NCBI GenBank assembly: GCA_038210495.1
Contig: JBBQWR010000013.1
Coordinates: 15,310 to 79,309 of the forward strand
Direction of reading: 5' to 3'
Length of the DNA: 64,000 nt
Source of the DNA: Pirellulales bacterium
Lineage (GTDB): Bacteria; Planctomycetota; Planctomycetia; Pirellulales; DATAWG01
Below the pieces are notes generated by a model. It was given only the letters and a program-made list of their open reading frames with translations. It was not told where the DNA came from and did no database searches. The position numbers were made by a program, and so were the translations under genes. Shown here one piece after another: positions 1 to 64,000 of the stretch; position 1 is the first letter of the stretch; every line of letters starts with the position of its first letter.

Positions 1-697
1 ATCCGATCCCTTGGGCTCCGGCCCTGACGGCAACATTTACGCCGACCATTTCACCGTCGATGTTCAAGAGCGGGCCACCGGAATTGCCGGGATTGATCGC
101 GGCGCTGACCTGAACGAGATCGTCGTAGCCTTGCGTTTCGCTGACCTGCACATTGCGATGCAGCGCGCTGACGATTCCTTCGGTCACGGTATTTTCATAG
201 CCATAGGCGTTGCCGACCGCGATGATCGGTTCGCCAACCATTAGGTCGCTAGACGTGCCGATGCTGATGACTTTCAACTTCTTGGGCGTGGCGATTTTGA
301 TCACCGCCAGATCGGCGGTGGCGTCGCTCGAGATCAATTTGGCCATGTAGTTCGCCCCGTCGGCCATGGTGACTTCGATCTTCTGCACGCCATCGACGAC
401 GTGGAAATTGGTGACGATATACCCGCGTTCGTCGATCACGATTCCCGTGCCCATCCCGTTTACGCGGCGGGGGGCGTCGGCGTGAGCGGATGGCTCCTCG
501 CTCGTGAGCGTCTTTTGACCGTGGATGTTGACCACCGAATCCTTGGCGCCGGCCACCGCGACGACGACGGGCGTCCGTCGCTCGCTCGTCACGGCGCTCG
601 ATCGAATCGGCGCGGCGAGCAGACCAACAGCCGCAAGCCACAGGCAACTTGTTCGTCCGAGGCGGCGCGACAAGCTGCGGTAAGCGGAATTTCGCAT
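1..697 (-). CDS. HtrA/DegP-family trypsin-like serine protease (C-terminal part runs off the window)
   Basis: Absent from the ORF track because it has no stop in the window. Manual translation of the - strand from the ATG at 697 gives MRNSAYRSLSRRLGRTSCLWLAAVGLLAAP (signal/anchor), GTGIVIDERGYIVTNFHVV (His box), DLAVIKI (Asp box) and INPGNSGGPLLNIDGEMVGVN (Ser box). Confidence 0.85.
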   Translation of the reverse strand, partial: MRNSAYRSLSRRLGRTSCLWLAAVGLLAAPIRSSAVTSERRTPVVVAVAGAKDSVVNIHGQKTLTSEEPSAHADAPRRVNGMGTGIVIDERGYIVTNFHVVDGVQKIEVTMADGANYMAKLISSDATADLAVIKIATPKKLKVISIGTSSDLMVGEPIIAVGNAYGYENTVTEGIVSALHRNVQVSETQGYDDLVQVSAAINPGNSGGPLLNIDGEMVGVNVAVRAGAQGIG

Positions 698-1263
698 GAC
701 GGTCGTTCTGCGGAGGTCGATGGCCGTGGACACGAGGCGATATTTTGGCGGGCGACGTTTCAGTCGATCGGCGGCGGCGGTCTGGCTCGCTTCGAGCGAT
801 TTCACCGACACGTCAACCCGACTGGGATCGCGATCGACGCATCCGACATAAATGAATCGGTTGAGGCGAACGAAAGCTAAATCGGTCCCCTACGAAAGCA
901 GCTTCAGGCACAAGGGTTATTGCCGGAACAAGCTGCCTAATTTCCCACTTGCCAGCCGCGCTTTGCTGGTCAGGCGATGGAAGCCGATCGGTGAAACTTG
1001 ATCGATCGGCGAGACTGGGGAAAAGATGCCGGTTTTAAACCCCGCGCGTTGGGCCTATTCGGCAAGAAATCCGAGGCCGAGATAAATGGAGTCAAGTTTC
1101 CGGCGAGGACGTCGGGCGCCGGATGTCAGCCGGGCGCCCGGGACGCTGGGCGCCAGGGCTGGAGGCGCCTGGCCGAAGCCCCGGAGCGTGGTTGCAATGC
1201 AATACCAAGGCAAAGCGGAGGCGCCTCTGGTCCAGCCCCTGAGTCGCCTAAAAGTCCACCGGG

Positions 1264-1749
1264 CTAAGACTTATGAGCCCGGTGCTCGGAAATTCGCCGA
1301 GCCTCCGGGGCCGACTCGACGACCGGATCGTTCAAGTCGCAGAAAAGTTTCGCGCGAAGTTTTTCGAGTTGAGCACGATGACCGCGAAATGAGGGCAGTT
1401 CACCAGCCGTCTCGAAGCGATCCACCTCGATGAACAAACTGGCCGGCTGCGCCAAATTTTGAGCACGGGCGATCGCCAACAGCAGTCGCCGCTGGCCGCT
1501 CGAAAGTTCGTGGGCTTTGCACAAGCTTTTGAACAGCTGCTTCGGGTCGTTGTACAACTGCGGCCCCTCTTGGCGGTTCATGACCCGGTTGAGCAGCCAC
1601 AAAAACACGAGCACGCACAGCAGCACGATTACGCTGGCGATCAATAGCGTGGCGTCCAGCTTGGAATGATCGACGCGGAAGTCGCGTCCCATTTCGCGCC
1701 AGCGATCGGACTGGGCCAAAAGCTTCGCCGACAGTGAAGCGATGTTCAC
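1264..1749 (-). CDS. hypothetical single-pass membrane protein
   Basis: 161-aa ORF with one hydrophobic helix (LLIASVIVLLCVLVFLWLL). Its start overlaps the stop of the upstream HEAT gene by 4 nt (ATGA), which suggests translational coupling. Confidence 0.5.
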   Translation of the reverse strand: MNIASLSAKLLAQSDRWREMGRDFRVDHSKLDATLLIASVIVLLCVLVFLWLLNRVMNRQEGPQLYNDPKQLFKSLCKAHELSSGQRRLLLAIARAQNLAQPASLFIEVDRFETAGELPSFRGHRAQLEKLRAKLFCDLNDPVVESAPEARRISEHRAHKS

Positions 1750-3497
1750 AGCTGAAACTCCTGGGTGGGCGGCAGAAGTGATTCGGTCGGCCCAAGCGGC
1801 GCCGGCTGAGATTGCGAGGGTATTTCAGGGCCAAATGGTTTCAGGCCAGCGTCGGCCGCCTCGCGAACCACGAGACTGCGATCCTCCAGGGCCTTCTCCA
1901 GCGCGGCTCGAGACCGGGGCGTGTTGCAAGCGCCCAGCGCCCGGGCGACCTCGGACCGAACCAAGTGATCTTCGTCGGCCAGGCGAGCGATCAGCGCCTC
2001 TTCGAGTTGCTCGGCGACATTCAGCGCGACTACGACTTTCACGGCCCGCAGCCTGCGGGTGCGCGATTTGGCGACAAGTTCTTGTCGCACGCCGTCCAAG
2101 GCTTCGAAATCGATTTTGCGAACCATCTCCCCCGTGGTGCGGCGAATATCATCGTCGAGGATATCGAACGACGCCAAGAATCGGCTGAACGTGAATTCGG
2201 CCAAATTCTCGCGAACGGCCCGCCGCACGATATCGTGTGGGCTGGCGACCATGTCGACCAAACGTCCCAGCACGCCGGGAATTCCTCGCGGCCGAAGTTG
2301 GCCGACGGCGTTGGCTTGCACTTGCGGATCGGGATCGTCGAGAGCCTTCAGAGCCAAGGCATTCGCCTCGGCGCCATTAAACTTCGCGAGCGCCGCCGAC
2401 GCCGCCCGCCGCCCTCCGACGCGGCCATGCAGGGTGAGGAATTCGATCACCGTGAAGACCGATTTGCGGGCCATGCCCGACCGAACGGCGAGTTGCACGG
2501 CGCCGAACTGCGCGTTGTCGTCCAACTCGCGCAGCAGCGAAAAGTCGCCTTGAAGCCACGGAACCGTATCGATCTTTTTGACATTCATCGCCACGTTGCC
2601 GGTCGGCTCATAGCCGATTTTGCGAACCAGACTTTCCACGAACTTGAGATCGCTCCGATGAGCCAAGAGCGTGAGCGACGACGAAGGAGCATGCGGATCG
2701 TCCAAGAAACTTAGCACCAACCGGAAGATTCCTGGGCGATGGCTATGCGTCAGCACTTCGACGATCGGACGATAAGATGAGTCGAGCGGGTCGGCCAAAA
2801 TCGTCTTAAGCGTCGCGTTGTCGCGGTGAACGAGCAGCAAAAAAGCCTCGATCACCGCCAGAATACGATGCTTGGCGAACCGCTTGACCGAGCCTTCAAG
2901 GCTCCCGATGACGTGTTGTCTGGCCAACTGCGGATCCCGGCGATTGCGGTAATCTCGCCGAGCCGCCAATTCTTCGTAGAGGAGCTCCGCCAACTGGAGG
3001 ACCGTCGCTGTCGCCATCTCGCGATTCGGGTTCGATTCGTCTTCAGCCGCGTTTATGAGCGCCGGCATCAAATCGTATTCGTGGAACCAGAGAATGGCCT
3101 GACAGCCGTTTTGGCACAGTTGCGGTTCGGCCGCGAGCACGGCGTCGCGCAGCGCGGCCGACATGCGGCCATGCCGTTGATCAATGATCGACCGCCAGCG
3201 CTCGTCGAACTGGTGCAGCCGGCGAACGATTTCCTTTTGGCCGGTCACGCTGTGTCGGTCCAGAATCGCCCGCAGGGCTTGTTCGCTAACCGACGCATGC
3301 GCGGAATCGAGCGCCGGGATGAGGAGCCCAATGGCGGCCTCATTTTTGGTCTTCGTCAACAGTCGAAATGTCGTGGCCAGACCTTGAGTCACAGCGATCG
3401 GTCGTCGGGGTTGATGATAGGTCGCACTCCTGGCGTGCTTCCTTTGCCCGGCCAATGGGCACGCCAGGACGCGGTAGCCAAATTTGCATCGTCTCAA
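1746..3497 (-). CDS. HEAT-repeat protein
   Basis: 583-aa ORF with repeated HEAT-like units, e.g. ALKALDDPDPQVQANAVGQL, ARLADEDHLVRSEVARALG and ALEDRSLVVREAAADAL. Confidence 0.7.
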   Translation of the reverse strand: MRRCKFGYRVLACPLAGQRKHARSATYHQPRRPIAVTQGLATTFRLLTKTKNEAAIGLLIPALDSAHASVSEQALRAILDRHSVTGQKEIVRRLHQFDERWRSIIDQRHGRMSAALRDAVLAAEPQLCQNGCQAILWFHEYDLMPALINAAEDESNPNREMATATVLQLAELLYEELAARRDYRNRRDPQLARQHVIGSLEGSVKRFAKHRILAVIEAFLLLVHRDNATLKTILADPLDSSYRPIVEVLTHSHRPGIFRLVLSFLDDPHAPSSSLTLLAHRSDLKFVESLVRKIGYEPTGNVAMNVKKIDTVPWLQGDFSLLRELDDNAQFGAVQLAVRSGMARKSVFTVIEFLTLHGRVGGRRAASAALAKFNGAEANALALKALDDPDPQVQANAVGQLRPRGIPGVLGRLVDMVASPHDIVRRAVRENLAEFTFSRFLASFDILDDDIRRTTGEMVRKIDFEALDGVRQELVAKSRTRRLRAVKVVVALNVAEQLEEALIARLADEDHLVRSEVARALGACNTPRSRAALEKALEDRSLVVREAADAGLKPFGPEIPSQSQPAPLGPTESLLPPTQEFQL

Positions 3498-3699
3498 TCG
3501 GGCGGCAAACTCTATCGAGCCTGCGGGGTTCCACCGCCTTCGCTGCGGCTGCGGCTACATCACCTGTGGGGTGCTTGCTTTCTCCGCGGCCCGGGTGGAA
3601 ACTAAACGAGTCGATTCTAACGGTCCTCACCGCGAACTAATCGTTACGTTCGCCGCTCCCCCCCGCCTCGATCGCGATTACCCAGCGAGTCTGCGAATT

Positions 3700-3975
3700 A
3701 TGCCGATTCCCCTATCTGCGCCGGAAGTAATGAATCGGGAGTTTCCCGAAATCAGGGCTCGCCTGTTGCAATTAGGAGCGGCGCTCGACCGCATGGACCG
3801 GGCCTCGGGATCGGCCCAGAGCGATGCGCGACTGGCGAAGGTTCGCGAAGCGCTTGGAATCCTGGCGAATCCGCAAGTCGCGTCTTCCGACGGCGTGCCA
3901 AACCGCGCGGAGGAACTTCAACTGCTTTTCTCGTTGGCGTATGAGGCGAATTGGAAGCAAAATTTTGATTCGTAA
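3700..3975 (+). CDS. hypothetical small protein
   Basis: Internal ATG at 3700 of track ORF 3484..3975 (MPIPLSAPEVMNREFPEIRARLLQLG...). The upstream part of the ORF overlaps the divergent HEAT gene. No recognisable domain. Confidence 0.35.
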   Translation: MPIPLSAPEVMNREFPEIRARLLQLGAALDRMDRASGSAQSDARLAKVREALGILANPQVASSDGVPNRAEELQLLFSLAYEANWKQNFDS

Positions 3976-4152
3976 CGCGACACATTCCCCGCGACCTTTT
4001 CAGGAACGGAAAATTCCATGTCTGGGACCACTGCCCGAACTTTTGACCGCGATGAACCAGCGAGACGGTAAGCGAATTGTCATTTTCAAACGGACCGCGG
4101 CGTCGAACGCATCTTCTACCTGAAAAACGCGCCGCCGAAAGAGATCCGCTTT

Positions 4153-4359
4153 TTGGAGATAAACCACCTCATCTCAGAAACGACCGCTCTTGAGCCGATC
4201 GATTTTGCGGTCGACATCGACGGGACTGAAGGACATTCCCTCATTGTGCTCGACGTGACTCCTTACCCCTGGGCGGCGATTCAACGTGGCGAGTTCGAGT
4301 TGCCCCCAGGGTGGAGCCTCGACGGCATGCAAGAACTCCTCCGCGCGGTCGGCGAATGA
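4153..4359 (+). CDS. hypothetical small protein (start uncertain, possibly frameshifted)
   Basis: 68-aa ORF with a TTG start. The frame is open and protein-like back to 4072 (…GVERIFYLKNAPPKEIRF-LEINHLISE) but has no ATG or GTG there. Confidence 0.3.
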   Translation: MEINHLISETTALEPIDFAVDIDGTEGHSLIVLDVTPYPWAAIQRGEFELPPGWSLDGMQELLRAVGE

Positions 4360-4485
4360 ATAACGCTCAGAGGTTGTGGTGGCGCCAAGCCCAATCCGAC
4401 TTAAATCTGCGTTAACGGAACTGACGCCCGTTAGAGTGTTGCCGTCATACTCAGATCAAAGGCAATTAGAATTAGTCCTCACAAA

Positions 4486-5382
4486 ATGCCTAATTACTTC
4501 GATCCGCATATTCACATGGTCTCGCGGACGACCGACGATTACGAGATGCTGGCCAAAATGGGCTGCGTGGGGATGAGCGAGCCGGCTTTTTGGGCCGGGT
4601 TCGATCGGAGCAGCGCCGATAGCTTTCGCGATTATTTCCGGCAGCTCACCGATTTCGAGCCCCGGCGGGCCGGCGCCTATGGCATCGCGCATTTCACCTG
4701 GATCTGCATCAATGCCAAGGAAGCCGAGAACGTCAGCTTGGCTCGCGATGTAATTCGGCTGATGCCCGAGTTTCTCGGTTTGCCCGGCGTGCTGGGAGTG
4801 GGCGAAATCGGCCTGAACAAGAACACGCGAAACGAGTCGCTGATCTTTTTCGAGCAGGTCGAACTGGCCGACAAGCTGAACGAGCAGATTCTGATCCACA
4901 CGCCCCACCTCGAAGACAAATACAAGGGCACGCGGATGATCTTGGACATGCTGGCTCAGTTTGGCCACCTCGAGCGGCGGCGGGTGCTGGTGGATCACGT
5001 CGAGGAGCATACGATTCGCCATGTGCTCGACGCGGGATATTGGGCCGGCATGACGCTGTATCCCGTTAGCAAATGCACGCCAGATCGGGCGGTCGACATG
5101 GTTGAAATCTATGGCCCCGAGCGGCTCTTGGTAAACTCCGCTGGCGACTGGGGGCCCTCGAAGCCGACCGCCGTGCCCGATTTTATCTTGGCAATGCGGC
5201 GTCGCGGGCATCCGGAATCGCTGATTCGGCGCGTGGTCTATGAAAACCCGCTCGAGTTTTTCCGCCAGAGCCGGAATTTCAAATTCACGCCGCCTGACCA
5301 GATCGTCAGCGATCCATCGCCCGCGTCCACAAGCAATGGGTTGCATCCGCGCGATTCGGCGAGCAGAATAGCGGCGACGTGA
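4486..5382 (+). CDS. TatD-related metal-dependent hydrolase (amidohydrolase superfamily)
   Basis: 298 aa. N-terminal FDPHIHM metal-binding motif, GVGEIGLNKNT, ILIHTPH and a later DH motif, typical of TatD-like TIM-barrel hydrolases. Confidence 0.75.
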   Translation: MPNYFDPHIHMVSRTTDDYEMLAKMGCVGMSEPAFWAGFDRSSADSFRDYFRQLTDFEPRRAGAYGIAHFTWICINAKEAENVSLARDVIRLMPEFLGLPGVLGVGEIGLNKNTRNESLIFFEQVELADKLNEQILIHTPHLEDKYKGTRMILDMLAQFGHLERRRVLVDHVEEHTIRHVLDAGYWAGMTLYPVSKCTPDRAVDMVEIYGPERLLVNSAGDWGPSKPTAVPDFILAMRRRGHPESLIRRVVYENPLEFFRQSRNFKFTPPDQIVSDPSPASTSNGLHPRDSASRIAAT

Positions 5383-5479
5383 GACTTGGTCAGTTTATTG
5401 GCAGTGATATTACTTAATCGGTCGGTCCCCCGCAGCGAGTGGCCGGCGGCTGATTTTCGTTAAAAAGGATGCAAGTACG

Positions 5480-7048
5480 ATGATGTGCAACTTGAGGGGG
5501 CTGTCGAAATTTTTGGTCGGGCTTTCGCTGCTGATTGCGTTCCGGCTCGCCGCGGCCGAGCAAACGCCCATCGAACAACAGGCAGCCGAGGCCGGCTTCA
5601 AGCCGATCTTCAATGGCCACGATCTGGCCGGCTGGGATGGCGATCCCAAGCATTGGTCCGTAAAAGACGGCGCCATCGTCGGCGAGACAGCGGCCGACAA
5701 TCCGCTGAAGCAGAATTCGTTTTGCATCTGGAGGCAGGGACAGGTCGACGACTTCGAGCTCCGCTGTTCTTACCGATTGACTAGCGACTGGGGCAACTCG
5801 GGCATCCAATACCGTAGCAAGGAACTGAAGGATGTCGCCCCCTGGGCTGTGGGCGGGTATCAAGCCGATATCGAGTCGGGCGACACATACACCGGAATTC
5901 TCTACGAAGAGCGCGGCCGCGGCATTTTGGCCAAGCGGGGCGAGCAGGTCACGATCGGCGCCGACGGCAAAATCACGCAGGGCCCGCCGATCGGAGACGG
6001 CAAGGAACTGCTCAGCAAGATCAACAAGAAAGAGTGGAACGACTATGTCGTCATCGCGCAGGGCAACCATCTGGTCCAAAAGATCAATGGCCAAGTCATG
6101 GCCGACATCACGGACAACGACGAGCGGGCCGGCCAACGGGCCTTCAGCGGCATCTTGGCGCTGCAGCTTCACGCCGGTCAGCCGATGCACGTCGAATTCA
6201 AGAACATCCGGCTCAAGCGCCTCAAGCTGACCGATCGCAAAAAGGTCGTGTTGGTCGCGGGCGCGCGCAGCCACGGTCCCGGCGAGCATGAATTCAACGC
6301 CGGCTCCCTGCTGCTCAAAAAGTGCTTGGACGAGAACGCTCCGCAGGTCTTGGCGGCCGTGTATCTCAGCGGCTGGCCGGACGACCCAACAGCGTTCGAC
6401 AATGCCGACGCGATCATGATTTATTCCGACGGGGGCGGTGGACATCCCGTAGCGCAGCGAAATCGACTGCAAGAAATCGACCAACTCGCCAAGAAAGGCG
6501 TCGGCGTCTTGTGCGCCCACTATGCGGTCGAAGTGGAGAAGGGCAAAGGGGGGCCTGAACTCACGCGCTGGATCGGCGGCTATTTCGAAACCTTCTGGTC
6601 GGTGAATCCGACCTGGATGATGACTGGCGCCAAACTGGCTAAGGACCACCCGATTACTCGGGGCGTGAAGCCGTTCGATATTCAAGACGAGTGGTACTAC
6701 CACATGCGGTTTCGCGACCACATGGAAGGCGTGACGCCGATTCTCAGCGCCGTTCCGCCCGATAACACTCGCCAAGGCCACGATGACGCACACGGCGGCA
6801 ATCCGGCCGTGCGGGCGGATGTCGGGAAGAACGTCAGCGAGGTTCTGTGTTGGGCGGCCGAACGGCCCGACGGCGGCCGGGGCTATGGCTTCACCGGCGG
6901 CCATTACCATAAAAACTGGGGCAACGACGATTACCGCAAACTGATGCTCAACGCGATCTTGTGGACGGCCAAGGCTGACGTGCCGGCACAGGGGGTCGAA
7001 TCCAAGGTGACGGAGGAGGACCTGAAAGCGAACCTCGACAAAAAATAG
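5480..7048 (+). CDS. secreted DUF1080 (3-keto-disaccharide hydrolase-like) / ThuA-domain fusion protein
   Basis: Signal peptide. N-terminal GFKPIFNGHDLAGWDGDPKHWSVKDGAIVG … FSGILALQLHAGQPMHVEFKNIRLK is a DUF1080 signature. The C-terminal half (KKVVLVAGARSHGPGEHEF … GGHYHKNW … LNAILWTA) is ThuA-like. Confidence 0.8.
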   Translation: MMCNLRGLSKFLVGLSLLIAFRLAAAEQTPIEQQAAEAGFKPIFNGHDLAGWDGDPKHWSVKDGAIVGETAADNPLKQNSFCIWRQGQVDDFELRCSYRLTSDWGNSGIQYRSKELKDVAPWAVGGYQADIESGDTYTGILYEERGRGILAKRGEQVTIGADGKITQGPPIGDGKELLSKINKKEWNDYVVIAQGNHLVQKINGQVMADITDNDERAGQRAFSGILALQLHAGQPMHVEFKNIRLKRLKLTDRKKVVLVAGARSHGPGEHEFNAGSLLLKKCLDENAPQVLAAVYLSGWPDDPTAFDNADAIMIYSDGGGGHPVAQRNRLQEIDQLAKKGVGVLCAHYAVEVEKGKGGPELTRWIGGYFETFWSVNPTWMMTGAKLAKDHPITRGVKPFDIQDEWYYHMRFRDHMEGVTPILSAVPPDNTRQGHDDAHGGNPAVRADVGKNVSEVLCWAAERPDGGRGYGFTGGHYHKNWGNDDYRKLMLNAILWTAKADVPAQGVESKVTEEDLKANLDKK

Positions 7049-7467
7049 GTCGATTCGCGGTTTTAAAAAGCACTTCGAAAGGTTGGAACGGCTTCCTGGG
7101 GCTTCGGCCAGAACGCCTTTAGCCCCGGCCACGCTGTGTTTTGCTAGCGCGTTCTCAACGTGACTCGATTGAACCAGCGGTCCTAGCGGCTATGGGCCGC
7201 TGGGACCGTTAAAATTAGTATTTCTTGCCTCATTTTTCTTGACGTCACAACCCAACCCGTTTAGGCTGGAGCTTCCCGCTACTGGCGCGGGTTGCCCGAG
7301 CTGCCTTGCCGCTTTGAGGGATCTGGCCGGCTTTTTGCCTGACCGGGCACTAGACGTGGATCTCCGCGGGTTGGACCGAGCGGCAACCGCGGCGCACGGC
7401 CTTGGGAAGGGTGGGCGCTTTCCCATTTACCCTCAACACGCATCAGCATTCATTGGAGCGATTTTAG

Positions 7468-9039
7468 ATGTCTTTTCTTCCCCAGTGGTTTTTCGGCCGT
7501 TCTCCGGCTTCCAATGCGACTAAAACTCGTCGCCCCGAAGGCCTTTCGCGGCGGCGCCGCACATTCGCCGTCGAGCAACTCGAAGCCCGCCGCGTGCTCG
7601 CGGTAACATCGCTCTCGATCTATACGCCCACGCAGTCGATCGTGGCCGGAAACACGACGGGAACCATCAAAGTTCAACTGCTGGATCAATTCGGAAGAAC
7701 GGCCAAAGCGCCGATCGGGGGCGAAGTTATTCTGCTCGGCAGCAATTCGGGACAGGGCACGTTTTTGAACGCGGCGGGGACCGCCCCGATCGCTTCGATT
7801 ACCATTCCCGTCGGAGCGAGCGCCGCCAGCTTTAAGTACACCGACACGAAGGCCGGCACGCCGCTGCTCACATTGGCCTCTGGCCTTCTCAAGCCCGCGC
7901 ATCAAAGTGAGTCGGTGGCTGCTGCGGCTGCGACTCAAATTCTGTTTGTCGACCAAAGTTCTCCGCCGATGCCGTTGCCAATCCAAACCATTCAGAACAC
8001 CGCTCCGGCGACAGTGACGATCGAGTTGTTGGACGCCTTTGGAAATGTGGCCAAGGCCGCCGCGACGAGCACGATAGTGACCGTGACGCGAAGTCCGCAT
8101 GGCCCCACAAGGACGATAATCATTGGCGGCGCGGCCGGTCAAGAAGTCGCTTTGAGCGCCGACTCGCCCACGGCCAAGTTGCTCGCCAGTCAATCGGCCA
8201 CCACGCAGATCAACAAGATTGTCATCCCGACGGGCCAATCGACGGCGACATTCTTCTACTCCGATACCACCGCGGGCTCGTTCCACGTTTTTGCCGATAG
8301 CGTTCAGCTTGGCTCGGCCCAACAAACGGAAATGACGGCCCCCGACATCGCGCCGACGATCACGGCGCCCGCGACATTGACCATCGCCGCCGGAGCAACC
8401 CAGAGCTTCGCCACGACCGTCCCCCCGATCACGGTTGACGACGTTGACGCCGGCGCAAGTATCGAGACGGTCAAGGTCACGACCATGACGGGCTCGTTGC
8501 TCCAAGGCGCTGTCAACGTCGGCTCCACGGTAACGCTGACCGGAACGATCGCCTCGCTGAAAACTCAGCTTAGTGGTCTTACCTATCAAGCTGGGGCGGC
8601 TGCCGACACGATCAAGATCGTCGCCAACGATGGAACGCTGAGCACGAGCGCCACGATCGTCGTCGGTCTTGCTCCCGACATCGCTCCGACGATCACGCCG
8701 GGGCCAGGACTCGCGACCGGGTTCACTGTCCCGCTGGGAGCGACGTTCGCTTTCACCGGACCGAACACGCTCACGATCGCGGACGCGGATGCGACGGCCA
8801 CTACCATGTTGACCGTAACGCTGTCGGTGACCAACGGCTCGATCGCAAAGTTCGGGGTCCCCCTGAAGACGCTGACGATCACCGATACGCTCGCCAACAT
8901 CAACGCGATTCTGATGACGAACGTCACATACATCGCTCCGCCCGCCGGAGCGCCATTCACGTCGGACATTCTGACGATCACCGCGACCGACGGCGTGATG
9001 CCGGCTAGCCCGGTGTCGATCGGCATTACGCTGATGTAA
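7468..9039 (+). CDS. secreted repeat protein (Ig-like repeats) with planctomycete-type N-terminal 'EQLEARRVLA' motif
   Basis: 523 aa, Thr/Ala-rich. It has two ~125-aa repeats (…IKVQLLDQFGRTAKAP… and …VTIELLDAFGNVAKAA…) and two ~100-aa repeats that each start with APDIAPTIT. Confidence 0.65.
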   Translation: MSFLPQWFFGRSPASNATKTRRPEGLSRRRRTFAVEQLEARRVLAVTSLSIYTPTQSIVAGNTTGTIKVQLLDQFGRTAKAPIGGEVILLGSNSGQGTFLNAAGTAPIASITIPVGASAASFKYTDTKAGTPLLTLASGLLKPAHQSESVAAAAATQILFVDQSSPPMPLPIQTIQNTAPATVTIELLDAFGNVAKAAATSTIVTVTRSPHGPTRTIIIGGAAGQEVALSADSPTAKLLASQSATTQINKIVIPTGQSTATFFYSDTTAGSFHVFADSVQLGSAQQTEMTAPDIAPTITAPATLTIAAGATQSFATTVPPITVDDVDAGASIETVKVTTMTGSLLQGAVNVGSTVTLTGTIASLKTQLSGLTYQAGAAADTIKIVANDGTLSTSATIVVGLAPDIAPTITPGPGLATGFTVPLGATFAFTGPNTLTIADADATATTMLTVTLSVTNGSIAKFGVPLKTLTITDTLANINAILMTNVTYIAPPAGAPFTSDILTITATDGVMPASPVSIGITLM

Positions 9040-9096
9040 AGCCCAAACGACTTGGGTTCGGCGGCAAGGTCATTTTGGAGCCTGATTGTCTTTGAG

Positions 9097-9129
9097 CCTC
9101 GGAGTTGCGATCGGATTGCAACTCCGAGG
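9097..9129 (+). terminator. stem-loop downstream of the repeat-protein gene
   Basis: Perfect 12-bp stem CCTCGGAGTTGC / GCAACTCCGAGG with a 9-nt loop, 58 nt after the stop at 9039. No clear T-tract follows. Confidence 0.4.
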
Positions 9130-9500
9130 ACAGGCTGCGCGTCGTATGGCGGTCAAACTAACCTTGGCAAAGGGGTTTGACTTGCGGCGGTTAAATATTT
9201 CTTCATGGGCTCGCCCGAGCCCGTTTGAGCGATCTGCGCGTGCGACTTCGCGTCTATCCAGCCTATATTCCGGCGGCCGAGTCGTACGTCGGCGAAATCT
9301 GCCGGTTCTTCTGGCTTTCCTGCTTTTTCGGGTTGAGTTGATTCTCCGTTTAATCCGATTAAACCGGTGGTAGGCCTCGTGCGGAGTGCTAGCGGCCAGT
9401 TTTGCCGCAGCGGACTCACGGCGCGTACAAACTAACTCAACTCAAGTCGTTCCCAACCCACCAGTCGCTCAGGCGTTCGCCAAGCAGACGGAGACACGTC

Positions 9501-10778
9501 ATGAAGGTTTTGCAGTTGGCCGTTGCCGGCGTCGTGATTGCCGTGCTTTCCGCTCCGGTGCTCGCTCAACAAAACGGCTATGGCTATCCCGCCGGGCAAA
9601 TGTCGCCCTACGCCGGCGCCCAACGGGGCAACCCGCAGATGACGCCGGGTGGTTATCCGCCCGCAATGCAGGGCTATCCGCAAGCCGGCTATCCGCAAGC
9701 GGCGCCGGGACAAATGACGGCTGGCGAAATCCAGCAAGCCATGTACGGTCCACCTGGCCCACTAAGTGCTGGACCGATGCCGATGGACGGCAGCGCCGGC
9801 TACGGTCCAGGTGGTTGTGGACCCGGCGGCTGCGGACAGGGCGGAGGCGGTCAGGGTGGCTGCGGGCAAGGTGGCTGCGGCCCTGGCGCCCAATGCTACG
9901 ACGACGGCGCCACGCATTACATCTACGGCTCGGCCGAGTTGTTTTACGCCCGCCGGACTAATCAAGCGGTCAATCAAGCCCTCGTCGTCGACGCGGCTAC
10001 GCAAACGACGACCATTGTTTCGGCCGGCGATTTGGGTTTTCGCTATGAGCCGGGCGTTAAGGCCACGGCGGGTTATTTCTTCTCCGCCGGTTATGGGGTC
10101 GAGGGAACTTATTTCGGCCAGTTCGATCACAATACGACCGTCAGCGCGACCAGTCCCACGCCCTCGCTCTCGTTGCCAGGCGTTTTCGGGGCCGGTTCGA
10201 CCGACTTCACCGCCGTCGGGGCCATCTCAACCAATTACACCAGTCGAGTACATAACGCCGAAATCAATTTCATCATCCCTTACGGCAGCTTTCAGTACCT
10301 GATCGGCAGCCGATATTTGGAATTGGATGAAAAGCTCGACATCAACGGCACGGATTCGCTCGGCGGAACGTCGGGCGATTATGTAATTACGACCGCGAAC
10401 CATTTATACGGCGGCCAGCTCGGAGCCCGGGGTCAGTGGGAAATCGGCCGATTCATCTTCGACGCTGAAACGAAGGCCGGCGTGTACGCCAATTCGGCAA
10501 ATACGCATCAGAACATTACCGACGCCGGCGTCACCGCGCGGGATGTCGGCGCCCAGGAACGGCAAGTCGCCTTCGTCGGTGAAGTCGCCGTCTACGGGCT
10601 GATTCCGCTGGGCTCGAACTTCACTGCCCGGCTCGGTTACACCGGCATCTGGATCACCGACTTGGCCCTCGCGCCTGACCAATTCGACACCAGCACGGTA
10701 GCCGGCGCCTCGGCGATTTCGATGCGCGGCGCGACGATTATTCACGGCTTCAACGCCGGTATGGAATTCCGTTGGTAA
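9501..10778 (+). CDS. BBP7-family outer-membrane beta-barrel protein
   Basis: Start taken at the internal ATG (MKVLQLAVAGVVIAVLSAPVLAQQ signal peptide). A low-complexity P/Q/G/Y region and a Gly-Cys repeat come first. These are followed by alternating beta-strand-like sequence ending in …GFNAGMEFRW (C-terminal aromatic). Confidence 0.7.
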   Translation: MKVLQLAVAGVVIAVLSAPVLAQQNGYGYPAGQMSPYAGAQRGNPQMTPGGYPPAMQGYPQAGYPQAAPGQMTAGEIQQAMYGPPGPLSAGPMPMDGSAGYGPGGCGPGGCGQGGGGQGGCGQGGCGPGAQCYDDGATHYIYGSAELFYARRTNQAVNQALVVDAATQTTTIVSAGDLGFRYEPGVKATAGYFFSAGYGVEGTYFGQFDHNTTVSATSPTPSLSLPGVFGAGSTDFTAVGAISTNYTSRVHNAEINFIIPYGSFQYLIGSRYLELDEKLDINGTDSLGGTSGDYVITTANHLYGGQLGARGQWEIGRFIFDAETKAGVYANSANTHQNITDAGVTARDVGAQERQVAFVGEVAVYGLIPLGSNFTARLGYTGIWITDLALAPDQFDTSTVAGASAISMRGATIIHGFNAGMEFRW

Positions 10779-10781
10779 AAA

Positions 10782-13700
10782 TCAGGCCCGGGGCGCCGAT
10801 TTGACGTCGGCGGTCGCGGCGATTTGAGTTAAACGATCGCCGGCCCAAGCCAGCCAATCGGAACTTGGCCACGCATACGGACGGAATTTTTCCGCGCGGC
10901 CTTCTTCTTCGTTGTAATATAGCGCCAAATGCGGGCCGAGCTTGCCGGCGAGCGGCGTGTCGATCAGTTGGCTGGAGTCGGCGCCGCTCATCTGAAACAG
11001 CACGCGGAGATCGAACTCCCGAAGACCTTGGCGGTCGACGGTGCGGTTCAGATTGTTCAGCGTATCGCACCAGGTGATCGTGTAGACGCCCACCGCCGGT
11101 CCTTCTCGTAGGATATCGCTGAACTGCACTCCCGGGCTGACGGCCTTCGCCTCAGTACCAAACGAATAGCCGAATTCTTCTCCCTTGCGCAGATCTCGGA
11201 ACCGGCCGAGATCGTAGATGAATAAGTAAATCGCCGGCGCGTCGGCGTGATCGGTTGCTTGACGACGCTGGACTTCGGCCGCGATTTCGGCGATGACCTG
11301 GGGCACATCGCGACGGCCGGCGACACGAACCGGATGCGGAATGGTCGCAGCCAGCTCGGCCAGTGTCGGCCCCGGACGATCAGCGGCCCGCGTCGGTTCG
11401 AGCAGATAGAACCGGGCCTCGGACGTGAGCGCGTGACCACCATGCGAGCCATTGCCGTTGGTCGCGGCCGGTCGGTCATCGTCGTAGTCCGAATCGTGAG
11501 ACGCCTCGGGGCCAGCGCCGTTCGCCTGCGCCATGTTTCCGAGCGGGATGCCCGCCAGCGGCGATCCCAGCGACAATGAGCCGAGACCGCGCTCTGGTTC
11601 GGGCGGAGGCGGCGCGGGCAGCTTCCCTCTGGCGGGCAGCCGTTGGGCCGCAAGACTGAGCATGGCCGTGGCCAAGATCGCCCGGGCCGCCTCGTCGCGC
11701 TGGCCAATGATCAACAGATTACAACCATTTTGCGGACGGAACACGGCCGCAGTGGGATCCTTGATCGCGATCGCCTCGCCCATCCAGGCCGCCGGATCGC
11801 GGGGACCGCTGGGCAGCGAATCCGCCGAGAGCAGGGCGTGCAACAGTCGGTTCCGCGAGATGTCGGCTGGGACGTTGCCCTCGAACACGATTTGCTTCGG
11901 AACGAACGGCGGCACGCTGGCCATCGCCCGCTGGTGCAAGTCCTTCAAGTAAACCTCGCGCCGCTCGTCGGAAAGCCAAACGACTTGGAATGGGTTGTTG
12001 CCGATCACCATGCCGTTGGCGTCGTTGTAGATCGCCTCACCCGGCCGGGACAACAATCGGGCCGCCGAATTATCCTCGCTGAGGATCAAGTGGGCGTCGT
12101 TCTCGCTGCATTGCAGGGCGATGCGGACCGCCATCTGGCCGATCGTGCTTCGCGCCAAGCTGTAGGCGCCCCCAAGCGTCTGCGACCCGAGCATCACGTG
12201 AATGCCGAACGCGCGACCTTGCCGAACCAATCGATCGAGCAACAGCGTCGCGTCTTGAGCCAGCTTGTCGTCCTCGACAAACAGCTCTTGAAATTCGTCA
12301 ACGACCAATAACACGCGCGGCATCGTCGCTCCAGGCTGAGCACTGCGGAACGAAGCCAAGTCCTGCACGCCCAGGTTGCGAAACACATCGCCGCGGCGCT
12401 TCAGCTCCGCGTCCAAGCTTTGCAGCACGCTGATGCCGAACTCTCGCTCGCTTTCGATCGCGATGACCCGCGCGTGCGGCAATTCGTGGGTGGCATAAGT
12501 TTTGAACTCCACCCCCTTTTTGAAGTCGATCAGATACAACTCGATCTCGGCCGGGCTATAGGTCAGCGCCAGATTCGTGATCAGCGCATGCAAGAGCGTC
12601 GATTTGCCGGAGCCGGTTTTGCCGGCCACGAGCACGTGCTGCGAGGTACCATGCCCCAGCCGCAGATGCTGGAGCTTTGTGGCGCCCGCTCGGCCCAGCG
12701 GCACGTCGATGCCGTGCGAAGTGCTGCCCGCCCACCACTTGTCGTCGGCCGGCGCGATATACTCGAACGGGACTTGCACGCGGCGCGAGTCCTTCGCGTT
12801 CTCGCCCACGAGTTGGACGATCTGCGTGAATCGCTCCTCCGGCGGCGGAGTGTCGACCGTCAGTGGATATTTGCCCAAGTCGGGCTGCTTCCATTTGAAC
12901 GATTGCGCCTTGGCGTCCCACGTGAGATTTGTGCTATGGGCCTCGATGTCCTTCATGTCGAAACGCATCGGCAGCGGCTGACCGCTGTCGGTCGTCATCA
13001 GCACATACACTCCGCAGCGAGCCCCGCTGGCCGCGATGCTCGTCAGCCGACGGGCGGCGGATTCGGTGAAATTGACCGGAAAATTGGCGACGACCAAGAT
13101 ACGAAACGCCTCGGCCACTTCTCCCGCGAACACGTTGTATTCGGCGATCGATTGAAAATCGTTTCGCAAATACTTCTGGATCACGTTCTCCATCTGCTCG
13201 GTCAGATCGGCCAGCCGGGCTTCGATGTGCTGCGGCTCCGTCCAGATGCGATTGGTCACCAGCACGTCGTCGAAGTCGGCCAGATGCATGAAGCCGGCGA
13301 AGTTTTCGCCCAGCCCGACCGGATCGATAATCGTGTATCGCAGCTTGCCCGGCGGAATCGTCGCCAGCATCCGAAGCATGACCGATTGCAGGACTTGGAC
13401 GGCGGCGGCGCGCCCTTCGCCGGCGGCTTGAATCAAGAGCGACGCATTGTGCGGAAAAGGCAACAGCGCGGGCAGCGACAGCTCCGTCGGTCCCGGCGGC
13501 TGCAAACGCGCATCGCTCGAAATGCCGCCGCGAATCTGGTCCAGCCGAATCGTGGTGTCGCCGAACCGAATGGCCGGCGGCGGAATATCGGGCGGCGTCC
13601 AGGCTTGCCACCCCGGGCCATCCCAATCGGGAAAATATTTCTCGCTTTCGGCGGTCATCTCGGCCAGCACGGCATAAACCTGCTGCATGCCGGAGCGATA

Positions 13701-14918
13701 GTCCTGTTCGAGCGTGGCCCACTCGCTTTCGTGACGTTGACGGCTTTCCTTAAGCGATCGATCGTAGCGCGACTGCGCGTCGGCCGATTCTCGCTCGAAG
13801 CGCGTGCGGCGCTCGGCCAGCAGACCGGGATACTTTTCGTTCGAATCGCGTAGCATCGATTCACGACGAGCCACCAGATTGGCCTCGCGGCGGTGAAATG
13901 CGTCGTCGGCCTCGGTCAAGGTCCCGTCTCGATCGCTGATAATCTCGTTCATTCGCGTGAGCTGCCGCTCCTTGGCCTTGCGAATGTCTCGCCGGTGCCG
14001 TTTGGCCATTTTGGCCCATTGGGCTTCGTAATAAGCTTTCGCGTCGACCTGACATTGCTCTTTGAGAACGTCGCCGTCGGCCAGCGCTCGGCGAATCGCG
14101 GCGCACTTGGCGGCCGCTTGCGAGAACGCCCGGTGGTGCAGCCACAGCAATGCCGCGATGATCGCGACGGCCGACGACGCGACGCCGACGCCTAACTTGA
14201 GCCAAATGCTCGGCGCCAACAGAGCCGACATCGTCATCGCGAGCACGAAAATGGCCACGCCGATCAGCTGCGGACGGATGTCGATGAATAGCTTGGGCGC
14301 GACGAGGCGCTGCAGCTGGTCGAGCTCAACGATCGCCCGATCGGCGCACCGCGGGAATGCGCTAAACGGATCGCCGGCCGCGTCGACCGGCCGATCTTCG
14401 ATGGGCTGAGCTTCCCACGCCGCGTGCAGCCGGCACTTGTCGAGATACTGCCAAGTCAGGTCGACGATTTTGTTGAGCGACGCCGTTGTGCCGGCGACCT
14501 TGGCCTGAACCCGCTCGAATTGCTCGAGCAGGCCGGGATGGGCCGCCTCGAACACGGTCGTCGCCTGCCAGGTGTCCTGATCGAGTTGTTTGTTCGCTTC
14601 TTGTTCGCGATCGCTGTACTTCTCCTGCACGCGCTCGCGGGCTTCTTCGAGTTCCGCGGCGGCCGTGGCGTGTTGGCTTTGATAATCGTCGTTTGGGCTC
14701 GAGAGGGCCGCGTCGAATTGACGTTGTAACTCGGCGAGTTCGGCTTGGAACGACTTGGCCACCTGCTCGCGAGTGACGCGAAATTCGCGCTCGATCGTCT
14801 CCGTGCGATCGGCGAGCTCTTTATGAACGCGTTTTTCGGCGGCCTCGCGCTCGGCGGCCAAGCGGTGCAGATCGGCGAGCAGATTTCGCTGGTGCTCGAG
14901 CGATAGAAGACTAGTCAT
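10782..14918 (-). CDS. membrane-anchored FtsK/SpoIIIE-family ATPase with three P-loop modules (EssC/EccC-like)
   Basis: 1378 aa. Residues 1-215 are coiled-coil and two TM helices lie at about 216-262. The canonical Walker A GKTGSGKS is at nt 12600-12623 and Walker B LLVVDEF at nt 12291-12311. Flanking FtsK-like modules have degenerate P-loops (AAGEGRAAAV, IIGQRDEAARA). Confidence 0.85.
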   Translation of the reverse strand: MTSLLSLEHQRNLLADLHRLAAEREAAEKRVHKELADRTETIEREFRVTREQVAKSFQAELAELQRQFDAALSSPNDDYQSQHATAAAELEEARERVQEKYSDREQEANKQLDQDTWQATTVFEAAHPGLLEQFERVQAKVAGTTASLNKIVDLTWQYLDKCRLHAAWEAQPIEDRPVDAAGDPFSAFPRCADRAIVELDQLQRLVAPKLFIDIRPQLIGVAIFVLAMTMSALLAPSIWLKLGVGVASSAVAIIAALLWLHHRAFSQAAAKCAAIRRALADGDVLKEQCQVDAKAYYEAQWAKMAKRHRRDIRKAKERQLTRMNEIISDRDGTLTEADDAFHRREANLVARRESMLRDSNEKYPGLLAERRTRFERESADAQSRYDRSLKESRQRHESEWATLEQDYRSGMQQVYAVLAEMTAESEKYFPDWDGPGWQAWTPPDIPPPAIRFGDTTIRLDQIRGGISSDARLQPPGPTELSLPALLPFPHNASLLIQAAGEGRAAAVQVLQSVMLRMLATIPPGKLRYTIIDPVGLGENFAGFMHLADFDDVLVTNRIWTEPQHIEARLADLTEQMENVIQKYLRNDFQSIAEYNVFAGEVAEAFRILVVANFPVNFTESAARRLTSIAASGARCGVYVLMTTDSGQPLPMRFDMKDIEAHSTNLTWDAKAQSFKWKQPDLGKYPLTVDTPPPEERFTQIVQLVGENAKDSRRVQVPFEYIAPADDKWWAGSTSHGIDVPLGRAGATKLQHLRLGHGTSQHVLVAGKTGSGKSTLLHALITNLALTYSPAEIELYLIDFKKGVEFKTYATHELPHARVIAIESEREFGISVLQSLDAELKRRGDVFRNLGVQDLASFRSAQPGATMPRVLLVVDEFQELFVEDDKLAQDATLLLDRLVRQGRAFGIHVMLGSQTLGGAYSLARSTIGQMAVRIALQCSENDAHLILSEDNSAARLLSRPGEAIYNDANGMVIGNNPFQVVWLSDERREVYLKDLHQRAMASVPPFVPKQIVFEGNVPADISRNRLLHALLSADSLPSGPRDPAAWMGEAIAIKDPTAAVFRPQNGCNLLIIGQRDEAARAILATAMLSLAAQRLPARGKLPAPPPPEPERGLGSLSLGSPLAGIPLGNMAQANGAGPEASHDSDYDDDRPAATNGNGSHGGHALTSEARFYLLEPTRAADRPGPTLAELAATIPHPVRVAGRRDVPQVIAEIAAEVQRRQATDHADAPAIYLFIYDLGRFRDLRKGEEFGYSFGTEAKAVSPGVQFSDILREGPAVGVYTITWCDTLNNLNRTVDRQGLREFDLRVLFQMSGADSSQLIDTPLAGKLGPHLALYYNEEEGRAEKFRPYAWPSSDWLAWAGDRLTQIAATADVKSAPRA

Positions 14919-14963
14919 GCGACAAAAATGAACCGTTTGTGCCCCAATTTAAAAACTTCATCG

Positions 14964-15185
14964 TCAATTGCAATCTCGCTGCGCCCGTTCGAGGACGTCG
15001 GCCAAGCGGGAAATCGCGTCGAGGGTCAGATGCACCTTCGGCTCGAGCGGCGCGAGATGGTCCTCTTCGAACCGGCGGCTGGCCACGTCTTGCCACTGGT
15101 CCTTCGTTTCCTGCCAATGCAGCATTAGGTTCTTAAGCGACTCGGAGAGCTTGGTCGCGCCCGAGACGAGATCGCCGGCAATCAT
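14964..15185 (-). CDS. small helical protein, WXG100-like (WxD variant)
   Basis: 73 aa. The motif WQDVASRRFEED parallels WRDQEQKKFLED of the 90-aa protein upstream. Its ATG overlaps the stop of the preceding gene (ATGA). Confidence 0.5.
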   Translation of the reverse strand: MIAGDLVSGATKLSESLKNLMLHWQETKDQWQDVASRRFEEDHLAPLEPKVHLTLDAISRLADVLERAQRDCN

Positions 15186-15895
15186 GAGGGGGCCTCCGAG
15201 ACGTGCGGCGCCGCGACTTCCAAAGTGGATGTCTCGCTTACGACAGGATCCGAATTCTCGTCCGGCGCTATCGGCTTCTCGGCGCTGTCCGCGGGATCGC
15301 TATCGGTCGGAATCCTGTCTGACGGATTGGCCATCGAGCGACATTCCTCGGCGCGATCGATATGCGATTGCGACATGGCGCGCGGAGCGATCGTCGAAAA
15401 ATACGTATCCAGAGCCGCCAGGATCCGATCCATTGAGGCCATCGCTTTGGGCAGATCGCCGTCGAGCAGGGCGGCGAACTGCGACATCCGGCCGATGTAT
15501 TCGTTCAACTCGTGTTGCACGGCGCGGGTCCATTTTTTCACCGCCTCGGCCTTTTGCTCGGCGAGCTTGAGCCGGTCCTGAGCGCGCTGCAAGGCTTTCT
15601 GCTCGTCGATGCACGAAGGCGTGTAGCCGTCCATGCCTTTGAACGTCCGGGCGTTGTGCAAGTCGTCGCGAGCCCGCGCTACGGCTTCCATGGCCCGGCG
15701 AATTTCGCTTCGCCAAAATTGAGCCCGATCGACGGCGATGTAGTCGTAAGCCCGGCGGATTTCGACTTCGAGGCCGATGACCCCTTTTTTCGACTCGGCG
15801 ACATAGCTCGCCAGCGCGCCGCGAAAATCCTGCAAGGCGGCCAGAGAATGAACGTGGGCTTTTTCGTGCATAATTGCCGCGACAATGGCCGCCAA
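15182..15895 (-). CDS. helical protein of unknown function (possible secretion-system substrate or adaptor)
   Basis: 237 aa with a TTG start preceded by GAGG. The N-terminal helical region contains FWRSEIRRAM (same W..+8 hydrophobic spacing). The C-terminal tail is acidic and Pro/Ser-rich. Confidence 0.5.
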   Translation of the reverse strand: MAAIVAAIMHEKAHVHSLAALQDFRGALASYVAESKKGVIGLEVEIRRAYDYIAVDRAQFWRSEIRRAMEAVARARDDLHNARTFKGMDGYTPSCIDEQKALQRAQDRLKLAEQKAEAVKKWTRAVQHELNEYIGRMSQFAALLDGDLPKAMASMDRILAALDTYFSTIAPRAMSQSHIDRAEECRSMANPSDRIPTDSDPADSAEKPIAPDENSDPVVSETSTLEVAAPHVSEAPS

Positions 15896-15932
15896 GGGCT
15901 CGCCTCGTTCCTCGTAACTCCCGACTTCCCCC

Positions 15933-16205
15933 CTACCGCTGCTGGAGATATTCCTCCGCGCGTTCGGCTTTGCGAATCAAGTACGGGACATACTGATCGG
16001 TCGACTCGACGAATCGACGCAGCACTTGAATTTGCTGCTCGAAGTCCTCGAGGAATTTCTTTTGTTCTTGATCGCGCCAGGTGGACCCCAAGCCGGCGAC
16101 CTGCCGCTGGACCACCGCCATTTGGTTAAGCAGTTCGCCCGTGAACTGCTTCAGATTGTGAGCGAAACGACGGACTTCGCCCGGATCGACAATTGCCTGC
16201 GACAT
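15933..16205 (-). CDS. WXG100-family-like protein (90 aa)
   Basis: Internal ATG at 16205 of track ORF 15933..16625. The sequence is MSQAIVDPGEVRRFAHNLKQFTGELLNQMAVVQRQVAGLGSTWRDQEQKKFLEDFEQQ…. Size, two-helix layout and the W(+8)F spacing match the WEGASSEAF hairpin of B. subtilis YukE (recalled from memory). Confidence 0.6.
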   Translation of the reverse strand: MSQAIVDPGEVRRFAHNLKQFTGELLNQMAVVQRQVAGLGSTWRDQEQKKFLEDFEQQIQVLRRFVESTDQYVPYLIRKAERAEEYLQQR

Positions 16206-16554
16206 GCCTGCATTCTCCGGCCTGTGAAATGATTCGTTGGGCTCTTTCGCCGGGTGAGCCGCTATTCTCATCATAACCGCTGGCCGGGCGGGGAGGAGAT
16301 AGGCGGGAAAGATTTCAGGCGGGCCGAGGGAGGGTGTGTATGCGTCGCGTGGCCGGGGTTGGATGAATGAGAACGCATCGGGTGGCCGGGGCTGGAGGCG
16401 CTTCGCCGAAGGCCCGGTTGCGCGATCGAAAAATAATCCCGACCGCTGTTTTGCCGTAGCGGAAAGGGGTGGAAGTCGAGATATGTGGACCGCTCGTAGG
16501 GCGGCGAGTTGTGTGATTTCGCGAAAGATTCCCGACTCCGAAGCAAGGCTCCTG

Positions 16555-17259
16555 TTATCTGAGTCCCTCGAACAACGCCGAACCGACTCGCACGATCGTG
16601 GCGCCTTCTTCGATCGCGACTTCAAAATCGCCGCTCATTCCCATCGAAAGTTCGCGAAACGAGATGTTCGGCGGCGCCGTTTGGCTGAGGCGATCGCGCA
16701 GCTCTCGCAGTTGGCTGAATTCTCGCCGGGCGTCGCCCAAATTTCCCTCTCGACCGGCCATCGTCATGAGTCCTTGCACGTCGACGTGCTTGAATTTGGC
16801 AATCTGCGTTAGGTTGGCGGCCATCTCATCCGGCTTGAATCCATGCTTCGTCTGGTCTCCGGAGATATTGACCTCCAGCAGAATCGGCGCCGCTTGGCCC
16901 AAGACTGCGGCGGCCGTGTCGATGGCGACGATCAGTCGCAAGCTATCGGCCGAATGAATCAGCGAGACAAGCGGCAGGGTTTGCTCGATCTTGTTCCGCT
17001 GTAGATGGCCGATCAAGTGCCACTGGATTGGTAGCGCCTGAAGCGAGTGCGCCTTGCTCCAAAGCTCTTGCGGCCGGGCCTCGCCGAGGTGGATGTTTCC
17101 GCTAAAATCAAGCACGCGGGCCAGTTCGCCAGCCACCTGCGAGTCGACATACTTGGTGACCGCCACGAGCGTGACGGCATCCGCCGGGTGCCCACTGCGT
17201 GCCGCGGCCGCGGCGATTTGTTCTCGGACCCGGGCGACATTGTCTTCCAATCGCGACAT
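16555..17259 (-). CDS. yggS: YggS-family pyridoxal-phosphate homeostasis protein
   Basis: 234 aa. [10 protein letters not shown] (PLP lysine), [38 protein letters not shown]-like C-terminus. Confidence 0.85.
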   Translation of the reverse strand: [234 protein letters not shown]

Positions 17260-17310
17260 CGGTTCACGGTCAGGTTGGCAATCGAAGTCGCTCGTTGGGC
17301 GGCGCGCGCC

Positions 17311-19323
17311 CTATTCGATTTCGATGATCGTTTGCGTTTCGCCATCGCGGCCGAACCGGGCGCAGAGAAAATCGGTCGATAGATTCTGGCCGAGCACCGT
17401 GCGATTGGCCGGCGCGGTCAGCGAGCGATAGACGAGCCATTGCCGCCGACCGAATTGCACCCGGTAGCCGGTGGCGATGTCGCGGGCAAGATTCACGCGC
17501 TGCTGGGCTACCGTCAATCGCCGCCAGGTGAACGGTTTGTCGGCTCGGCGTTTCGAGAGATCGATCCACAGCGGAGCGTAAAGCGACTGTCCGCGAGCGA
17601 TTTGGCTCAGCGTGAGTTGGCTGCCGGTGGCCGATAGCGAGCAGCCTCGAGCCTCGCGGCGCCATTCGCTCAGCGCCAAGGGGAGCGCCAGCGCTCGCCG
17701 TTTAGCCGCGCGAAGAAATAATTCGGTCGATTCGTCCGCCGATCGCGTTTCGACGCCCGAGACAAGCGGCAACTGCCCCCGATAAGAGAAATCCTGGGTC
17801 TCATCGGCCAACACGGCGTCGGCCAGCAGCAAAAACTGGTCGTTTCGGGCGAGCAGCATTTGCCGCTGCATCTTGACGGCGCCGGCAAGCTCAATTTCCA
17901 ACTCCAGATAATCGCAGTCGCGGTCGCTGAGCCAGCAGACTTCGCGCCAAGGTCCGATGGGAGCCGCGACCGCGCCGTTCGCTTGGACTTCGAAATCCCA
18001 GTTGCCGCTGAACAGGAGTTCCGATCCGAGCGCGACTTCAATGCGGGTCTGGTCTTGTTGAAATGCGACGCTCAATCGGTCGGCGCGGCTAGTCCAATCG
18101 CTTCGGAGCACGGCTAGTTCCGACCATTCGGAGTAGACGGCCGGCGACGGAAACTGCGTCAGCTTAATTTTTGGCGCGGCTTGCTTTCGCTGGCTCGACA
18201 CGGTCAGGTTTGCGATGCGACGATTGTGTTTGTTCTTGACTAGCTCGCTGGCCACCTCGGCGAGCCAGCGGAAGTCGCGGCGCGAATAAGCGCCGCCCGC
18301 GATCGATCGAGTATTGCCGTTTTGCGACCCCGCCAGAGTGCACTCCGTGGCGACCGGCGCCGACTCAAGTGGCGAAAGCACGCACGTCCCATCTTGCCGA
18401 GTCAATCGCCAAGCCTCGCGCACGGCCAAAGGGAATTGCTCCTCGGCGCTGGCGTTCCAGCAGCCATCGTCAAGATGCCCGCCCATCAACCGGCAGCGTG
18501 TCCAGCAGGCGATCAAGGGCCGAAACATCGCGAGATATTGTTGCTGCGGCAGCCCTTCGCCATCGAGCAATTCCTCGATTCCAACCGACAACGCTTCGGT
18601 TGCGAGCGGAAGCAACTGGCGACAGGGCTTTAATTCGGGGAGCGAATAGGCCAGCGTCAGGCGCAACTCACCGCGAACTAACTGATGCGCTAGGGGATTG
18701 TCGCCCAGCGGCACGCGGGCGTCGACGGCCGCGTGCAACAGTCGCTCGAGGACTCGCCACCATAGGTCGCGCTGAAATAGATTGATTCGCGCGACGAGCA
18801 GATGCGACCAGCCGAGGCACTCCAGGGCCCAACCGCTATCGTGAGCCGACCCACTGCCGTTGACCGATTCGCCGCCGGCGCCCCCGAACTCTTCCAGCCA
18901 AGTCTCGGCGTTGGCCGCGACAATCGCGGCGGATGCGTTCCCGCTGCCGTGCCGACGGCCAAGCAGAGTGAGCAACCAACCGAGCCGGCGAGATATCGGC
19001 AGATCGGCGCTGCCCCAATTGAGCATCGAATGTTTGGATTTGCAGAGCTTAGCGGGCGGCAGTGGTTTTTTGCGGCGGAGCAGATGCTTCTTCCAAGCCT
19101 TCCAGCCGGCCGCGACATCTCCGGCGGCGTATGCGGCGAGGACCTTCTCCGGCGCACTTTCATCCCAGAGCGTTTCATCGGCGAATAATCCGGCAGGGCC
19201 GTCGCGCCGGGCCATTGGCGTCTCAGGCGTCAAGAGTCCGCTTGTCGCATGCTCGTGTAGCGCGGCGGCAATATCGGAGACACTCGCTGCGGCGCCGGGC
19301 TCGGTCGACTTTTCATAGGACAT
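17311..19323 (-). CDS. hypothetical protein (C-terminal region weakly reminiscent of heparinase II/III-like proteins)
   Basis: 670-aa ORF with no overlapping better candidate. The product call rests only on general resemblance and is not verified. Confidence 0.5.
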   Translation of the reverse strand: MSYEKSTEPGAAASVSDIAAALHEHATSGLLTPETPMARRDGPAGLFADETLWDESAPEKVLAAYAAGDVAAGWKAWKKHLLRRKKPLPPAKLCKSKHSMLNWGSADLPISRRLGWLLTLLGRRHGSGNASAAIVAANAETWLEEFGGAGGESVNGSGSAHDSGWALECLGWSHLLVARINLFQRDLWWRVLERLLHAAVDARVPLGDNPLAHQLVRGELRLTLAYSLPELKPCRQLLPLATEALSVGIEELLDGEGLPQQQYLAMFRPLIACWTRCRLMGGHLDDGCWNASAEEQFPLAVREAWRLTRQDGTCVLSPLESAPVATECTLAGSQNGNTRSIAGGAYSRRDFRWLAEVASELVKNKHNRRIANLTVSSQRKQAAPKIKLTQFPSPAVYSEWSELAVLRSDWTSRADRLSVAFQQDQTRIEVALGSELLFSGNWDFEVQANGAVAAPIGPWREVCWLSDRDCDYLELEIELAGAVKMQRQMLLARNDQFLLLADAVLADETQDFSYRGQLPLVSGVETRSADESTELFLRAAKRRALALPLALSEWRREARGCSLSATGSQLTLSQIARGQSLYAPLWIDLSKRRADKPFTWRRLTVAQQRVNLARDIATGYRVQFGRRQWLVYRSLTAPANRTVLGQNLSTDFLCARFGRDGETQTIIEIE

Positions 19324-19535
19324 GCGTTGAACTGCCTTATCGCGAGTCGGTCGGCGGAATATCGTTTCCGGCGGATTCGCCGGCCACCCACGGCTGCCTG
19401 TTATCTCTTCCGCGGACCGGGTATCTTAACAAATGCGAGGCCAGACCGACATTGGCCCCCGAGGTTTTCGCTAGGGCCGGCTAAGTCGGCTCAGAACGAG
19501 GTCGATCCAATATCTTCACGGTAACAGGTATCCCA

Positions 19536-20339
19536 ATGACTCATTCACACGGGCGGATGGTGCATCGCGTCATCTTATGTGGCGCCGCGGTACTGCTTGG
19601 CGGAATGCTGTTCATCGTGAATCGGGCGTTAGGCGCCGACGCGAAACCGGTGGAAACTCCGCGGGAAACGGCCAAGCCGCCCGTGACCGCTGATCGCGAC
19701 AAAAATGTCGCCGACACGGATCGCGTGTATCTCACGCAGCAGCGCGATCTGTGGCTCGACAAGAAGAACAAGCAACTGGTCATGAAGGGCAAGATAGCGG
19801 TTCGCAAAGGGACCCTCGAAATGTTCGCTTGCCCCAAGGGGACCAAGGAGCACGAGTCGATCGTCGCGGTTGCGTGCAAGGCGGCGCCCGTGCATGCCGG
19901 CCTGCTGGCGCTCGGCGCCAAGCCGGGTCACCCTTCAAAATTCGACGACAGTTTTCATCCGGCGACCGGAGCTCAGATCGACGTGCTGGTGCGCTGGACC
20001 GGCGACGACGGCAAGCCGCATGAGGCCAAGGGGCAAGATTGGATCCGCAACACGAAGACCGGCAAATCGCTCGAATATCCGTGGGTCTTCGGCGGCAGCG
20101 TTTTTCGCACCGATCCCGACACGAACGAAAAGTATTATCTGGCCGACAGTGGAGACTTTATCTGCGTCGCCAATTTCCCCACCGCGATGATGGACCTGCC
20201 GATCGAGAGCCCCAAGGATTGGAGCGAGCATCTCTTCGAGCCGTTCACCGATCGAATCCCGGCCAGAGACACGGAAGTCGAGCTCGTGCTGACGCCGAAG
20301 CCGGAAAAGGAAAAGGCGCGGGAGCCGGACCATAAATAA
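19536..20339 (+). CDS. secreted/anchored hypothetical protein (possible YdjY-like domain)
   Basis: 267 aa. N-terminal hydrophobic anchor VILCGAAVLLGGMLFIV, and a motif LEMFACPKGTKEHESIVAV…VHAGLLALGAKPGHP. Confidence 0.5.
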   Translation: MTHSHGRMVHRVILCGAAVLLGGMLFIVNRALGADAKPVETPRETAKPPVTADRDKNVADTDRVYLTQQRDLWLDKKNKQLVMKGKIAVRKGTLEMFACPKGTKEHESIVAVACKAAPVHAGLLALGAKPGHPSKFDDSFHPATGAQIDVLVRWTGDDGKPHEAKGQDWIRNTKTGKSLEYPWVFGGSVFRTDPDTNEKYYLADSGDFICVANFPTAMMDLPIESPKDWSEHLFEPFTDRIPARDTEVELVLTPKPEKEKAREPDHK

Positions 20340-20348
20340 AGGCTAGCG

Positions 20349-20385
20349 CTCCGGAGAAGGGGACAGTCCCCGGCGGTTTTGTGAG
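20349..20385 (+). repeat. 37-nt terminator-like repeat, copy A (CTCCGGAGAAGGGGACAGTCCCCGGCGGTTTTGTGAG)
   Basis: Starts 10 nt after the stop at 20339, between convergent genes. A small GGGGA/TCCCC hairpin is followed by GGCGG and TTTT. A near-identical copy lies at 61345-61380 on the - strand. Confidence 0.6.
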
Positions 20386-20390
20386 GCTTC

Positions 20391-21728
20391 TTAAATTCCA
20401 AACTGCCTCAGCACCAAGTCGAACACGTCGGTGTCGGCCATCGGGGGGCCTTCAAGCACGCCGGGCTGAGACGTGAGCAGCACGCCGCGCTGCGATTGAT
20501 CCAGAGCGGGCGCTCCGTGCGAGCCCTTCACCAACGTGGCGTCGAGCGGGACGCTCTTGGTCGCGAAGTCGAAGAACAACTCGACGGGGTCGTAGCCCGG
20601 CTTGCGGTGGATATCGACCGTGCGAGCGAATTTCGGCGCCCGAGCGTCATCGAGCCACCAGTAGTAGGCCTGCCAACTGTTGGGCTTGGAGACCAGCACC
20701 AGGTCGCCACAGTGGGGATGGTTGATCTCGAATCGGGCCAGATCGTCTCCGAACAAAATCTGGTCTATGCCTTCACACCCGACGAACAAGTTTTGAACCC
20801 GCTTGAGGTCGGCCTTCGCGTCCTTTAGATACACGTGCGAAAACTGATGATCCACCATCGCCCAGGCTTTGCTCGCGGCGAGATCGAGTTGTTCGCCGTC
20901 GGCTTCCCCTTTTACCGAAAGCAAGCCGGCCTCGCGCAGCAATCGGTTCGGATAGACGACGTTATCCACCGGGTTGATCGCATACTCGCTGGCCACGAGC
21001 CACAGCGGCTCGTCCTTCTTGTCCGATAAACCGGCGTATGCTTCTTGAAAGCCGCCGAACAGACGGCCCATGTGCTCATCGAGATCGACGAGCGCCGCCT
21101 TAGCTTCGGGACTATCGGGCCCATTTTTTTGGGCGGCATAATCGAGATGCGGCAGATAGATGTAGAAAAAGTTGGGCCGCTCGCGGCGGGCCAGATGGAT
21201 GGCCGAGTCGATGATCCACGCCGAAGATTTGATATTCGCCAGCGGTCCCCAAAAATGATGCAAGGGAAAATGGCCGATTGCGTCGCGCAACTCGCCGTAA
21301 AGCTCCGTCGGCCGCGTATAGCACCACAGCGATTCGGAACCGTCCGGATTGTGAATCGGCGCCGGCGTGCAAATCCACGCCGCTTCGGCGCCTTTGGCCA
21401 ACATCGGAAACCAAACGGCCGAGCGAATTCGGTCGTCGTGCTGGTGCAAGATGTCCCAAAGCTGCGGGCTACCGACGGCGCTGTTCCAGGCCGTCCACAT
21501 CTCGACCTGTTGCTTGTCGCGCCAATAGAAACCGTTGGCCACGACACCATGCTGCACGGGCATCTTGCCCGTGGTCATGTTAATCTGCACGGGGCAGGTC
21601 ACGCAGGGAAAGCTCGGCGCTAGCGACACGCGATCGCCGCCGCCAGTCAGGCCGCTCAGATTCGGCATCGTCGCTAAATCTTTTTCCCGCAGGCCGGGAA
21701 CGCTCAAAAGCACAACGTGGTCGGGCAT
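20391..21728 (-). CDS. alkaline phosphatase / nucleotide pyrophosphatase-phosphodiesterase family protein
   Basis: Start taken at the internal ATG ([18 protein letters not shown]…). It also has …FPCVTCPVQ (nucleophile Thr region), YIYLPHLDY and KGSHG. Confidence 0.75.
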
Positions 21729-21828
21729 CGGAAGCAGGCCAGAAGTCAAAGAAAAAAGACGAGCAGTGGGCGTAAGCCCCCTGTCCAAGATTCAACGGCG
21801 CCAAAGACTCCAGATCACCATTTCCCCG

Positions 21829-22245
21829 CTACCGCGCCAATCGCTCAAGCTCCTCGGCATGATCGGTCTCTTCCGCCAAAATATCCTCTAGCCGAATGAC
21901 CAAGCCCTTTTCGCCCAGTTCCTCGGCCATCGCGATATGCCGGGTGTAGTTCTCGATGATCTTCCGTTCGGCCGCGACGTCTTCCTGGAGCATGTCCTTG
22001 GCCGATTTGTGCTTCTTGGGCATCTGCGGATTGATCGTCGGCTCGCCGCCGAGCGTGACGATCTTGTCGGCCAAGAACATCGCATGCTCGATTTCGCCGG
22101 TCAGATCTTCCTTGAGCGATTCCCGCAGCTCGTGGCCGAGCATGCCGGTTGCCGTGGCGGAGTGCAGCATCATGCGCATCACGGCCTCGAGCTCCAAGTT
22201 GAGGTCTTCGTTCAGTCCGTCGATGAGCGCCTGTTTATCGGCCAT
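21829..22245 (-). CDS. ferritin-like (bacterioferritin/rubrerythrin-like) four-helix-bundle protein
   Basis: Internal ATG at 22245. MADKQALIDGLNEDLNLELEAV…EIEHAMFLADKI…EDVAAERKII…ILAEETDHAEELERL shows paired E…ExxH di-iron motifs. Confidence 0.75.
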   Translation of the reverse strand: MADKQALIDGLNEDLNLELEAVMRMMLHSATATGMLGHELRESLKEDLTGEIEHAMFLADKIVTLGGEPTINPQMPKKHKSAKDMLQEDVAAERKIIENYTRHIAMAEELGEKGLVIRLEDILAEETDHAEELERLAR

Positions 22246-22348
22246 GCTATTTCTCCAAGAGAATGAAGTACGTCGTTGTCGGTGGGGTGTTCGTAAAGCG
22301 TTATGACCAAGATGGTAACACTGAAGCAAACTGTTCGCTAGGCAACGT

Positions 22349-22446
22349 GTAGGTCAGGCATCCTGCCTGACGGGCGCGCCGTCGGCTAGGCTGCCGGGTC
22401 GAATATGCGATGAGATCAAGAGAGTCAGGCAGGATGCCTGACCTGC
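22349..22446. repeat. REP-like palindromic pair (inverted copies of GTAGGTCAGGCATCCTGCCTGAC)
   Basis: Left unit is at 22349-22371 and the inverted right unit at 22424-22446 (one mismatch). Each unit is itself a hairpin (GTCAGGCA-TCC-TGCCTGAC). The same 23-mer recurs at 53811 and 53936. Confidence 0.8.
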
Positions 22447-23282
22447 GTGGATGGTGAAATCAGCGGCTGCAGGAAATCGAAGGCCGCTCGCGCCGCTTCG
22501 GGCGCCTGGTGGCTGTGCCGACTCAGCTCGACCTGCACGAGACCGCGATAATCGACGCTCGCCAGCTCGCGAATCACCGGCGGGAAGTCAATTTCTCCCT
22601 CGCCGAACATCAGATGCTCGTGAACGCCGCGGCGCATGTCCTCGATATGCACGTTGACGAGTCGATCGCTCCAGCGGTGAATCTGCGGGGCAAGCGGTGT
22701 CTCGCCCTGGCAGTGCAAATGGCCGATGTCGAGCGTCAGCTTCAGTGCCGGCGAATCGAGTCGCTCGAGCAATCGCTCGAACATGGGCATCGTATCGATG
22801 AGCATCCCGGGCTCGGGCTCAAATCCAACGATCACGCCGTTTGCATCCGCATATTCACATACGCGGCGCAGTCCATCCACCAGTCGATCGATCCCTACAT
22901 CGACAACGATCGGCTCGCGTAGAATCCCCGACCAGAGAGAAACGCAATCGCTTTCTAAGGCATGGGCCACGTCGATGGCCCGGTAGAGAAATTCGATTCT
23001 TCGCGCCCGGCCGCCAGGATCGGCCGAGACGAGCGTCGGCTCGTGCTTTCGTCTGGGGTCGAGCAAGAACCGCGCGCCCGTCTCGACCACCGATCGCAAT
23101 TGATGTCGGTCCAGCAGCTTCCGCATGGCGCTAACGGATTCTGAGAAATCCGGCGACCAGGGATTCAGCCATCCGCGATCGAGCGTGATGCCGACGCCCC
23201 GATACCCGATCTCGGCCAGCAGCGAGATGGCGTCATCGGGGGCGTGATGCGCAAAGCCGTTCGTGTTGTAGGCGAGCAGCAT
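22425..23282 (-). CDS. sugar phosphate isomerase/epimerase (xylose-isomerase-like TIM barrel)
   Basis: 285 aa. MLLAYNTNGFAHH…, GFEPEPG, LDIGHLHC and NVHIEDM are typical AP-endonuclease-2/xylose-isomerase-like motifs. Confidence 0.8.
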   Translation of the reverse strand: MLLAYNTNGFAHHAPDDAISLLAEIGYRGVGITLDRGWLNPWSPDFSESVSAMRKLLDRHQLRSVVETGARFLLDPRRKHEPTLVSADPGGRARRIEFLYRAIDVAHALESDCVSLWSGILREPIVVDVGIDRLVDGLRRVCEYADANGVIVGFEPEPGMLIDTMPMFERLLERLDSPALKLTLDIGHLHCQGETPLAPQIHRWSDRLVNVHIEDMRRGVHEHLMFGEGEIDFPPVIRELASVDYRGLVQVELSRHSHQAPEAARAAFDFLQPLISPSTQVRHPA

Positions 23283-23290
23283 CGTGGAAA

Positions 23291-26200
23291 TCAGATTCCC
23301 ACATCGCGAACCAACCGCTCGTAACTCTCCATTTCGGCCTTCGTCAGGCTGTTGGTATCGAGCTGCGCATCCTTGGCTTGCTGTAAGGTCTCACGCGCGG
23401 CGGTACGGTCCGCAGCCAAGTTTTGAGCACAGGCTAAGTGCAACAGTTTCAAAGGGGATGGCTCCGGAAGCATGACGGCCTGCTGATAATCGGATACAGC
23501 CGCTTTGAAATTCTCCATCGCTACGTGGACGGTCCCACGAGTATCCATGACGTCGGAAGAGAAGCCGATGAGCTGGGCGGCTTTGTTGACCATTTCCAGG
23601 GCCTCGGGAAGATCCTTCTTCTGGTTGGCCAACGAGAACGCCAGATTGTTGAGTAGAATCGCCCGCTGGCTGAATTTCACGTCGGATCGCGCGAGCAGCT
23701 TGCGCATCTCTTTTTCGGCGTCGGCGGGGCGTCCGGCGATATCGAGGAAATCGGCGTATTGCACGCCCAGCGGCACCGAATCGGCGTCTTTGGCGAGCGA
23801 TTGCTGAAACCATTTCTCAACTCGCTGTATTTGCTCGGGTTGAATTTTTCGCGGCTGGGCTCGCAGGGCCGTGCAGCACAGTTGCATCACGGCCGGCGCG
23901 GGCTGAGTCTTGAGCGCCGTCTCGCATAAGTCGAGCGCCTCGTCGATCTTTCCTACCCGGGCCAAGAATGCGGCCAATTGCATCGTCCCGGTTTCGGTGT
24001 CGTAGGTCGCAAACTCGCGATACATTTCTTCCGCGGCGTCGAGCAGCCCCAATTGATCGGTCAACAGAGCCACGGTGCGAAGCAAATTAACCTTGTCGGC
24101 CGGTATGGGGCGCGGCGGAATGACCCGCTTGAGCAAGGCGATGGCATCGGCCGGATGCCCCTCTTTGACGAGAATCCGGGCCCGCAGATACCAGCCCGCG
24201 AAGGGCTGGGCGGAGTCCAGGCGTTCCAGCCAATTCTTGGCGTCCGCCAACTCGTGATGCCGGATCAGCATCTCGACAAACATCGCGTACAGCTCTTTTT
24301 CGGGCTTGGATTGCGATACCAGCGAGAACATTTCGCCGCGAGCCTTGTTCCACTCGCCCGTGACGTCGTGCAATCGGGCGAGCGTCATTTGCTCGCGGCG
24401 AGCAAGCGGCGGACGCAGTTTTTCCAGCCACTGAGCGGCTTCGCGCCACGAGGTCGGTTCGTCGTTGCGGGCCGCCAGAAGCGTGGCCAGCCGGATTTTG
24501 TCGTCTTGATTTTCCTCGTCGAGCTTGACGTTTTCGATCAGCAGCGCTTTCGCCTTTTGAAAGTCGGAATACTCGCCCGTGGCTGCCAATAGATCGGCCA
24601 ACGCGCGACGGCCCCAAACGAGATTGGCCTTCTGCTCCGGCTTGTCCTGAGCGCCGCGGAGAACGTTGATGACCTCGGCCTTGGCTTCGTCCTTGCGACC
24701 GGTGCGAGAATAAAACATGGCGATCAGCCGATGGTTGGCCAAATCGTCCGGCGCCTGCTTGATCGCCAGTTTGTAATACTCCTCGGCTGCGGCCATTTGG
24801 CCCGTGGCTTCGTAGCCGGGGCCGAGGACTTGATTGATGCGATCCTCGGGAAGTTTTTTACGCGCTTCGAGCAATAGCCGTTCCGCTTCGGCGCTTTTTT
24901 TGTTGTTGACCAGATGGTCGATGAGCAACAGCCAAGTTTCCGGCAACTCATTGCCCATCGTCACGGCGCGGCGGAGCGACGTTTCGGCATCGTCCGGCCG
25001 TTTGGCCCGTTCATAGACATTCGCCAACCAGAGATGTCGATAGGGATCGGTGGAATCGTCCGGCGCTAGGGCTTTGGCCTCTTTTACGGCGGCATCGACG
25101 TCCCCTTGGGCGAGTAGATTTTCGACATTCACTTGCTCCAGTCCATAGCCGGCGATGTTGCTCGGACCCACCATCGCCAGGACTTCCTGAATCTCCTTCG
25201 TGCGACCGCGCTGCGAGAGCAAGTGGGCAAGCGCTCGGACTGTGACAGGATTGGGCGGCCCCAGCTTGAGTGCTTGCTGGTAGTGGGCAATCGCCACATC
25301 GCCGTTGCCATCCAACAGCTCGATTTCGCCCAAGACCCGCTCCGCTTCGTGCCAACTGCCGCGGACTTGCTTCACTTCCTCCATCAATTTGCGCGCGGTG
25401 GCCAGCGATTTGTGGTTGTCGTCCGAAAGCGGCGGTGGCTGCCGGCCGGCCGGAGTGCGGCTCTTGAGATCCTGCCGGACGAGAGCCACTTTTCGGGCCG
25501 CCTCAACGAACCGGGCCTCGGGCGACGTCGGACCCTCGATGCGGGCGATATCTTTTTGGACGCGGGCCATGACCACATCGTCGCCCGGGTCGCGAGCCAG
25601 ATCCAATAGGCCAAAACGAATCCGGACGTCGTCGGGACTGAGATCCGCGACACGCATCCAATACTTTTCGGCTCCTTCGCGGTCGCCGATCGAAAGCAGC
25701 GCGGCGCCGAGACCCGACCAAAGTCGAACTCGTTCGGCTTCGGACAATTTGTCGCTTCCCTCGTCGAGCTTGGCGAGTTGGGCTTTGACATCGTCGGCGC
25801 CTTGGCGGAGTAGAATCCCGGCGCGGTTCAACCGCAAAGCGACGCTGCCGCGAATGGCCGCGGGGGCCGAGTCCAAAATTTTGAGCGCGCCAGCCGGACC
25901 GTTTTCCCGTTCCTTTTGGGCCATCACCACCGTGGCCAAGGCCGACCAGTAGGAAACGTCCTCAGCGCCGGCCGGTTTTGCGTCTTCCAGCGTTTTACGG
26001 GCGCCGGCCAGGTCGTCCTTGCGCATCAGCACTTCCGATTTCACGAGGGCGATGGACAGCGGTTTGGCCGACGGGCTGTGCTCCAGCGCTTTCACGATCG
26101 TTTCGACTTTCGACCAGTCGCGCTCATCCGCCGGCTTCTTGGACTCTTCCTCCAAGCGGAGCTCGATCAGCGGCACCCAAACTTGCGGCGTGTCCAGCGC

Positions 26201-27619
26201 CTTGTCTTTGCCGAGCCGGGCGGCGAGAGCTTCGTAAGACTTTCGGGCCGCGTCACGTTTACCGGAGCCCATTTGCGCCGATGCCACGCCCACCTGGGCG
26301 GCCAAGTTCGTGGGGTCGATCGACAGCACTCGGTTGCACGCATCCAGTTGCTTGTCGAATTGGCCAAGCTGCTCATAGCACTGGGCGGCGAACAAGTCGC
26401 ACTGTTTGGTATGTTCTGGCGAGTTGGCCAACAGAGGTCGCAGACGCTCGAAGGTCTGGCTCGCCTGCAACCACTTGCCCTCGTTGAACGCGAGACGGGC
26501 TTGCATCAACTCCACGAGGGTCGAGGGAAAGTTGAGCTTCTCCAGTGTTTTAATGGACTCGCGAGCCGCCGGAAGGTCTTTCTGCTGAAGTTCGACCTCG
26601 AGCAAGATCCAATGCAAATCGAGTTCCTTGGGCTGCAGTTTGACCGCCTCGTTTAGCGCGGGACGAGCCAGCGCGGGCTGGTTCTGATCGATATGCAACA
26701 TCGCCCAGAGCCGATACATGGCGACGTTTTTGGGAAACAATTTTAAGCCCTTTTCCAGCAGCGGCGTGGCCTCCTTATAATCTCGCTTCAGCAGGGCCGT
26801 CTCGGCGGCGGCCAAGATCGGCTCGACCGCGTCGGGCGCGAGTTCGCGCGCGTATTTTATGTCCTTCTCCCCGTCGGTCGGCGATTTGTATTGCATCAAG
26901 TATCGGGCTCGCTCCAAATGGGCCTGATACGACTTTTCGTTCGCGTTCACCAACTGATCCATGACTTCGTCGGCGTCTTTAGGCCGCGACGGTTCCGCGC
27001 GTTCGCGGAGCAACCGCGCCAGGATGATGTAGGGACTGATCTCCTTGGGCGTCTTGGCTTTTTCGAAATCGAACTTGCTCGTTTTCAAGTCGAATCCGAT
27101 CAGCAGCGCGGCGCGTTCGATGGCCTTGTCGTACTTCGCCAACTGGGTGTACACGGTCATCAGCTTCACATCCCACTGAGCATCGTGGGCGGGCTGCTCC
27201 GTGATCCACTCCAAATGCTCGCTCGTCTCCGTGGCCAAGTCTCGGTACTTGAGACTGAGGAGAAAATCGGCGTAAAGCTGCCGCAATTCGACATTGTCGC
27301 CGTATTTGCGAACGCCCTTATTTAGCGCTTGATAGGTCTCCTTGATAAACTTTGGCGTTCGCATCGACTCAGGAGTGTCTTTGGCCAGCTTTGCCGTCGC
27401 GATGTAGACATCGACTACGTCGTCGGTCTGCTGAAGGTACTTGACGTAATGCATCAAGGCGTCCTTCTCATTGCCGGCCGCCAATTCCTCCTCGGCGTCT
27501 TGTTTCAGACTCCGCGTCATGCGCCCCATTTGGAATCGATTGGCGACCACGACGCCGACAACACAGAGGACAGCGCCAATGCACAAAAATGCGATCAGCT
27601 TGAGATTAAGTCGTTTCAT
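23291..27619 (-). CDS. giant TPR-repeat protein with N-terminal membrane anchor
   Basis: 1442 aa. N-terminal LKLIAFLCIGAVLCVVGVVVA, then dozens of TPR-like units (…A…Y..AL.L.P.N…). Confidence 0.8.
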   Translation of the reverse strand: MKRLNLKLIAFLCIGAVLCVVGVVVANRFQMGRMTRSLKQDAEEELAAGNEKDALMHYVKYLQQTDDVVDVYIATAKLAKDTPESMRTPKFIKETYQALNKGVRKYGDNVELRQLYADFLLSLKYRDLATETSEHLEWITEQPAHDAQWDVKLMTVYTQLAKYDKAIERAALLIGFDLKTSKFDFEKAKTPKEISPYIILARLLRERAEPSRPKDADEVMDQLVNANEKSYQAHLERARYLMQYKSPTDGEKDIKYARELAPDAVEPILAAAETALLKRDYKEATPLLEKGLKLFPKNVAMYRLWAMLHIDQNQPALARPALNEAVKLQPKELDLHWILLEVELQQKDLPAARESIKTLEKLNFPSTLVELMQARLAFNEGKWLQASQTFERLRPLLANSPEHTKQCDLFAAQCYEQLGQFDKQLDACNRVLSIDPTNLAAQVGVASAQMGSGKRDAARKSYEALAARLGKDKALDTPQVWVPLIELRLEEESKKPADERDWSKVETIVKALEHSPSAKPLSIALVKSEVLMRKDDLAGARKTLEDAKPAGAEDVSYWSALATVVMAQKERENGPAGALKILDSAPAAIRGSVALRLNRAGILLRQGADDVKAQLAKLDEGSDKLSEAERVRLWSGLGAALLSIGDREGAEKYWMRVADLSPDDVRIRFGLLDLARDPGDDVVMARVQKDIARIEGPTSPEARFVEAARKVALVRQDLKSRTPAGRQPPPLSDDNHKSLATARKLMEEVKQVRGSWHEAERVLGEIELLDGNGDVAIAHYQQALKLGPPNPVTVRALAHLLSQRGRTKEIQEVLAMVGPSNIAGYGLEQVNVENLLAQGDVDAAVKEAKALAPDDSTDPYRHLWLANVYERAKRPDDAETSLRRAVTMGNELPETWLLLIDHLVNNKKSAEAERLLLEARKKLPEDRINQVLGPGYEATGQMAAAEEYYKLAIKQAPDDLANHRLIAMFYSRTGRKDEAKAEVINVLRGAQDKPEQKANLVWGRRALADLLAATGEYSDFQKAKALLIENVKLDEENQDDKIRLATLLAARNDEPTSWREAAQWLEKLRPPLARREQMTLARLHDVTGEWNKARGEMFSLVSQSKPEKELYAMFVEMLIRHHELADAKNWLERLDSAQPFAGWYLRARILVKEGHPADAIALLKRVIPPRPIPADKVNLLRTVALLTDQLGLLDAAEEMYREFATYDTETGTMQLAAFLARVGKIDEALDLCETALKTQPAPAVMQLCCTALRAQPRKIQPEQIQRVEKWFQQSLAKDADSVPLGVQYADFLDIAGRPADAEKEMRKLLARSDVKFSQRAILLNNLAFSLANQKKDLPEALEMVNKAAQLIGFSSDVMDTRGTVHVAMENFKAAVSDYQQAVMLPEPSPLKLLHLACAQNLAADRTAARETLQQAKDAQLDTNSLTKAEMESYERLVRDVGI

Positions 27620-28105
27620 GAGTTTTCGATGCTGAAGAAGAGATGCGCCTGGAGGGGCGCTGGTCCGCCCGTGTTAATTTGGGAGATGAATCCGGTTTGA
27701 TAAGCGAAGGATAGGAAGATCGACAATACGAAGGCGCCGCCATCGGTCGTCCGAGTTGATTGGCCAATTTAACCGCGACCGGCAGATCGCGCCACGACCC
27801 AACCCGCCGGCAAGCGCCACTCGCGCTGCGAAGGATGGAATCTGAAGCGTGGCGTTGCCAGCCGTCGCTCAAGCAACATGGCACGATTCGGATACGAGCC
27901 CGGCTGGACCGCGTTTCCACTTAGATGGGGAGATTGGACAGTCGTGGGGACTTGGTCAACAGTCCATTGTATTTGTATGCGGCGCGTCGTCAATCAATTG
28001 CGTCACCTTAAGCCCTTTCCGAGCGGTTTCAGCTCCAAATCCTGAGTCCAGGTGATAATCTGGGCAAACTTTTCCAATTATGTCGAGATTTCCTTGAAGG
28101 CCTGG

Positions 28106-28118
28106 GGCAAACTTTGCC
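28106..28118. promoter_or_regulatory. candidate operator palindrome GGCAAACTTTGCC upstream of Wza-like gene 1
   Basis: About 130 nt upstream of the ATG at 28247. A half-degenerate copy GGGCAAACTTTTCC lies at 28062-28075. The same 14-mer GCAAACTTTGCCGA lies upstream of the paralog, at 50720-50733. Confidence 0.3.
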
Positions 28119-28246
28119 GATGATTCGGGCTGTGTGGAAGGATTGCCCCCAGAGGCGATGCCTTGGCTTGGCAAGCTACATGCACAAGCGCGACAGTTAG
28201 CCCGGTTTACCGGCTGCTGGACGGAAAAACGCCGGAATTGAAAGTC

Positions 28247-29338
28247 ATGCAAGACAATCGGGCCAAAAAACGACCTTGTCCGACCGCGCTCGCCGCCACG
28301 CTGCTGCTGGCTTGCTGCATGGCCGGTTGCCAGGCGTTTACCACCCGAGCAAGACAGGAAGAAATCCCGATTCCCCCGCCGATTCACCACGACCATGCGC
28401 CGATCGAGAAGGACAAAGTCGCCCTGCCCACTTATCGTATTTCGGCCCCGGATATCTTGCTGATCGATGCACTTAAGATTGTGCCCAAGCCGCCGTTCAA
28501 AATCGCTTCGCTGGATCAATTGCAGATCAACGCATCGGGCACATTGGCCCAGCAACCGATCTTGGGCATTTACGCGGTCGAGCCGAGTGGCTCGATCGAC
28601 TTGGGCCCAGCTTACGGTCGTGTGTCCGTGGCCGGGCTGACGTTGGATGAGGCCACCGAGGCCGTAGCGAGCCAATTGAGTCGAGTCTTGCGACAGCCGC
28701 AGGTTTCACTCACATTGGCCCAATCCGGAGGCCAACAGCAAATCGCCGGAGAGCATTTGGTCGCGTCGGATGGCCGGATCAACCTCGGCACGTATGGCAA
28801 CGTCTACGTGGCCGGCATGACGGTCGAGGAAGCTCGCGACGCGATTCAAGCATTCCTCAGCAAGACGCTCGACAATCCGCGCGTGGCGGTCGATGTCGGT
28901 TCGTACAACAGCATGGTGTATTACATTATTACAGACGGCGCCGGCGTCGGTCAGAGCGTGTCGCGGTTTCCCGTCACGGGTAATGAAACGGTGCTCGATG
29001 CGCTAAGCAACGTCAACGGTTTATCGCAATTGGCGAGCAAGCACCATGTGTGGATCGCCCGCCCGGCGCCCCAAGAATTGGGCTGCGACCAGAGGCTGCG
29101 GGTAAACTGGGACGATATCACCAAGCACGCTAACACGAGCACGAATTATCAGGTTTTGCCGGGCGATCGAATCTTCATCGGGTCTGACCGGTTCTACGCC
29201 TTGGACAATACGATTTCCAAGATCACCGCGCCGTTTGAGCGAATCTTCGGTCTAGCGACGCTCGGAGTCCAAGTGATTTTCCGAACGCAGCACCCCAGTC
29301 AAGGTTTTAGCGGCGGTAACGGCGGCAGTGCCTTCTAG
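28247..29338 (+). CDS. polysaccharide export protein (Wza-like, Poly_export + SLBB), lipoprotein signal
   Basis: Internal ATG. MQDNRAKKRPCPTALAATLLLACCMAGCQ is a lipobox-like signal. Also PDILLIDALK…, …GRINLGTYGNVYVAGMTVEEARDAI… and LPGDRIFIG. Confidence 0.8.
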   Translation: MQDNRAKKRPCPTALAATLLLACCMAGCQAFTTRARQEEIPIPPPIHHDHAPIEKDKVALPTYRISAPDILLIDALKIVPKPPFKIASLDQLQINASGTLAQQPILGIYAVEPSGSIDLGPAYGRVSVAGLTLDEATEAVASQLSRVLRQPQVSLTLAQSGGQQQIAGEHLVASDGRINLGTYGNVYVAGMTVEEARDAIQAFLSKTLDNPRVAVDVGSYNSMVYYIITDGAGVGQSVSRFPVTGNETVLDALSNVNGLSQLASKHHVWIARPAPQELGCDQRLRVNWDDITKHANTSTNYQVLPGDRIFIGSDRFYALDNTISKITAPFERIFGLATLGVQVIFRTQHPSQGFSGGNGGSAF

Positions 29339-29462
29339 ACCAGTCGTACCATGTTCCAGGGGCGACAACGAAACTCCGCGGACTTATTTTGAACTGTTGG
29401 ATTTGCTCACCGGGTTTTGCCAACGAGCAAAACGGGTGAGCGGCAATACTTCGAGGCGATTC

Positions 29463-31694
29463 ATGTTGCGAAGAATTCAGGCTAAACGACAACTGCGCTG
29501 GGCCGCGGCGTTGAGCATGGCGCTCGGCTTCGGTGGCGCGCAAGCTCCCGCTGACGCCGGCGAAGGACAGGGTTGTCCCGGCGGAGTCTGTCCCGTGAAT
29601 TCCCGCTATTACGGCTACTTCCCCACCAAGTGGCGCCGGTGGCCGGGCACGGAACCGCAGCCCGAACCGCCACCGACTCGGCCCACGGACCCCAACGTTC
29701 CCACGGTCCAGTTGCCCAAGGCCACCGAAGAACTCGACAAGGGGAAGGAAGGCGCCGAGGGCTCGGCTAAATCTCCCTCCGCGACCGCGCCCCCTGCCGC
29801 CGAATCACCGGCCCAGGACATGAAGGGCCCACCCCCCGGCGGTCCGGCTCCCGGCGGCGCAGCGCCCGGGGCGTTCGAGCCGCTTCCGGATTTGATGAAT
29901 CAGCAGTTCACGGAATCAACGCCGCCATCGCATTCCCAATATTTCAGCAAACCTGCGTCTCTCGAATTTGCCGAAAGCAAAAACCGGCGGACAGCAGACG
30001 CAAGCCGTGCCGATGAATTCAATCGGGCCGGAAACGATTTGGCCACGCCGCGAACGATCTATGCATTGCCCACGTCGAGCGAAGTGAAGTTTTCGCAGGC
30101 GACGACTCCGCAACGAGTCGGCCGGACGGCGGATTCGACCACCAACGCCGGCCCGAACTGGCAACAATCAAACGAGCCGACCCTTTCACCCCGCGACGGC
30201 GCGAGAGGAACGACCGACAAGTCTTCGTTCGATTGGCAGACTCCCGCGGCAGACTCGCCAGTTCCGCGATCGAGCTTCGCTTCGGCCAAGCCGAGCTTGG
30301 TGGATCGCTTGTCGGCTGCGAGCAGAACGGACGTGACCGGGCTCCGGCCGGCGGGCAATCGACATCTGCCCTTTATGCCCTCGACCGCCACAAATACCTC
30401 ACCTTCAAACAACGTCCCGGCAGCCGAGCCCGCGCTGACGAGAGCGACCCCGTCCCGCCGCTGGGACAGCCCGCCACCATCGCTCGCCTCGTCCACGTCC
30501 GTGGAACTTGGCGCGGCAGGCCTACAGACGCCGAACGAAGCGGGCGCCCAGCAACTGGCGCCGCCGACTCGCGTGTCCGGAATCGATGTTCCGCAGGCCC
30601 CAGGCGCCGGCCAAAAGATGCAGTACAAGGCGATCGACGAGGCAGGACCGCACGCTGTCGCCAATATCAATCCGCTGGAGATCAGTAGTTCTTTGTTGGA
30701 CGAACGGCCAGCGATTCAACCGAAAGCTGCGGCTACATCGCGATTTACGGCCGCGAACGACGCGGCTAGTGCGCCGGCGGCGAAGTTAACAGAGGATCGT
30801 GGATTTTCCGGAAGCCGACTCGCCGTCGACCGGATTGCGGACCGCGGACCAGCGCAACTGCCGCCGATCGGCCGAAACATCGCGGCCACCCAACAGGCGC
30901 CTGTGAATACATTCTCGGGCAACCCTACGCCGCGGTTCAGCGACGATCGACTCTCGATAAGCGTTGCGAATGCACGCCTGGCCCTTGGCGCCGGCGCGTC
31001 GGTTTCAAAACCGGCGCCGAGCAACTTCCCACCGCTAACATTGGCGGCCGCGCCGACACCACTTCCGTTTGCCGCTGGCGCAACGCGATCTGCTGCCGGC
31101 GCCGACTCTCGGGGATTACCGCAAACTCAGAGTGGCTTGACAAAATTTGATTCTTACGTCGCGCCGCCGCTCAATTCGCAGCGAGGCAAAACCCAATTTG
31201 ACATTGCGTCGCCGCCGACCGGCGAATCGAGAACGACATCGTCGATATCGATTGACGCGCCGACCGATTCTTGGAAAGCTCCCGAAACAAACCTCGCGGC
31301 TCGCCTTCGCAGCGCCTCGCCCACCGTGGTCGCGGCGAAACAGAAGCCAGTTGCCGCGTCTCAGGTTTTGTCGTTCCCGAGCCCGAATCCCAAGGCCAGT
31401 TTATCGGCTGCGGCGACGCAAGCTTCGACATCTTCTCCGGCCGAAGCCGCCACCGTGTCCGACGAAAGTCCGAACCCCAGCGTTACTCCGGCAACCTATC
31501 GGGTTCCGCTCGCCTCTTCGCCAACGACATTGGCAGCGTCCTCCAAGGGTTTTCGCGATAACAACCCGCTGCGAGCCGGCGCCGGTAAACCGAGGGAGCT
31601 CAATCGCAACGAATTCTCGGCGGCCGATTGGTCTGAAATGCCCTCCGCCCCGGCGTCGCCCGCCGGAATCGGTAATCCTCTGCGCGGCAACTAA
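29463..31694 (+). CDS. secreted low-complexity Pro/Ser/Ala-rich protein
   Basis: Internal ATG giving MLRRIQAKRQLRWAAALSMALGFGGAQAPADA (signal). The rest is compositionally biased with no recognisable domain. It lies immediately downstream of the Wza-like gene. Confidence 0.45.
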   Translation: MLRRIQAKRQLRWAAALSMALGFGGAQAPADAGEGQGCPGGVCPVNSRYYGYFPTKWRRWPGTEPQPEPPPTRPTDPNVPTVQLPKATEELDKGKEGAEGSAKSPSATAPPAAESPAQDMKGPPPGGPAPGGAAPGAFEPLPDLMNQQFTESTPPSHSQYFSKPASLEFAESKNRRTADASRADEFNRAGNDLATPRTIYALPTSSEVKFSQATTPQRVGRTADSTTNAGPNWQQSNEPTLSPRDGARGTTDKSSFDWQTPAADSPVPRSSFASAKPSLVDRLSAASRTDVTGLRPAGNRHLPFMPSTATNTSPSNNVPAAEPALTRATPSRRWDSPPPSLASSTSVELGAAGLQTPNEAGAQQLAPPTRVSGIDVPQAPGAGQKMQYKAIDEAGPHAVANINPLEISSSLLDERPAIQPKAAATSRFTAANDAASAPAAKLTEDRGFSGSRLAVDRIADRGPAQLPPIGRNIAATQQAPVNTFSGNPTPRFSDDRLSISVANARLALGAGASVSKPAPSNFPPLTLAAAPTPLPFAAGATRSAAGADSRGLPQTQSGLTKFDSYVAPPLNSQRGKTQFDIASPPTGESRTTSSISIDAPTDSWKAPETNLAARLRSASPTVVAAKQKPVAASQVLSFPSPNPKASLSAAATQASTSSPAEAATVSDESPNPSVTPATYRVPLASSPTTLAASSKGFRDNNPLRAGAGKPRELNRNEFSAADWSEMPSAPASPAGIGNPLRGN

Positions 31695-31778
31695 TGAGTC
31701 GCGAACAGGCGGCATAGCCAAAACGGAATCGGCATCGGACGCATGCTTGTTCGTCGGTTGCCGCCAGCGTTAATGGGC

Positions 31779-34505
31779 TCACTTCGGAGCCGCCTCTGCG
31801 TCGTCAACCTCCGTCGGAATCGCCGGCGGTGAGGCGAGAAATACGGGGCAATGGGCGTGCTCCAGCAGATAATCGAGCCAAGGCGCCGTCGGATTCCCCG
31901 TGTCGTCCGCCCATCGCGTGGGCATCGAGGCGATGATCAGATTGTACTGCCCCTCGCGGGCGCACCGAACGATCTCCGGCGCCGTGTCGCCGCCGATCGT
32001 GAGGACATTCATTTCGCGACCCAACTGCGAAGCCCGCTTTCGGTCGAAGCCGAGTGCTTGTTGAATTTCGTCGATAGACGCTTGCTTGTCGGGCGCGACA
32101 ATCAAATCCAGGTCGACTTTAGGATCGAGCATCGTCAGCACGGATTGAAACAGATCGTGGCTCGCCGCGCTGCCGTTGTAAACGAGCAGCACGCGACTGA
32201 CGCCGACGCCCGCGGCGCGGAGTTCCGCGACGTTCCGTGCCTGCCGCTCGCTGATCTTGGGAATTCGATTGCCTCCGGCCAAGTCGAGATGCACTTCGCG
32301 GTCGCGGCTCACGATCCGCACCGTGAGCGGTCGAGGCACGTCGGCGTTCACGTTGAACCAGTAGAGCGCCACCTGGTCGAGTTGTTCGTCGGCCGTGTTC
32401 TTGTTCGACACGCCGATCACCAGTTCTTGGGCGCCCAAAGCCTTGGCTGTGTTGATCACGGCGAACAACGGATTGTTCGTGGGCACAATGAGCGGGATGA
32501 CCTCCTTGCCGGATTTTTCCGCGCGATCGACGACGGCCGTCATCAGCTTGGTATCGTATTTGTCCAAATCTTGCGGAACGCGCTCGGTACCGACGCCCGG
32601 CTCGAACTTGGCGGTCATGACCACGACCGACGTGGTTTTGGGGTCGGATTCGAGGAGCGCCTTTTCGAGCATGAACAGGTTTTGCGGGGAGCGAATAGCG
32701 ACCAATTTGACAAAGGGCTTGTCGATGCGCAGTTTCTCGCGAGAGATTTCGTCGGCCGTCGCCTGGTTGAACTGCTCCTGATGATCGTGATGGGCTCCCT
32801 TGAGACGCCGTTCATGAGCCTTCTCGCTGACGACGAATATCATCAAAAACCCAGCGGTAAATCCAAGGCCCCAGGTCGTCGCCGTTTCCTTGGTGAGCAA
32901 ATTGGTGATCGCGGCCGCCGCCAGGACCAGGAAAATCAGAATCAGACCGACGGGAATTTCCAACTTGCCGATCCGAACATTGAGCGGCACCTTATAGTCT
33001 CGATGCGTGTGCTGCTTAAATCGCAGCACGACCATGGCCAGCGCTTTGAATACGAAGCTCCACACGACGCCGAAGGCATAGGCTTCGCCGAGCACGAGCG
33101 TGTCGCCCCGGCTGGCGACGATCGTGAAAAGTTGAAAGATGACAACCAGCGCGAGGATTCGGTAAGTCGTGCCGTATTTTCGATGCGGCTTGAGAAACCA
33201 ATCCGGCATGACGCCGTCCTCGGCGACGCGGTTCAAGACCCCGTTCGATCCGATGATCGCCGTATTGACGGCGCCCGATAGAATTAGAAATCCAATGAAC
33301 ACGACAAACGCCTGGAGCGCCAAGAGTGCCCAATTCGGACCAATCACGTTCATCGCCAAACCGCCGATGAGATTGTCGCGGTAGAGCGACATTCGCTGGT
33401 CGTCGGGAATCAGCAGCACCGCCAAAAAACTGATGCCGGCCGTCAACACCATGCTATAGACAAAGACCACGAAGGCGGCCTTCTTGAAATTCAACATCTT
33501 CGGCGCCTCGACTTCGCGATAAACCTGCGCGAGCGTCTCCTCGCCACTCATCGCCAGGATCGAGTGCCCAAACGCCACGGCGATCCCCAATAGCCCGACG
33601 AGACTCAGCCAATCTCGTTTCGGCGTCGAGGGGGCGGACAACTCGCGAAGTCGTTCGTCGACCCCCGTGTTCTCCAGATAACCGAGCGGACTTTCTTCCT
33701 TGGGCGGATCGGTCGAAAAATTCGGATGCGGTCGAAGGTCCGGCAGCATGGGCACGTGGTTGGTTTTGCCGTCTTTGCTCTTCGCGGCGACCAGGTCGGT
33801 GAACGTCGTGCCTGGCTGACCGATCAAATCGCGGCGCTCCCAGGCGTTGGACGCCAGCGTGGCCCCACACCACACGAGAATCACGACCGCCATGACGGTG
33901 GTGGCCTTCATGATCTTCACGGCCTTGTCGCTCGATTCGTGGATGCCTTTGATGTTCTCCCGAAAGAAATAAAGCGTGGCGCCACAGGCGATGACCACGG
34001 CGCCCCCGTTTGTGATACTGTCGCGCGCCTCCTTGGCGACCGCGAAACCGGAGTGGCCGAAAAGATAATGCTCGGCGTAAACGAACAGGTCGATTCCCAG
34101 GCCCATGATGTACTGGCCCGCCGAGACGCCGCTGATGGGGCCGGTGAGGATGTAGTCGAACATCAGGGCCGAGACGGAGAGTTTTGCCAGCCAGCCTCCC
34201 ATGGCTTCTTTTACCACGCGATACACGCCGCCGCGGACGAACAGTGAGCAGCTTTCGATGTACACGCTGCGCACAGCGTAGCTAAACATCATTACGGCCA
34301 AGATGAACCACGGCGCCGCGGCCCCGATCGATTGCTCGACGATCCCGCCGATGTAATAAGCCGTGCTGGCCAGATCGCACAGCACCACCGCGGCGGTCCG
34401 CCAGTAGGAGATGAACTTGAACATCACGCTGTTTACGACGATCACGTTCGCAGCGCGCGTGTTACCGCTAGAACTGGCCGGGCCAGCGCCCTCAGGAGAC
34501 GACAT
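31779..34505 (-). CDS. APC-superfamily permease fused to C-terminal tandem universal-stress-protein (USP) domains, KimA/YdaO-like; paralog 1
   Basis: Start set at MSSPEGAGP by homology with paralog 2; the track's GTG start 30 nt upstream lies in the conserved leader. About 12 TM segments. GGVYRVVKEAMGG…FDYILTGPISGVSAG resembles the KimA GGAYIVSKENLG…VDYILTVAVSISAG region (recalled from memory). Confidence 0.8.
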   Translation of the reverse strand: MSSPEGAGPASSSGNTRAANVIVVNSVMFKFISYWRTAAVVLCDLASTAYYIGGIVEQSIGAAAPWFILAVMMFSYAVRSVYIESCSLFVRGGVYRVVKEAMGGWLAKLSVSALMFDYILTGPISGVSAGQYIMGLGIDLFVYAEHYLFGHSGFAVAKEARDSITNGGAVVIACGATLYFFRENIKGIHESSDKAVKIMKATTVMAVVILVWCGATLASNAWERRDLIGQPGTTFTDLVAAKSKDGKTNHVPMLPDLRPHPNFSTDPPKEESPLGYLENTGVDERLRELSAPSTPKRDWLSLVGLLGIAVAFGHSILAMSGEETLAQVYREVEAPKMLNFKKAAFVVFVYSMVLTAGISFLAVLLIPDDQRMSLYRDNLIGGLAMNVIGPNWALLALQAFVVFIGFLILSGAVNTAIIGSNGVLNRVAEDGVMPDWFLKPHRKYGTTYRILALVVIFQLFTIVASRGDTLVLGEAYAFGVVWSFVFKALAMVVLRFKQHTHRDYKVPLNVRIGKLEIPVGLILIFLVLAAAAITNLLTKETATTWGLGFTAGFLMIFVVSEKAHERRLKGAHHDHQEQFNQATADEISREKLRIDKPFVKLVAIRSPQNLFMLEKALLESDPKTTSVVVMTAKFEPGVGTERVPQDLDKYDTKLMTAVVDRAEKSGKEVIPLIVPTNNPLFAVINTAKALGAQELVIGVSNKNTADEQLDQVALYWFNVNADVPRPLTVRIVSRDREVHLDLAGGNRIPKISERQARNVAELRAAGVGVSRVLLVYNGSAASHDLFQSVLTMLDPKVDLDLIVAPDKQASIDEIQQALGFDRKRASQLGREMNVLTIGGDTAPEIVRCAREGQYNLIIASMPTRWADDTGNPTAPWLDYLLEHAHCPVFLASPPAIPTEVDDAEAAPK

Positions 34506-34605
34506 GGGATTTCGATTCGGGACAGCAGGTCCCACTCGGATTCAGACACGACGCCCGTGCGACAGCAGTGCCCTTTTCAATTTCGGCGCCCAGACACTTG
34601 CTGGG

Positions 34606-34748
34606 GGCCTGCCGACGAGGTTAGCTGACGGGCTAGAGCTGGAAAGTACTCTGGTCCTACGATGGACCTTCGCCCCGGGGCCAAATACTCGCTCGAAAGC
34701 AAGCAATCAACCCGCTGGTTCCCCCGTTTCCCCGCCTCAGCGAGGAAT
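34606..34748 (-). promoter_or_regulatory. ydaO-yuaA (c-di-AMP) riboswitch-like aptamer, copy 1
   Basis: - strand RNA: CGCUGAGGCGGGGAAACGGGGGAACCAGCGGGUUGAUU … GGGGCGAAGGUCC … CUAGCCCGUCAGCUAACCUCGUCGGCAGG. The 3' block is nearly identical to the conserved ACCCGUCAGCUAACCUCGUAAGCG of the B. subtilis ydaO leader (recalled from memory). Confidence 0.7.
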
Positions 34749-35174
34749 TAGGCTGCACGAGAGGTTAATACTACCATCGGGAAAAAAGTTTGCAATCGGG
34801 GCGCCGCGCGCGGGCTATCTGAACTGGCGTCCAACTTCACGCAAGGGCCAGCCGACTGCGACCTAGGCCCTCCGCTCGTCGGCGGGCGGCGACCCGACCA
34901 CGACCCAACTGCCGAATGACAAGGACTGTGCGATCCACAAGAACACGTCAAGCACCAACGTCTTCCTGGCCTACAATGACGGCGGCACGATCAAGATGGT
35001 GCAATTGTCGTGACGACGCGGGACAATGGAATCCCTAACAACTCTGGCGAACCAGGGGGGCAGACCCATTTTGCTCGCGGCATCACAAAATTGGGTCAAA
35101 CCCCGGCCGGCTTGCGTTTTTGGACGAGGCGGCGTTGAACTTTGCTTCGTCATTCCGCTTCACGATTCACCCAC

Positions 35175-37898
35175 TTACGGCCCCGCCTTCGGCTCTATGG
35201 CGTCACCTTCGTCGACTTCCATCGGAATCGCCGGCGGCGAAGCTGGGAATACCGTGCAATGGGCGTGGTCGATCACAAAATCGATCCAAGGCGCCGTCGA
35301 CTCGTCGTCTCCTTCGGACAACCGCTCGTGCTTCGCGAGAACAATCAGATTGTAGTGGCCGTCGCGGGCCCGCTTGACGATCTCTGGCCCAATGTCGTCG
35401 GTCAGCGTGACGACGCTCATTTCACGGCCAAGTTGCAATGCCCGCTGGCGATCGACTTCGACCGCATGCTGGACTTCGCCGGGCGCCAAATGAGGCTCCG
35501 GAACAATGAGCAGGTCCAATTCGACTTTGGGATCCAGCATCGTCAAGACGGTTTGAAACAAATCGTGGCTGGCCGCGCTACCGGTATGAACCGACAGCAC
35601 GCGGCTGACGCCGACTCCGGCCGCGCGCAATTCGGCGACGCTTCGCGCCTGCCGCTCGCTGATTTTGGGAATCCGGTTGCCGCCGGCCAAATCGAGATGC
35701 ACTTCGCGATCGCGGCTGACGATCCGCACCGTTAGGGGCTTCGGCTGATCGGCGTTGACGTTGAACCAATAGAACGCGACTTGATCGAGTTGCTCGTCGG
35801 CCGTGTTCTTGTTCGAGACCCCGATCACCAGTTCTTGGACATCCAGCGCCTTGGCCGTGTTGATCACCGCGAAAAGCGGGTTGTTCGTCGGCACGATCAG
35901 CGGAACGACTTCCTTGCCGGACTTCTCGGCCCGCTGCACGACGGCGGTCATCAGCTTCGCGTCGTATTTGTCGAGGTCGCCCTGGGGCCGCTCGGTGACA
36001 ACGCCCGGCTCGATCTTGGCCGTCATGACGACAATCTCGGTCGTGGTGGGATCGGATTCCGCCAAGGCCTTTTCCAGCATGAACAGATTTTGCGGCGAGC
36101 GGATCGCCACGAGCTTCGTGTATTTCTTCTTGAGCCCCAGCTTAGCGCGACTGATTTCGCTGGCCGTCTCTTGGTTGAACTGCTCTTGGTGATCGTGATG
36201 AACGCCCTTGAGCCGGCGCAAGTGGGCCTTTTCGCTGGCGATGAAGATCGTCAGAAAACCGGCCGTGAATCCGAGTCCCCAAATCGTGGCGGTTTCCTTG
36301 GTCAGCAGATTCGTGATGGCCGCCAACAGCAGAATGACGAACACCAGGATCAACCCGACGGGAATCTCGATCTTTCCGATGCGGAAATTGAGCGGCACCT
36401 TGTATTCGCGAGTCGAAGTATCCCTAAACCGCAGCACGACCATCGCGAGCGAGTTGAACACGAAGCTCCATACTACGCCGAACGCATACGCCTCGCCGAG
36501 CACGAGCGTATCGCCGCCGCTGGCGATGATCGTCACCAATTGAAAGGCGACGACCAAAATAAGAATTCGGTAGCTCGTGCCGTATTTGCGATGCGGCTTG
36601 AGAAACCAATCGGGCATGACGCCGTCTTCGGCCACGCGGTTCAGCACGCCGTTGGAGCCGATGATTGCCGTATTAACCGCTCCGGAAAGAATCAAGAAGC
36701 CAATGAACACGACAAAGGCTTGCAGAATCAAGCGAGCCCACATCGGCCCGACCATGTTCATCGCCAAGCCGCCGATGAGATTGTCGCGATAGATCGGCAT
36801 CCGCTGATCCTCGGGTATCAGCAGCACGGCCAAGAAGCTGATGCCCACGGTCAGCACGATGCTATAGACGAAAACGACGAAGGCCGCTTTCTTGAAATTC
36901 TTCATCTTTGGCGCCTCGACCTCGCGAAAAACCTGCGCCAAGGTCTCTTCGCCGCTCATCGCCAAGATCGAATGGCCAAACGCCACGATGATGCCGAAGA
37001 CTCCGATCCAACTGAGCCAGTCCGACTTCGGCGTGGACGGGTCGGACAACTGGCTCAGTTCCTTGTCGATCGGCTTGCCCTCCAAAAATCCGAGTGGGCT
37101 TTCTTCCTTGCCGGTCGTCGTGTTCAGATGCGGTCGCAGGTCGGGAAGCACGGGCAACTTATTGCGAACGATGACTTCCTTGCCGTCCTGCAACACGACG
37201 TTTCCGTGCTGATCCTTGAGCTTGTAAGTCGCGACGCCTTGCACGGCCAACGTGACCGCACACCAGGTCATGATCACGACCGCCATGATCGTGGTGGCCT
37301 TCATGATCTTTATGGCCTTGTCGCTCGATTCGTGGATACCCTTGATGTTTTCCCAGAAGAAGTACAGCGTCGCGGCGCAGGCGATGAAAACGGCGCCGTA
37401 ATTCGTTAGCGTCTCGCGCGTCGTTTTGAGGACGGTAAACGCGGGGTGATTCAAGAGATACCGCTCGGCGTACTCGAACGAATCGATCCCCAGACCCATG
37501 ATGTACTGGCCGGCGGAGACGCCGCTGATCGGTCCGGTCAGAATGTAATCGAACATCAGTGCCGAGACGGAGAGCTTGGCGAGCAGGCCGCCCATCCCGG
37601 CCTTCACGGCCCGGTAAACGCCCCCACGGACGAACATCGAGCAGCTTTCGATGTACACATTCCGCACGGCGTAGCTGAAGATCATCACGGCCAGGATGAA
37701 CCAAGGCGCCGCGGCGCCGATCGACTGCTCGACGATCCCGCCGATGTAATAGGCCGTGCTGGCCAGATCGCACAGCACCACGGCGGCCGTCCGCCAGTAG
37801 GAAATGAACTTGAACATCACGCTGTTTACGACAATTACGTTCGCAGCGCGCGAGCTACCGCCCGTGCTGGCCGGGCCAGCGTCCTCAGGAGACGACAT
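35175..37898 (-). CDS. APC-superfamily permease fused to C-terminal tandem USP domains, KimA/YdaO-like; paralog 2
   Basis: 907 aa and collinear with paralog 1. The N-terminal ~140 aa are almost identical (…VIVVNSVMFKFISYWRTAAVVLCDLASTAYYIGGIVEQSIGAAAPWFILAVM…). Confidence 0.8.
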   Translation of the reverse strand: MSSPEDAGPASTGGSSRAANVIVVNSVMFKFISYWRTAAVVLCDLASTAYYIGGIVEQSIGAAAPWFILAVMIFSYAVRNVYIESCSMFVRGGVYRAVKAGMGGLLAKLSVSALMFDYILTGPISGVSAGQYIMGLGIDSFEYAERYLLNHPAFTVLKTTRETLTNYGAVFIACAATLYFFWENIKGIHESSDKAIKIMKATTIMAVVIMTWCAVTLAVQGVATYKLKDQHGNVVLQDGKEVIVRNKLPVLPDLRPHLNTTTGKEESPLGFLEGKPIDKELSQLSDPSTPKSDWLSWIGVFGIIVAFGHSILAMSGEETLAQVFREVEAPKMKNFKKAAFVVFVYSIVLTVGISFLAVLLIPEDQRMPIYRDNLIGGLAMNMVGPMWARLILQAFVVFIGFLILSGAVNTAIIGSNGVLNRVAEDGVMPDWFLKPHRKYGTSYRILILVVAFQLVTIIASGGDTLVLGEAYAFGVVWSFVFNSLAMVVLRFRDTSTREYKVPLNFRIGKIEIPVGLILVFVILLLAAITNLLTKETATIWGLGFTAGFLTIFIASEKAHLRRLKGVHHDHQEQFNQETASEISRAKLGLKKKYTKLVAIRSPQNLFMLEKALAESDPTTTEIVVMTAKIEPGVVTERPQGDLDKYDAKLMTAVVQRAEKSGKEVVPLIVPTNNPLFAVINTAKALDVQELVIGVSNKNTADEQLDQVAFYWFNVNADQPKPLTVRIVSRDREVHLDLAGGNRIPKISERQARSVAELRAAGVGVSRVLSVHTGSAASHDLFQTVLTMLDPKVELDLLIVPEPHLAPGEVQHAVEVDRQRALQLGREMSVVTLTDDIGPEIVKRARDGHYNLIVLAKHERLSEGDDESTAPWIDFVIDHAHCTVFPASPPAIPMEVDEGDAIEPKAGP

Positions 37899-37999
37899 AG
37901 GATTTCGATTCGGGACAGCAGGTCCCCCTCGGATTCAGACACGACGCCCGTGCGACAGCAGTGCCCTTTTCAATTTCGGCGCCCAAACACCCTGCTGGG

Positions 38000-38140
38000 G
38001 CCTGCCGACGGGGTTATCTGACGGGCTGGAGTGGGAAAAGCACACTGGTCCCACGACGGACCTTCGCCCGCGTGGTCAAATGCCTTGCCAAGCAAGCGTT
38101 CGACCCGCAAGTTCCCTCGCTTCCTCGCCTCAGCGAAGAA
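38000..38140 (-). promoter_or_regulatory. ydaO-yuaA (c-di-AMP) riboswitch-like aptamer, copy 2
   Basis: - strand RNA: CGCUGAGGCGAGGAAGCGAGGGAACUUGCGGGUCGAAC … GCGGGCGAAGGUCC … CCAGCCCGUCAGAUAACCCCGUCGGCAGG. Same architecture as copy 1, with substitutions in the peripheral stems. Confidence 0.65.
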
Positions 38141-38418
38141 TTAGGCTGCACGAGTGGTTTATCGTAGCCACGGCCGCCCTGAATGCAAGTCGCGATGCGG
38201 CAGTACCTTGTCACTTGGCAGGACGACAGTCATAATAAATTGGGCAATTTGGGCAGTTGCTACCATGCCTCTTTCACCATCCGTTGGCGGAGCCGATTCC
38301 CAAACGCTGTTGTAGCCGCTGGCCCCATTTGGTAATCCAACGGACCCTTGTTGTTCACCCTGTTGCCAAAAACCTTTCAGCAGCCGGGGACGTTGAACCT
38401 CGTGAAAAAGCGGCGCGC

Positions 38419-39699
38419 ATGAGATCTCGCGTGGTTGTCACCGGCTTGGGATGCATTACGTCGCTCGGTTCGAGCTCTCAACAGCTTTGGAATCGACTGC
38501 TGCGGGGGGAGTCGGGCATTGGCCGGGCGACCCTGTTCGACACCACGAATTTCCCCACCCGCATCGCCGCTGAAGTCCGCGATTGGTCGATCGCCGACGC
38601 TGGTGAAGACCCCCGCCGCTGGAGCCATTCCCCGCGGCAGACGCTCTTTGCCGTCGCAGCGGCCAAACAGGCCTTCGCCGACGCGGGGCTCGGCGATGTC
38701 GCGCGCGACCCCAGTCGGCTCGGAGTCTATCTAGGCGCCGGCGACGTCTATCAGGATTTTGGGCAGTTCGTCAAAATTCTCGAGCGCTCGATGCGCCACG
38801 GCGAGATCGATTTGGGCGAGTATGCGAAGGCCGCATTTGAACTTCTCAACCCGGCCGACGAGTTGGAGCGGGAACCCCACATGGTCGCGAGCCATGTGGC
38901 GAGCCTGTTCGACGCACAAGGCCCCAACGTCAGCTCGTTCACGGCTTGCGCCGCCAGCAGCCAAGCGATCGGTGAATCGGCCGAGACGATTCGCCGGGGC
39001 GAGGCCGACATCATGATCGCCGGCGGCGCGCACAGCTTGATCCATACCTTCGGCGTCACGGGCCTAAGCCTGCTGACCGCGCTCAGCCGGCACAACGACG
39101 AGCCTTGTCGGGCGTCGCGCCCGTTCGATCGAGACCGCGATGGTTTTGTGCTGGGCGAAGGGGCCGGTATCTTGATTCTCGAAGGGCTCGAGCACGCTCG
39201 GGCCCGCGGGGCTCAGATTTACGGCGAGATCAACGGCTATGGCGCCAGCGCCGACGCCTACCGCGTGACCGATATTCATCCCGAGGGGCGCGGCGCGGTC
39301 GCTTGCATGCAGCGAGCCCTGGACGATGCCCGGCTCAACCCTGCGGACATCGACTATATCAACGCCCACGGCACGAGCACGCTGCTGAACGATAAAGTGG
39401 AAACGATCGCCGTCAAGCAAGTCTTTGGCAAGGCGGCTTATCGCACGCCGATTTCCAGCACCAAGAGCATGACGGGCCATTTGCTGGCCGCCGCCGGAGT
39501 GACCGAGTTGATCATCTGTCTGATGGCGCTGCGGGACGGAGCGCTTCCGCCGACGATCAACTACGAAACGCCCGACCACGAGTGCGATCTGGACTATGTG
39601 CCGAACGAGGCCCGCGATGCCCGCTGCCGGCACATTTTAAGCAACAGCTTCGGCTTCGGCGGCCAAAACGTGTCGCTCGTCGTCTCCCGGGCTGCGTAG
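38419..39699 (+). CDS. fabF: beta-ketoacyl-ACP synthase II family protein
   Basis: Internal ATG (MRSRVVVTGLGCITSLG). Active-site Cys region FTACAASSQAIG, YINAHGTST, KSMTGHLLAAAG and NSFGFGGQN. Confidence 0.8.
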   Translation: MRSRVVVTGLGCITSLGSSSQQLWNRLLRGESGIGRATLFDTTNFPTRIAAEVRDWSIADAGEDPRRWSHSPRQTLFAVAAAKQAFADAGLGDVARDPSRLGVYLGAGDVYQDFGQFVKILERSMRHGEIDLGEYAKAAFELLNPADELEREPHMVASHVASLFDAQGPNVSSFTACAASSQAIGESAETIRRGEADIMIAGGAHSLIHTFGVTGLSLLTALSRHNDEPCRASRPFDRDRDGFVLGEGAGILILEGLEHARARGAQIYGEINGYGASADAYRVTDIHPEGRGAVACMQRALDDARLNPADIDYINAHGTSTLLNDKVETIAVKQVFGKAAYRTPISSTKSMTGHLLAAAGVTELIICLMALRDGALPPTINYETPDHECDLDYVPNEARDARCRHILSNSFGFGGQNVSLVVSRAA

Positions 39700-39804
39700 C
39701 CATTGGTTGCAGCAACCCTTGCTCGACCGATTGTCCCGCCGTTAAGGTGACCGGCGAGTTAGTCCGTTGCTTCCACTCGATTTCGACCACCAAAGAGTAG
39801 CGTT

Positions 39805-40401
39805 TTGCCCATCCAGGCGATTATCTTCGATTGCGACGGCACGCTGGCCGACACGATGCCCGTGCATTATGAGGCGTGGATCGCCACGCTGAGCCGCTAT
39901 CTGGGGCTCTCGCTAAGCGAAGATCGGTTTTATGATCTGGGGGGCTGGCCGACGCTCGCGATCGCCGAATTGCTTCGCGCCGAGACGGGACAGTCATTCG
40001 ACCCGCAAGCCCTAGCGGCTGAAAAAGAACGGCAATTCGCAATCCGGCTCGCGGACGTGCAACCGATCCCGGCCGTTATCGATGTCGCCCGCAAGTCGCG
40101 CCGCCGGATGCCGATCGGAGTCGCGACCGGGGGCATTCGGCCCGTTTGCCAGGCGATCTTGGATCACATCGGGGTTGGCGGCTGGTTCGACGCGATGGCG
40201 TGCGCCGAAGACGTGCCGCGACACAAACCGGCGCCGGATATTTTTCTTGAGGCCGCGCGGCGTCTGGCCGTCGATCCTCGCAATTGCCAAGTTTATGAGG
40301 ACACAGATCCCGGGCTCGAGGCGGCGCGACGGGCAGGGATGGCAGCAATCGACGTGCGGACTTTCCATCGGCCGCGAAGAGTGACAGCGGTCCCATCATA
40401 A
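39805..40401 (+). CDS. HAD-superfamily hydrolase (beta-phosphoglucomutase-like subfamily)
   Basis: IIFDCDGTLADT (DxDxT motif I), GVATGG, HKPAPDIFL and YEDTDPGLEAA. Confidence 0.75.
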   Translation: MPIQAIIFDCDGTLADTMPVHYEAWIATLSRYLGLSLSEDRFYDLGGWPTLAIAELLRAETGQSFDPQALAAEKERQFAIRLADVQPIPAVIDVARKSRRRMPIGVATGGIRPVCQAILDHIGVGGWFDAMACAEDVPRHKPAPDIFLEAARRLAVDPRNCQVYEDTDPGLEAARRAGMAAIDVRTFHRPRRVTAVPS

Positions 40402-40477
40402 ACTGGTTAATCTCCAATTAGTTTCTTGCGGCAATTGAAGTCGTTGTTGTTTCAACTACGCTAAACTACGCCGTGTC

Positions 40478-41266
40478 ATGGAACCAAGGACGCTGCCGAT
40501 GAATCTTTTCGATTTGACCGACAAGGTCGCCATCGTCACCGGCGGTGGCAGCGGAATCGGAATGGGGATTGCGCACGGGTTGGCCGACGCCGGAGCGAGC
40601 GTGGTGATCGTCGGCCGCGATCGAGCGAAGCTAATCGCGGCGGCCGATCGATTGTCGAACGAGACAGGGCGAGCCGTGACGGCGATTGCCGGCGATGTGG
40701 CTGACGAAGCCCAAGTGAATTCCGCCGTCGCGGCGATCGCCGAGCGGTTTGGTCGGATCGACATTCTTTTCAACAACGCCGGCGTGACGATCCGCAAGCC
40801 GCCGCAGGACTTTTCGCTCGACGAATGGCGGCAGGTGATCGATGTCAATTTGAACGGCGTGTTTCTCATGTGCAAAGCCGTCTATCCGGCGATGAAGCGG
40901 GTGGGCGGGGGCAAAATCATCAACATCGGAAGCATGGCGTCGATCTTCGGCGCGAGCTACGCCTCGCCTTATGCGGCCAGCAAAGGGGCGGTCGTGCAAT
41001 TGACCAAAAGCTTGGCGTTGGCCTGGGCGGCAGACAAAATTCAGGTGAACGCGATCTTGCCCGGTTGGTTCGAAACGGAGATGACCGACCGGGCTCGCGC
41101 CGAAGTCTCCGGTCTGAGCGACCGCGTCGCCGCGCGAATTCCAACGGGCCGCTGGGCCAAGCCGGCGGACATGGTCGGCACGGCGATTTGGCTCGCCAGC
41201 CGCGCGAGCGATTATGTCACGGGGGTCGCCGTGCCAGTCGACGGAGGTTATTCGTCCATGATGTAA
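40478..41266 (+). CDS. SDR-family oxidoreductase (FabG / gluconate-5-dehydrogenase-like)
   Basis: TGGGSGIGMGIA (TGxxxGxG), NNAG, the YASPYAASK catalytic YxxxK, and PGWFETEM. Confidence 0.85.
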   Translation: MEPRTLPMNLFDLTDKVAIVTGGGSGIGMGIAHGLADAGASVVIVGRDRAKLIAAADRLSNETGRAVTAIAGDVADEAQVNSAVAAIAERFGRIDILFNNAGVTIRKPPQDFSLDEWRQVIDVNLNGVFLMCKAVYPAMKRVGGGKIINIGSMASIFGASYASPYAASKGAVVQLTKSLALAWAADKIQVNAILPGWFETEMTDRARAEVSGLSDRVAARIPTGRWAKPADMVGTAIWLASRASDYVTGVAVPVDGGYSSMM

Positions 41267-41362
41267 TTGCCGAGTGGGCATCGCCCACCGATTCCAAGAG
41301 GTACGTCCGTTTATGGTGGGCAGCCCATCCTGCTTTCTCAAAGTTTTTTCGAGCTTCAAACG

Positions 41363-43780
41363 ATGTTAAATGGCATCTTGCTTCTCGCGGCCCTGACCGC
41401 CGTATCGGCCGACCCGCAAACGACGACGATCACGGTCGACGCAGCCAAAGTCGTTAATCGCGTCTCGCCGCTGATGTACGGTTCGTGCATCGAAGACGTG
41501 AATCATGAGATCTACGGGGGTCTGTATGCACAGATGATCTTCGGCGAGAGTTTTGAGGAGCCGCCGCAACTGAAGTTGCCGGAGTGGAAGAATTTTGGCG
41601 GCGCGTGGTCCGTGCAGGATGGCGTCTGCTCCGTTAAATCGGACGCCGGCGCCAAGCTGCTTTGGACCGACGGTCCCACGCTTCTGGATGGGGTCGTTGA
41701 ATGCGACCTGAAATTCGACGACCATCCGGGCGATAGCGCCGGGCTCATCCTTCGCGTGCAGCAGCCGGGCGTGGGCGCCGATGCGTTTGTCGGTTACGAA
41801 ATCAGCATTGGTCCCTGGGGAAAATTTCTGCGACTGGGCCGTCATCGACACGACTGGAAATTATTGCAGCAGACGCCGATTGTGCTGGCGGACGGGCCCT
41901 GGCATCATCTTCGCGTCGAGATGACAGGTCCCAAATTGTCCGTCTACGTTGATGGCGCCGCCGCGCCGACGATCGTCTATACGGACAACGACGCTCCGCT
42001 CGCTGCCGGCAAGATTGGCCTCAGAACTTGGAACGCGGGGGTCCAGTTTCGCAATCTCGTGGTGGACGAGGGAACAAAGAAACGAGCGAAGCCCCAGTTC
42101 GTTATCGATCGCGGGGACGGCGTGAGCGGAATGTGGGACGCCGTCGCCGAGGGAGACGCACAAGCAAAATTTACTTGGGACGCGGATCGCCCTTTCAATT
42201 CGGCCCGATCGCAGAAGATTGAGCTCACCGGCGGTCGGGGCACGGCAGGCGTCGCCAACAGGGGGCTCAATCGCTGGGGGCTTGCCATTCGCGAGAACCA
42301 TGCTTACGCCGGACGAGTTTATCTACGCCAAGCCGGCTATTCCGGCAGCGTGACCGTCGCGCTTCAGAGCGCCGACGGCAAGAAAACATATGCCCACAAA
42401 AGCCTTGGTCCAATCGATAAGGATTGGCGGAAATTTGAATTCGTGATGCCTACGACGGAGACGGACACAACCGCCCGGCTGTCGGTGTCGATCGACAAGC
42501 CGGGCGCCGTTTGGATCGATCAGGTGTATCTGTGCGGGACGGGCGACGATCTGTTTCACGAACTGCCCATCCGAGGGGACATCGGCCGGGAACTGCAAGC
42601 TCAGGGGCTCACGGTGCTTCGCTACGGTGGATGCATGGTTAACGCCCCGGAGTACCGCTGGAAGAAAATGATCGGCGACCGCGACCGCCGGCCGGAGTAC
42701 CCAGGCTGGTGGTATCCCCATACAACCAACGGCTTCGGGATCGAGGAGTTCCTGCAATTCTGCGATGCGGCGAAGTTTGAGAAGGTGTTTGCCATCAACG
42801 TCGAAGAAACGCCGCAAGACGCCGCCGATCTGGTCGACTATTTCAATGGGCCGGTGTCGACGGAATGGGGCAAGCGCCGCGCGGACAACGGCCATCCCGA
42901 GCCGTATCGCGTCAACTACATCGAGATCGGCAACGAAGAAGCGACCGCGCCCCATTACATCGAGCGATTCAAACTGCTGCATGAGGCGATGCACGCCCGC
43001 GATCCGAAATTGCAATTCATCGTTGCCGCGTGGTGGGAGCCGGAGAATCCGGCGACTCGCCGGATCGTCGAGCAGTTGGACGGCAAGGCCGACCTGTGGG
43101 ACGTCCATGTCGGCGGAGACGATCTGCATGAGGGTCGTAGCGTCGACGCGCTGTTTACGCGAATGGAGAAACTGGTGCGCGATTGGGCGCCGGCGACGAA
43201 GCTGAAAGCGTGCGTGCTCGAAGAGAACGGCGGCCGGCATGACCTACAGCGGGCGCTCGGGCACGCGCGAGTGCTCAACGCGACCCAGCGGCACGGCGAT
43301 TTTGTGCTGATGGACTGCCCGGCCAATTGCCTTCAGGCGCTCGGACAGAACGACAACGACTGGAATCAGGGCCAAGTGTTTTACAACAGCGGCCAAGTTT
43401 GGGGCATGGCCCCGTTTTATGCCCAGCAGATGGCCGCGGGTGGCCATTTGCCTTGCCGCGTGGCCAGCGACGTGAGCGGCGACGACACGAACGTCGATGT
43501 AACTGCCACCCGCAGCGAGAATGGCGATACGCTGGTGCTCAAGCTGGTGAACGTGGCCGACAAGCCGCGCCGCTGCGACATTCGACTCGAGCATTTTGGG
43601 CCACTTGAGCCGACCGCAAAGGTGCAAACCCTGCGAGGCGCGCTAAGTGATGTGAACACGCCGGAGCAACCCGAGCGTATTCGTTCGGTGGAGAGCACGC
43701 TGGACCACGCGGCGGATCGCTTCGAATACGAGGCGCCGCCGTATTCGTATACCGTGCTGCGTATGAAGAAGCGATCGTGA
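41363..43780 (+). CDS. GH51-like alpha-L-arabinofuranosidase-family glycoside hydrolase with inserted DUF1080/LamG-like module
   Basis: Internal ATG with signal (MLNGILLLAALTAVSA). SPLMYGSCIEDVNHEIYGGLYAQMIFGESFE is a GH51 N-terminus. The insert is GGAWSVQDGV…GKIGLRTWNAGVQFRNLVV. The catalytic region includes LRYGGCMV and YIEIGNEE. Confidence 0.7.
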   Translation: MLNGILLLAALTAVSADPQTTTITVDAAKVVNRVSPLMYGSCIEDVNHEIYGGLYAQMIFGESFEEPPQLKLPEWKNFGGAWSVQDGVCSVKSDAGAKLLWTDGPTLLDGVVECDLKFDDHPGDSAGLILRVQQPGVGADAFVGYEISIGPWGKFLRLGRHRHDWKLLQQTPIVLADGPWHHLRVEMTGPKLSVYVDGAAAPTIVYTDNDAPLAAGKIGLRTWNAGVQFRNLVVDEGTKKRAKPQFVIDRGDGVSGMWDAVAEGDAQAKFTWDADRPFNSARSQKIELTGGRGTAGVANRGLNRWGLAIRENHAYAGRVYLRQAGYSGSVTVALQSADGKKTYAHKSLGPIDKDWRKFEFVMPTTETDTTARLSVSIDKPGAVWIDQVYLCGTGDDLFHELPIRGDIGRELQAQGLTVLRYGGCMVNAPEYRWKKMIGDRDRRPEYPGWWYPHTTNGFGIEEFLQFCDAAKFEKVFAINVEETPQDAADLVDYFNGPVSTEWGKRRADNGHPEPYRVNYIEIGNEEATAPHYIERFKLLHEAMHARDPKLQFIVAAWWEPENPATRRIVEQLDGKADLWDVHVGGDDLHEGRSVDALFTRMEKLVRDWAPATKLKACVLEENGGRHDLQRALGHARVLNATQRHGDFVLMDCPANCLQALGQNDNDWNQGQVFYNSGQVWGMAPFYAQQMAAGGHLPCRVASDVSGDDTNVDVTATRSENGDTLVLKLVNVADKPRRCDIRLEHFGPLEPTAKVQTLRGALSDVNTPEQPERIRSVESTLDHAADRFEYEAPPYSYTVLRMKKRS

Positions 43781-43805
43781 AACTTCGATCGTCGCGCTGG
43801 CAGCC

Positions 43806-46262
43806 TTATTCGTAGCGCAGGGCTTCGATCGGATCCAGTCGCGAGGCTTTCCACGCCGGATAGAAACCGAAGATAATTCCCACGCCGGCCGAGATCACGA
43901 CCGCCAGCACGATCACGGGAATCGACGGCTCCGTGGGCCAATTCTTGATCTGGCGCACCAGGATCGAAGTGATGCGTCCGAGGGCGATCCCGACCGCGCC
44001 GCCGAGTAAACACAGGAGAACGGCTTCGACCAAAAATTGCCGCAAGATTTGAAAGTCGCGGGCGCCGACTGCCATCCGCAAGCCGATCTCGCGGGTCCGC
44101 TCGGTCACGGAGACGAGCATGATATTCATGATCCCGACGCCACCGACGACAAGTGAGATCGCCGCGACGACCATCAGCAAAACGCCCATTTGATCGGCGG
44201 CCGACGACATCTTCTTTTGCACTTCGGTCATATCTCGGATGTCGAAATCGTTGCCCCGCTCGGGCCGCAAATGGTGGCGTTCGCGGAGCAGGGCCGTGAT
44301 CTGATCGATGGCCAACGGCACCTCGGCCGTGCTTCCCGCTTTGGCGATCATCATGTCGAAATTGATGAACCGCACGAGTTGCGGGGTGTCGGCTGCTTGG
44401 GCCACCGACGGCACATCGTACAACGACATGGCCGTCGGATAAAGATTATCGAGACTGTTAAGCGTCGCGGCCGCGTTTTGGGTATTCACGGTCTGCGCCG
44501 CGGCGGTGGTGCTCCCCGCGCCGCCGGCGTTGACCCGAAATTTGACCGTCGTCCAAGGAGCAATCACCGTGTCGTCCTGATCCTGGCCGAGCATGTTGGC
44601 GCCCTTTTTGGCCAGCACGCCGACGACGCGAAACGTCACGTTCTGGATTCGCACGTCTTTGCCCAGCGGCGATTCGTCTTGGAACAGCTCGTGCTTGAGC
44701 GTGGCGCCGATCAGGCATACATTGCTGCCGTTGTGGACGTCGCGGTCGGTGAACATCTCGCCTTCGTCGATCTCCCATTCGCGGACGCGGATATAAGAGG
44801 GCGCCGTGCCGCTGAGCGACTTGGGAACCCAATTGCGATTCCCATAGACGACCTGAGCGCGAGCCCACACGATGGGCGCCACCTCGCTGACGGCCGGACA
44901 TTGGCGCAGGATCTCGTCCATGTCGTCGGGCTTGAGAGTTTGAAAACTGCCGCTGCCGAAGCTAACGCTGCCGCTCATCGCGGCGCCCGGAAAGATCAGC
45001 AAGTTGTTGGCGCCCATGCTGGCGATGATTTTTTGGACTCCTAGCCGGGATCCTTGGCCGATCTCGGTCATGGCGATGACGGCGCCAACGCCGATAATCA
45101 CGCCCAGCGCGGTCAGAGCCGAACGGAGTTTGTTTCGCCGCAGGGCATTCAAGGCGGAGCGCAGCGTGATGGGCAGTAAATTGGGTAGGGCAAACCCACG
45201 CGGGCGGTGCTTCGGCGATGGCAGTTCGATTACCCGCGCGACGGCATCCGCGCGGCGCTGAGTTTGAGTCAAAACGTGGTCGATTTCGGTGACGATTGCG
45301 CTTCCGGTCGTCGATCGGCTGTAACTGGGCGCGCGCCGAATCTCCGCATCGGCCGTATGAATCATAGGATCGTCAACGGTCGCGACCGAGGCGGCGATCC
45401 GCGGCACGACGATTCCTGGCGTGCCTTCGGCCGATTCGAAGGCGCGGCCGCGCGAGAACGGCCAAAGACGCCGGCGCGACGCCGAATCGGCGCGAGATCG
45501 GCTATGCGGTCCTCGCGGTTCGCTGGGGCCGGCATGCGCGGGGCCGCTCGAAGTCAATTCAAGCAGCTCGGCCCGCTCCGGCGCCTGCTCCTCGACAATC
45601 AGTCCGTCCGCGACCTGGATGGTGCGATGAGCGAAGCTGGCGACTTTCGGATCGTGGGTGACCAGCACGACCGTGATTCCCTCGGCGTTCAGTTGCTGAA
45701 ACATCCGCAAAATCTCGACGCTCGTCTTGGAATCGAGATTGCCGGTCGGCTCATCGGCCAGGACGAGAGCGGGGCGGTTCACAAGCGCCCGGGCGATCGC
45801 CACCCGCTGCTGCTGACCGCCGGACATCTGCGACGGTTCGTGGTTGAGGCGATCTCCCAATCCGACTTCTTCCAGCAGCGACTGAGCCAGCCGGCGTGCT
45901 TCTTTGCCTGGCGGACGTTTGGCGGCGTAATCGAGCGGCATGACGACGTTGTTCTTGGCGGTGGTCCGGGGCAACAGATTGAAGCTCTGAAACACAAACC
46001 CCAGCTTGGCCGTTCGAACGAGCGCCCGGCGATTGGCGTTCAGGCCGCTCATCTCTTGTCCATCCAGCCAATAACGACCGGAGGTCGGCCGATCGAGACA
46101 GCCGAGAATATTCATGAGCGTCGTCTTGCCGGACCCCGACGCGCCCATCAGCGCGATCATCTCGCCGCGGCGAATCGTCAGCGAGACGCCTTTAAGGACG
46201 TTCAGATCGACTTCGCCGAGACGATAGGTCTTCGTGATATTTTCGAGCCGGATTAGGTCCAT
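43806..46262 (-). CDS. macB: MacB-type ABC transporter, fused ATPase + FtsX-like permease
   Basis: N-terminus [51 protein letters not shown] (Walker A), [15 protein letters not shown] and [12 protein letters not shown]. The C-terminal part has 4 TM segments and a periplasmic domain, ending …[21 protein letters not shown]. Confidence 0.9.
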
Positions 46263-46540
46263 TCAAGTATCCGCATTGAGCGATCGGCGGCAGGAGTATG
46301 TAGGAAGCGGCCCGCGGCGACACTCAATCTCTCGTCCGGCGCCGGGCCAAGGTTCCTGGCCGGAGCACCCCGAACGAGAATCGAAATCGCCGAGGAGAAC
46401 GCTGAGTCAGATCGACTGCCGATTTGCAAAGGAGGGCGTGTGCGGGTGGGCGGGAAATTTGGCAGCACCCGCATTCTAGCCGATTGGCGGGCTGGCCTCA
46501 AGAAATTTTTCCGCGCCCCCGAGGCCCCGGTCGCATAGCA

Positions 46541-47254
46541 CTATGCGGCCTGGCGCCGGCGAATCCCTCCACTGAGCAGCACAAGCCCGAAACCGCTAAC
46601 CAGTAGCGCCAGCGTCGCCGGTTCGGGCGCCGCCGTCAGATTGTCCATGCCGAACCGGCCGTTGAGCTTGTCGCCGACTTCCGCGGGCGACGCCGAGCTC
46701 AACACGCGAAAATCTCCCACAGACGTCAAAAATGTGGCCAGGGCAGTCGCCGAGTTGAGCGCCGTTAAGTTGGCGGCATTGATCGCAAAAACCGCATGAT
46801 GCCACGCGCCGTCGGCCGGTAGAACGAAAGCTGTCGTGGAAGCGTAACTCGGCGTTGCGCTGTTGCCACCGCTTTGCCGCAAGGCGATTCGCATGGATAG
46901 CGCCTGCGTTCCGAAATTCTCAAGATCCATCGCGATCGCGCTGACGCCCGCCGAAATGAAATTGCCGTCCCATTGATTAGCGTTGAACGAAATCAACCGC
47001 GAACCGCCGCCGAACGTCCCGGATGAAACCTGCAAATACCTGTCGCCCGAGCCGGTTGGTCCGCCGGTCGTCACGTTGACGGGGTCCGGCGCATTGGCGT
47101 TCGCCCAACTGGCGAGCGTGCCGTCTTGAAACGTGTCGATTTGTCCGTTCACGATCTGACCGGCAGGCGCCGAGTTCTGCCAAAGGGCTAACATTCCCAG
47201 GATCAACAGGACCGCCGGGAGCCATCTTACAAGAACCGTGATGTTTTTGATCAT
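46541..47254 (-). CDS. PEP-CTERM sorting-domain protein
   Basis: Internal ATG (MIKNITVLVRWLPAVLLILGMLAL signal). The C-terminus PEPATLALLVSGFGLVLLSGGIRRRQAA is a PEP motif, TM helix and basic tail. Confidence 0.75.
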   Translation of the reverse strand: MIKNITVLVRWLPAVLLILGMLALWQNSAPAGQIVNGQIDTFQDGTLASWANANAPDPVNVTTGGPTGSGDRYLQVSSGTFGGGSRLISFNANQWDGNFISAGVSAIAMDLENFGTQALSMRIALRQSGGNSATPSYASTTAFVLPADGAWHHAVFAINAANLTALNSATALATFLTSVGDFRVLSSASPAEVGDKLNGRFGMDNLTAAPEPATLALLVSGFGLVLLSGGIRRRQAA

Positions 47255-47594
47255 CGGAATATCCCGAATAAAAAGTAACGAAACGACAAGGCGCCTAGTG
47301 TCGACGAAAAATCGCGAGAAGATTGAGCGCCAGTGAGCACCGCTCAACGAAAGAACGGTCGCCGACGATGGACTTGGTTCAGCAGAATCGCGAAAACAAG
47401 AGTGCTATTCTTCAAAAGGCAATAGCACGGGCATCTGCATTAGCGGCCGATGGAAGATTCGCGGCTGAAAGGCCAAAAGATCCGAGAAGCCACCACTTAT
47501 ATAGCGACGGCCGTCGGAGGAAGCAACAGATTGGAAGAACTTTTTAGCCCCCCGATGCCATGTCCTTTGCCGCCGGCGCCGTTCGAGGTAGTTT

Positions 47595-48259
47595 CTACGC
47601 AAGCGCCTGTTGCAATTGAGCCTTGGTGATCGGCTTGCCAAGCACCTGATCGACGCCGTCGGGCATGTCGCCGGTGACGCACAGTCGGTCGGCCCAGCCA
47701 GTTAGCAGCAAAACGCGAGTGTTGGGGGACAAATGCTTGGCTGCCTTGGCCATCTCGCGGCCGTCCATGCCCGGCATGCCCAAATCGGTGATCAGCACGT
47801 CGATGGGCTCGACGCCAATCCGATCGATTACCTCGGCTCCGGAATTGGTCGTCGTCACATCGTGTCCCAATTGGCGCAGCATTCCTTGAAGCGCTTCGAG
47901 GACGCGTAGGTCGTCGTCGATGCAGATGATCCGTCGGCTGCTTTTTGGGGCCACCAACACAGGCGCAACTGGCGCCGCGGCAATTTCCGTTCGGGGCAGA
48001 CACAGGCGCATCGTCGTGCCGCGACCCAATTGGGAATCGACCTCCATCCGTCCGCGATGCCGCTCGGCGACACCGTGGACCCCGCGCTCGACCCCTGGAA
48101 CGACCTGCGTCCATTTGTCCCGCGATTCGGCCATTCTCGCCGGGCTGGCCGTGATTTGATCGCGATGTTATGCACGCCCTCGGGCGGCGCCTCGACGGTC
48201 ACCTTCTGTTCTCCCGACCGTCCTTCCCAGCCGGCTAGGACATAATGACCGGGAGCCTA
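47595..48259 (-). pseudogene. remnant of a hybrid histidine kinase (decayed HATPase_c tail + intact receiver domain)
   Basis: ORF 47595..48134 begins inside an HATPase_c C-terminus (…GVHGVAERHRGRMEVDSQLGRGTTMRLCLP), followed by a REC domain (RIICIDDD…VLITDLGMPGMDG…GKP). Upstream kinase-like sequence (PGHYVLAGWEGRSGEQKVTVEAPPEGV) is in another frame and is bounded by a stop at about 48259. No HisKA or sensor region is present. Confidence 0.55.
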
Positions 48260-48363
48260 GGGAAAGGTCTACCACGACGATGGCCATTCGAATGTTCCAG
48301 AACGGGACTTTCGACGAGACGCCTCCGTCCCGGCCCCATGTGTTCCGCCGGACCCAGACCTCG

Positions 48364-48828
48364 TCAGCCGGAGTCCGAATCGTCCGACGAGATCACCTGC
48401 AAGAAACGGCCACCACTCTCATACCAACCGAGTCGAGTGAAGCGGCACCAGGTAAGGTCGATTTGCACTTGAATCGCGGGACCATCGGCTCGGTCGAGGC
48501 TCACGATCGCCTGACGGAACGCCAATGGCTGCTGATGATAAAAGCCCAGTCCATGCTCGGAAATCTGCTTGCCGACCACGACGATGTGCTCGTCTAGCCG
48601 CGTTCGGCCATCGTCGGCCAAGGGCGCCAATCGAACCAAATAGGGATATGGATAGCGTCGCTCTCCGCGTCGCTCGAGTTGGGCGACACTCGGATAAACG
48701 CAGGCCAAGAGACTGCGAAGGCCCTCGCGCTTGTTGGAATCCAACACGAGTGAACCGCTGGACCCGATGTGGGCCAGCGACGGCGCATGGTGCGACATGA
48801 CAGGGCTCGATGAGTTGAGGCGGGGCAT
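48364..48828 (-). CDS. PilZ-domain protein (putative c-di-GMP receptor)
   Basis: 154 aa. RRGERRYPY (RxxxR) and GKQISEHGLGF (D/N-x-S-x-x-G-like, with Q in first position) are at the usual spacing. Confidence 0.6.
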   Translation of the reverse strand: MPRLNSSSPVMSHHAPSLAHIGSSGSLVLDSNKREGLRSLLACVYPSVAQLERRGERRYPYPYLVRLAPLADDGRTRLDEHIVVVGKQISEHGLGFYHQQPLAFRQAIVSLDRADGPAIQVQIDLTWCRFTRLGWYESGGRFLQVISSDDSDSG

Positions 48829-49012
48829 AGAACGACGGTCTTCATTACCCCTAGAGAATTAGGGGCGCGGCGAATGCCAATGAATACTTACGTCGGAATT
48901 TAGCCAGCGTCAAATCGGGCGCCGGTTTTCGGCGGCGCATAAAAACGCCGGGCGATCCGACCGGCGCTATCTTAAAGACCGCGATTCGGCGCGAGACCAA
49001 TCGTCGATTGGC

Positions 49013-49390
49013 CTATTTGAGCTTGCCGTTGAAATAATGCGAGCCATCCATGAATACGGCCGCATGGCCCGTCGGCCGAATTCGTCCCGAGGCGCCGGTG
49101 GCCCCAATGCCCGTGCTGGTCCGCACCTGATTCAGTTCCTGCTGCAATTGGTTGATGTTGGACGATTGCCGCGAGTTAATGTCGTATTGCTCCAAGAACG
49201 GTCGCACATTGTTTTGGTAATTTCCGACCGCTCCCGGATTGACGAACAAATTTAAATACGGGCTTACCGTGGGCCGGGGAGTGTATTGCAGGTTCGACGG
49301 TCCACCACCTTGGGCCATGGCGGTCGAGCTAAACCAGCTCATGGCGGCGCAAGCGACACAGCCGGAGACAAGAAGTTTGAAATTTTTCAT
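49013..49390 (-). CDS. small secreted Gln/Asn-rich protein
   Basis: Internal ATG (MKNFKLLVSGCVACAAMSWFSSTAMAQ signal). It lies downstream of Wza-like paralog 2 on the same strand. Confidence 0.45.
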   Translation of the reverse strand: MKNFKLLVSGCVACAAMSWFSSTAMAQGGGPSNLQYTPRPTVSPYLNLFVNPGAVGNYQNNVRPFLEQYDINSRQSSNINQLQQELNQVRTSTGIGATGASGRIRPTGHAAVFMDGSHYFNGKLK

Positions 49391-49567
49391 GGAAAGTTCC
49401 TTTCGGCGCCAGAGCCGAGTTTTCATCTACCGCTATTGTATACGCGAGCTGCCGAAAAATCCTTCGCGACTCGCAGGTGAGCGAACACACTCCGGGGCTT
49501 CGGAGCCCTGGCCACCCAGGGCAAGCACGCCTCCAGCCTCGGGACACCTGAGCCATTATGAGCGAAG

Positions 49568-50635
49568 CTAATTGTTGCCGCCTTGGTTTAGACCGGGGCG
49601 TTTGATTTGCTCGATGCTCTGGACACCCAGCGACGTGGCGCCAAACAATCGTTCGAACGGCGCCGTGACTTTGTTCACAAAACTGTCGAAGGCGACCAGT
49701 TCGTCCTGCGAAATGTAGAGCCGATCACCCGGCAGAATCTGATAGTTGGTCGCCGTATTGCCCCCTTGCGTGATGTCGTCCCAATTGACCCGCAGAATCT
49801 GATCGCAGCCGAAATGGTCGGGCGCCGGCCGAGCGATAAAGATCTTTTTCTTATTGGCGACTCGCGACAGGCCGTTTATCTGGGATACGGCGTCGAGGAC
49901 TGTCTCATTGCCGGTAATTTGCACTCGAGTCAGCGAGTCTCCCAGCCCGGCGCCTTGCCCGACAATGTAGTAGACCTTGCTGGCATAGCTGAAGACATCG
50001 ACGGAGACTTCCGGCGTGTCGAGATATTTGCTCAGGTGTTTCTCGATAGTCGTCTTCGCCTCGTCGACTGTTAGGCCGGTGATAAAAACGGTGCCGTACG
50101 TGCCCAAATTAACAGTGCCGTCGGGTCCCACGCGGTGCTGGCCTTGAATGGCTTGCATGCCCGCCGACGCGGCAAGCGTGACGGAAACTTCCGGTTGCTT
50201 GAGAATTCGATTGAGTTGGCGATAGACTGCTTCGGCCGCTTCTTCGAGCGTCAAGTTGGACACTTTTACGCGGCCGTAGGCGGGGCCCAAATTGAGCGTG
50301 CCCCCTGGCTCGACGGCGTAAGTGCCGGTGATGGGTTGGTCGCGGAGCGTGCCGGTGACGTTAACACCCAATGAATCGAGCGCCTCGATCTTATAGGGCG
50401 GCTTGGGCACCACTTTGATCGCGTCGATTTCCAAGATATCCGGCGGCTCAATAACATAATTGGGCAGCGACATCCTGTTTTTTTCGGTGGCGATCGGGTC
50501 CGGATTGACCATCATCGGCGCCGGATCGGCGGCAGGGCCGTCGTGAAAATGGCATCCGCCAATGAACATGCCAGCTAGCGCGGCTGCTAGCAATAGGCGA
50601 TTTTTCGACAAGCTATCGGACATGGGGGGACTCAT
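49568..50635 (-). CDS. polysaccharide export protein (Wza-like), paralog 2
   Basis: 355 aa and collinear with 28247..29338 (e.g. PDILEIDAIKVVPKPPYKI vs PDILLIDALKIVPKPPFKI; ITGNETVLDAVSQINGLS vs VTGNETVLDALSNVNGLS). Confidence 0.8.
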   Translation of the reverse strand: MSPPMSDSLSKNRLLLAAALAGMFIGGCHFHDGPAADPAPMMVNPDPIATEKNRMSLPNYVIEPPDILEIDAIKVVPKPPYKIEALDSLGVNVTGTLRDQPITGTYAVEPGGTLNLGPAYGRVKVSNLTLEEAAEAVYRQLNRILKQPEVSVTLAASAGMQAIQGQHRVGPDGTVNLGTYGTVFITGLTVDEAKTTIEKHLSKYLDTPEVSVDVFSYASKVYYIVGQGAGLGDSLTRVQITGNETVLDAVSQINGLSRVANKKKIFIARPAPDHFGCDQILRVNWDDITQGGNTATNYQILPGDRLYISQDELVAFDSFVNKVTAPFERLFGATSLGVQSIEQIKRPGLNQGGNN

Positions 50636-50719
50636 CCGGCTGATTGGGGCGATTTAGGCCGCCATGGATCGTTAAACTCGCTCTAATCCGACCAGTCGGT
50701 TTAATCGGCACATTGGCCC

Positions 50720-50733
50720 GCAAACTTTGCCGA
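50720..50733. promoter_or_regulatory. candidate operator GCAAACTTTGCCGA upstream of Wza-like gene 2
   Basis: 85-98 nt upstream of the ATG at 50635. It is the same 14-mer as at 28107-28120 and is near-palindromic. Confidence 0.3.
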
Positions 50734-50946
50734 GTCTTCGCGGTCAAACAAGAAACTCACGCTGGCATTTAATAGGTGCGGGCCAACCAATTAATCTGGC
50801 GCAGGGGCTGAAAGGAGCGTGCCACGGTGGCTTTACGGCGCCTCCGTGGCGCCGCTAAAATTGGCTCGCCCAACGCTTGCAAGCACTGGATTTGTTTCTG
50901 CTTAGTTTTGGCTTGTCCTCTTGCCCAAGGTAAAAAAGCACCGCTA

Positions 50947-53805
50947 ATGCCTCGCTATAATCCCGCTCAGATCGAACTAAAGTGGCAGCAGTATTGGCAG
51001 ACGAATCGCACGTTCGCCACGCCCCGCCTGCCTGCGGGAAAGAAGCTGTATGCCCTAGACATGTTTCCCTACCCCAGCGGGGACGGCCTGCATGTCGGTC
51101 ATCCGGAAGGCTATACGGCCACCGATATCGTCTGCCGTTTCGAGCGGATGCGGGGTGCGTCGGTCCTGCACCCGATGGGGTTTGACGCTTTCGGTCTGCC
51201 AGCGGAGGAACACGCCATACGCACGGGCACGCCCCCCCGAGTCGGAACCGAGAAGAACATCGATAACTTTCGCCGCCAACTCAAAATGCTCGGCTTCAGC
51301 TACGACTGGGACCGAGAACTCGCCACCACCGACCCTGGGTACTTCCGCTGGACCCAGTGGATTTTCCTGCTGCTCTACGACACTTGGTATGACAGCGCGA
51401 ATCAACGTGGACAACCGATCGCGGAGTTGCCGATCCCGGCGGATGTAGCGGCCGCCGGTTCCGGCGCCATCTCGCGTTACCAGGACGAGCATCGCTTGGC
51501 CTATGAATCGGAGGCGCCGGTCAATTGGTGTCCGGCGCTCGGCACGGTGCTCGCAAACGAAGAAGTCATCGGCGGCTTGAGCGAGCGGGGTGGTCATCCG
51601 GTCGTGCGGATGCCGCTCCGGCAATGGATGCTCCGGATCACCGCTTATGCTGACCGACTGGAAAAAGATCTCGATGGCTTGGATTGGTCCGAGAGCATCA
51701 AGAAGCTGCAGCGCGATTGGATCGGTCGGAGCACGGGCGCCGAGGTCGATTTCTTCGTTGGCGCGGCTGCCCCTGGCAAACCATCGCCTGAAGAATTTGC
51801 CGCTTGGAAGTCGGCTCGAGCCAAGAACGGCTATCCGGTGAAGCCAGACGCCGGCGCGGTGCGCGTCTACACGACGCGCCCGGACACGCTTTTCGGTGCG
51901 ACCTACATGGTGATTGCGCCGGAACATCCGCTGGTCGAGCGGTTGACGACACCGGACAACGCTCAGGCCATCAAGGAATATTGCCAACGGGCCGCCACCA
52001 AGAGCGACCTCGACCGCACCGAACTGGCGAAGACCAAGACAGGCGTATTCACCGGCTCAGTCGCAATTAACCCGGCCAGTGGCGAGCCGGTTCCTGTTTG
52101 GGTCGCCGACTATGTCCTCAGCAGCTATGGAACCGGCGCTATTATGGCGGTTCCCGCTCACGACGAGCGCGATTTCGAGTTCGCGAAGACATTCGGCCTG
52201 TCGATTATTCCTGTCGTTAATCCTCCCAACCAATCGCCGGAGGACCGAGAGGCTCTGCTTCGCGGCGACCGAGCGTTCACCGTCGATGGCATCGCAATCA
52301 ACTCCGGCCGCTACGATGGTCTGACGACGGCTGAATTCAAACAGGCGATCGCCACCGACTTGTCGGCGAAAGGTCTCGGACGCGGCGCGGTCAATTACAA
52401 GCTTCGCGACTGGCTCTTCAGCCGGCAGCGATTTTGGGGTGAGCCGTTTCCCGTCCTGCACGAACTGGACGAGTTCGGAAAACCGAACGGCGTCAAACGC
52501 ACCGTTCCCGCCGATCAACTGCCGGTCGATCTGCCAGAACTCGCCGATTTCAAGCCGCACGGCCGCCCCGAGCCGCCGCTCGCCAAGGCGCCCGAATCGT
52601 GGCTGTATGTCACGATCGACGGTCGACGCTACCGGCGCGAAACGAACACCATGCCGCAGTGGGCCGGCTCGTGCTGGTATTTCCTGCGGTTCATCGATCC
52701 GCGTAACGATCAGCGGATGATCGATCCGGAACTCGAAAAAGCTTGGATGCCCGTCGATCTGTATATCGGCGGCGCCGAACACGCCGTGCTGCATCTGCTG
52801 TACTCGCGATTCTGGCACAAGGTGCTCTATGATCGGGGCCACGTCAGCACCGTAGAGCCGTTTCAGAAACTGGTAAACCAAGGGATGATCTTGGGCGAAA
52901 TGGAGTTCACCGGCTACCGCAAGGAAACCGGCGGTTGGCTCACCGCGGCCGACGTAAAACTCAACGCCGATGGCAAGCCGACCGATCGGAAGACGGGCGC
53001 ATCGGCCGTGGCCGCCCGGGTGGCGGCCGAGGTCGTTGAGAAACAGGGGGAGCATTTCGTCCTCACGGCCGATCCGTCGATTCGGGTCGAGAGCCGGGCC
53101 TACAAAATGTCCAAAAGCCGGGGCAATGTCGTCAACCCCGATGCGGTCGTCAAAGAATATGGCGCCGATGCGCTGCGGCTGTATGAAATGTTCATGGGCC
53201 CGCTCGAAGCGACAAAACCCTGGAGCATGTCGGGCGTCAACGGCGTGCGCGGGTTTCTCGACCGCGTGTGGCGAATGATCGTCGCGGACCGAATCGAGGG
53301 AATGGAGCTAAATGCCGCCGTTCAAGACGTGCCGACGACGGCTGAACAGAATCGCCTGGTTCACAAAACGATCGCCGCCGTGACGTCAAACTGCGAGACG
53401 CTAAGTTTTAACACGGCCATCGCCCGGATGATGGAGTTCACGAATTACTTCACGAAATCCGACGTCCGGCCACGGGCGGCGATGGAAACCCTGATCCTGC
53501 TGCTCTCTCCATTCGCGCCCCATCTGGCCGAGGAACTCTGGCAGATTTTGGGACATGAGCGGACGCTGGCCTATGAACCTTGGCCCAAGGCCGATCCGGC
53601 CCTGCTTATCGACGAGTCGGTGGAAGTGCCCGTCCAAATCAACGGCAAGCTCCGTGGGCGGATCGTCGTCCCGACCGGCAGCGACGCCGCCGTGACCGAG
53701 GCCGCCGCCCAGACCGATCATCGAATTACCGAACTTCTTGGCGGAAAAACGATCGTTAAAGTAGTCGTCGTGCCCGGCCGCTTGGTAAACTTCGTAGTCA
53801 GATGA
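50947..53805 (+). CDS. leuS: leucine--tRNA ligase
   Basis: Internal ATG ([23 protein letters not shown]). [12 protein letters not shown] (HIGH), the editing domain and YKMSKSRGN (KMSKS). Confidence 0.95.
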
Positions 53806-53810
53806 TCGCC

Positions 53811-53958
53811 GTAGGTCAGGCATCCTGCCTGACAATCGGCGCCAATTGACCTCGTCCCATCGCTGTCTCATCCTCGCTGTTTCATTGTCGCCGTCTCTAG
53901 CCGCTGCCTCATCGTCCTCAACTCATCACGCCCGCGTCAGGCAGGATGCCTGACCTAC
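53811..53958. repeat. REP-like palindromic pair (perfect 23-bp inverted termini GTAGGTCAGGCATCCTGCCTGAC) in the leuS-glgC spacer
   Basis: Units at 53811-53833 and 53936-53958 are perfect reverse complements. The 102-bp interior carries three CGCTGYYTCAT direct repeats. Confidence 0.8.
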
Positions 53959-53981
53959 ATCTCTAGCCCCATATCCGCCCT

Positions 53982-55268
53982 ATGTCTTCGGAAAATGTTC
54001 TCGCATTGGTCCTCGGCGGTGGTCGCGGCACTCGGCTCTATCCGCTGACGAAACTGCGCAGCAAGCCGGCCGTGCCGCTGGCCGGTAAATACCGATTGAT
54101 CGACATTCCGATTTCCAATTGCATCAACAGCCGGATCAATCGGATCTATGTGCTGACGCAGTTCAACTCGGCCAGCCTTCACCGTCACATTCGTCGCACG
54201 TACACGTTCGACAATTACAGCGGTGGGTTCGTCGAGATCCTCGCGGCCCAGCAGACCCTCGATAGCTCCGACTGGTATCAGGGCACCGCCGACGCCGTGC
54301 GGCAGAACATCCGCTATTTGCAGCAGGCCGACATCCGCTACGTGCTGATCCTCTCGGGCGATCAACTCTACCGCATGAACTACGGCGACATGATCGCCAC
54401 GCATCACGCCGCCGCCGCCGATGTGACGATCGGCGCCATGCCCGTGACTCGCGAGGCGGCTTCGGCGTTTGGCATCATGAAGGGAGACGAAACGGGTCGC
54501 GTCGTTAGTTTTTTGGAAAAACCCAAGACGCCGCAGGAGGTGGAAATGGTGCGCACCGATCCGGCCTGGATCGACGCCCACGGCGTGCCGAGCAAGAACC
54601 GCGATCTGCTGGCCAGCATGGGCATTTATCTGTTCAACCGCGAAACGCTCGTCGAGCTGCTGACCAAGACCGACTATCACGATTTCGGCAAGGAGATTTT
54701 TCCGGCCTCGATCCGCGCCCGCAAGGTGCAGATGCATTTGTTCGACGGTTATTGGGAAGACATCGGTACGATCAAATCCTTCTATCAGTGCAACCTCGAT
54801 CTGGCGACGGCCAATCCGCCATTCAATTTGAACGAGCCCGACGCTCCGATTTACACGCGCGCGCGCTTCCTGCCGCCATCGCGGATCGACGGCGCCATGA
54901 TCCGCAACAGCTTGGTTTCCGACGGTTGCATTATCGGCGAGGGGACCCAAATCGACGGCAGCGTGCTGGGCGTTCGCTGCCGAATCGGCAAGAACGCGCG
55001 GATACGCAACACGATCATCATGGGCTCGGACGAATACGAGTCCGCGGAGACAATGGCTCGCCACGGAGCGACGATCCCGATGGGCATCGGCGATGGCACG
55101 ATCGTCGACGGAGCGATCATCGACAAGAACGCCCGCATCGGCGAAGGGGTCCGGATCACGAACGAAAAGGGAGTGACCACGAGCGCCGAAACGCCCGAGT
55201 ACATGATCAGCGACGGCATCATCGTGATCCAAAAAGACGCGACGCTGCCAAACGGCTGGAAAATCTAG
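53982..55268 (+). CDS. glgC: glucose-1-phosphate adenylyltransferase
   Basis: ALVLGGGRGTRLYPLTKLRSKPAVPLAGKYRLIDIPISNCINS, WYQGTADAV, and a C-terminal left-handed beta-helix region. Confidence 0.95.
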   Translation: MSSENVLALVLGGGRGTRLYPLTKLRSKPAVPLAGKYRLIDIPISNCINSRINRIYVLTQFNSASLHRHIRRTYTFDNYSGGFVEILAAQQTLDSSDWYQGTADAVRQNIRYLQQADIRYVLILSGDQLYRMNYGDMIATHHAAAADVTIGAMPVTREAASAFGIMKGDETGRVVSFLEKPKTPQEVEMVRTDPAWIDAHGVPSKNRDLLASMGIYLFNRETLVELLTKTDYHDFGKEIFPASIRARKVQMHLFDGYWEDIGTIKSFYQCNLDLATANPPFNLNEPDAPIYTRARFLPPSRIDGAMIRNSLVSDGCIIGEGTQIDGSVLGVRCRIGKNARIRNTIIMGSDEYESAETMARHGATIPMGIGDGTIVDGAIIDKNARIGEGVRITNEKGVTTSAETPEYMISDGIIVIQKDATLPNGWKI

Positions 55269-55271
55269 TAT

Positions 55272-55353
55272 AGAGCCGCGCACGAAGTAAGCGCTGCGCG
55301 CACGTCTCGTTCATCGCGTGATTTTGCTTACGCCGCGCTTCGTGCGCGGCTCT
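55272..55353. repeat. long-range inverted repeat between convergent genes (AGAGCCGCGCACGAAG … CTTCGTGCGCGGCTCT)
   Basis: A perfect 16-bp core at 55272-55287 and 55338-55353 with partial extension (GTAAGCG / GCTTAC). It starts 4 nt after the glgC stop. Confidence 0.55.
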
Positions 55354-55359
55354 GCGCTA

Positions 55360-55854
55360 TTAACGGGACGGCGATTCGTTGGCGCTCATTCGAATGCCGT
55401 TTTGATCGCGATTTTGGTAGCGGTCAAAACCGGGGATCGGATTATTGCGATCTAATGCAATTCCAATAACGGAGAAATCTCTCTTCGCCCGCACAACCTG
55501 CCTCCATTGCTCGAGACCAAATTCGCGCCCATTTGCCGGTCGGTATTTTGCCCCGTGCGAATTTATGATCTCGGCAATTTCCCTGAAGTAGAAATGCGGT
55601 TCGCCGATAACCTCGGTCACCCGCCCCGATCGACGATCGATCCGCACTCGGACGGTCATCGTCAATTCATATTTTCCTGCGAACGCCGCCTCGGTTTGCC
55701 ATTCGGCGATGTCTGGTTCGCAATAATTGACTACACGATGCCACGCGAACCCAAGCAAATCATCGATTTGCTTAGCCTCCGGAATCATTGTGTAGCCAGA
55801 TCGAACCATCTGGTCCTGGCTCGGCCATCGGCTGGCGAAAACCGCCGTCAAATA
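55360..55854 (-). pseudogene. 3' part of a membrane-protein gene split by the IS66 insertion
   Basis: The frame continues from the target duplication (YLT-AVFASRWPSQDQMVRSGYTMIPEAK…SPSR). The track ORF's extension to 56046 is read-through into the IS. Confidence 0.75.
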
Positions 55855-55913
55855 GTAAGCGTCCGGTGCAGCCCGTTGGGTGAATTCGAGCGGCTGGCAG
55901 GCGGCGGCCGTTG

Positions 55914-57566
55914 CTACTTGGCCGGTTGCCAGCGATCGGGGAGCAGCGACCGGAGGAGGTCGCGCGAAGGATTCGGCGAGAGGGCCGGCAGGCGCGTGAG
56001 CAGATCGCGGAGATAGGCGAACGGCTCGACGTTGTTGCGCAGGCACGAAGCGACCAGACTGAAGTGGATCGCCGCGGCGCGCCCGCCCCGGTCACTGCCT
56101 AAAAACAGCCAATTGCGGCGGCCGATGGCGATCCCCCGCAGCGCCCGCTCCGCCGCGTTGTTGTCGATCATCAGATGGCCGTGATGTGCGTACTGGTTCA
56201 AAGCCGTCCAGTTGTTGCGGGTGTATTCCATCGCCCCGCGGAGCGGGCTTTTGGGCAACACTCGCGGCGCTTCGGCTTCCAGCCAAGCCCCGAACTGGTT
56301 CAGCACGCTCAGCGATCGCGCTTGCCGCTGTTGGCCGATTCGCGCGAATCGCTGGTCGCGATCCAGGTCTCGCCCCTCATCGTCTTGGCCCTGCTGGCGC
56401 AGCTGCTTCTCGACGGCATACAACTGGCCGATGTGCGCCAAGGCCACTTCGGCGCGCGCCCGATCCGCGGACCGCGCCTCGAAGAACTTGCGCCGCGCAT
56501 GGGCCCAACAGGCGACTTCGACGATCCGGCCTTGCGAACCGTGGTAGATCGCGTCGTAGCCGCTGAAGGCGTCCGCCTGCACGAAGCCGCGATAGTTTTT
56601 CAAAATGTCCGCCGGACCGCTGGGGCCATCGCGGGTGTGGTTGGGTGTGTAGCGCAGCACGATCTGCCGATGCAGGTCGTCTCCCACGTAGACCCAGAAC
56701 CGGCCCTGATAGCGCCGCTTGCCGTGCGCGTCGCGGACATCGACCGGCGTGTCGTCCGTGTTCAGCGAGCGAGAGGCCAACACATCTTCGAGCATCAACT
56801 CCCCCAGCGGAGCGAACCACCGCTCCGCCACGTCCAAGGCCCAAGCGTCGGTCGTCTGCCGCGAGAACGAGCAGCCGTGCCGGGCGAATCTTCGCTCCTG
56901 GCGATGAAACGGCAAGTGATCGACGAAGCGGTTGATCACGACTTCCGCGATCAGGCCCGGTCCGGCGATCCCACCCGGAATGGGCTGCGACGGCTTGGGC
57001 GCCGTGATGATGTTCTTTTCGCGCGCTTCGGGGCCGCTTTCCAGCAACTGCGGCCGGCGGGCGTACTTCTTCTGAATGTGCCGCACGATGTACAGGCTCG
57101 AGGGTTCCCACTCGTACTGCTCGGTGACTTCCTCGCCGATCAGAATCAGCTCACCGCCCGCGGCCAGCGCCTGCTTCTCGGCTTCGCTCAGATCGTGAAC
57201 GACGTCCACCCGCTTGAGATGATCGGGCTTGGGCCGCCGGCCATGGCCGGGCCGTTTGCCGCTGGCGGCGACGGGCTCTTCGGCGATGGGCTCTTCGGCG
57301 ATGGGTTCGTCGGCCGCGGACTCTTCGATGGGCGGCGGCAATTCTTCCAGCGCCTGGACGAACAGCAGCAGTTGCCGGGGATCGATCTTCTCGCTGGAGC
57401 GGCCGTAGAGACGCCGCAACAACAGGTCCATGTGATGCTGCAGCTTGCCTAGCTCCGTGTCCTTGCCGCGCAGCGCTTCCAACAGTTGCAGCACCAATTG
57501 CCGCAAGGTCGCCGGGTCGTCCGGCAGCGTCTGGAGATCGGGCAGAGGCAAAGCGTCCGTGCTCAT
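55914..57566 (-). CDS. tnpC: IS66-family transposase TnpC
   Basis: MSTDALPLPDLQTLPDDPATLRQLVLQLLE… (leucine-zipper-like N-terminus), …NTDDTPVDV…RFWVYVGD… and …CWAHARRKF… are typical IS66 DDE transposase blocks. Confidence 0.9.
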   Translation of the reverse strand: MSTDALPLPDLQTLPDDPATLRQLVLQLLEALRGKDTELGKLQHHMDLLLRRLYGRSSEKIDPRQLLLFVQALEELPPPIEESAADEPIAEEPIAEEPVAASGKRPGHGRRPKPDHLKRVDVVHDLSEAEKQALAAGGELILIGEEVTEQYEWEPSSLYIVRHIQKKYARRPQLLESGPEAREKNIITAPKPSQPIPGGIAGPGLIAEVVINRFVDHLPFHRQERRFARHGCSFSRQTTDAWALDVAERWFAPLGELMLEDVLASRSLNTDDTPVDVRDAHGKRRYQGRFWVYVGDDLHRQIVLRYTPNHTRDGPSGPADILKNYRGFVQADAFSGYDAIYHGSQGRIVEVACWAHARRKFFEARSADRARAEVALAHIGQLYAVEKQLRQQGQDDEGRDLDRDQRFARIGQQRQARSLSVLNQFGAWLEAEAPRVLPKSPLRGAMEYTRNNWTALNQYAHHGHLMIDNNAAERALRGIAIGRRNWLFLGSDRGGRAAAIHFSLVASCLRNNVEPFAYLRDLLTRLPALSPNPSRDLLRSLLPDRWQPAK

Positions 57567-57648
57567 GCCTCTATATACTCGCAAAAACGAAAAAGGTTCC
57601 GCGCGATCGAGAAAATTTCCGAAAATAGTTTCGCGCTCGTCTCTCCTC

Positions 57649-58002
57649 TCACGCCGGAAGGCGATAACGCGCTTGACGAGTGACGCTGGACAACTCGACG
57701 CCGTCCAAGAGCATGGCCAGGTCGGTCGCCGAAATCGTCACGCTCGCCGCATCCTGCTCCGGGCGCGGGAAGCGAAAGCGCCCTTGTTCCAAGCGCTTGT
57801 ACCAAATCGCATAGCCGTGCGCGTCCCACCACAGAATCTTCACCCGGTCGGCCCGCTTGCCGCGGAACACGAACAGATGACCCGACAGAGGATCGAGCTG
57901 GAGCGTCTCTTGGACGAGCGCCGCCAAGGTATCGAAGCTCTTCCGCATGTCGGTTGGCTGCGCGGCCAGAAACACTTTCACCGAGCCGCTGACGCTCAAC
58001 AT
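57649..58002 (-). CDS. tnpB: IS66 accessory protein TnpB (IS66 Orf2-like)
   Basis: 117 aa from the internal ATG: MLSVSGSVKVFLAAQPTDMRKSFDTLAALVQETLQLDPLSGHLFVFRGKRADRVKILWWDAHGYAIWYKRLEQGRF. Confidence 0.9.
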   Translation of the reverse strand: MLSVSGSVKVFLAAQPTDMRKSFDTLAALVQETLQLDPLSGHLFVFRGKRADRVKILWWDAHGYAIWYKRLEQGRFRFPRPEQDAASVTISATDLAMLLDGVELSSVTRQARYRLPA

Positions 58003-58403
58003 GATCGCGGCTCCAAGAGTTCCAGCACCGCGCGCAAGGCGGCCGTCTCCCGCGCCGGCACGCGGACCAGCAGCCCGCTGGGCAAGGAGACTTCCACGTG
58101 ACTTGTCCCGGGCCCAGCGATCGTGACGGGCAGAAAGCGCGGCGCGGCTGTCGCTGTGTGAGCTGTCGCTGGGCGGCCAGCGGCCTGGGTTTCGCCAGGA
58201 GCAGTTCGGTCCGCGACGGAATCGCGCCGGGCGAGCTCGCTCCGCCAGCCATAAAACGATGGCTCGGAGAGCCCGGCCTGGGCACAGTAACCGCGGATCG
58301 TCAGGCCGCTTCGCCGCTGCCGCTCGACGTGCCGCCACCACAATCGCTCTTTAGCCTCACTCCGGCCCGGTCCGCGGCCCGTCGAGTATCGCGCTTCGCT
58401 CAT
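57996..58403 (-). CDS. tnpA: IS66 accessory protein TnpA (helix-turn-helix OrfA)
   Basis: MSEARYSTGRGPGRSEAKERLWWRHVERQRRSGLTIRGYCAQAGLSEPSFYGWRSEL…. It overlaps the tnpB start by 7 nt. Confidence 0.85.
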   Translation of the reverse strand: MSEARYSTGRGPGRSEAKERLWWRHVERQRRSGLTIRGYCAQAGLSEPSFYGWRSELARRDSVADRTAPGETQAAGRPATAHTATAAPRFLPVTIAGPGTSHVEVSLPSGLLVRVPARETAALRAVLELLEPRSC

Positions 58404-58484
58404 CGCCAAGTCTCCTGAGAGGAATTCGTGGGAATTCCTCTCAGGCTAGCATCCGCAGCAATACGGGCTGCACCGGACGCTTAC

Positions 58485-58750
58485 GTCAAATACGCCATCA
58501 CGAGAAGGCGCCAGCCGACGACAGGGGAAGCGACGGCGACCATGACCACGACGCATGGCCGGGCAAATGGAAGTGCGGGGCCCACCCCGATCAAGCTCAT
58601 GCCTCCCATCAACACGGCGATGGCGATGTCATCTTCGATATCTGACCTCGGATTTCGCTGCTCCAAGTAGCTGCCGAAAATCAACGTCATCAGACCGATA
58701 ACGACCACGGTCATCGCAAGCCACCATATGCGATTAGTCATCTCGATCAA
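58485..58750 (-). pseudogene. 5' part of the membrane-protein gene split by the IS66 insertion
   Basis: It encodes 3 hydrophobic helices (…IWWLAMTVVVIGLMTLIF…IAIAVLMGGMSLIGV…VVVMVAVASPVVGWRLLVMAYLT) and terminates at a TAA inside the IS end. Confidence 0.75.
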
Positions 58751-59107
58751 CTCCGGTCGCTCACCTGCAGGAGCGATTGTTTTTTAATCTGCCGCCGCTT
58801 ATCAGAGCACCCACTCGCGATGCCTAGGTGCGAACCGTTCTAGGACGCCAAACTTAACGACGGGGGCATGCCGTCTGTCATCGGCGCGACGTGCAAGACG
58901 CAACGCCGCGAAAGCAATCGTCCGTCAGAGTTTTGCGGGCGGCGCGAAGAATATCAACCGTACTCATGGAGCGACCGCATTAGTCAGCCCATCGTCCCTA
59001 AAGACGATACAAACGACACAGCCGTCGTCCGGACTCGCCAATTGCAAGGGTCCGCCTAATGATGGGACCTATACTCAATTGATGCGACTCGTTAGCAACT
59101 CACGGAA

Positions 59108-59311
59108 ATGTCACTCATGGACCGCAAGTCCACCATCTTGGCCGCCACGCTGTTTTGCTTCGTCGTGGCGGTGCTGTTCAAGAGTGGTCCCACGCGCCAA
59201 ACCGGTGACGATGGGGTGCTCTCGAAGATATTCCAAGGCGCGATCGTACTGGTGCTCGCTGTCGCGATGTATTGGATTTACTTGCACTGGTCGAGCTTGA
59301 TGCAGTGGTAG
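59108..59311 (+). CDS. hypothetical small two-TM membrane protein
   Basis: 67 aa with two hydrophobic helices (ILAATLFCFVVAVLF; AIVLVLAVAMYWIYL). No other support. Confidence 0.35.
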   Translation: MSLMDRKSTILAATLFCFVVAVLFKSGPTRQTGDDGVLSKIFQGAIVLVLAVAMYWIYLHWSSLMQW

Positions 59312-59385
59312 CGGGTTTCGCTCCATGCGCTGGGCGACTCGTCCCCACGGCGACTCGCCGGGGGCTCATGGCGGACGAGTGATCG

Positions 59386-60147
59386 CTACGCGGCCTTTTG
59401 GAACACGAGAGCCGGTGGCGACGACTGGGCGATCCGAGCTTTCGGCGCCGGCTCGCGGCGAACCGGGATCTCGCCCAGCTTGGCCGTGCCAGCTTCGGCC
59501 CAGTACTCCGCCTCGAGGGTCAATCGATTGAGAAGTCGCTCGACTCCGACGCGGTAGTTTTCCAATTGATCGCGATCGAGATTGTCAGGAATCGGGATCG
59601 CCGGGCTGGTGATAACTCTGGCGCGCGAGCCGGGTCGCGGCACGGCAAACCGGTCCCATGTGTTCGTTCGCCACGGTCGATCGAAGCCGATCGCGGATAC
59701 AACGATCGGCAGTCCCAGTTTGGAAGCCAAGAAGATCGCGCCGGCGGCCAGTTCGCGTCGCGGCCCGCGCGGGCCGTCGCAGGTGATCGCGATATTCATT
59801 TGCTTCGCTCGAATCAGCTCGCGCATCGCGGACATTCCGTGCCGGTTGGTCGAGCCGCGCACCACCAGGTCGAAGCCCATGTGGTAGGCCACGCGCGAAA
59901 GTATCTCAGCGTCGCGGTGGCGACTCATTAGCAGGGCCGTATCGCAGTTGCCGCGCAAATACAGCGGGAAGAGCAGATACTCGTGCCACAGCACGAATAT
60001 CTTAGGGCCCGTGCGATCGGGACTGGCCATGTCGGCCGACGAATCGTAATGGGCCGCCTTGTATTCGAGACTGCCCATCCAATGGCGAATCAGGCCGGAG
60101 CCCAATAAGCCGGCTGCCCCTGTCAAGATTCGGTTCATGATTCGCAT
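59386..60147 (-). CDS. DUF374 / lysophospholipid-acyltransferase-like family protein
   Basis: Internal ATG (MRIMNRILTG…). FVLWHEYLLFPLYL…LMSRHRDAEILSRV…VRGSTNRHG…ITCDGPRGPRREL…GAIFLASKLGLPIV. Confidence 0.7.
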   Translation of the reverse strand: MRIMNRILTGAAGLLGSGLIRHWMGSLEYKAAHYDSSADMASPDRTGPKIFVLWHEYLLFPLYLRGNCDTALLMSRHRDAEILSRVAYHMGFDLVVRGSTNRHGMSAMRELIRAKQMNIAITCDGPRGPRRELAAGAIFLASKLGLPIVVSAIGFDRPWRTNTWDRFAVPRPGSRARVITSPAIPIPDNLDRDQLENYRVGVERLLNRLTLEAEYWAEAGTAKLGEIPVRREPAPKARIAQSSPPALVFQKAA

Positions 60148-60286
60148 AGCCCGTTCCGGAAGTTTGGGCGATCTTGGCGAAGTGGCGCCGAAGACGGACC
60201 AAGCGGCCCAAATTGTAGAGGAAAGCTGCCAGTAGCCCAACGCCACTAACTCCCTAGGAATCAGCAAAACTCCTGGCGAGGCATTC

Positions 60287-60922
60287 CTAGGGCAGATGCA
60301 GAATTTTTGGCCACCAAGCTTCCAGTCGCAGGTGGGCCATCAAATCGCAAATCACCGGCAGCCAAACCCAGCGAGCCGTGCGCAGCGCTTCGGACCTCAA
60401 GCCGCCCACATTGATCACGATCTTGGCCGGGGTATTGAGAAGCCGCAGTTTGGGGAAAAATCGCGGCACTTTTTGGCAATAGTCGGTGAAGACCTGCCCA
60501 AATTTGTCGCCGAGCATAATTTCCTCGGCCGGCACCGTGACGCTCATGTAGAAAATCGCCGCGATCGCGAAACCCACTCCGAAGGTCAACGATTGCAAAA
60601 AGAAAGCGATCGCCAGACCCATCAGAAACGTGCCGACGTAAAGCGGGTTGCGGCAAATCGAATAGGGACCATCCGAGACGATCGTCTCGAGCTTCCGCCC
60701 CCCGATGTACAGCGTCGCCCACCAGCGAAACACGCCGCCCACGATAAACAAAAACCAGCCAATTAGGTCGAACGCGATATCGGGCCAGCTTCCCTCGGGC
60801 GCCAGCGGAGGTGATAGCACCGAGGCGATCACGAAAGGCGTCATGATGGAGATGCCAATCCAGGCCCGGGAGCGAACCCACCAGGCGCGTTTCTTCGTAA
60901 CAACCGGGTGAGCCGCGCTCAT
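60287..60922 (-). CDS. isoprenylcysteine carboxyl methyltransferase (ICMT)-family membrane methyltransferase
   Basis: 211 aa, multi-TM, with the motif …LETIVSDGPYSICRNPLYVGTFLMGLAIA… typical of the ICMT/PEMT family. Confidence 0.7.
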   Translation of the reverse strand: MSAAHPVVTKKRAWWVRSRAWIGISIMTPFVIASVLSPPLAPEGSWPDIAFDLIGWFLFIVGGVFRWWATLYIGGRKLETIVSDGPYSICRNPLYVGTFLMGLAIAFFLQSLTFGVGFAIAAIFYMSVTVPAEEIMLGDKFGQVFTDYCQKVPRFFPKLRLLNTPAKIVINVGGLRSEALRTARWVWLPVICDLMAHLRLEAWWPKILHLP

Positions 60923-61344
60923 GAAGACGCCATCCTTGGCTATCGTGCAAACTGCTTAAACGTCATTTCGAGCCGGCAGATTACCGAGCGGCGCGAACCG
61001 TGTCAAACTCAAGGGAGGAAAAATGACGCATGACTTTCCTTTCGCCTTCCGTCTCCGACCATGAACAAAAAAAGCGTCCAGCCTGGGACCGCTTCCGTGG
61101 GCCCACGCCAGGCAGGACGCTTGCGGGCTCGATCGGCAGCCATCTGCCAACCCGCCAGTTCGCAATCTCTAAGCCGTCTTGGCTCGCGATCCGTGGAATC
61201 GCTTGGGTCAACCGGTGGCCGAAGGCTGACCCGGTTTTGAGCGATTTCCACGCGGGGCGAACAACCGAACTGAAAAAAACAAATTAATGCACGCGGGGAA
61301 TCACTGTGGCCAATCGTTGACCGTCAAAAACGAGTTAAGCACTG

Positions 61345-61380
61345 CTCACAAAACCGCCGGGGACTGCCCCCTTCTCCGAG
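61345..61380 (-). repeat. terminator-like repeat, copy B (CTCGGAGAAGGGGGCAGTCCCCGGCGGTTTTGTGAG on - strand)
   Basis: Begins 7 nt after the mraZ stop, in the same orientation relative to the upstream gene as copy A at 20349-20385. There are 2 differences (1 indel, 1 substitution). Confidence 0.6.
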
Positions 61381-61386
61381 GCCAAC

Positions 61387-61875
61387 CTACTTCAATGGTT
61401 TCTCGTCGGACGCAGCAGACGCAGGCGCCCAGTTCCCATTGCTGAGGGCAGCCTCGGCGCACCGGTCGTACTCGCCCCGGCGCTGGGATAGATATTCGTC
61501 CCATCGCAGCTTGTCCCAAAGTTCCAAATGATCTTGCACGCCCAGCAACATCGCCTCCCGACCAATGCCGGCCCACCGAGCCAATTCGGGCGGAATGCGA
61601 ATTCTTCCTTGTTGATCCAACTCGACCCGCTCCGCTTGCGAGAAAAAGAGCCGACTGAACGCCCGCACGTCCGGTCCGGCGGAGGTGGCGATAGCGACTC
61701 GCTGCGCGACGACGGCCAGCGTCTCCTCCGTGTAGATAGCCAGTGATCGATCCGTTCCCGGGGTCACATAAAGGACATCCGGCAGTTGGCTTCGCAAAGC
61801 ATCGCGGACCTTTTTGGGGATGGCTAGCCGGAGCTTTTCATCAATGGCTCGCGTGAAGGCGCCGGTCAGTAGCAT
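61387..61875 (-). CDS. mraZ: transcriptional regulator MraZ
   Basis: Internal ATG. MLLTGAFTRAIDEKLRLAIPKKVRDAL… and a second …DQQGRIRIPPELARWAGI… give two SpoVT-AbrB/MraZ DxxxR-type repeats. Confidence 0.85.
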   Translation of the reverse strand: MLLTGAFTRAIDEKLRLAIPKKVRDALRSQLPDVLYVTPGTDRSLAIYTEETLAVVAQRVAIATSAGPDVRAFSRLFFSQAERVELDQQGRIRIPPELARWAGIGREAMLLGVQDHLELWDKLRWDEYLSQRRGEYDRCAEAALSNGNWAPASAASDEKPLK

Positions 61876-62057
61876 CTTAGTTTCACCACCGGCCCCCACT
61901 CGTCCCCACCGATGCCAATAACATACCCACGCATTCGCTCCCGTCAAGCCAATTTTTTCGTGCGGTTTGCCGAAAGGGGACGTGGAGGGTGGTGGGTGGC
62001 GAGTGGTGGGAGTACGAGGCACATTAGCCGTGGCATCCTGCCGCGGAGTTCGAGCAT

Positions 62058-63194
62058 CTATCGCATGAGGATCGTCCGATAAAACGATTCGTAGCTGGAA
62101 ACCATGCGATCCAATGAAAATTGTTCGATGGCTCGGTGGCGATTTCGATTTCCGAGCGATTCACGCTGCGCCGTATTCGTGGCGATTGTTATCGTTCGTT
62201 CGATGAATGCCTGTAAATCGCCGGCCGGAACCACTTGATCGTCGGAAGCCAATAGCTCGGAAACGCCTTCAACATCCATCGCGACAACCGGCCGACACAT
62301 GGCCATTGCCTCCAACAGCACGTTCGGCATTCCTTCCCACCGCGATGGCAAGAGCAACAAATCCGCCGCCGCTAGCAGAGGCCGTGGGTCGGCAAGCCAG
62401 CCGATCGTATGCACTCGATCGGCGATTTTTAGCTGGGAGATACGCCTCGCGATCGTGGTCATCAGCGGACCATCGCCAACGATCAGCACGTCGTGTCGCG
62501 GTAGTCGCTTAAGCAGTGACGGTAGCTGCTCGACTAGCCAATCGATTCCCTTTTGTTTATCTAAACGTCCGACGAAAGCCAGCGCTTTTCGGCTGTCGGG
62601 AATTCCAAATTGCCTGAGGTCCGCCGCTTCGCCGGAAAATATTTTGACTCCGTTGGGGATCACGTCAATTTTGCTTGCCTCCAACCCCACTCGGTTAATC
62701 GCAAATCGCTTGACCCCCTCGCCGACCGCGACATGCCGCAAAGCGGCCCGCGTTACCACGCGCTCCAGCCACCAGCGCCATCGTCGAGCAGGTTCGGCGA
62801 CTCGCAGCCCGGTGACGACGGCGATTCCGACTCGGCGAGCCGCCAATGCGCCGAGCACGTTGGCGTGCCAAAGCCAAGTTTGCACGAGTCTCGGTCGGAC
62901 GCTCCGCAGAAGTGAGCACAGGCGTCGATAGGTTCTCGGCGCATTCCAAGTCGATCGAGCGTCAAGAAAATGAACAGGGATGCCGCAGGCCTCAAGCCGC
63001 GCCGCGAGCGGTTCACCTTTGACCGACCGAGCGGCGAGACTAATAACCGTGGGCGCGAACGAGCGGCGATCCAAGCGCGTGACAAGTTCGACGAGCATCC
63101 GCTCCGCTCCACCGGCTTCCAGGCCGGTAACGCAAAACGCGATCGACGCCGGCGCAGGACTGTCAGGCATGGCGAGCCTCTCGCAAACAATCAA
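62058..63194 (-). CDS. glycosyltransferase family 4 (GT-B, group 1)
   Basis: 378 aa. …FCVTGLEAGGAERML… at the N-terminus and …LLLPSRWEGMPNVLLEAMA… (EX7E region) at the C-terminus. Confidence 0.8.
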   Translation of the reverse strand: MIVCERLAMPDSPAPASIAFCVTGLEAGGAERMLVELVTRLDRRSFAPTVISLAARSVKGEPLAARLEACGIPVHFLDARSTWNAPRTYRRLCSLLRSVRPRLVQTWLWHANVLGALAARRVGIAVVTGLRVAEPARRWRWWLERVVTRAALRHVAVGEGVKRFAINRVGLEASKIDVIPNGVKIFSGEAADLRQFGIPDSRKALAFVGRLDKQKGIDWLVEQLPSLLKRLPRHDVLIVGDGPLMTTIARRISQLKIADRVHTIGWLADPRPLLAAADLLLLPSRWEGMPNVLLEAMAMCRPVVAMDVEGVSELLASDDQVVPAGDLQAFIERTITIATNTAQRESLGNRNRHRAIEQFSLDRMVSSYESFYRTILMR

Positions 63195-63263
63195 TTGGGC
63201 GGGGCAAGTGCGCGCCCCGCACGGGATCGTCTATATTGACCGTCCACCAACCTTCAGGCACGC

Positions 63264-64000
63264 ATGTCCGATCTCGACGCATACGATTACGAATTCCCTC
63301 GGCGGTTGATCGCGCAAGAGCCGCTGCCCAATCGGGCCGACGCCCGGCTGCTGGTCGTGCATCGCGGCGACGCGACCTTCCAGCATAGCCACGTTCGCGA
63401 TCTGCCGCAGATTCTTCGCTCGGGCGACCTGCTGATTTTCAACGACACGCGCGTCGTGCCGGCACGGCTGGTTGGTTTTCGGACCTTAACCGCCGGACAC
63501 TGGGAAGGGTTGTTTTTACGATCGGATGAGCAGGGGCTATGGCGACTGCTCGCGCGGTCGCGCGGCAAGATGGCGATCGGCGAAACCATCACGCTCGTTA
63601 ACGCCGCCGGCGCGGACGACGTTCGTTTGCGGCTGGTCGAACGCGCGGAGGATGGGGTGTGGGTTATGCACGCCGAGTCGGACGAACATACATTCGCTCT
63701 CTTGGATCGCATCGGCCGGACACCACTCCCGCCGTACATTCGGCACGGCGAAATGCTGCCGGCCGATCGCGAGCGGTATCAAACGATCTACGCGCGGCAA
63801 CCTGGGGCCGTCGCGGCGCCGACGGCCGGATTGCATTTCACTTCGGAGTTGCTGAAGCGACTCGAGGTCGGCGGGATCGGCCACGCTTATGTGACTCTGC
63901 ACGTCGGGCTGGACACGTTTCGACCGATTTCCGTCGAGCGGCTCGCCGACCACCCAATGCACAGCGAATGGGGCGAACTTAGCGAGACCACGGCTCAGAT
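63264..64000 (+). CDS. queA: S-adenosylmethionine:tRNA ribosyltransferase-isomerase (3' end runs off window)
   Basis: Absent from the track because it has no stop in the window. Manual translation gives MSDLDAYDYEFPRRLIAQEPLPNRADARLLVV…LLIFNDTRVVPARL…GRTPLPPYI…RYQTIYARQPGAVAAPTAGLHFT…. Confidence 0.9.
   Translation, partial: MSDLDAYDYEFPRRLIAQEPLPNRADARLLVVHRGDATFQHSHVRDLPQILRSGDLLIFNDTRVVPARLVGFRTLTAGHWEGLFLRSDEQGLWRLLARSRGKMAIGETITLVNAAGADDVRLRLVERAEDGVWVMHAESDEHTFALLDRIGRTPLPPYIRHGEMLPADRERYQTIYARQPGAVAAPTAGLHFTSELLKRLEVGGIGHAYVTLHVGLDTFRPISVERLADHPMHSEWGELSETTAQ

What the first reader, a model, noticed from the sequence alone, without database searches (positions are those of the whole stretch)
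11424..14918. Unusual architecture of the FtsK/SpoIIIE ATPase: only the middle P-loop is canonical, with a long N-terminal coiled coil and a disordered insert
Manual residue mapping gives the following layout.
- Residues 1-215 are a heptad-rich cytoplasmic coiled coil that precedes the two TM helices (about 216-262; nt 14133-14273).
- Residues 263-430 form a second coiled coil.
- Module 1 has AAGEGRAAAV in place of Walker A (nt 13398-13430) and FRILVVANFP as a Walker-B-like strand.
- Module 2 has a perfect GKTGSGKS / LLVVDEF pair.
- Module 3 has IIGQRDEAARA (nt 11679-11711) and IYLFIYDLG.
- A Pro/Gly/Asp-rich insert of about 70 aa (nt 11424-11636) interrupts module 3.

In characterised EccC/EssC it is the first module that is catalytically essential, and no long coiled coil precedes the TM segments. 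This protein is therefore either a divergent lineage or a functionally different machine. It lacks the 4-TM N-terminus and the C-terminal gamma (KOPS-binding) domain of the chromosome translocase FtsK.
Basis: partly seen in the sequence, partly recalled or inferred. Interest (0 to 1): 0.55.

Follow-up and report, generated by a model that had tools for sequence, protein, structure and literature searches.

The report
Planctomycete three-domain type VII-like secretion ATPase
This gene encodes a membrane-anchored EssC/EccC-type motor protein, one ATPase-like domain short of the usual four, that sits in a four-gene cassette with WXG100-type small proteins conserved across Planctomycetota, so it most likely belongs to an uncharacterised minimal variant of the type VII protein export system and is not a chromosome pump.

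Summary

- **Fold:** all three modules are FtsK-type P-loop folds.
- **Active site:** only module 2 keeps Walker A and Walker B. It matches domain D1 of EccC/EssC.
- **The "middle-only" pattern is expected, not anomalous.** EccC/EssC also carry a degenerate ATPase-like "DUF" domain ahead of D1.

What is unusual:
- There are three P-loop folds, not the four reported for T7SSa-j.
- A conserved 215-aa helical cytoplasmic N-domain and a roughly 180-aa helical linker flank the two TM helices. I found no heptad periodicity, so a canonical coiled coil is not shown.
- No known T7SS accessory membrane genes lie nearby.
- The cassette WXG100(90 aa)–~230 aa–~73 aa–ATPase is present in 48 of 56 evaluable loci from Pirellulales, Gemmatales, Isosphaerales, Planctomycetales and Phycisphaerae.

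The Pro/Gly/Asp insert is a lineage-specific loop of low model confidence and is absent from 10 of 14 orthologues.

Verdict: a new variant of a known kind, a planctomycete type VII-like (WXG100) system. Secretion itself is inferred, not shown.

The parts
10782..14918 (-). Whole gene: 1378-aa membrane-anchored EssC/EccC-like ATPase with three P-loop-fold modules
   Evidence: ORF and translation. Pfam FtsK_SpoIIIE E 7e-33. NCBIfam best hits are EccCa, EssC and EccCb, all far below their cutoffs. 13 full-length orthologues at 59-71% identity.
14274..14918 (-). N-terminal cytoplasmic helical domain, res 1-215, with the invariant motif W117..TVFEA.HPGLLEQ
   Evidence: 32% charged and 4.7% Pro+Gly. 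Periodicity 3.65 with no 3.5 peak. Conserved in orthologues. phmmer alignments of family ORFs start at res 1-15 in most loci. No Pfam or PDB sequence hit.
14133..14273 (-). Two transmembrane helices, about res 217-238 and 240-260, joined by a very short loop of variable length
   Evidence: KD 19-residue window above 1.6 only here; maximum 2.26. Loop length varies among orthologues.
13587..14132 (-). Helical linker, res 263-444, between TM2 and the first P-loop fold. It takes the place of the short EccC stalk.
   Evidence: 38% charged and 3.6% Pro+Gly. No significant 3.5 periodicity. No PDB hit.
12744..13586 (-). Module 1, res 445-725: degenerate FtsK-type P-loop fold in the DUF/D0 position. 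Walker A-like AAGEGRAAAV; Walker B-like LVVANFP.
   Evidence: AF2 pLDDT 92.1. Foldseek: FtsK motor 2iut/2ius E 1.4e-9 with TMq 0.61-0.63; EssC 4lya; EccC 4n1a; EccC5 DUF 8rin E 1e-4. hhalign versus EssC: D2 95.7%, D1 94.6%, DUF 84.3%. The degenerate motifs are conserved family-wide.
11919..12743 (-). Module 2, res 726-1000: canonical ATPase, equivalent to D1. Walker A GKTGSGKS (res 766-773); Walker B LLVVDEF (res 870-876).
   Evidence: Pfam and NCBIfam. PDB phmmer aligns it to D1 of T. curvata EccC (302-480) and of EccC5 (490-670). hhalign to EssC D1 100%, E 6.6e-40. G, GK and DEF are invariant even in distant relatives.
10785..11918 (-). Module 3, res 1001-1378: degenerate FtsK-type P-loop fold at the C-terminus. 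GQRDEAARA replaces Walker A; FIYDL keeps the Asp.
   Evidence: AF2 pLDDT 85.9. Foldseek: EssC D2-3 4lya E 9e-11; EccC 4nh0; FtsK; EccCb1 domains with TMt 0.64-0.70. hhalign to EssC D2 97.7%, E 2.5e-12.
11424..11636 (-). Pro/Gly/Asp-rich insert, res 1095-1165, in the loop between helix alpha-1 and strand beta-2 of module 3. Lineage-specific.
   Evidence: 31% Pro+Gly. pLDDT about 50 with no secondary structure. Absent from 10 of 14 orthologues and shorter in P0002, P0010 and P0011.
14964..15185 (-). 73-aa small helical protein, a probable divergent WXG100-like hairpin. Its start overlaps the stop of the upstream gene by 4 nt.
   Evidence: Pfam WXG100 E 0.053 over profile positions 13-77. In-register W.D...(K/R)F.E match to the 90-aa family, but weak (hhalign 14%, E 0.002). 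Found upstream of the ATPase in most related loci.
15182..15895 (-). 229-237-aa protein (start TTG at 15895 or ATG at 15871). Conserved N-terminal region of about 150 aa, probably helical, followed by a variable acidic/Pro-rich tail. Candidate substrate.
   Evidence: No Pfam or PDB hit. No TM segment. Conserved in position in related loci.
15933..16205 (-). 90-aa WXG100-family protein with W-R-D in place of W-x-G and a highly conserved C-terminal tail (P.LLRKAERIEEYLQQR)
   Evidence: Pfam WXG100 31.9 bits against a cutoff of 27.3. PDB phmmer: EsxB 4j42 E 1e-4 and HP0062 E 2e-3 to 4e-3 (3fx7, 2gts), with the Trp aligned. Family consensus.

Best explanation
**What it is.** The gene encodes the motor ATPase of a planctomycete-type WXG100 (type VII-like) export cassette.

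**Shown here**
- It is an EssC/EccC-family protein.
- A two-helix membrane anchor places the N-domain and all three P-loop folds in the cytoplasm.
- Only the D1-equivalent module keeps the residues needed for ATP hydrolysis.
- The gene is tightly and widely linked to one WXG100 gene, one WXG100-like gene and one roughly 230-aa gene, all without Sec signals or TM segments.

**Inferred by analogy with EccC/EssC**
- The protein forms a hexamer in the cytoplasmic membrane.
- Module 2 supplies the energy.
- Degenerate module 1 acts like the DUF domain, as a structural, oligomerisation or gating element under the membrane.
- Degenerate module 3 serves as a docking or regulatory domain for a conserved substrate tail, for example the invariant C-terminus of the 90-aa protein.
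- The small helical proteins are exported, alone or as a bundle with the roughly 230-aa protein, across the cytoplasmic membrane into the planctomycetal periplasm.
- The helical N-domain and long linker replace the FHA domains or accessory partners of other T7SS.
For: **Identity of module 2**
- D1-type match to EccC/EssC.
- hhalign 100%, E 6.6e-40.

**Modules 1 and 3**
- Both are confident FtsK/EssC-type folds.
- Both lack the Walker A Lys across the family.

**Topology**
- Two TM helices.

**WXG100 partner**
- The 90-aa protein passes the Pfam threshold and matches EsxB structures.

**Cassette conservation**
- The WXG100-mid-small-ATPase order holds in three orthologue loci whose flanks are unrelated.
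- It is present in 48 of 56 evaluable genome loci across several planctomycete orders.
- Distant three-module relatives P0016 and P0018 also lie next to WXG100 genes.

**Small proteins**
- They have no TM segment.

**Literature**
- WXG100 plus an EssC/EccC ATPase are the two components common to all T7SS (PMC10765036, PMC11217815).
- DUF is a degenerate ATPase (PMC11154593).
Against: - No secretion has been shown for any WXG100/FtsK pair in a Gram-negative (PMC10765036).
- No EccB/D/E/MycP, EssA/EssB/EsaA or ubiquitin-like EsaB/YukD gene lies in the window or in the cassette neighbourhoods. The ATPase would have to form the channel alone or with unlinked partners.
- It has three NTPase-like domains, whereas every T7SSa-j ATPase described has four (PMC11217815).
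- Scores are far below the NCBIfam EccC/EssC cutoffs.
- The W-x-G glycine is replaced, and the canonical C-terminal HxxxD/ExxhxxxH pattern is not cleanly present (read off the consensus printed).
- Module 1 resembles D1/D2 more than DUF in both sequence and structure, so its DUF equivalence rests on position only.
- 6 of 56 loci lack the small genes upstream.
- Planctomycetes are diderm, and no outer-membrane step is evident.
Confidence: 0.6

Rival explanations
1. The cassette is a non-secretory cytoplasmic or membrane machine. The ATPase, with its long helical N-domain and linker, acts on the inner face of the membrane, for example in envelope or membrane remodelling, budding division, or assembly of a helical scaffold. 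The WXG100-like hairpins and the roughly 230-aa protein would then be regulators or clients rather than exported cargo.
For: - Phylum-wide, mostly single-copy conservation in varied housekeeping contexts.
- No toxin/immunity or accessory membrane genes nearby.
- The periplasmic loop between the TM helices is minimal.
- The large conserved helical domains have no counterpart in known T7SS.
Against: - Every characterised WXG100 plus EssC/EccC pairing is a secretion system (PMC10765036, PMC11217815).
- D1 is conserved and catalytically intact, as in translocating motors.
- No positive evidence exists for any alternative activity.
Confidence: 0.25
2. It is a DNA translocase of the FtsK/SpoIIIE/TraB kind, acting in chromosome segregation or conjugative DNA transfer.
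For: - Pfam FtsK_SpoIIIE hit.
- The module folds match the FtsK motor and the TcpA coupling protein.
- Some database sources name family members 'DNA translocase FtsK'.
Against: - No FtsK_4TM, alpha or gamma domain.
- The FtsK equivalog score is 23.5 against a cutoff of 1566, while the EccC/EssC models score above 100 bits.
- It has three tandem modules, two of them dead.
- It is linked to WXG100 genes.
- A separate canonical FtsK of 750-900 aa is reported to be conserved across Planctomycetes and essential (PMC6952346).
- A bona fide FtsK query matches only module 2 within the window.
Confidence: 0.04
3. It is a component of an anti-phage defence system, SspH-like or mad8-like.
For: PADLOC hits to SspH (E 1e-29) and mad8 (E 3e-21) over module 2. 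Weak hits of the N-terminal region to LeoBC and ZorA.
Against: - The hits cover only the generic FtsK-type ATPase core or compositionally biased helical regions.
- No nuclease or modification genes are present in the cassette.
- The cassette is conserved in core-genome contexts across a whole phylum rather than patchily in defence islands.
Confidence: 0.03

Closest known systems
EccC (T7SSa, Actinomycetota), e.g. M. tuberculosis EccC5 and T. curvata EccC
   Same: - Two N-terminal TM helices.
- A cytosolic helical connection to a degenerate ATPase-like first domain.
- A canonical D1. The best PDB sequence matches are to D1 of 4nh0 and 7np7.
- No FHA domains.
- Paired with WXG100-type genes, here two as in T7SSa.
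   Different: - Three P-loop folds instead of four.
- The C-terminal module lacks the Walker A Lys.
- A 215-aa helical domain precedes TM1.
- A helical linker of about 180 aa replaces a short stalk.
- No EccB, EccD, EccE or MycP genes nearby.
- Module 1 is structurally closer to true FtsK domains than to the EccC5 DUF (E 1e-9 against 1e-4).
- 115 bits against the 509-bit cutoff of TIGR03924.
EssC / TsxC (T7SSb-j, Bacillota), e.g. S. aureus EssC, B. subtilis YukB, G. thermodenitrificans EssC
   Same: - A cytoplasmic N-terminal domain ahead of the TM helices.
- The DUF-D1 order.
- Degenerate distal domains. The top Foldseek hit of module 3 is EssC D2-3, 4lya.
- A WXG100 core partner.
- Small WXG100-like helical partner proteins flanking a larger helical substrate recall the Lap/LXG arrangement (PMC10765036).
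   Different: - The N-domain is helical, not FHA.
- One NTPase-like domain fewer. All T7SSc-j ATPases are reported to have four (PMC11217815).
- No EsaA, EssA, EssB or EsaB/YukD.
- No LXG or toxin/immunity genes.
- The host is diderm.
FtsK / SpoIIIE DNA translocases
   Same: The RecA-like FtsK-type fold is present in all three modules. Module 2 has canonical Walker A and B.
   Different: No 4-TM domain, no alpha subdomain hit and no gamma (KOPS-binding) domain. The modules are tandem and two are dead. The gene sits in a WXG100 context.
WXG100/FtsK-SpoIIIE pairs noted in Gram-negative phyla (Sutcliffe 2011 and Unnikrishnan et al. 2017, as cited in PMC10765036)
   Same: Co-occurrence of a WXG100 gene and an FtsK/SpoIIIE-family gene outside Actinomycetota and Bacillota, without functional confirmation.
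   Different: I could not read those papers, so I do not know whether they describe this family. The three-module architecture, the conserved four-gene cassette and its phylum-wide spread did not appear in any paper retrieved.

Membership tests
EssC/EccC type VII secretion ATPase | Catalytically competent FtsK/SpoIIIE-type domain equivalent to D1 | tested here: met
   Walker A GKTGSGKS and Walker B VVDEF are invariant. The best matches are D1 of EccC and EssC. hhalign 100%, E 6.6e-40.
EssC/EccC type VII secretion ATPase | Two TM helices N-terminal to the ATPase domains | tested here: met
   Hydropathy peaks occur only at about res 217-238 and 240-260. This rests on a simple hydropathy scale; no dedicated topology predictor was available.
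EssC/EccC type VII secretion ATPase | Degenerate ATPase-like DUF domain between the TM helices and D1 | tested here: met
   Module 1 has the fold (pLDDT 92.1; Foldseek hits include EccC5 DUF 8rin and the YukB core plus DUF 9qks). It lacks the Walker A Lys and Ser/Thr and the Walker B Asp-Glu. Caveat: it is closer to D1/D2 than to DUF, so the equivalence is positional.
EssC/EccC type VII secretion ATPase | Four cytosolic NTPase-like domains (DUF, D1, D2, D3) | tested here: not met
   Only three modules fit between res 445 and the C-terminus at 1378. The same holds across the family, whose typical length is 1300-1400 aa. T7SSa-j all have four (PMC11217815, PMC11154593).
EssC/EccC type VII secretion ATPase | Genetic linkage to a WXG100 gene | tested here: met
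   A Pfam WXG100 gene lies about 1 kb upstream. The linkage is conserved in L001-L003. All three small genes, the WXG100 gene among them, lie upstream in 48 of 56 evaluable loci.
EssC/EccC type VII secretion ATPase | Curated family score (TIGR03924 EccCa, TIGR03925 EccCb, TIGR03928 EssC) | tested here: not met
   115.4 against 509; 101.3 against 347; 104.5 against 778 bits.
EssC/EccC type VII secretion ATPase | Co-encoded accessory membrane components (EccB/D/E/MycP or EssA/EssB/EsaA/EsaB) | tested here: not met
   None among the Pfam hits of neighbours in the window or in L001-L003. Only the neighbourhoods were examined, not whole genomes.
EssC/EccC type VII secretion ATPase | ATPase-dependent export of WXG100 substrates | not testable with these tools
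   Needs genetics and fractionation.
FtsK DNA translocase | N-terminal 4-TM domain, alpha/beta motor and C-terminal gamma (KOPS-binding) domain | tested here: not met
   No PF13491, PF17854 or PF09397 hit, although bona fide FtsK proteins in the same search do carry them (P0057, P0059). NF007615 scores 23.5 against a cutoff of 1566 bits.
WXG100 (for the 90-aa protein at 15933..16205) | About 100 aa, family profile match, and a Trp-x-Gly turn motif | tested here: inconclusive
   The length and the Pfam threshold are met (31.9 bits against 27.3). EsxB structures match with the Trp aligned. However, the family consensus is W-R-D, so the Gly is not conserved. The hairpin fold was not modelled.

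The most novel reading that the evidence does not exclude
Planctomycetota carry a phylum-wide, streamlined type VII-like export system. Its only dedicated membrane component would be a three-domain EssC-like ATPase with built-in helical scaffolding. This would be either an ancestral form or a reduced form of the T7SS. It would move WXG100-type helical bundles into the unusually large planctomycetal periplasm of a diderm cell, extending type VII secretion beyond Gram-positive and mycolate bacteria.
Probability: 0.4. Interest if true: 0.72.

Novelty: new variant of a known kind. Interest (0 to 1): 0.55.

Why it matters
Type VII secretion is treated as a feature of Actinomycetota and Bacillota. 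The reported occurrences in Gram-negatives are few and untested.

This family is large. A module 1 profile finds 3111 clusters at 50% identity with E <= 1e-3, of which 1269 reach E <= 1e-30. At least 550 loci occur in the genome collection (one genome per species).

The family is conserved across the main planctomycete orders. It comes as a compact four-gene cassette with only one membrane protein.

If it exports proteins, it would give the smallest known T7SS-like machine. That would make it a useful system for asking what the ATPase alone can do: pore formation, substrate recognition without D3, and the role of dead P-loop domains. It would also add a Sec/Tat-independent route to planctomycete cell biology.

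If it does not export proteins, it shows that WXG100 plus EssC-like pairs can have another function.

The result also warns against annotating these genes as "DNA translocase FtsK".

Tried and rejected
1. **HMM-versus-PDB sequence search with the module 1 profile.** The top hits were spurious uridine phosphorylase matches. FtsK, EssC and EccC came in only at E 0.3-1.8. The search was too insensitive, so I replaced it with hhalign and structure prediction.
2. **The same search with the module 3 profile.** Only non-significant EccC5 hits, so D2 versus D3 could not be assigned this way.
3. **D2 versus D3 assignment by hhalign.** It favours D2 (97.7%) and gives about 4% for D3. My D3 block was cut crudely from an unverified alignment, so I treat 'D3 was lost' as unproven.
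4. **A home-made a/d heptad occupancy score.** It did not separate the helical regions from the globular ones. I replaced it with Fourier analysis.
5. **The look-up of encoding contigs for the window protein itself.** Not on record. I used orthologues instead.
6. **Homology of the N-domain or linker to the small proteins or to each other.** None found; probabilities were <=1%.
7. **The 73-aa protein as a ubiquitin-like YukD/EsaB.** No Pfam hit, and the sequence pattern looks helical. Rejected, though not structurally tested.
8. **Essentiality of a family member in P. limnophila.** The supplements of PMC10632474 hold no SpoIIIE, FtsK or WXG term. Whether that species has the gene is unknown.
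9. **Unnikrishnan et al. 2017 and Sutcliffe 2011.** Not available to read.
10. **BBP7 porin-like neighbour as an outer-membrane partner.** Rejected because it is absent from L001-L003.

Full report
**1. The observation**

The window holds one long ORF on the minus strand, 10782..14918, of 1378 aa. GC3 is 0.76, like its neighbours. There are 13 full-length orthologues at 59-71% identity.

| Motif | Residues | Window nt |
|---|---|---|
| AAGEGRAAAV | 498-507 | 13398-13427 |
| FRILVVANFP | 605-614 | 13077-13106 |
| GKTGSGKS | 766-773 | 12600-12623 |
| LLVVDEF | 870-876 | 12291-12311 |
| IIGQRDEAARA | 1070-1080 | 11679-11711 |
| IYLFIYDLG | 1230-1238 | 11205-11231 |

Hydropathy gives exactly two TM-grade segments, at about res 217-238 and 240-260.

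The finding's lower coordinate (11424) is the edge of the insert, not the end of the gene.

**2. Are modules 1 and 3 FtsK-like folds?**

Pfam sees only one FtsK_SpoIIIE domain, at res 758-913. I therefore tested the other two modules separately.

Internal profile-profile comparisons were in register but modest:
- module 1 versus module 2: 53%, E 1.3e-4
- module 3 versus module 2: 85%
- module 1 versus module 3: 73%

I deepened the alignments with two further database searches. I then predicted structures.
- Module 1 (res 445-725, 33 sequences): mean pLDDT 92.1, pTM 0.89.
- Module 3 (res 1001-1378, 78 sequences): mean pLDDT 85.9.

Foldseek against the PDB:
- Module 1: FtsK motor domains (2iut, 2ius, 6t8b; E about 1.5e-9, TMq 0.61-0.63), EssC D2-3 (4lya), and EccC (4n1a, 4nh0). 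Further down come the EccC5 DUF domain (8rin, E 1e-4) and the B. subtilis T7SSb core with DUF (9qks).
- Module 3: EssC D2-3 (4lya, E 9e-11), EccC (4nh0), FtsK, and EccCb1 domains with TMt 0.64-0.70.

I also compared the modules with profiles cut from 27 canonical EssC/EccC-like proteins, most of them FHA-bearing, found.

| Module | vs DUF | vs D1 | vs D2 |
|---|---|---|---|
| 1 | 84.3% | 94.6% | 95.7% |
| 2 | 94.4% | 100% (E 6.6e-40) | 99.8% |
| 3 | 94.8% | 95.6% | 97.7% (E 2.5e-12) |

All three modules are FtsK-type P-loop folds.

**3. State of the active sites**

In module 2, the Walker A residues G, G, GK and the Walker B residues DEF are invariant. This holds even in the three distant relatives P0016-P0018.

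The hhalign register lets module 1 be read against module 2:
- Walker A Lys corresponds to Ala506.
- Walker A Ser corresponds to Val507.
- Walker B Asp-Glu corresponds to Ala-Asn.

Module 3 has GQRDE(A/S)A with no Lys, but it keeps an Asp in FIYDL. These degenerate motifs are conserved across the family. They are a stable feature, not decay.

**4. Why "only the middle P-loop is canonical" is not an anomaly**

EccC and EssC have four cytosolic P-loop-fold domains. The first is the "DUF". It is a degenerate ATPase that lacks the Walker A Lys and Ser/Thr and the Walker B Glu, and it does not bind ATP (PMC11154593). The ESX-5 structure paper calls it the first NBD (PMC8131196). The catalytically essential D1 is therefore the second fold in those proteins as well.

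Here the order is TM – helical linker – degenerate fold – D1. Module 2 aligns best to D1 of T. curvata EccC (302-480) and of EccC5 (490-670).

One caveat applies. Module 1 looks more like a genuine FtsK domain than like DUF in both sequence and structure. Its equivalence to DUF is therefore positional, and common descent is not demonstrated.

**5. What really differs**

- *Domain count.* There are three P-loop folds, not four. A survey of T7SSc-j states that each ATPase has four predicted NTPase domains, as in T7SSa and T7SSb (PMC11217815). Family members are typically 1300-1400 aa with module 1 at about res 445-750, so the three-domain state is ancestral to the family. Module 3 is closest to D2. 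I regard "D3 was lost" as unproven, because my D3 block was crude.
- *N-terminal domain.* Res 1-215 form a conserved cytoplasmic domain. It is 32% charged and poor in Pro/Gly, and it carries the invariant motif W117..TVFEA.HPGLLEQ. In related loci the family ORFs align from res 1-15.
- *Linker.* Res 263-444 form a second helix-prone segment where EccC has a short stalk.
- *Periodicity.* Neither segment shows heptad periodicity. Alignment-averaged hydrophobicity peaks at period 3.65. Power at 3.5 is matched or exceeded by 80% and 46% of shuffles. They may be helical bundles or non-heptad coiled coils. No PDB or Pfam relative was found.
- *TM loop.* The loop between the TM helices is only a few residues long and varies in length.
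- *Insert.* Res 1095-1165 (31% Pro+Gly, pLDDT about 50) lies in the loop after helix alpha-1 of module 3. It is absent from 10 of 14 orthologues. It is a lineage-specific floppy loop, not part of the family architecture.

**6. Genomic context**

Four genes lie in a row on the same strand.
- A 90-aa gene at 15933..16205. It passes the Pfam WXG100 threshold (31.9 bits against 27.3). It matches EsxB structures (4j42, E 1e-4) and H. pylori HP0062, with the Trp aligned.
- A 229-237-aa gene at 15182..15895, with no known family.
- A 73-aa gene at 14964..15185, whose start overlaps the previous stop by 4 nt. It has a weak full-length WXG100 match (E 0.053). It also has an in-register W.D...(K/R)F.E match to the 90-aa family, but this is weak (hhalign 14%, E 0.002).
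- The ATPase gene, 45 nt further on.

None of the three small proteins has a TM segment.

The same order recurs in three orthologue loci whose flanks are unrelated. It also recurs in 48 of 56 evaluable loci from the genome collection. Six loci lack the small genes upstream.

The carriers are labelled as follows:
- Pirellulales
- Gemmatales
- Isosphaerales, including the complete genome of Singulisphaera sp. Ch08
- Planctomycetales
- Thermoguttaceae
- Phycisphaerae

A module 1 profile finds 3111 clusters at 50% identity with E <= 1e-3, and 1269 of these reach E <= 1e-30.

Distant three-module relatives have other N-termini. P0016 and P0018 again sit next to WXG100 genes, together with Ser/Thr kinase and PP2C genes. 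P0017 carries a fused kinase domain.

No EccB/D/E, MycP, EssA/B, EsaA or YukD-like gene appears in any neighbourhood examined. The convergent BBP7 porin-like gene in the window is not conserved elsewhere.

**7. Not FtsK**

There is no 4-TM, alpha or gamma domain, although true FtsK proteins in the same search do show them. The FtsK equivalog scores 23.5 bits against a cutoff of 1566.

A bona fide FtsK query matches only module 2 in the window. I could not scan the source genome. The literature reports a canonical FtsK of 750-900 aa that is conserved across Planctomycetes and essential (PMC6952346).

**8. Mechanism**

*Shown:*
- family identity
- topology
- one live ATPase site and two dead ones
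- conserved linkage to WXG100-type genes

*Inferred by analogy:*
- The protein forms a hexamer in the membrane.
- Module 2 drives the machine.
- Module 1 is a DUF-like structural or gating ring.
- Module 3 is a docking or regulatory domain. It may bind the very conserved C-terminal tail of the 90-aa protein (P.LLRKAERIEEYLQQR).
- The hairpins are exported into the periplasm, possibly bundled with the roughly 230-aa protein. That arrangement would recall Lap-LXG complexes (PMC10765036).

I put 0.6 on this reading as a whole. The family assignment is much firmer than the secretion claim.

*Rivals:*

| Rival | Confidence |
|---|---|
| Non-secretory membrane-associated role | 0.25 |
| DNA translocase | 0.04 |
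| Defence system | 0.03 |

The PADLOC hits behind the defence rival are generic ATPase-core or helical-composition matches.

**9. Novelty**

Reviews note that a few WXG100 genes occur beside FtsK/SpoIIIE genes in Gram-negatives, with no functional confirmation (PMC10765036, citing Sutcliffe 2011 and Unnikrishnan 2017, which I could not read).

My literature searches found nothing that describes a planctomycete system, its three-domain ATPase or the four-gene cassette. The library is incomplete, so this is absence in what I could search.

I classify the finding as a new variant of a known kind.

Noticed in passing
window 31779-34535 (-) and 35175-37898 (-): Two neighbouring genes of about 910 aa are 76.6% identical over about 900 aa. 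Both combine AA_permease_2 with a long C-terminal extension, so they look like a recent tandem duplication.
   Followed up: partly
window 55914-57584 (-): An IS66-family transposase (DDE_Tnp_IS66, E 4e-76). An overlapping upstream ORF at 57563-58285 was not examined.
   Followed up: no
window 9402-10778 (+): A BBP7 (putative beta-barrel porin) gene converges on the ATPase gene, with their stop codons 3 nt apart. It is not conserved next to orthologues in L001-L003, so it is probably unrelated.
   Followed up: partly
proteins P0061-P0180: Many database 'proteins' of this family are fragments of 150-550 aa with odd Cys/Arg-rich C-termini, on contigs up to 6.6 Mb. They look like gene calls broken by frameshifts in long-read assemblies rather than real short proteins.
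   Followed up: partly
L079; L015, L057, L059, L081: Loci labelled 'Candidatus Kuenenia stuttgartiensis' (60.6% GC) and 'uncultured Alcaligenaceae' carry the planctomycete-type gene at 55-58% identity. They are probably mis-binned or mislabelled MAG contigs.
   Followed up: partly
L084 (P0018), L085 (P0016), L086 (P0017): Distant relatives share the same three-module core but have other N-termini, one of them a fused Ser/Thr kinase. P0016 and P0018 sit next to WXG100, Pkinase and PP2C genes. This resembles the kinase-associated T7SSc/d clusters of Gram-positives.
   Followed up: partly
L026 and L042: One MAG (Planctomycetota CB11b_AW.61) carries two copies of the family, each with the small genes upstream.
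   Followed up: no
L007, L025, L032, L039, L066, L079: Six loci with enough upstream sequence lack recognisable WXG100, mid or small genes ahead of the ATPase. Two of them are Schlesneria MAGs. The partners may lie elsewhere or may be missing.
   Followed up: partly
window 15871-15895 (-): The start of the roughly 230-aa gene is ambiguous. The longest ORF starts at a TTG at 15895, and an ATG (MHEKAH...) follows 8 codons later at 15871. Orthologue lengths of 227-238 aa do not decide between them.
   Followed up: no
window 16555-17259 (-): A YggS-type PLP-binding gene (Ala_racemase_N) lies directly upstream of the cassette, with a gap of about 350 nt. It is not conserved next to orthologous cassettes.
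   Followed up: no

Follow-up and report, generated by a model that had tools for sequence, protein, structure and literature searches.

A 64-kb stretch of planctomycete DNA (referred to here as the window) carries on its minus strand a permease gene whose leader RNA recalls the c-di-AMP riboswitches of the ydaO/yuaA type. The locus raises the question of whether this leader is a functional member of that class, how far the element extends, and what kind of transporter it would control. A first-pass annotation of the sequence had singled out three RNA blocks, all of which are present on the minus strand (CGCUGAGGCGGGGAAACGGGGGAACCAGCGGGUUGAUU at 34741-34704, GGGGCGAAGGUCC at 34676-34664, and CUAGCCCGUCAGCUAACCUCGUCGGCAGG at 34635-34607), and had proposed a covariance-model search as a check. 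A cmscan search of the window against Rfam 15, with gathering thresholds applied, returned two matches, both to the c-di-AMP riboswitch family RF00379 and located at 34594-34764 and 37988-38157 of the minus strand. The first of these lies in the permease leader and scored 58.5 bits (E = 5.5e-11 for the whole window), well over the gathering score of 38, and it covers model positions 1 to 134 of 134. The consensus blocks of the class are recognizable in the cmscan alignment, and comparison with 23 other elements revealed no deviation at positions that are at least 90% conserved. The match stops 88 nt short of the permease ATG, on the same strand, and a promoter-like site is found just upstream. 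Judged from the sequence, the leader RNA of the permease gene at 31779-34505(-) probably functions as a c-di-AMP riboswitch of the ydaO/yuaA class (RF00379). It adds a further example to a known type of regulator and is not a new type of element.

Anatomy and conservation of the leader aptamer

Pair mapping placed all helices of the class in the leader (Table 1). The interval first proposed for the element, 34506-34748, holds at its 3' end, where it reaches the ATG at 34505, and is too short at its 5' end, where it omits the 5' strand of P1 (34754-34751) and the conserved CGUGCA flank. In this copy, P1 consists of three G-C pairs and one A.A mismatch. The boundary of the Rfam match at 34594 is an artefact as well, since the model placed its 3' tail on a hairpin that is inserted after the 3' strand of P1. 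The element is longer than the match because the 3' strand of the pseudoknot (34579-34573) sits behind this hairpin, and Rfam match boundaries are too short for elements with this arrangement. A fold at the position of the inserted hairpin was found in 20 of 20 examined leaders, with differing sequences and z values of -1.5 to -6.2; leader L035 is without it, and the hairpin is missing from both the Rfam consensus and the crystallized construct.

Table 1. Positions of the features at the permease locus and basis of their assignment
Feature	Position	Strand	Basis
c-di-AMP aptamer core, P1 5' strand to P1 3' strand	34610..34754	-	RF00379 match and pair mapping
P1	34754-34751 with 34613-34610	-	pair mapping
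P2	34747-34728	-	pair mapping
P3	34727-34722 with 34620-34615	-	pair mapping
Variable hairpin	34715-34678	-	pair mapping
GGG/CCC helix	GGG 34675-34673 with CCC 34632-34630	-	pair mapping
P6	34668-34653	-	pair mapping
P7, loop ACUUUCCA at 34647-34640	34651-34636	-	pair mapping
Inserted hairpin GGCCCCCAG-CAAGUGU-CUGGGCGCC, 25 nt, G+C-rich, between P1 3' strand and pseudoknot strand	34585..34609	-	folds in relatives
Pseudoknot 3' strand UUGAAAAG (UGAAAAG = 34579-34573)	34573..34580	-	pairs with P7 loop CUUUCCA 34646-34640
Putative sigma-70-type promoter: -35 TTGCAA 34795-34790, 16-nt spacer, -10 TAGTAT 34773-34768	34768..34795	-	inferred from positional homology
Platform hairpin PH1, GGGCAC U GC U GUC GCACG GGC GU C GUGUCU	34544..34573	-	RNAalifold consensus; starts at last pseudoknot-strand base
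Platform hairpin PH2, GGGAC-CUGCU-GUCCC, 14 nt upstream of ATG	34519..34533	-	arm conservation
Regulated gene, 908-aa APC-fold permease (KimA-like K+/H+ symporter candidate) with two C-terminal USP-like alpha/beta domains	31779..34505, ATG 34505-34503	-	translation, Pfam, hhalign, AlphaFold
Tandem paralog, 907 aa	35175-37898	-	translation
Second, weaker c-di-AMP aptamer before tandem paralog	37988..38157	-	RF00379, 39.8 bits vs gathering score 38, E 9e-6

The pseudoknot between the P7 loop (CUUUCCA) and the 3' strand (UGAAAAG) consists of six pairs and one C.A mismatch in the leader element. At the homologous positions of 20 leaders, 95.5% of cells are paired, versus 25-68% with slid partners. 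Compensatory changes occur in L083 and L084 (CUUUUUA with UGAAAAG or UAAAAAG), and in L018 the two strands are quite different in sequence but complementary (AUCCUGG/CUAGGAU). The arrangement of a hairpin followed by UUGAAAG was seen in 20 leaders. GUGC of the 5' flank could pair with GCAC behind the pseudoknot strand as a P0 helix. This pairing is perfect in 13 of 19 leaders and shows one compensatory change, but it fails in L008, L027, and L043. The crystallized ydaO aptamer (4QLM/4QLN; sequence from PMC5393176) shares the blocks CG(G)GGGGA.CC, GGGGCGAA, and AGCCCGUCAGCUAACCUCG with the window element, and in both RNAs the P7 loop pairs with the 3' tail as a pseudoknot. In the 4QLM construct (PMC5393176) the tail follows 2 nt after P1 and CUCCUUCG pairs with CGAAGGAG, whereas the tail of the window element is found 29 nt further on and CUUUCCA pairs with UGAAAAG.

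We compared 80 loci from species-representative genomes of Planctomycetota, Binatia, 'delta-proteobacteria', and Acidobacteriota and added 36 metagenome contigs, found by a pattern from the aptamer 3' end, for the comparison of leaders. Of 17 planctomycete orthologous loci, 9 have an RF00379 match of 40-73 bits immediately upstream of the gene and in the same orientation. A covariance model built from the Rfam matches in these loci yielded 25 real elements in 81 sources. Orthologous genes are preceded by the riboswitch at about 19 other Planctomycetota loci and at a few loci of Acidobacteriota and Elusimicrobiota (non-planctomycete elements: L063, L072, and L060 from Acidobacteriota and L036 from Elusimicrobiota). 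At locus L033 a stand-alone USP gene follows the element, with the permease next, and at L060, which has two permeases, the element is found before the second one. The same extended riboswitch was also found before genes for large SPFH/Band-7 membrane proteins.

The covariation among orthologous leaders that the first-pass annotation had suggested looking for was detected in every variable helix. In the alignment of the 25 elements, which was fitted to the structure and is biased in its favor, 91.9% of helix cells are paired, versus 76.4% for shuffled and 40-49% for slid partners, and the slid controls as well as the varied pair types of P2, P6, and P7 still leave the case clear. Changes on both sides were found for 20 of the 32 pairs. 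P2, P6, and P7 vary freely in sequence while pairing is kept with many pair types. No support was found among the 25 elements for a 2-bp helix at columns 61-62 (54.5% paired).

Upstream of the permease gene lies a tandem paralog, and each of the two leaders has its own aptamer; they align from the aptamer start through the ATG. The two proteins are about 78% identical, the upstream paralog being the more diverged one. Its aptamer differs from the other elements at six positions with a conservation of 90% or more, and the pseudoknot of this aptamer is intact, with a matching extra U and extra A. L083 and L084 each contain a tandem pair of genes with a single riboswitch, and both window paralogs are nearer to the riboswitch-bearing first gene of these pairs than to the second. 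The arrangement in the window thus suggests that promoter, riboswitch, and gene were duplicated together in an independent event. In most comparison windows within 34614-34316 the two units are 93-97% identical at the DNA level (85% in one), compared to 45-92% elsewhere; the platform and the first codons may therefore have undergone gene conversion or be strongly constrained. With the upstream aptamer having drifted, the two transporters could differ in the c-di-AMP level to which they respond, or one of them could have escaped control.

Promoter, expression platform, and predicted output

The putative promoter predicts a transcript start at about 34763-34759, a few nucleotides before P1. A promoter scan made no call at this site because just 8 of 12 consensus positions match. 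In orthologous leaders, CTTG..N16-18..TATAGT is found equally far from P1 (about 10 nt upstream), and the scan calls the corresponding site in L010 and L018.

Behind the pseudoknot strand, the RNAalifold consensus contains the platform hairpin PH1, with one compensatory change, G-C to A-U, in L081. Structure predictions for about 30 short leaders gave a hairpin with this starting point in nearly every case, usually of the form GGGC..CGUC..loop..GACG..GCCC. The stretch GCACUGCUGUCGCACGGGCGUYGUG within PH1 is nearly invariant in relatives whose proteins are only 73-80% identical, and the arm sequences of the second hairpin, PH2, are kept across leaders that are otherwise unalignable. The near-invariance of PH1 and the conservation of the PH2 arms point to a constraint. 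An intrinsic terminator (hairpin plus U-tract) was found neither in the leader nor elsewhere in the window, and orthologous long leaders are without a consistent one.

Several candidate output mechanisms found no consistent support. A two-state model, comparing the free leader with one in which aptamer and pseudoknot are locked, gave no consistent change in AUG accessibility (0.35 to 0.31 for win1 and 0.57 to 0.55 for win2). Two pairing models, examined in 30-37 leaders against shuffled controls, were dismissed as general rules. Pairing of the PH1 3' arm, released by opening of PH1, with the ribosome-binding/AUG region (anti-SD) had the same duplex energies as shuffled arms (mean z -0.04, n = 30 short leaders), and mimicry of the P3 strand by PH1 was at chance level (mean z about 0) and significant solely in L112, L115, and L117. 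Individual anti-SD pairings looked attractive in L001, L008, and L011 and, between GGGCGUCGUG and CAUGUCGUCU, in the permease leader. A leader peptide starting from UUG or AUG in the tail was discarded as well: the tails of L081 and L084 contain no such codon, and the canonical UUGAAAGGG leaders differ in their frame.

The leader of B. subtilis kimA (ydaO), the founding c-di-AMP riboswitch, belongs to the RF00379 class like the window leader and is likewise located 5' of a gene for an APC-fold K+/H+ symporter, for which the window permease is a candidate. In B. subtilis, high c-di-AMP results in less K+ uptake (PMC10284832), and the same logic would be expected here. Compared to the kimA leader, the window RNA has two further hairpins, one of 25 nt that separates P1 from the pseudoknot strand and PH1 behind it, and is without a U-tract terminator. 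The kdpFABC riboswitch of B. thuringiensis (PMC6488665) is also a c-di-AMP aptamer on a K+ uptake system and was experimentally shown to be OFF; its platform is a canonical intrinsic terminator with hairpin and U-tract, in contrast to the window leader, which has none.

Since all characterized class members are OFF switches, including kimA and ktrAB (PMC10284832) and the kdp riboswitch of B. thuringiensis (PMC6488665), we infer by analogy that the leader is an OFF switch for K+ uptake. At high c-di-AMP, two ligand molecules would lock P1, P3, and the pseudoknot, and transporter expression would go down, so that the cell would cut its K+ uptake once K+ or turgor is signaled to be sufficient. 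As the leader has no hairpin with a U-tract, control of translation initiation or Rho-dependent termination would be more likely than intrinsic termination, with PH1 as the probable link between aptamer and output.

Could the leader resemble the RF00379 model without belonging to the class? A chance likeness due to its G+C-rich sequence is practically negligible: the high G+C content (0.61) is all that speaks for it, and it would have to account for an E value of 5.5e-11, a position kept before orthologous genes, and covariation. The additions around the core give more weight to the idea that the element keeps the ydaO fold but senses another ligand (another adenine nucleotide or dinucleotide) or follows an altered logic, the lineage-specific additions marking a functional variant. 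Such a variant would fit the conservation of the inserted hairpin and PH1 in about 20-35 leaders, the absence of that hairpin from the Rfam consensus and the crystal construct, a P1 of just 3 bp, and the failure to find a standard expression platform in the leader. We nevertheless consider it improbable, as each highly conserved core nucleotide of the class is kept in the 34594-34764 copy, the additions are peripheral and outside P1, and a KimA-like transporter is the archetypal gene context of c-di-AMP. A decaying relic without regulation, with the permease expressed constitutively from its own promoter, would have a precedent in the upstream paralog's copy, which looks eroded by its six deviations at conserved positions and is barely over the gathering score at 39.8 bits, and the one pseudoknot mismatch in the 34594-34764 copy could be read in the same way. 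This is very improbable, however, for a copy that has no deviation at conserved positions and scores within the orthologue range of 53-73 bits, and the helix covariation across lineages requires continued selection. We favor a functional c-di-AMP riboswitch; what is found here is the known class with some peripheral architecture that is specific to the lineage.

The permease and its candidate function

Pfam assigns both paralogs to AA_permease_2, with 150.8 bits for the 908-aa protein and 170 bits for the 907-aa paralog, and NCBIfam has a match to neither. As the Pfam call for KimA itself is solely AA_permease_2, the annotation 'amino acid permease' is uninformative. The homologous family comprises at least 8000 members at E <= 1e-10. 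The AlphaFold model of the permease (mean pLDDT 69) shows a 12-TM LeuT/APC fold, followed by a cytosolic part with two alpha/beta domains. The first-pass annotation had called these USP domains. This was borne out in part: the model has two such alpha/beta domains, and MJ0577 and TeaD, both USP proteins, are weak matches to the family profile (E 0.04-0.07), but with Pfam Usp (PF00582) both paralogs score 20 bits (20.3 for the 908-aa protein), below the cut-off of 24. Many homologues have a precomputed PF00582 match. The ATP motif G-X2-G-X9-G(S/T) was not found in the USP-like domains.

The likeness to KimA claimed in the same annotation turned out to be distant. Sequence searches of the PDB with the protein and with the family profile found no transporter. 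Alignment of the family with KimA by hhalign, using a KimA sequence identical to PDB 6S3K, gave a marginal match (E 1e-4, probability 58%, 26% identity over 372 columns), in which the K+/H+ residues are kept. Residues of KimA involved in K+ binding, gating, proton coupling, and trans-inhibition were taken from PMC6994465. KimA D36 aligns with D44 (register uncertain by one), Y43 with Y50/Y51, T230 with S320, E233 with E323, and Y377 with Y476, and D117, T121, and S125 align with D117, T121, and S125 of the permease. The residues aligned to these eight are invariant in 17 family members. In Foldseek searches, cation-chloride cotransporters and KimA were best over the whole length, and the KimA structures, matched at E 6e-14 to 7e-12, had the highest identity among the best matches (15-17%). 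For the membrane domain alone, amino-acid transporters were best (TMt 0.65-0.74).

KimA (6S3K, 8B70), a K+/H+ symporter of the KUP family, and the permease have in common the LeuT/APC fold and the conserved residues of the K+/H+ site, and in both TM12 is followed by a cytosolic domain of the nucleotide-binding type (HUP class). The B. subtilis protein has 607 aa and a single PPAT-like cytosolic domain that binds c-di-AMP (PMC10284832), whereas the window protein has 908 aa and a tandem of two USP-like domains, with about 26% identity in the membrane part. Arg337 of KimA, which contributes to the c-di-AMP pocket from the TM8-9 loop and contacts the ligand, corresponds to Asp435 in the permease. 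Cation-chloride cotransporters (NCC, KCC, NKCC) were the top Foldseek matches of the permease model (E about 1e-14 to 1e-15, nearly full length) and share its APC-fold membrane domain and large C-terminal cytosolic domain; identities, however, are 10-13%, TM-scores are about 0.3, and a Pfam SLC12 match is absent. This resemblance is one of architecture, not of membership. S. aureus KdpD, in which the USP domain serves as a c-di-AMP receptor (PMC4686210), offers another parallel: a USP-type domain is attached to a K+-uptake system in KdpD and to a candidate for one in the permease. USP1 of the permease, with S606-P-Q-X21-M-T-A-K-F, partly resembles the KdpD motif SXS-X20-FTAXY (PMC4686210), but the second Ser and the Tyr that KdpD needs for binding are not conserved in the permease, and Tyr is found there in 6 of 96 homologues.

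The riboswitch might also be real and its permease an importer of an amino acid or a compatible solute, not of K+. Such a substrate would agree with the Pfam call, with the best TM-scores of amino-acid transporters for the membrane domain alone, and with a c-di-AMP regulon that includes amino-acid and osmolyte transporters (PMC7266159). KimA, however, bears the same Pfam name, and all eight of its K+/H+ residues are kept and invariant in the family. Amino-acid transporters of the APC type have a glycine-rich unwound motif; none was noticed in TM1 of the permease (CDLASTAYY), which resembles SDALSSVAY of KimA. Import of an amino acid or solute is therefore a reading that we regard as unlikely, and a KimA-like K+/H+ symporter is our preferred candidate function.

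c-di-AMP signaling in Planctomycetota

A diadenylate cyclase, identified by its DGA...RHR motif, was found neither in the 64-kb window nor in the compared loci of the relatives. Proteins with a DAC domain are listed for the cultured Planctomycetales Planctomicrobium, Isosphaera, and Rhodopirellula (PMC6741144). That the motif is little discussed for Planctomycetota, as remarked in the initial annotation, agrees with our literature search, which yielded no paper combining 'c-di-AMP riboswitch' and 'Planctomycetes'. Predicted c-di-AMP riboswitches are listed for Verrucomicrobia, among other phyla (PMC6488665).

This example leaves the view of the riboswitch class as it was; it is useful as an annotation and as a starting point for work on the transporter. 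On a speculative and rather doubtful reading, APC-USP-USP permeases of Planctomycetota and Acidobacteriota could represent a widespread, uncharacterized branch of K+ importers of the KimA type under dual control by c-di-AMP, which would act on the RNA by way of the extended riboswitch (core, inserted hairpin, and PH1) and on the protein by binding to the two USP domains, as it does with KdpD and KimA. The riboswitch offers a functional lead for a very large family that is annotated merely as 'amino acid permease / universal stress protein', and it would extend riboswitch-level control of K+ uptake by c-di-AMP to the Planctomycetota, a phylum for which we found no such discussion.

Expression platforms of the two paralogous units

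Closer examination of the platform preceding the permease gene 31779-34505 (-) revealed two segments in which the sequence is kept beyond what pairing would need, namely GCACUGCUGUCGCACGGGCGUYGUG (34547-34571, -) in the platform hairpin PH1 and the GGGAC/GUCCC arms of the second platform hairpin, PH2 (34519-34533, -). CUGCUGUC is common to both hairpins. We furthermore compared the stretch from the platform through the initial ~190 nt of the coding region (34316-34614) with its counterpart in the tandem paralog (37709-38007) in 60-nt windows and found 93 to 97% identity in most windows and 85% in one, while the rest of the two units shows 45 to 92% identity. Judged from this sequence comparison, the high-identity stretch points to either a gene-conversion tract or an unusually strong constraint.

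The c-di-AMP aptamer of the paralog scored barely over the Rfam threshold (39.8 versus 38) and differs at six positions that are conserved elsewhere (38117 G>A, 38110 C>U, 38109 A>U, 38070 G>C, 38041 A>G, and 38017 C>A). Its pseudoknot is preserved, an extra U in the loop being matched by an extra A in the tail.

Features in the window and in other loci (L numbers)
Feature	Location	Strand	Remark
Second c-di-AMP aptamer	37988-38157	-	precedes permease gene 35175-37898
Beta-ketoacyl-ACP synthase gene	38257-39699	+	divergent from permease pair
ORF, about 790-800 aa	29328-31694	+	convergent with permease gene 31779-34505
Poly_export (polysaccharide export) gene	28163-29338		precedes ORF 29328-31694
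Riboswitch and stand-alone USP protein	L033 1898-2910	+	Isosphaeraceae genome; Pfam Usp, 46.7 bits
SPFH/Band-7 gene	L091 4123-6453	-	metagenome contig; extended riboswitch
SPFH/Band-7 gene	L099 356-2608	-	metagenome contig; extended riboswitch
SPFH/Band-7 gene	L117 5787-8060	+	metagenome contig; extended riboswitch

Gene neighborhoods

Since the beta-ketoacyl-ACP synthase gene adjoins the permease pair and fatty acid synthesis genes (fabF, acpP, fabG, fabD, and rpmF) also flank the orthologous loci L083 and L084, the neighborhood is syntenic. The ORF on the other side of the pair gave no Pfam match at an E value of ≤1e-5. In metagenome contigs, the extended riboswitch type, with both the inserted hairpin and PH1, was also found upstream of genes for SPFH/Band-7-domain membrane proteins of about 750 to 780 amino acids, and the same arrangement is probably present in L105, L108, and L112.

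USP-like domains of the permease

The first USP-like domain of the 31779-34505 protein harbors S-P-Q-X21-M-T-A-K-F at residues 606 to 634, which partially resembles the c-di-AMP-binding motif of Staphylococcus aureus KdpD, SXS-X20-FTAXY. The TA pair is kept in 96 of 120 homologues, whereas the position equivalent to the KdpD tyrosine is not conserved among them. The ATP motif G-X2-G-X9-G(S/T) is absent from both USP-like domains of this protein. In the Isosphaeraceae locus, the stand-alone USP protein is encoded after the riboswitch and is followed by the permease, an arrangement suggesting that the USP module can be supplied as a separate protein.

Follow-up and report, generated by a model that had tools for sequence, protein, structure and literature searches.

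Genomic context of the two riboswitch units

The window, by which we mean the whole 64-kb stretch of Pirellulales DNA analysed here, carries on its minus strand two paralogous permease genes, each with a riboswitch of its own. The gene that follows copy 2 of the riboswitch (P0001; 35175..37898, minus strand) encodes a protein of 907 aa, and the copy-1 paralogue (31779-34505, minus strand) one of 908 aa. Promoter, riboswitch and platform (the stretch of leader between aptamer and start codon) of copy 1 occupy 34506..34795 on the same strand. The divergent neighbour of copy 2 (38257-39699, plus strand) is a β-ketoacyl synthase gene, and this fab-gene synteny is shared with the related loci L084-L086 and L210.

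Both permeases were assigned by Pfam to AA_permease_2 (E-values of 1e-44 to 1e-49; 1.5e-49 for the copy-2 protein), with a weak Usp match at the C-terminus, whereas searches of the permease sequence against PDB and NCBIfam returned no matches. The AF2 model of the copy-2 permease, of modest confidence (pLDDT 67), has a predicted fold that resembles the cation-chloride cotransporters KCC, NKCC and NCC, and also KimA. KimA is a c-di-AMP-binding K+ importer encoded by ydaO, the gene after which the riboswitch class is named. The resemblance hints at transport of cations or osmolytes but does not demonstrate it; judging from the model, the permeases are probably importers of K+ or osmolytes. Transporters of amino acids and of K+ are described as recognised gene associations of the class of c-di-AMP riboswitches (PMC7266159).

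Homologues of these permeases are numerous in Planctomycetota (Pirellulales, Gemmataceae, Thermoguttaceae and Isosphaeraceae). A match to the Rfam family RF00379, the c-di-AMP (ydaO/yuaA) riboswitch, lies immediately 5' of the permease at 19 of the 33 homologous loci scanned with Rfam, and a covariance model built for this lineage (lineage CM, see below) matches 45 of 90 permease loci. A neighbour-joining (NJ) tree places the two proteins of the window within the clade that bears riboswitches. The tandem permeases of L085 and L086 are arranged differently: there, one riboswitch serves the first gene only, while the second gene, which is of a different clade, lacks a riboswitch apart from a short remnant. 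The window, in contrast, has two clade-A paralogues with a riboswitch each.

A sigma-70-like promoter can be read 5' of copy 2 (38161..38188, minus strand), with a -35 element TTGCAT (38183-38188), a 16-nt spacer and a -10 element TACGAT (38161-38166), which would place the transcription start near 38155. The same arrangement, CTTGCA followed by TAnnAT, precedes the riboswitch in L085, L086 and L207-L210. A generic promoter scan made no call at this place, and we thus treat the promoter as putative.

Identification of the copy-2 aptamer

With cmscan, the minus strand of 37988..38157 matched RF00379 (helices P1-P7 and the conserved cores) at 39.8 bits (E 9e-6). The match is full-length, spanning model positions 1-134, but its margin over the gathering score of 38 is small. 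Copy 1 matched the same model more strongly (34594-34764, minus strand, 58.5 bits). These two were the only matches, to any family, in a gathering-threshold scan of the whole 64-kb window with Rfam, and both lie on the minus strand. The initial annotation, which had proposed a c-di-AMP riboswitch 5' of the second paralogue and suggested cmscan as a check, is thereby borne out, if barely by this score alone.

As the Rfam score is marginal, class membership of copy 2 is firmer from the lineage CM and the relatives. The lineage CM covers the 3' half of the riboswitch and was built from 30 related leaders, the window's own sequences being left out. It scored copy 2 at 57.1 bits (E 7e-14) and copy 1 at 78.6 bits, and, run over the 64 kb, it matched both copies and no other credible place.

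Other features of the class agree. The cores of the RF00379 ydaO/yuaA leader, GCCUAAU, CGNGGGAAC, GGGCGAAGG and AGCCCGUCAGNUAACCNCGNCGGC, are kept at most of their positions in copy 2 (for the exceptions, see below); the conserved 3' core AGCCCGUCAGAUAACCCCGUCGGC, which carries the copy-2-specific change at 38017, occupies 38004..38027 (minus strand). The nested helices are formed in the Rfam alignment with few non-canonical pairs, one A.C among them. According to the structure line of that alignment, the 5' strand of P1, GCC (38144-38146), pairs with GGC (38004-38006). The three sequence blocks on which the initial annotation had relied all occur, in the order given there, on the minus strand of 37899-38140. 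That interval, however, omits the 5' strand of P1 and the conserved 5' end of the element (~38155). Finally, copy 2 has the expected position in cis, 68 nt 5' of the AUG of a permease of the APC superfamily.

On this sequence evidence, the minus strand of 37966-38157 is a genuine but diverged c-di-AMP (ydaO-class) aptamer, the binding of c-di-AMP being presumed from membership in the class. Copy 2 is thus a new, divergent member of an already known riboswitch class.

An aptamer extended by an additional hairpin

The last aptamer hairpin of copy 2, P7 (38030..38046, minus strand), has a stem AGUG/CACU that carries compensatory changes relative to GGGY/RCCC of its relatives. Its loop, CUUUUC (38035-38040), is complementary to GAAAAG (37966-37971), and these two are the 5' and 3' strands of a pseudoknot of 6 bp; GAAAAG forms the 3' end of the aptamer. 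Between the 3' strand of P1 and the pseudoknot strand lies an additional hairpin, which we call PH1 (37978..38002, minus strand).

The same layout recurs in about 35 related leaders: after the conserved CAGCUAACCNCGNNGGC comes a hairpin that varies in sequence, with UUGAAAGGGCAC beyond it at a constant offset (+42 to +47). In these leaders the last hairpin has a loop, ACUUUCAAG, that is complementary to the UUGAAAG tail, and loop and tail have changed together in L001 (CUUUCAAG/UUUGAAAG) and L084 (CUUUUUAG/CUAAAAAG), as they have in copy 2. When the pseudoknot was laid out as seven pairs across an alignment of 33 leaders, 95% of the cells were standard pairs, and two of the pairs were changed on both sides (CG to UA, and AU to CG or UA). 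None of 500 shuffles reached this level of pairing, and sliding the partner by one column reduced it to 63-65%. A crystallised ydaO RNA is described with the same loop-tail complementarity (CUCCUUCG/CGAAGGAG), its tail following directly after P1 (PMC5393176). The planctomycete pseudoknot is therefore the class's own, shifted in the 3' direction by PH1, and in copy 2 the pairing is retained with the strand so displaced.

A hairpin of 7-11 bp folds at the PH1 position in all 37 leaders (36 distinct sequences). Double changes were found at all eight of the modelled pairs, in an alignment fitted by the CM, which leans towards the fitted structure. Folded alone, PH1 of copy 2 reaches -10.4 kcal/mol, which is not unusual. 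The insert measures 25 nt, whereas the corresponding gap in the Rfam consensus and in the crystallised RNA is 1-4 nt; two Isosphaeraceae loci (L044 and L047) likewise have the ordinary arrangement without PH1.

The aptamer of this planctomycete lineage is therefore longer than the Rfam model and, beyond the 3' strand of P1, continues through PH1 to the pseudoknot strand. For annotation, this means that the Rfam model ends these aptamers short of the pseudoknot strand. It also redraws the platform as initially delimited: by the coordinates of PH1 and the pseudoknot strand, some 35 nt of it (the 3' strand of PH1 and the pseudoknot strand) belong to the aptamer, and only the remainder is platform. 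A CAGCAG hexamer (37992-37997) that had been placed just 3' of the aptamer is in fact the end of the 5' strand of PH1 together with its loop, and so lies inside the aptamer.

Substitutions in the conserved core of copy 2

Although most core positions of copy 2 are kept, substitutions have occurred at six that show little or no variation in 26 relatives; copy 1 has no such substitution. The changes are G to A at 38117, which turns a pair of a conserved helix into an A.C mismatch, CA to UU at 38109-38110, CG to GC at 38070-38071 and C to A at 38017. The last of these falls within CAGCUAACC, at a place where a motif table of the 26 relatives shows C throughout.

Six core substitutions could weaken or abolish ligand binding. 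Copy 2 might, on this account, be decaying or so far re-tuned that it responds to c-di-AMP not at all or only at a very different concentration, which would leave the upstream paralogue effectively constitutive or differently regulated. Apart from the substitutions and the mismatch themselves, such decay would fit the lineage-CM score of copy 2, the lowest among PH1-type members (57 bits versus 77-96), and the position of its protein on the longest branch of the NJ tree. The cases of L085 and L086 show, moreover, that the riboswitch of a paralogue can be lost. Yet P2, P5, P7, PH1 and the 6-bp pseudoknot have all been kept by compensatory changes, and upkeep of this kind is not expected from neutral decay; the score, too, still exceeds the Rfam gathering threshold. 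We consider decay or such extreme re-tuning to be quite unlikely. Copy 2 instead reads as a functional but re-tuned riboswitch.

The platform and the start region

From GGGCAC to the AUG, the copy-2 leader measures 68 nt and comprises two hairpins, PH2 and PH3, and an A-rich spacer. The distance is part of a wider pattern: the pseudoknot strand lies 66-74 nt from the AUG in 19 leaders from diverse Planctomycetota. We derived the consensus structure of the platform with RNAalifold from 11 close leaders.

PH2 (37937..37966, minus strand) has an outer stem GGGCAC/GUGUCU, an inner stem that includes the first of two CUGCUG hexamers (37955-37960) and a loop GCACG. The consensus of its outer stem is GGGCAC/GUGUCY, with a G-C pair replaced by A-U in L083, and an inner pair changes from GU to UA in three leaders. 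PH2 of copy 2 has a folding energy of -10.5 kcal/mol. PH3 (37912..37926, minus strand; GGGAC-CUGCU-GUCCC) holds the second CUGCUG (37916-37921) in its loop. Its stem, GGGAC/GUCCC, is invariant in the 11 close leaders, where the loop varies, and recurs with other loops in L001, L015, L039 and L061; in copy 2 it stands out from shuffles with z = -2.3. The isolated copy-2 platform adopts the same fold; its energy of -22.3 kcal/mol is unremarkable when compared with shuffles, and so is the folding energy of the whole copy-2 leader (z = -0.5). No second RNA family was found in the platform with Rfam at E <= 10.

The A-rich spacer GAAUCGAAAUCCU (37899..37911, minus strand; 13 nt) is largely unpaired in the consensus fold, in which the 13-16 nt 5' of the AUG are free. 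We found no Shine-Dalgarno (SD) sequence 5' of the copy-2 AUG. Planctomycetes belong to those phyla in which SD-led genes are few (PMC5397173). A small upstream open reading frame over the pseudoknot strand and PH2 (UUG to UGA, 12 codons) was considered and set aside, as neither its frame nor its peptide is conserved.

Near-identity of the two platforms

Of the 86 positions from GGGCGCC to the last base ahead of the AUG, only 2 are different in copies 1 and 2 (37928 G/U and 37899 U/C), in line with the ~85 near-identical nucleotides first reported. The divergence of the peripheral helices from copy 1, noted at the same time, is equally real, and pairing in these helices has been retained. Identity between the copies amounts to about 83% in the aptamer, 98% in the pseudoknot tail plus platform, 92% over coding nucleotides 1-180 and 76% over coding nucleotides 181-840. 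Four-fold degenerate sites follow the same course, with 27 of 31 identical in codons 1-60 and 173 of 325 elsewhere (Fisher p = 1.4e-4). Platforms of different species at equal coding divergence are 70-83% identical. In the NJ tree the copy-1 protein joins P0002 (80% identity) before it joins the copy-2 protein (77%), and the platform 5' of P0002 (L081) is very different from those of the window.

Taken together, the platform identity, the synonymous sites, the comparison between species and the incongruence with P0002/L081 indicate that the near-identity is mainly due to gene conversion. The converted tract would span ~270 nt, with the 3' strand of PH1 at one end and roughly codon 60 at the other, and ordinary purifying selection would act in addition. 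Extreme purifying selection on every nucleotide of the platform could in principle give the same 98%, and much of the platform is indeed conserved between species (GGGCAC, GUCGCACG and GGGAC..GUCCC). We nevertheless hold this to be very unlikely: the copies are far closer than platforms of other species at the same coding divergence (binomial p = 2e-5, even when set against 83%), their identity runs on into the synonymous sites of codons 1-60, and loops and linkers that are free to vary in the relatives are identical between them.

Search for the regulatory switch

No intrinsic terminator (a GC-rich stem with a U-run on its 3' side) was found on the minus strand of 37899-37988, nor were there U-runs 3' of the platform hairpins, so that copy 2 lacks the defining feature of the transcription-terminating B. 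subtilis type. It does not resemble a translational riboswitch that sequesters the SD either, having no SD, and locking the aptamer leaves the opening energy of the start region essentially unaltered. In copy 2, opening positions -18 to +12 costs 12.8 kcal/mol with the aptamer free, 13.9 with it locked and 14.0 with both the aptamer and GGGCAC locked, and no consistent change of start-region accessibility between the free and locked states appeared in 11 close and 19 compact leaders.

These results bear directly on the model first put forward for this leader, in which CAGCAG competes for two CUGCUG copies and the alternative pairing gates the ribosome-binding region. The three hexamers are present in copy 2 as counted, one CAGCAG and two CUGCUG, and a strong alternative pairing is indeed predicted for the first CUGCUG; its partners there, however, are CGGCAG and the aptamer core, not CAGCAG. 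CAGCAG itself lies in PH1, a covarying hairpin, where it contributes to the 5' strand and the loop; it is replaced by CAGCAA in copy 1 and occurs in none of the 35 related leaders examined. The predicted pairing probability of CAGCAG with CUGCUG was 0.00 for both combinations in both copies, and the loop of PH3, which is the second CUGCUG, reads differently in relatives (UCGCU, GAGCU, CCUCU). Folding revealed no mutually exclusive structures at the start region, the accessibility of which stays the same; this counts, by the terms of the initial annotation itself, against the proposed mechanism but not against the riboswitch. We give this hexamer switch almost no credence.

Several other candidate elements were examined and rejected. 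A conserved anti-aptamer element in the platform is not apparent, since the duplex z against shuffles averages 0.17 over 37 leaders, the sole exceptions being copy 2 (-2.4) and L085 (-2.7). An anti-pseudoknot arrangement, in which the GAAAGG strand pairs with a CCUUUC linker that doubles as anti-SD for an AGG near the AUG, looks attractive in L028, L009 and L007, yet both motifs are missing from the window and complementarity between pseudoknot strand and platform is not elevated across the family (mean z = 0.09). Pairing of the 3' strand of PH2 with the spacer after PH3 (GUGUCCG:CGGACGC in L084 and L207-L210) does not occur in the window, L085, L086 or L082, and its test is confounded by PH3. 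The loop of PH2 could also pair with the 5'-end sequence CGUGCAG: a complement of at least 5 nt exists in 18 of 35 leaders, with per-sequence p of 0.02-0.2, but as the sequences are not independent we regard this as a lead only.

Two further pairings, for which the signal is positive but weak, involve PH2. In the unconstrained ensemble of copy 2, 38002-38021 (UCAGAUAACCCCGUCGGCAG) pairs with 37935-37960 of PH2 with p of 0.45-0.98. Here the first CUGCUG is bound by CGGCAG, and the copy-2-specific A38017 completes a 7-bp helix, UCAGAUA:UGUCUGA. Such pairing would set the aptamer against PH2 in copy 2 and leave the start region untouched. The second pairing joins GCAC (37961-37964) to GUGC (38148-38151) at the 5' end of the leader, just 5' of P1. 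It is kept in 82 of 108 cases versus 75.3 ± 2.3 in shuffles (p = 0.004, phylogeny ignored). The helix is only 4 bp long in the window; L037 and L074 carry an A-U replacement, and L007, L014, L038 and L079 show covariation at a fifth pair. It overlaps the outer stem of PH2, and the two are mutually exclusive.

Proposed mode of control

Riboswitches of the c-di-AMP class are described as OFF switches, and the founding B. subtilis member as one that terminates transcription (PMC9960051). The leaders of C. glutamicum nlpC and S. coelicolor rpfA are presented in the same source as c-di-AMP riboswitches without a canonical terminator, and the C. glutamicum element as repressing at the translational level by a mechanism still undefined there (PMC9960051). 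By analogy with the class and with these terminator-less actinobacterial members, we propose that copy 2 is an OFF switch on translation initiation. Binding of c-di-AMP would lock the pseudoknot, and the locked pseudoknot would lower expression of the transporter, most probably at the initiation of translation and not through an intrinsic terminator. As for the way in which ligand binding would affect the ribosome, a candidate is an exchange of GCAC (37961-37964) between GUGC at the 5' end (38148-38151) and its place within PH2. The most likely form of control is c-di-AMP-dependent repression of translation.

The riboswitch might instead act on transcription, by Rho-dependent or other non-canonical termination, or on mRNA decay, and not directly on translation initiation. 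The precedent of the founding member speaks for this, and so does the absence of any predicted structural change at the start codon; the mutually exclusive pairing of the aptamer 3' core and PH2 in copy 2 could likewise gate something other than the ribosome-binding site. Nevertheless, the stretch from aptamer to AUG contains no stem-loop with a U-run, PH3 has 5 bp only, no C-rich, unstructured rut-like tract is evident on reading the 68-nt platform, and the terminator-less actinobacterial members behave as translational switches. Action on transcription or decay appears to us unlikely, yet a serious alternative.

A broader proposal would be that these leaders form a distinct planctomycete subclass, defined by the PH1 insert, the GUGC:GCAC helix at the 5' end and an SD-less platform of two hairpins with the AUG at ~68 nt, and that they control translation with neither a terminator nor SD sequestration. 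Locking might then hide the A-rich pseudoknot strand, which would otherwise serve as a standby or S1 landing site, or might work through the exchange between the 5'-end helix and PH2. We put this forward tentatively and think it unlikely. The explanation that we favour, with moderate confidence for the whole of it, is a diverged aptamer with its own promoter that would act as a translational OFF switch, and a platform kept nearly identical to that of copy 1 mainly by gene conversion.

Comparison with known systems and implications

The founder of RF00379 lies 5' of B. subtilis ydaO (kimA), and copy 2 shares with it the nested helices, the pseudoknot that joins the loop of the final hairpin to the 3' tail, and a place in the 5' UTR of an APC-superfamily transporter with a predicted KimA-like fold. 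Unlike the B. subtilis leader, that of copy 2 lacks an intrinsic terminator, and it differs further in its SD-less start at a fixed ~68 nt and in its six unusual core substitutions. The terminator-less actinobacterial members precede genes for cell-wall hydrolases, whereas copy 2 precedes an APC permease, and the CUCC/GGAG anti-SD scheme proposed for them has no counterpart in copy 2, the leader of which offers neither an SD nor comparable anti-SD pairing. The leaders of other planctomycete APC-Usp permeases (L001-L086 and L207-L210) show the same succession of aptamer, PH1, UUGAAAG strand, PH2 beginning with GGGCAC, PH3 and AUG, although the window leaders are without the pyrimidine-rich linker and AGG motif found in many of these relatives.

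c-di-AMP riboswitches have been studied mostly in Firmicutes and Actinobacteria, and our literature search found no paper linking them to Planctomycetota. In principle, copy 2 leaves knowledge of the class unchanged. What it does is to extend a second-messenger riboswitch class to Planctomycetota, and, on the sequence patterns described, to indicate c-di-AMP control of a large family of APC-Usp permeases in this phylum. The main leads are two. A platform with neither terminator nor SD, held at a fixed distance from the pseudoknot, bears on how terminator-less c-di-AMP riboswitches work. And since the same converted platform follows both a canonical aptamer and one substituted at six core positions, the window offers a natural pair for relating aptamer change to ligand response. 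Should the subclass proposal be true, the two units would have been partly homogenised while their aptamers diverged, and they could set different c-di-AMP set-points for the two permeases.

Possible alternative and long-range pairings in the leaders

The aptamer of the diverged copy-2 riboswitch (37966-38157, minus strand) could pair with the 3' strand of PH2, the first of two platform hairpins between the pseudoknot strand and the AUG. A C-to-A change at position 38017 (minus strand), specific to this copy and lying within the otherwise invariant CAGCUAACC, produces a perfect complement (UCAGAUA:UGUCUGA) with the PH2 3' strand at 37935-37941 (minus strand); the matching position of the paralogous copy 1 forms a C·U mismatch. 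In the unconstrained ensemble of copy 2, positions 38002-38021 pair with 37935-37960 (minus strand) with probabilities of 0.45-0.98.

Just upstream of P1, the invariant 5' end of the transcript, CGUGCAG, has a complement in the loop of PH2. This complement is present in the window (37948-37952 with 38147-38154) and likewise in the relatives L001, L009, L014, L043, L066 and L079, and extends over at least 5 nt in 18 of 35 leaders. The loop sequence is GCACG among leaders of the close clade, and (C)UGCAC(A) among those further removed. The loop and the 5' end may form a second long-range contact.

In one subclade of relatives (L084 and L207-L210), a CGGAC(GC/A) segment directly after PH3, the second platform hairpin, and ~20 nt upstream of the AUG, is complementary to the PH2 3' strand GUGUCCG(G), amounting to 7 bp in L084, L208 and L210. 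In this subclade, such a pairing could plausibly serve as a sequestering helix close to the RBS; the complement is missing in both window copies and in L085, L086 and L082.

A 12-codon frame (UUG AAA AGG ... UGA; 37937-37974, minus strand) overlaps the pseudoknot strand and PH2, and L085 has AUG in place of UUG. We rejected it as a leader peptide, because neither reading frame nor peptide is kept in L210 or L001.

Further matches and a possible riboswitch loss

The third match of the lineage covariance model in the window (42186-42259, minus strand; 10.2 bits, E 0.67) was regarded as noise. In relatives with tandem permease paralogues, the second gene, which belongs to clade B, is preceded by a promoter-like element and a ~50-nt leader (L085:8646-8829; L086:8646-8769). 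Of the riboswitch, these leaders retain just a GGGCGAA fragment and the 5' end, GCUCGUGCAGC, and they have no Rfam match; this looks like loss of the c-di-AMP riboswitch via internal deletion.

Permeases

Sequence-level searches of PDB and NCBIfam yielded no match for the APC-Usp permeases (35175-37898 and 31779-34505, minus strand). The permease structural model (pLDDT 67) is similar to KCC/NKCC/NCC cotransporters and to KimA, a c-di-AMP-binding K+ importer. This resemblance hints that c-di-AMP could control the permeases doubly, via the riboswitch and via a protein domain.
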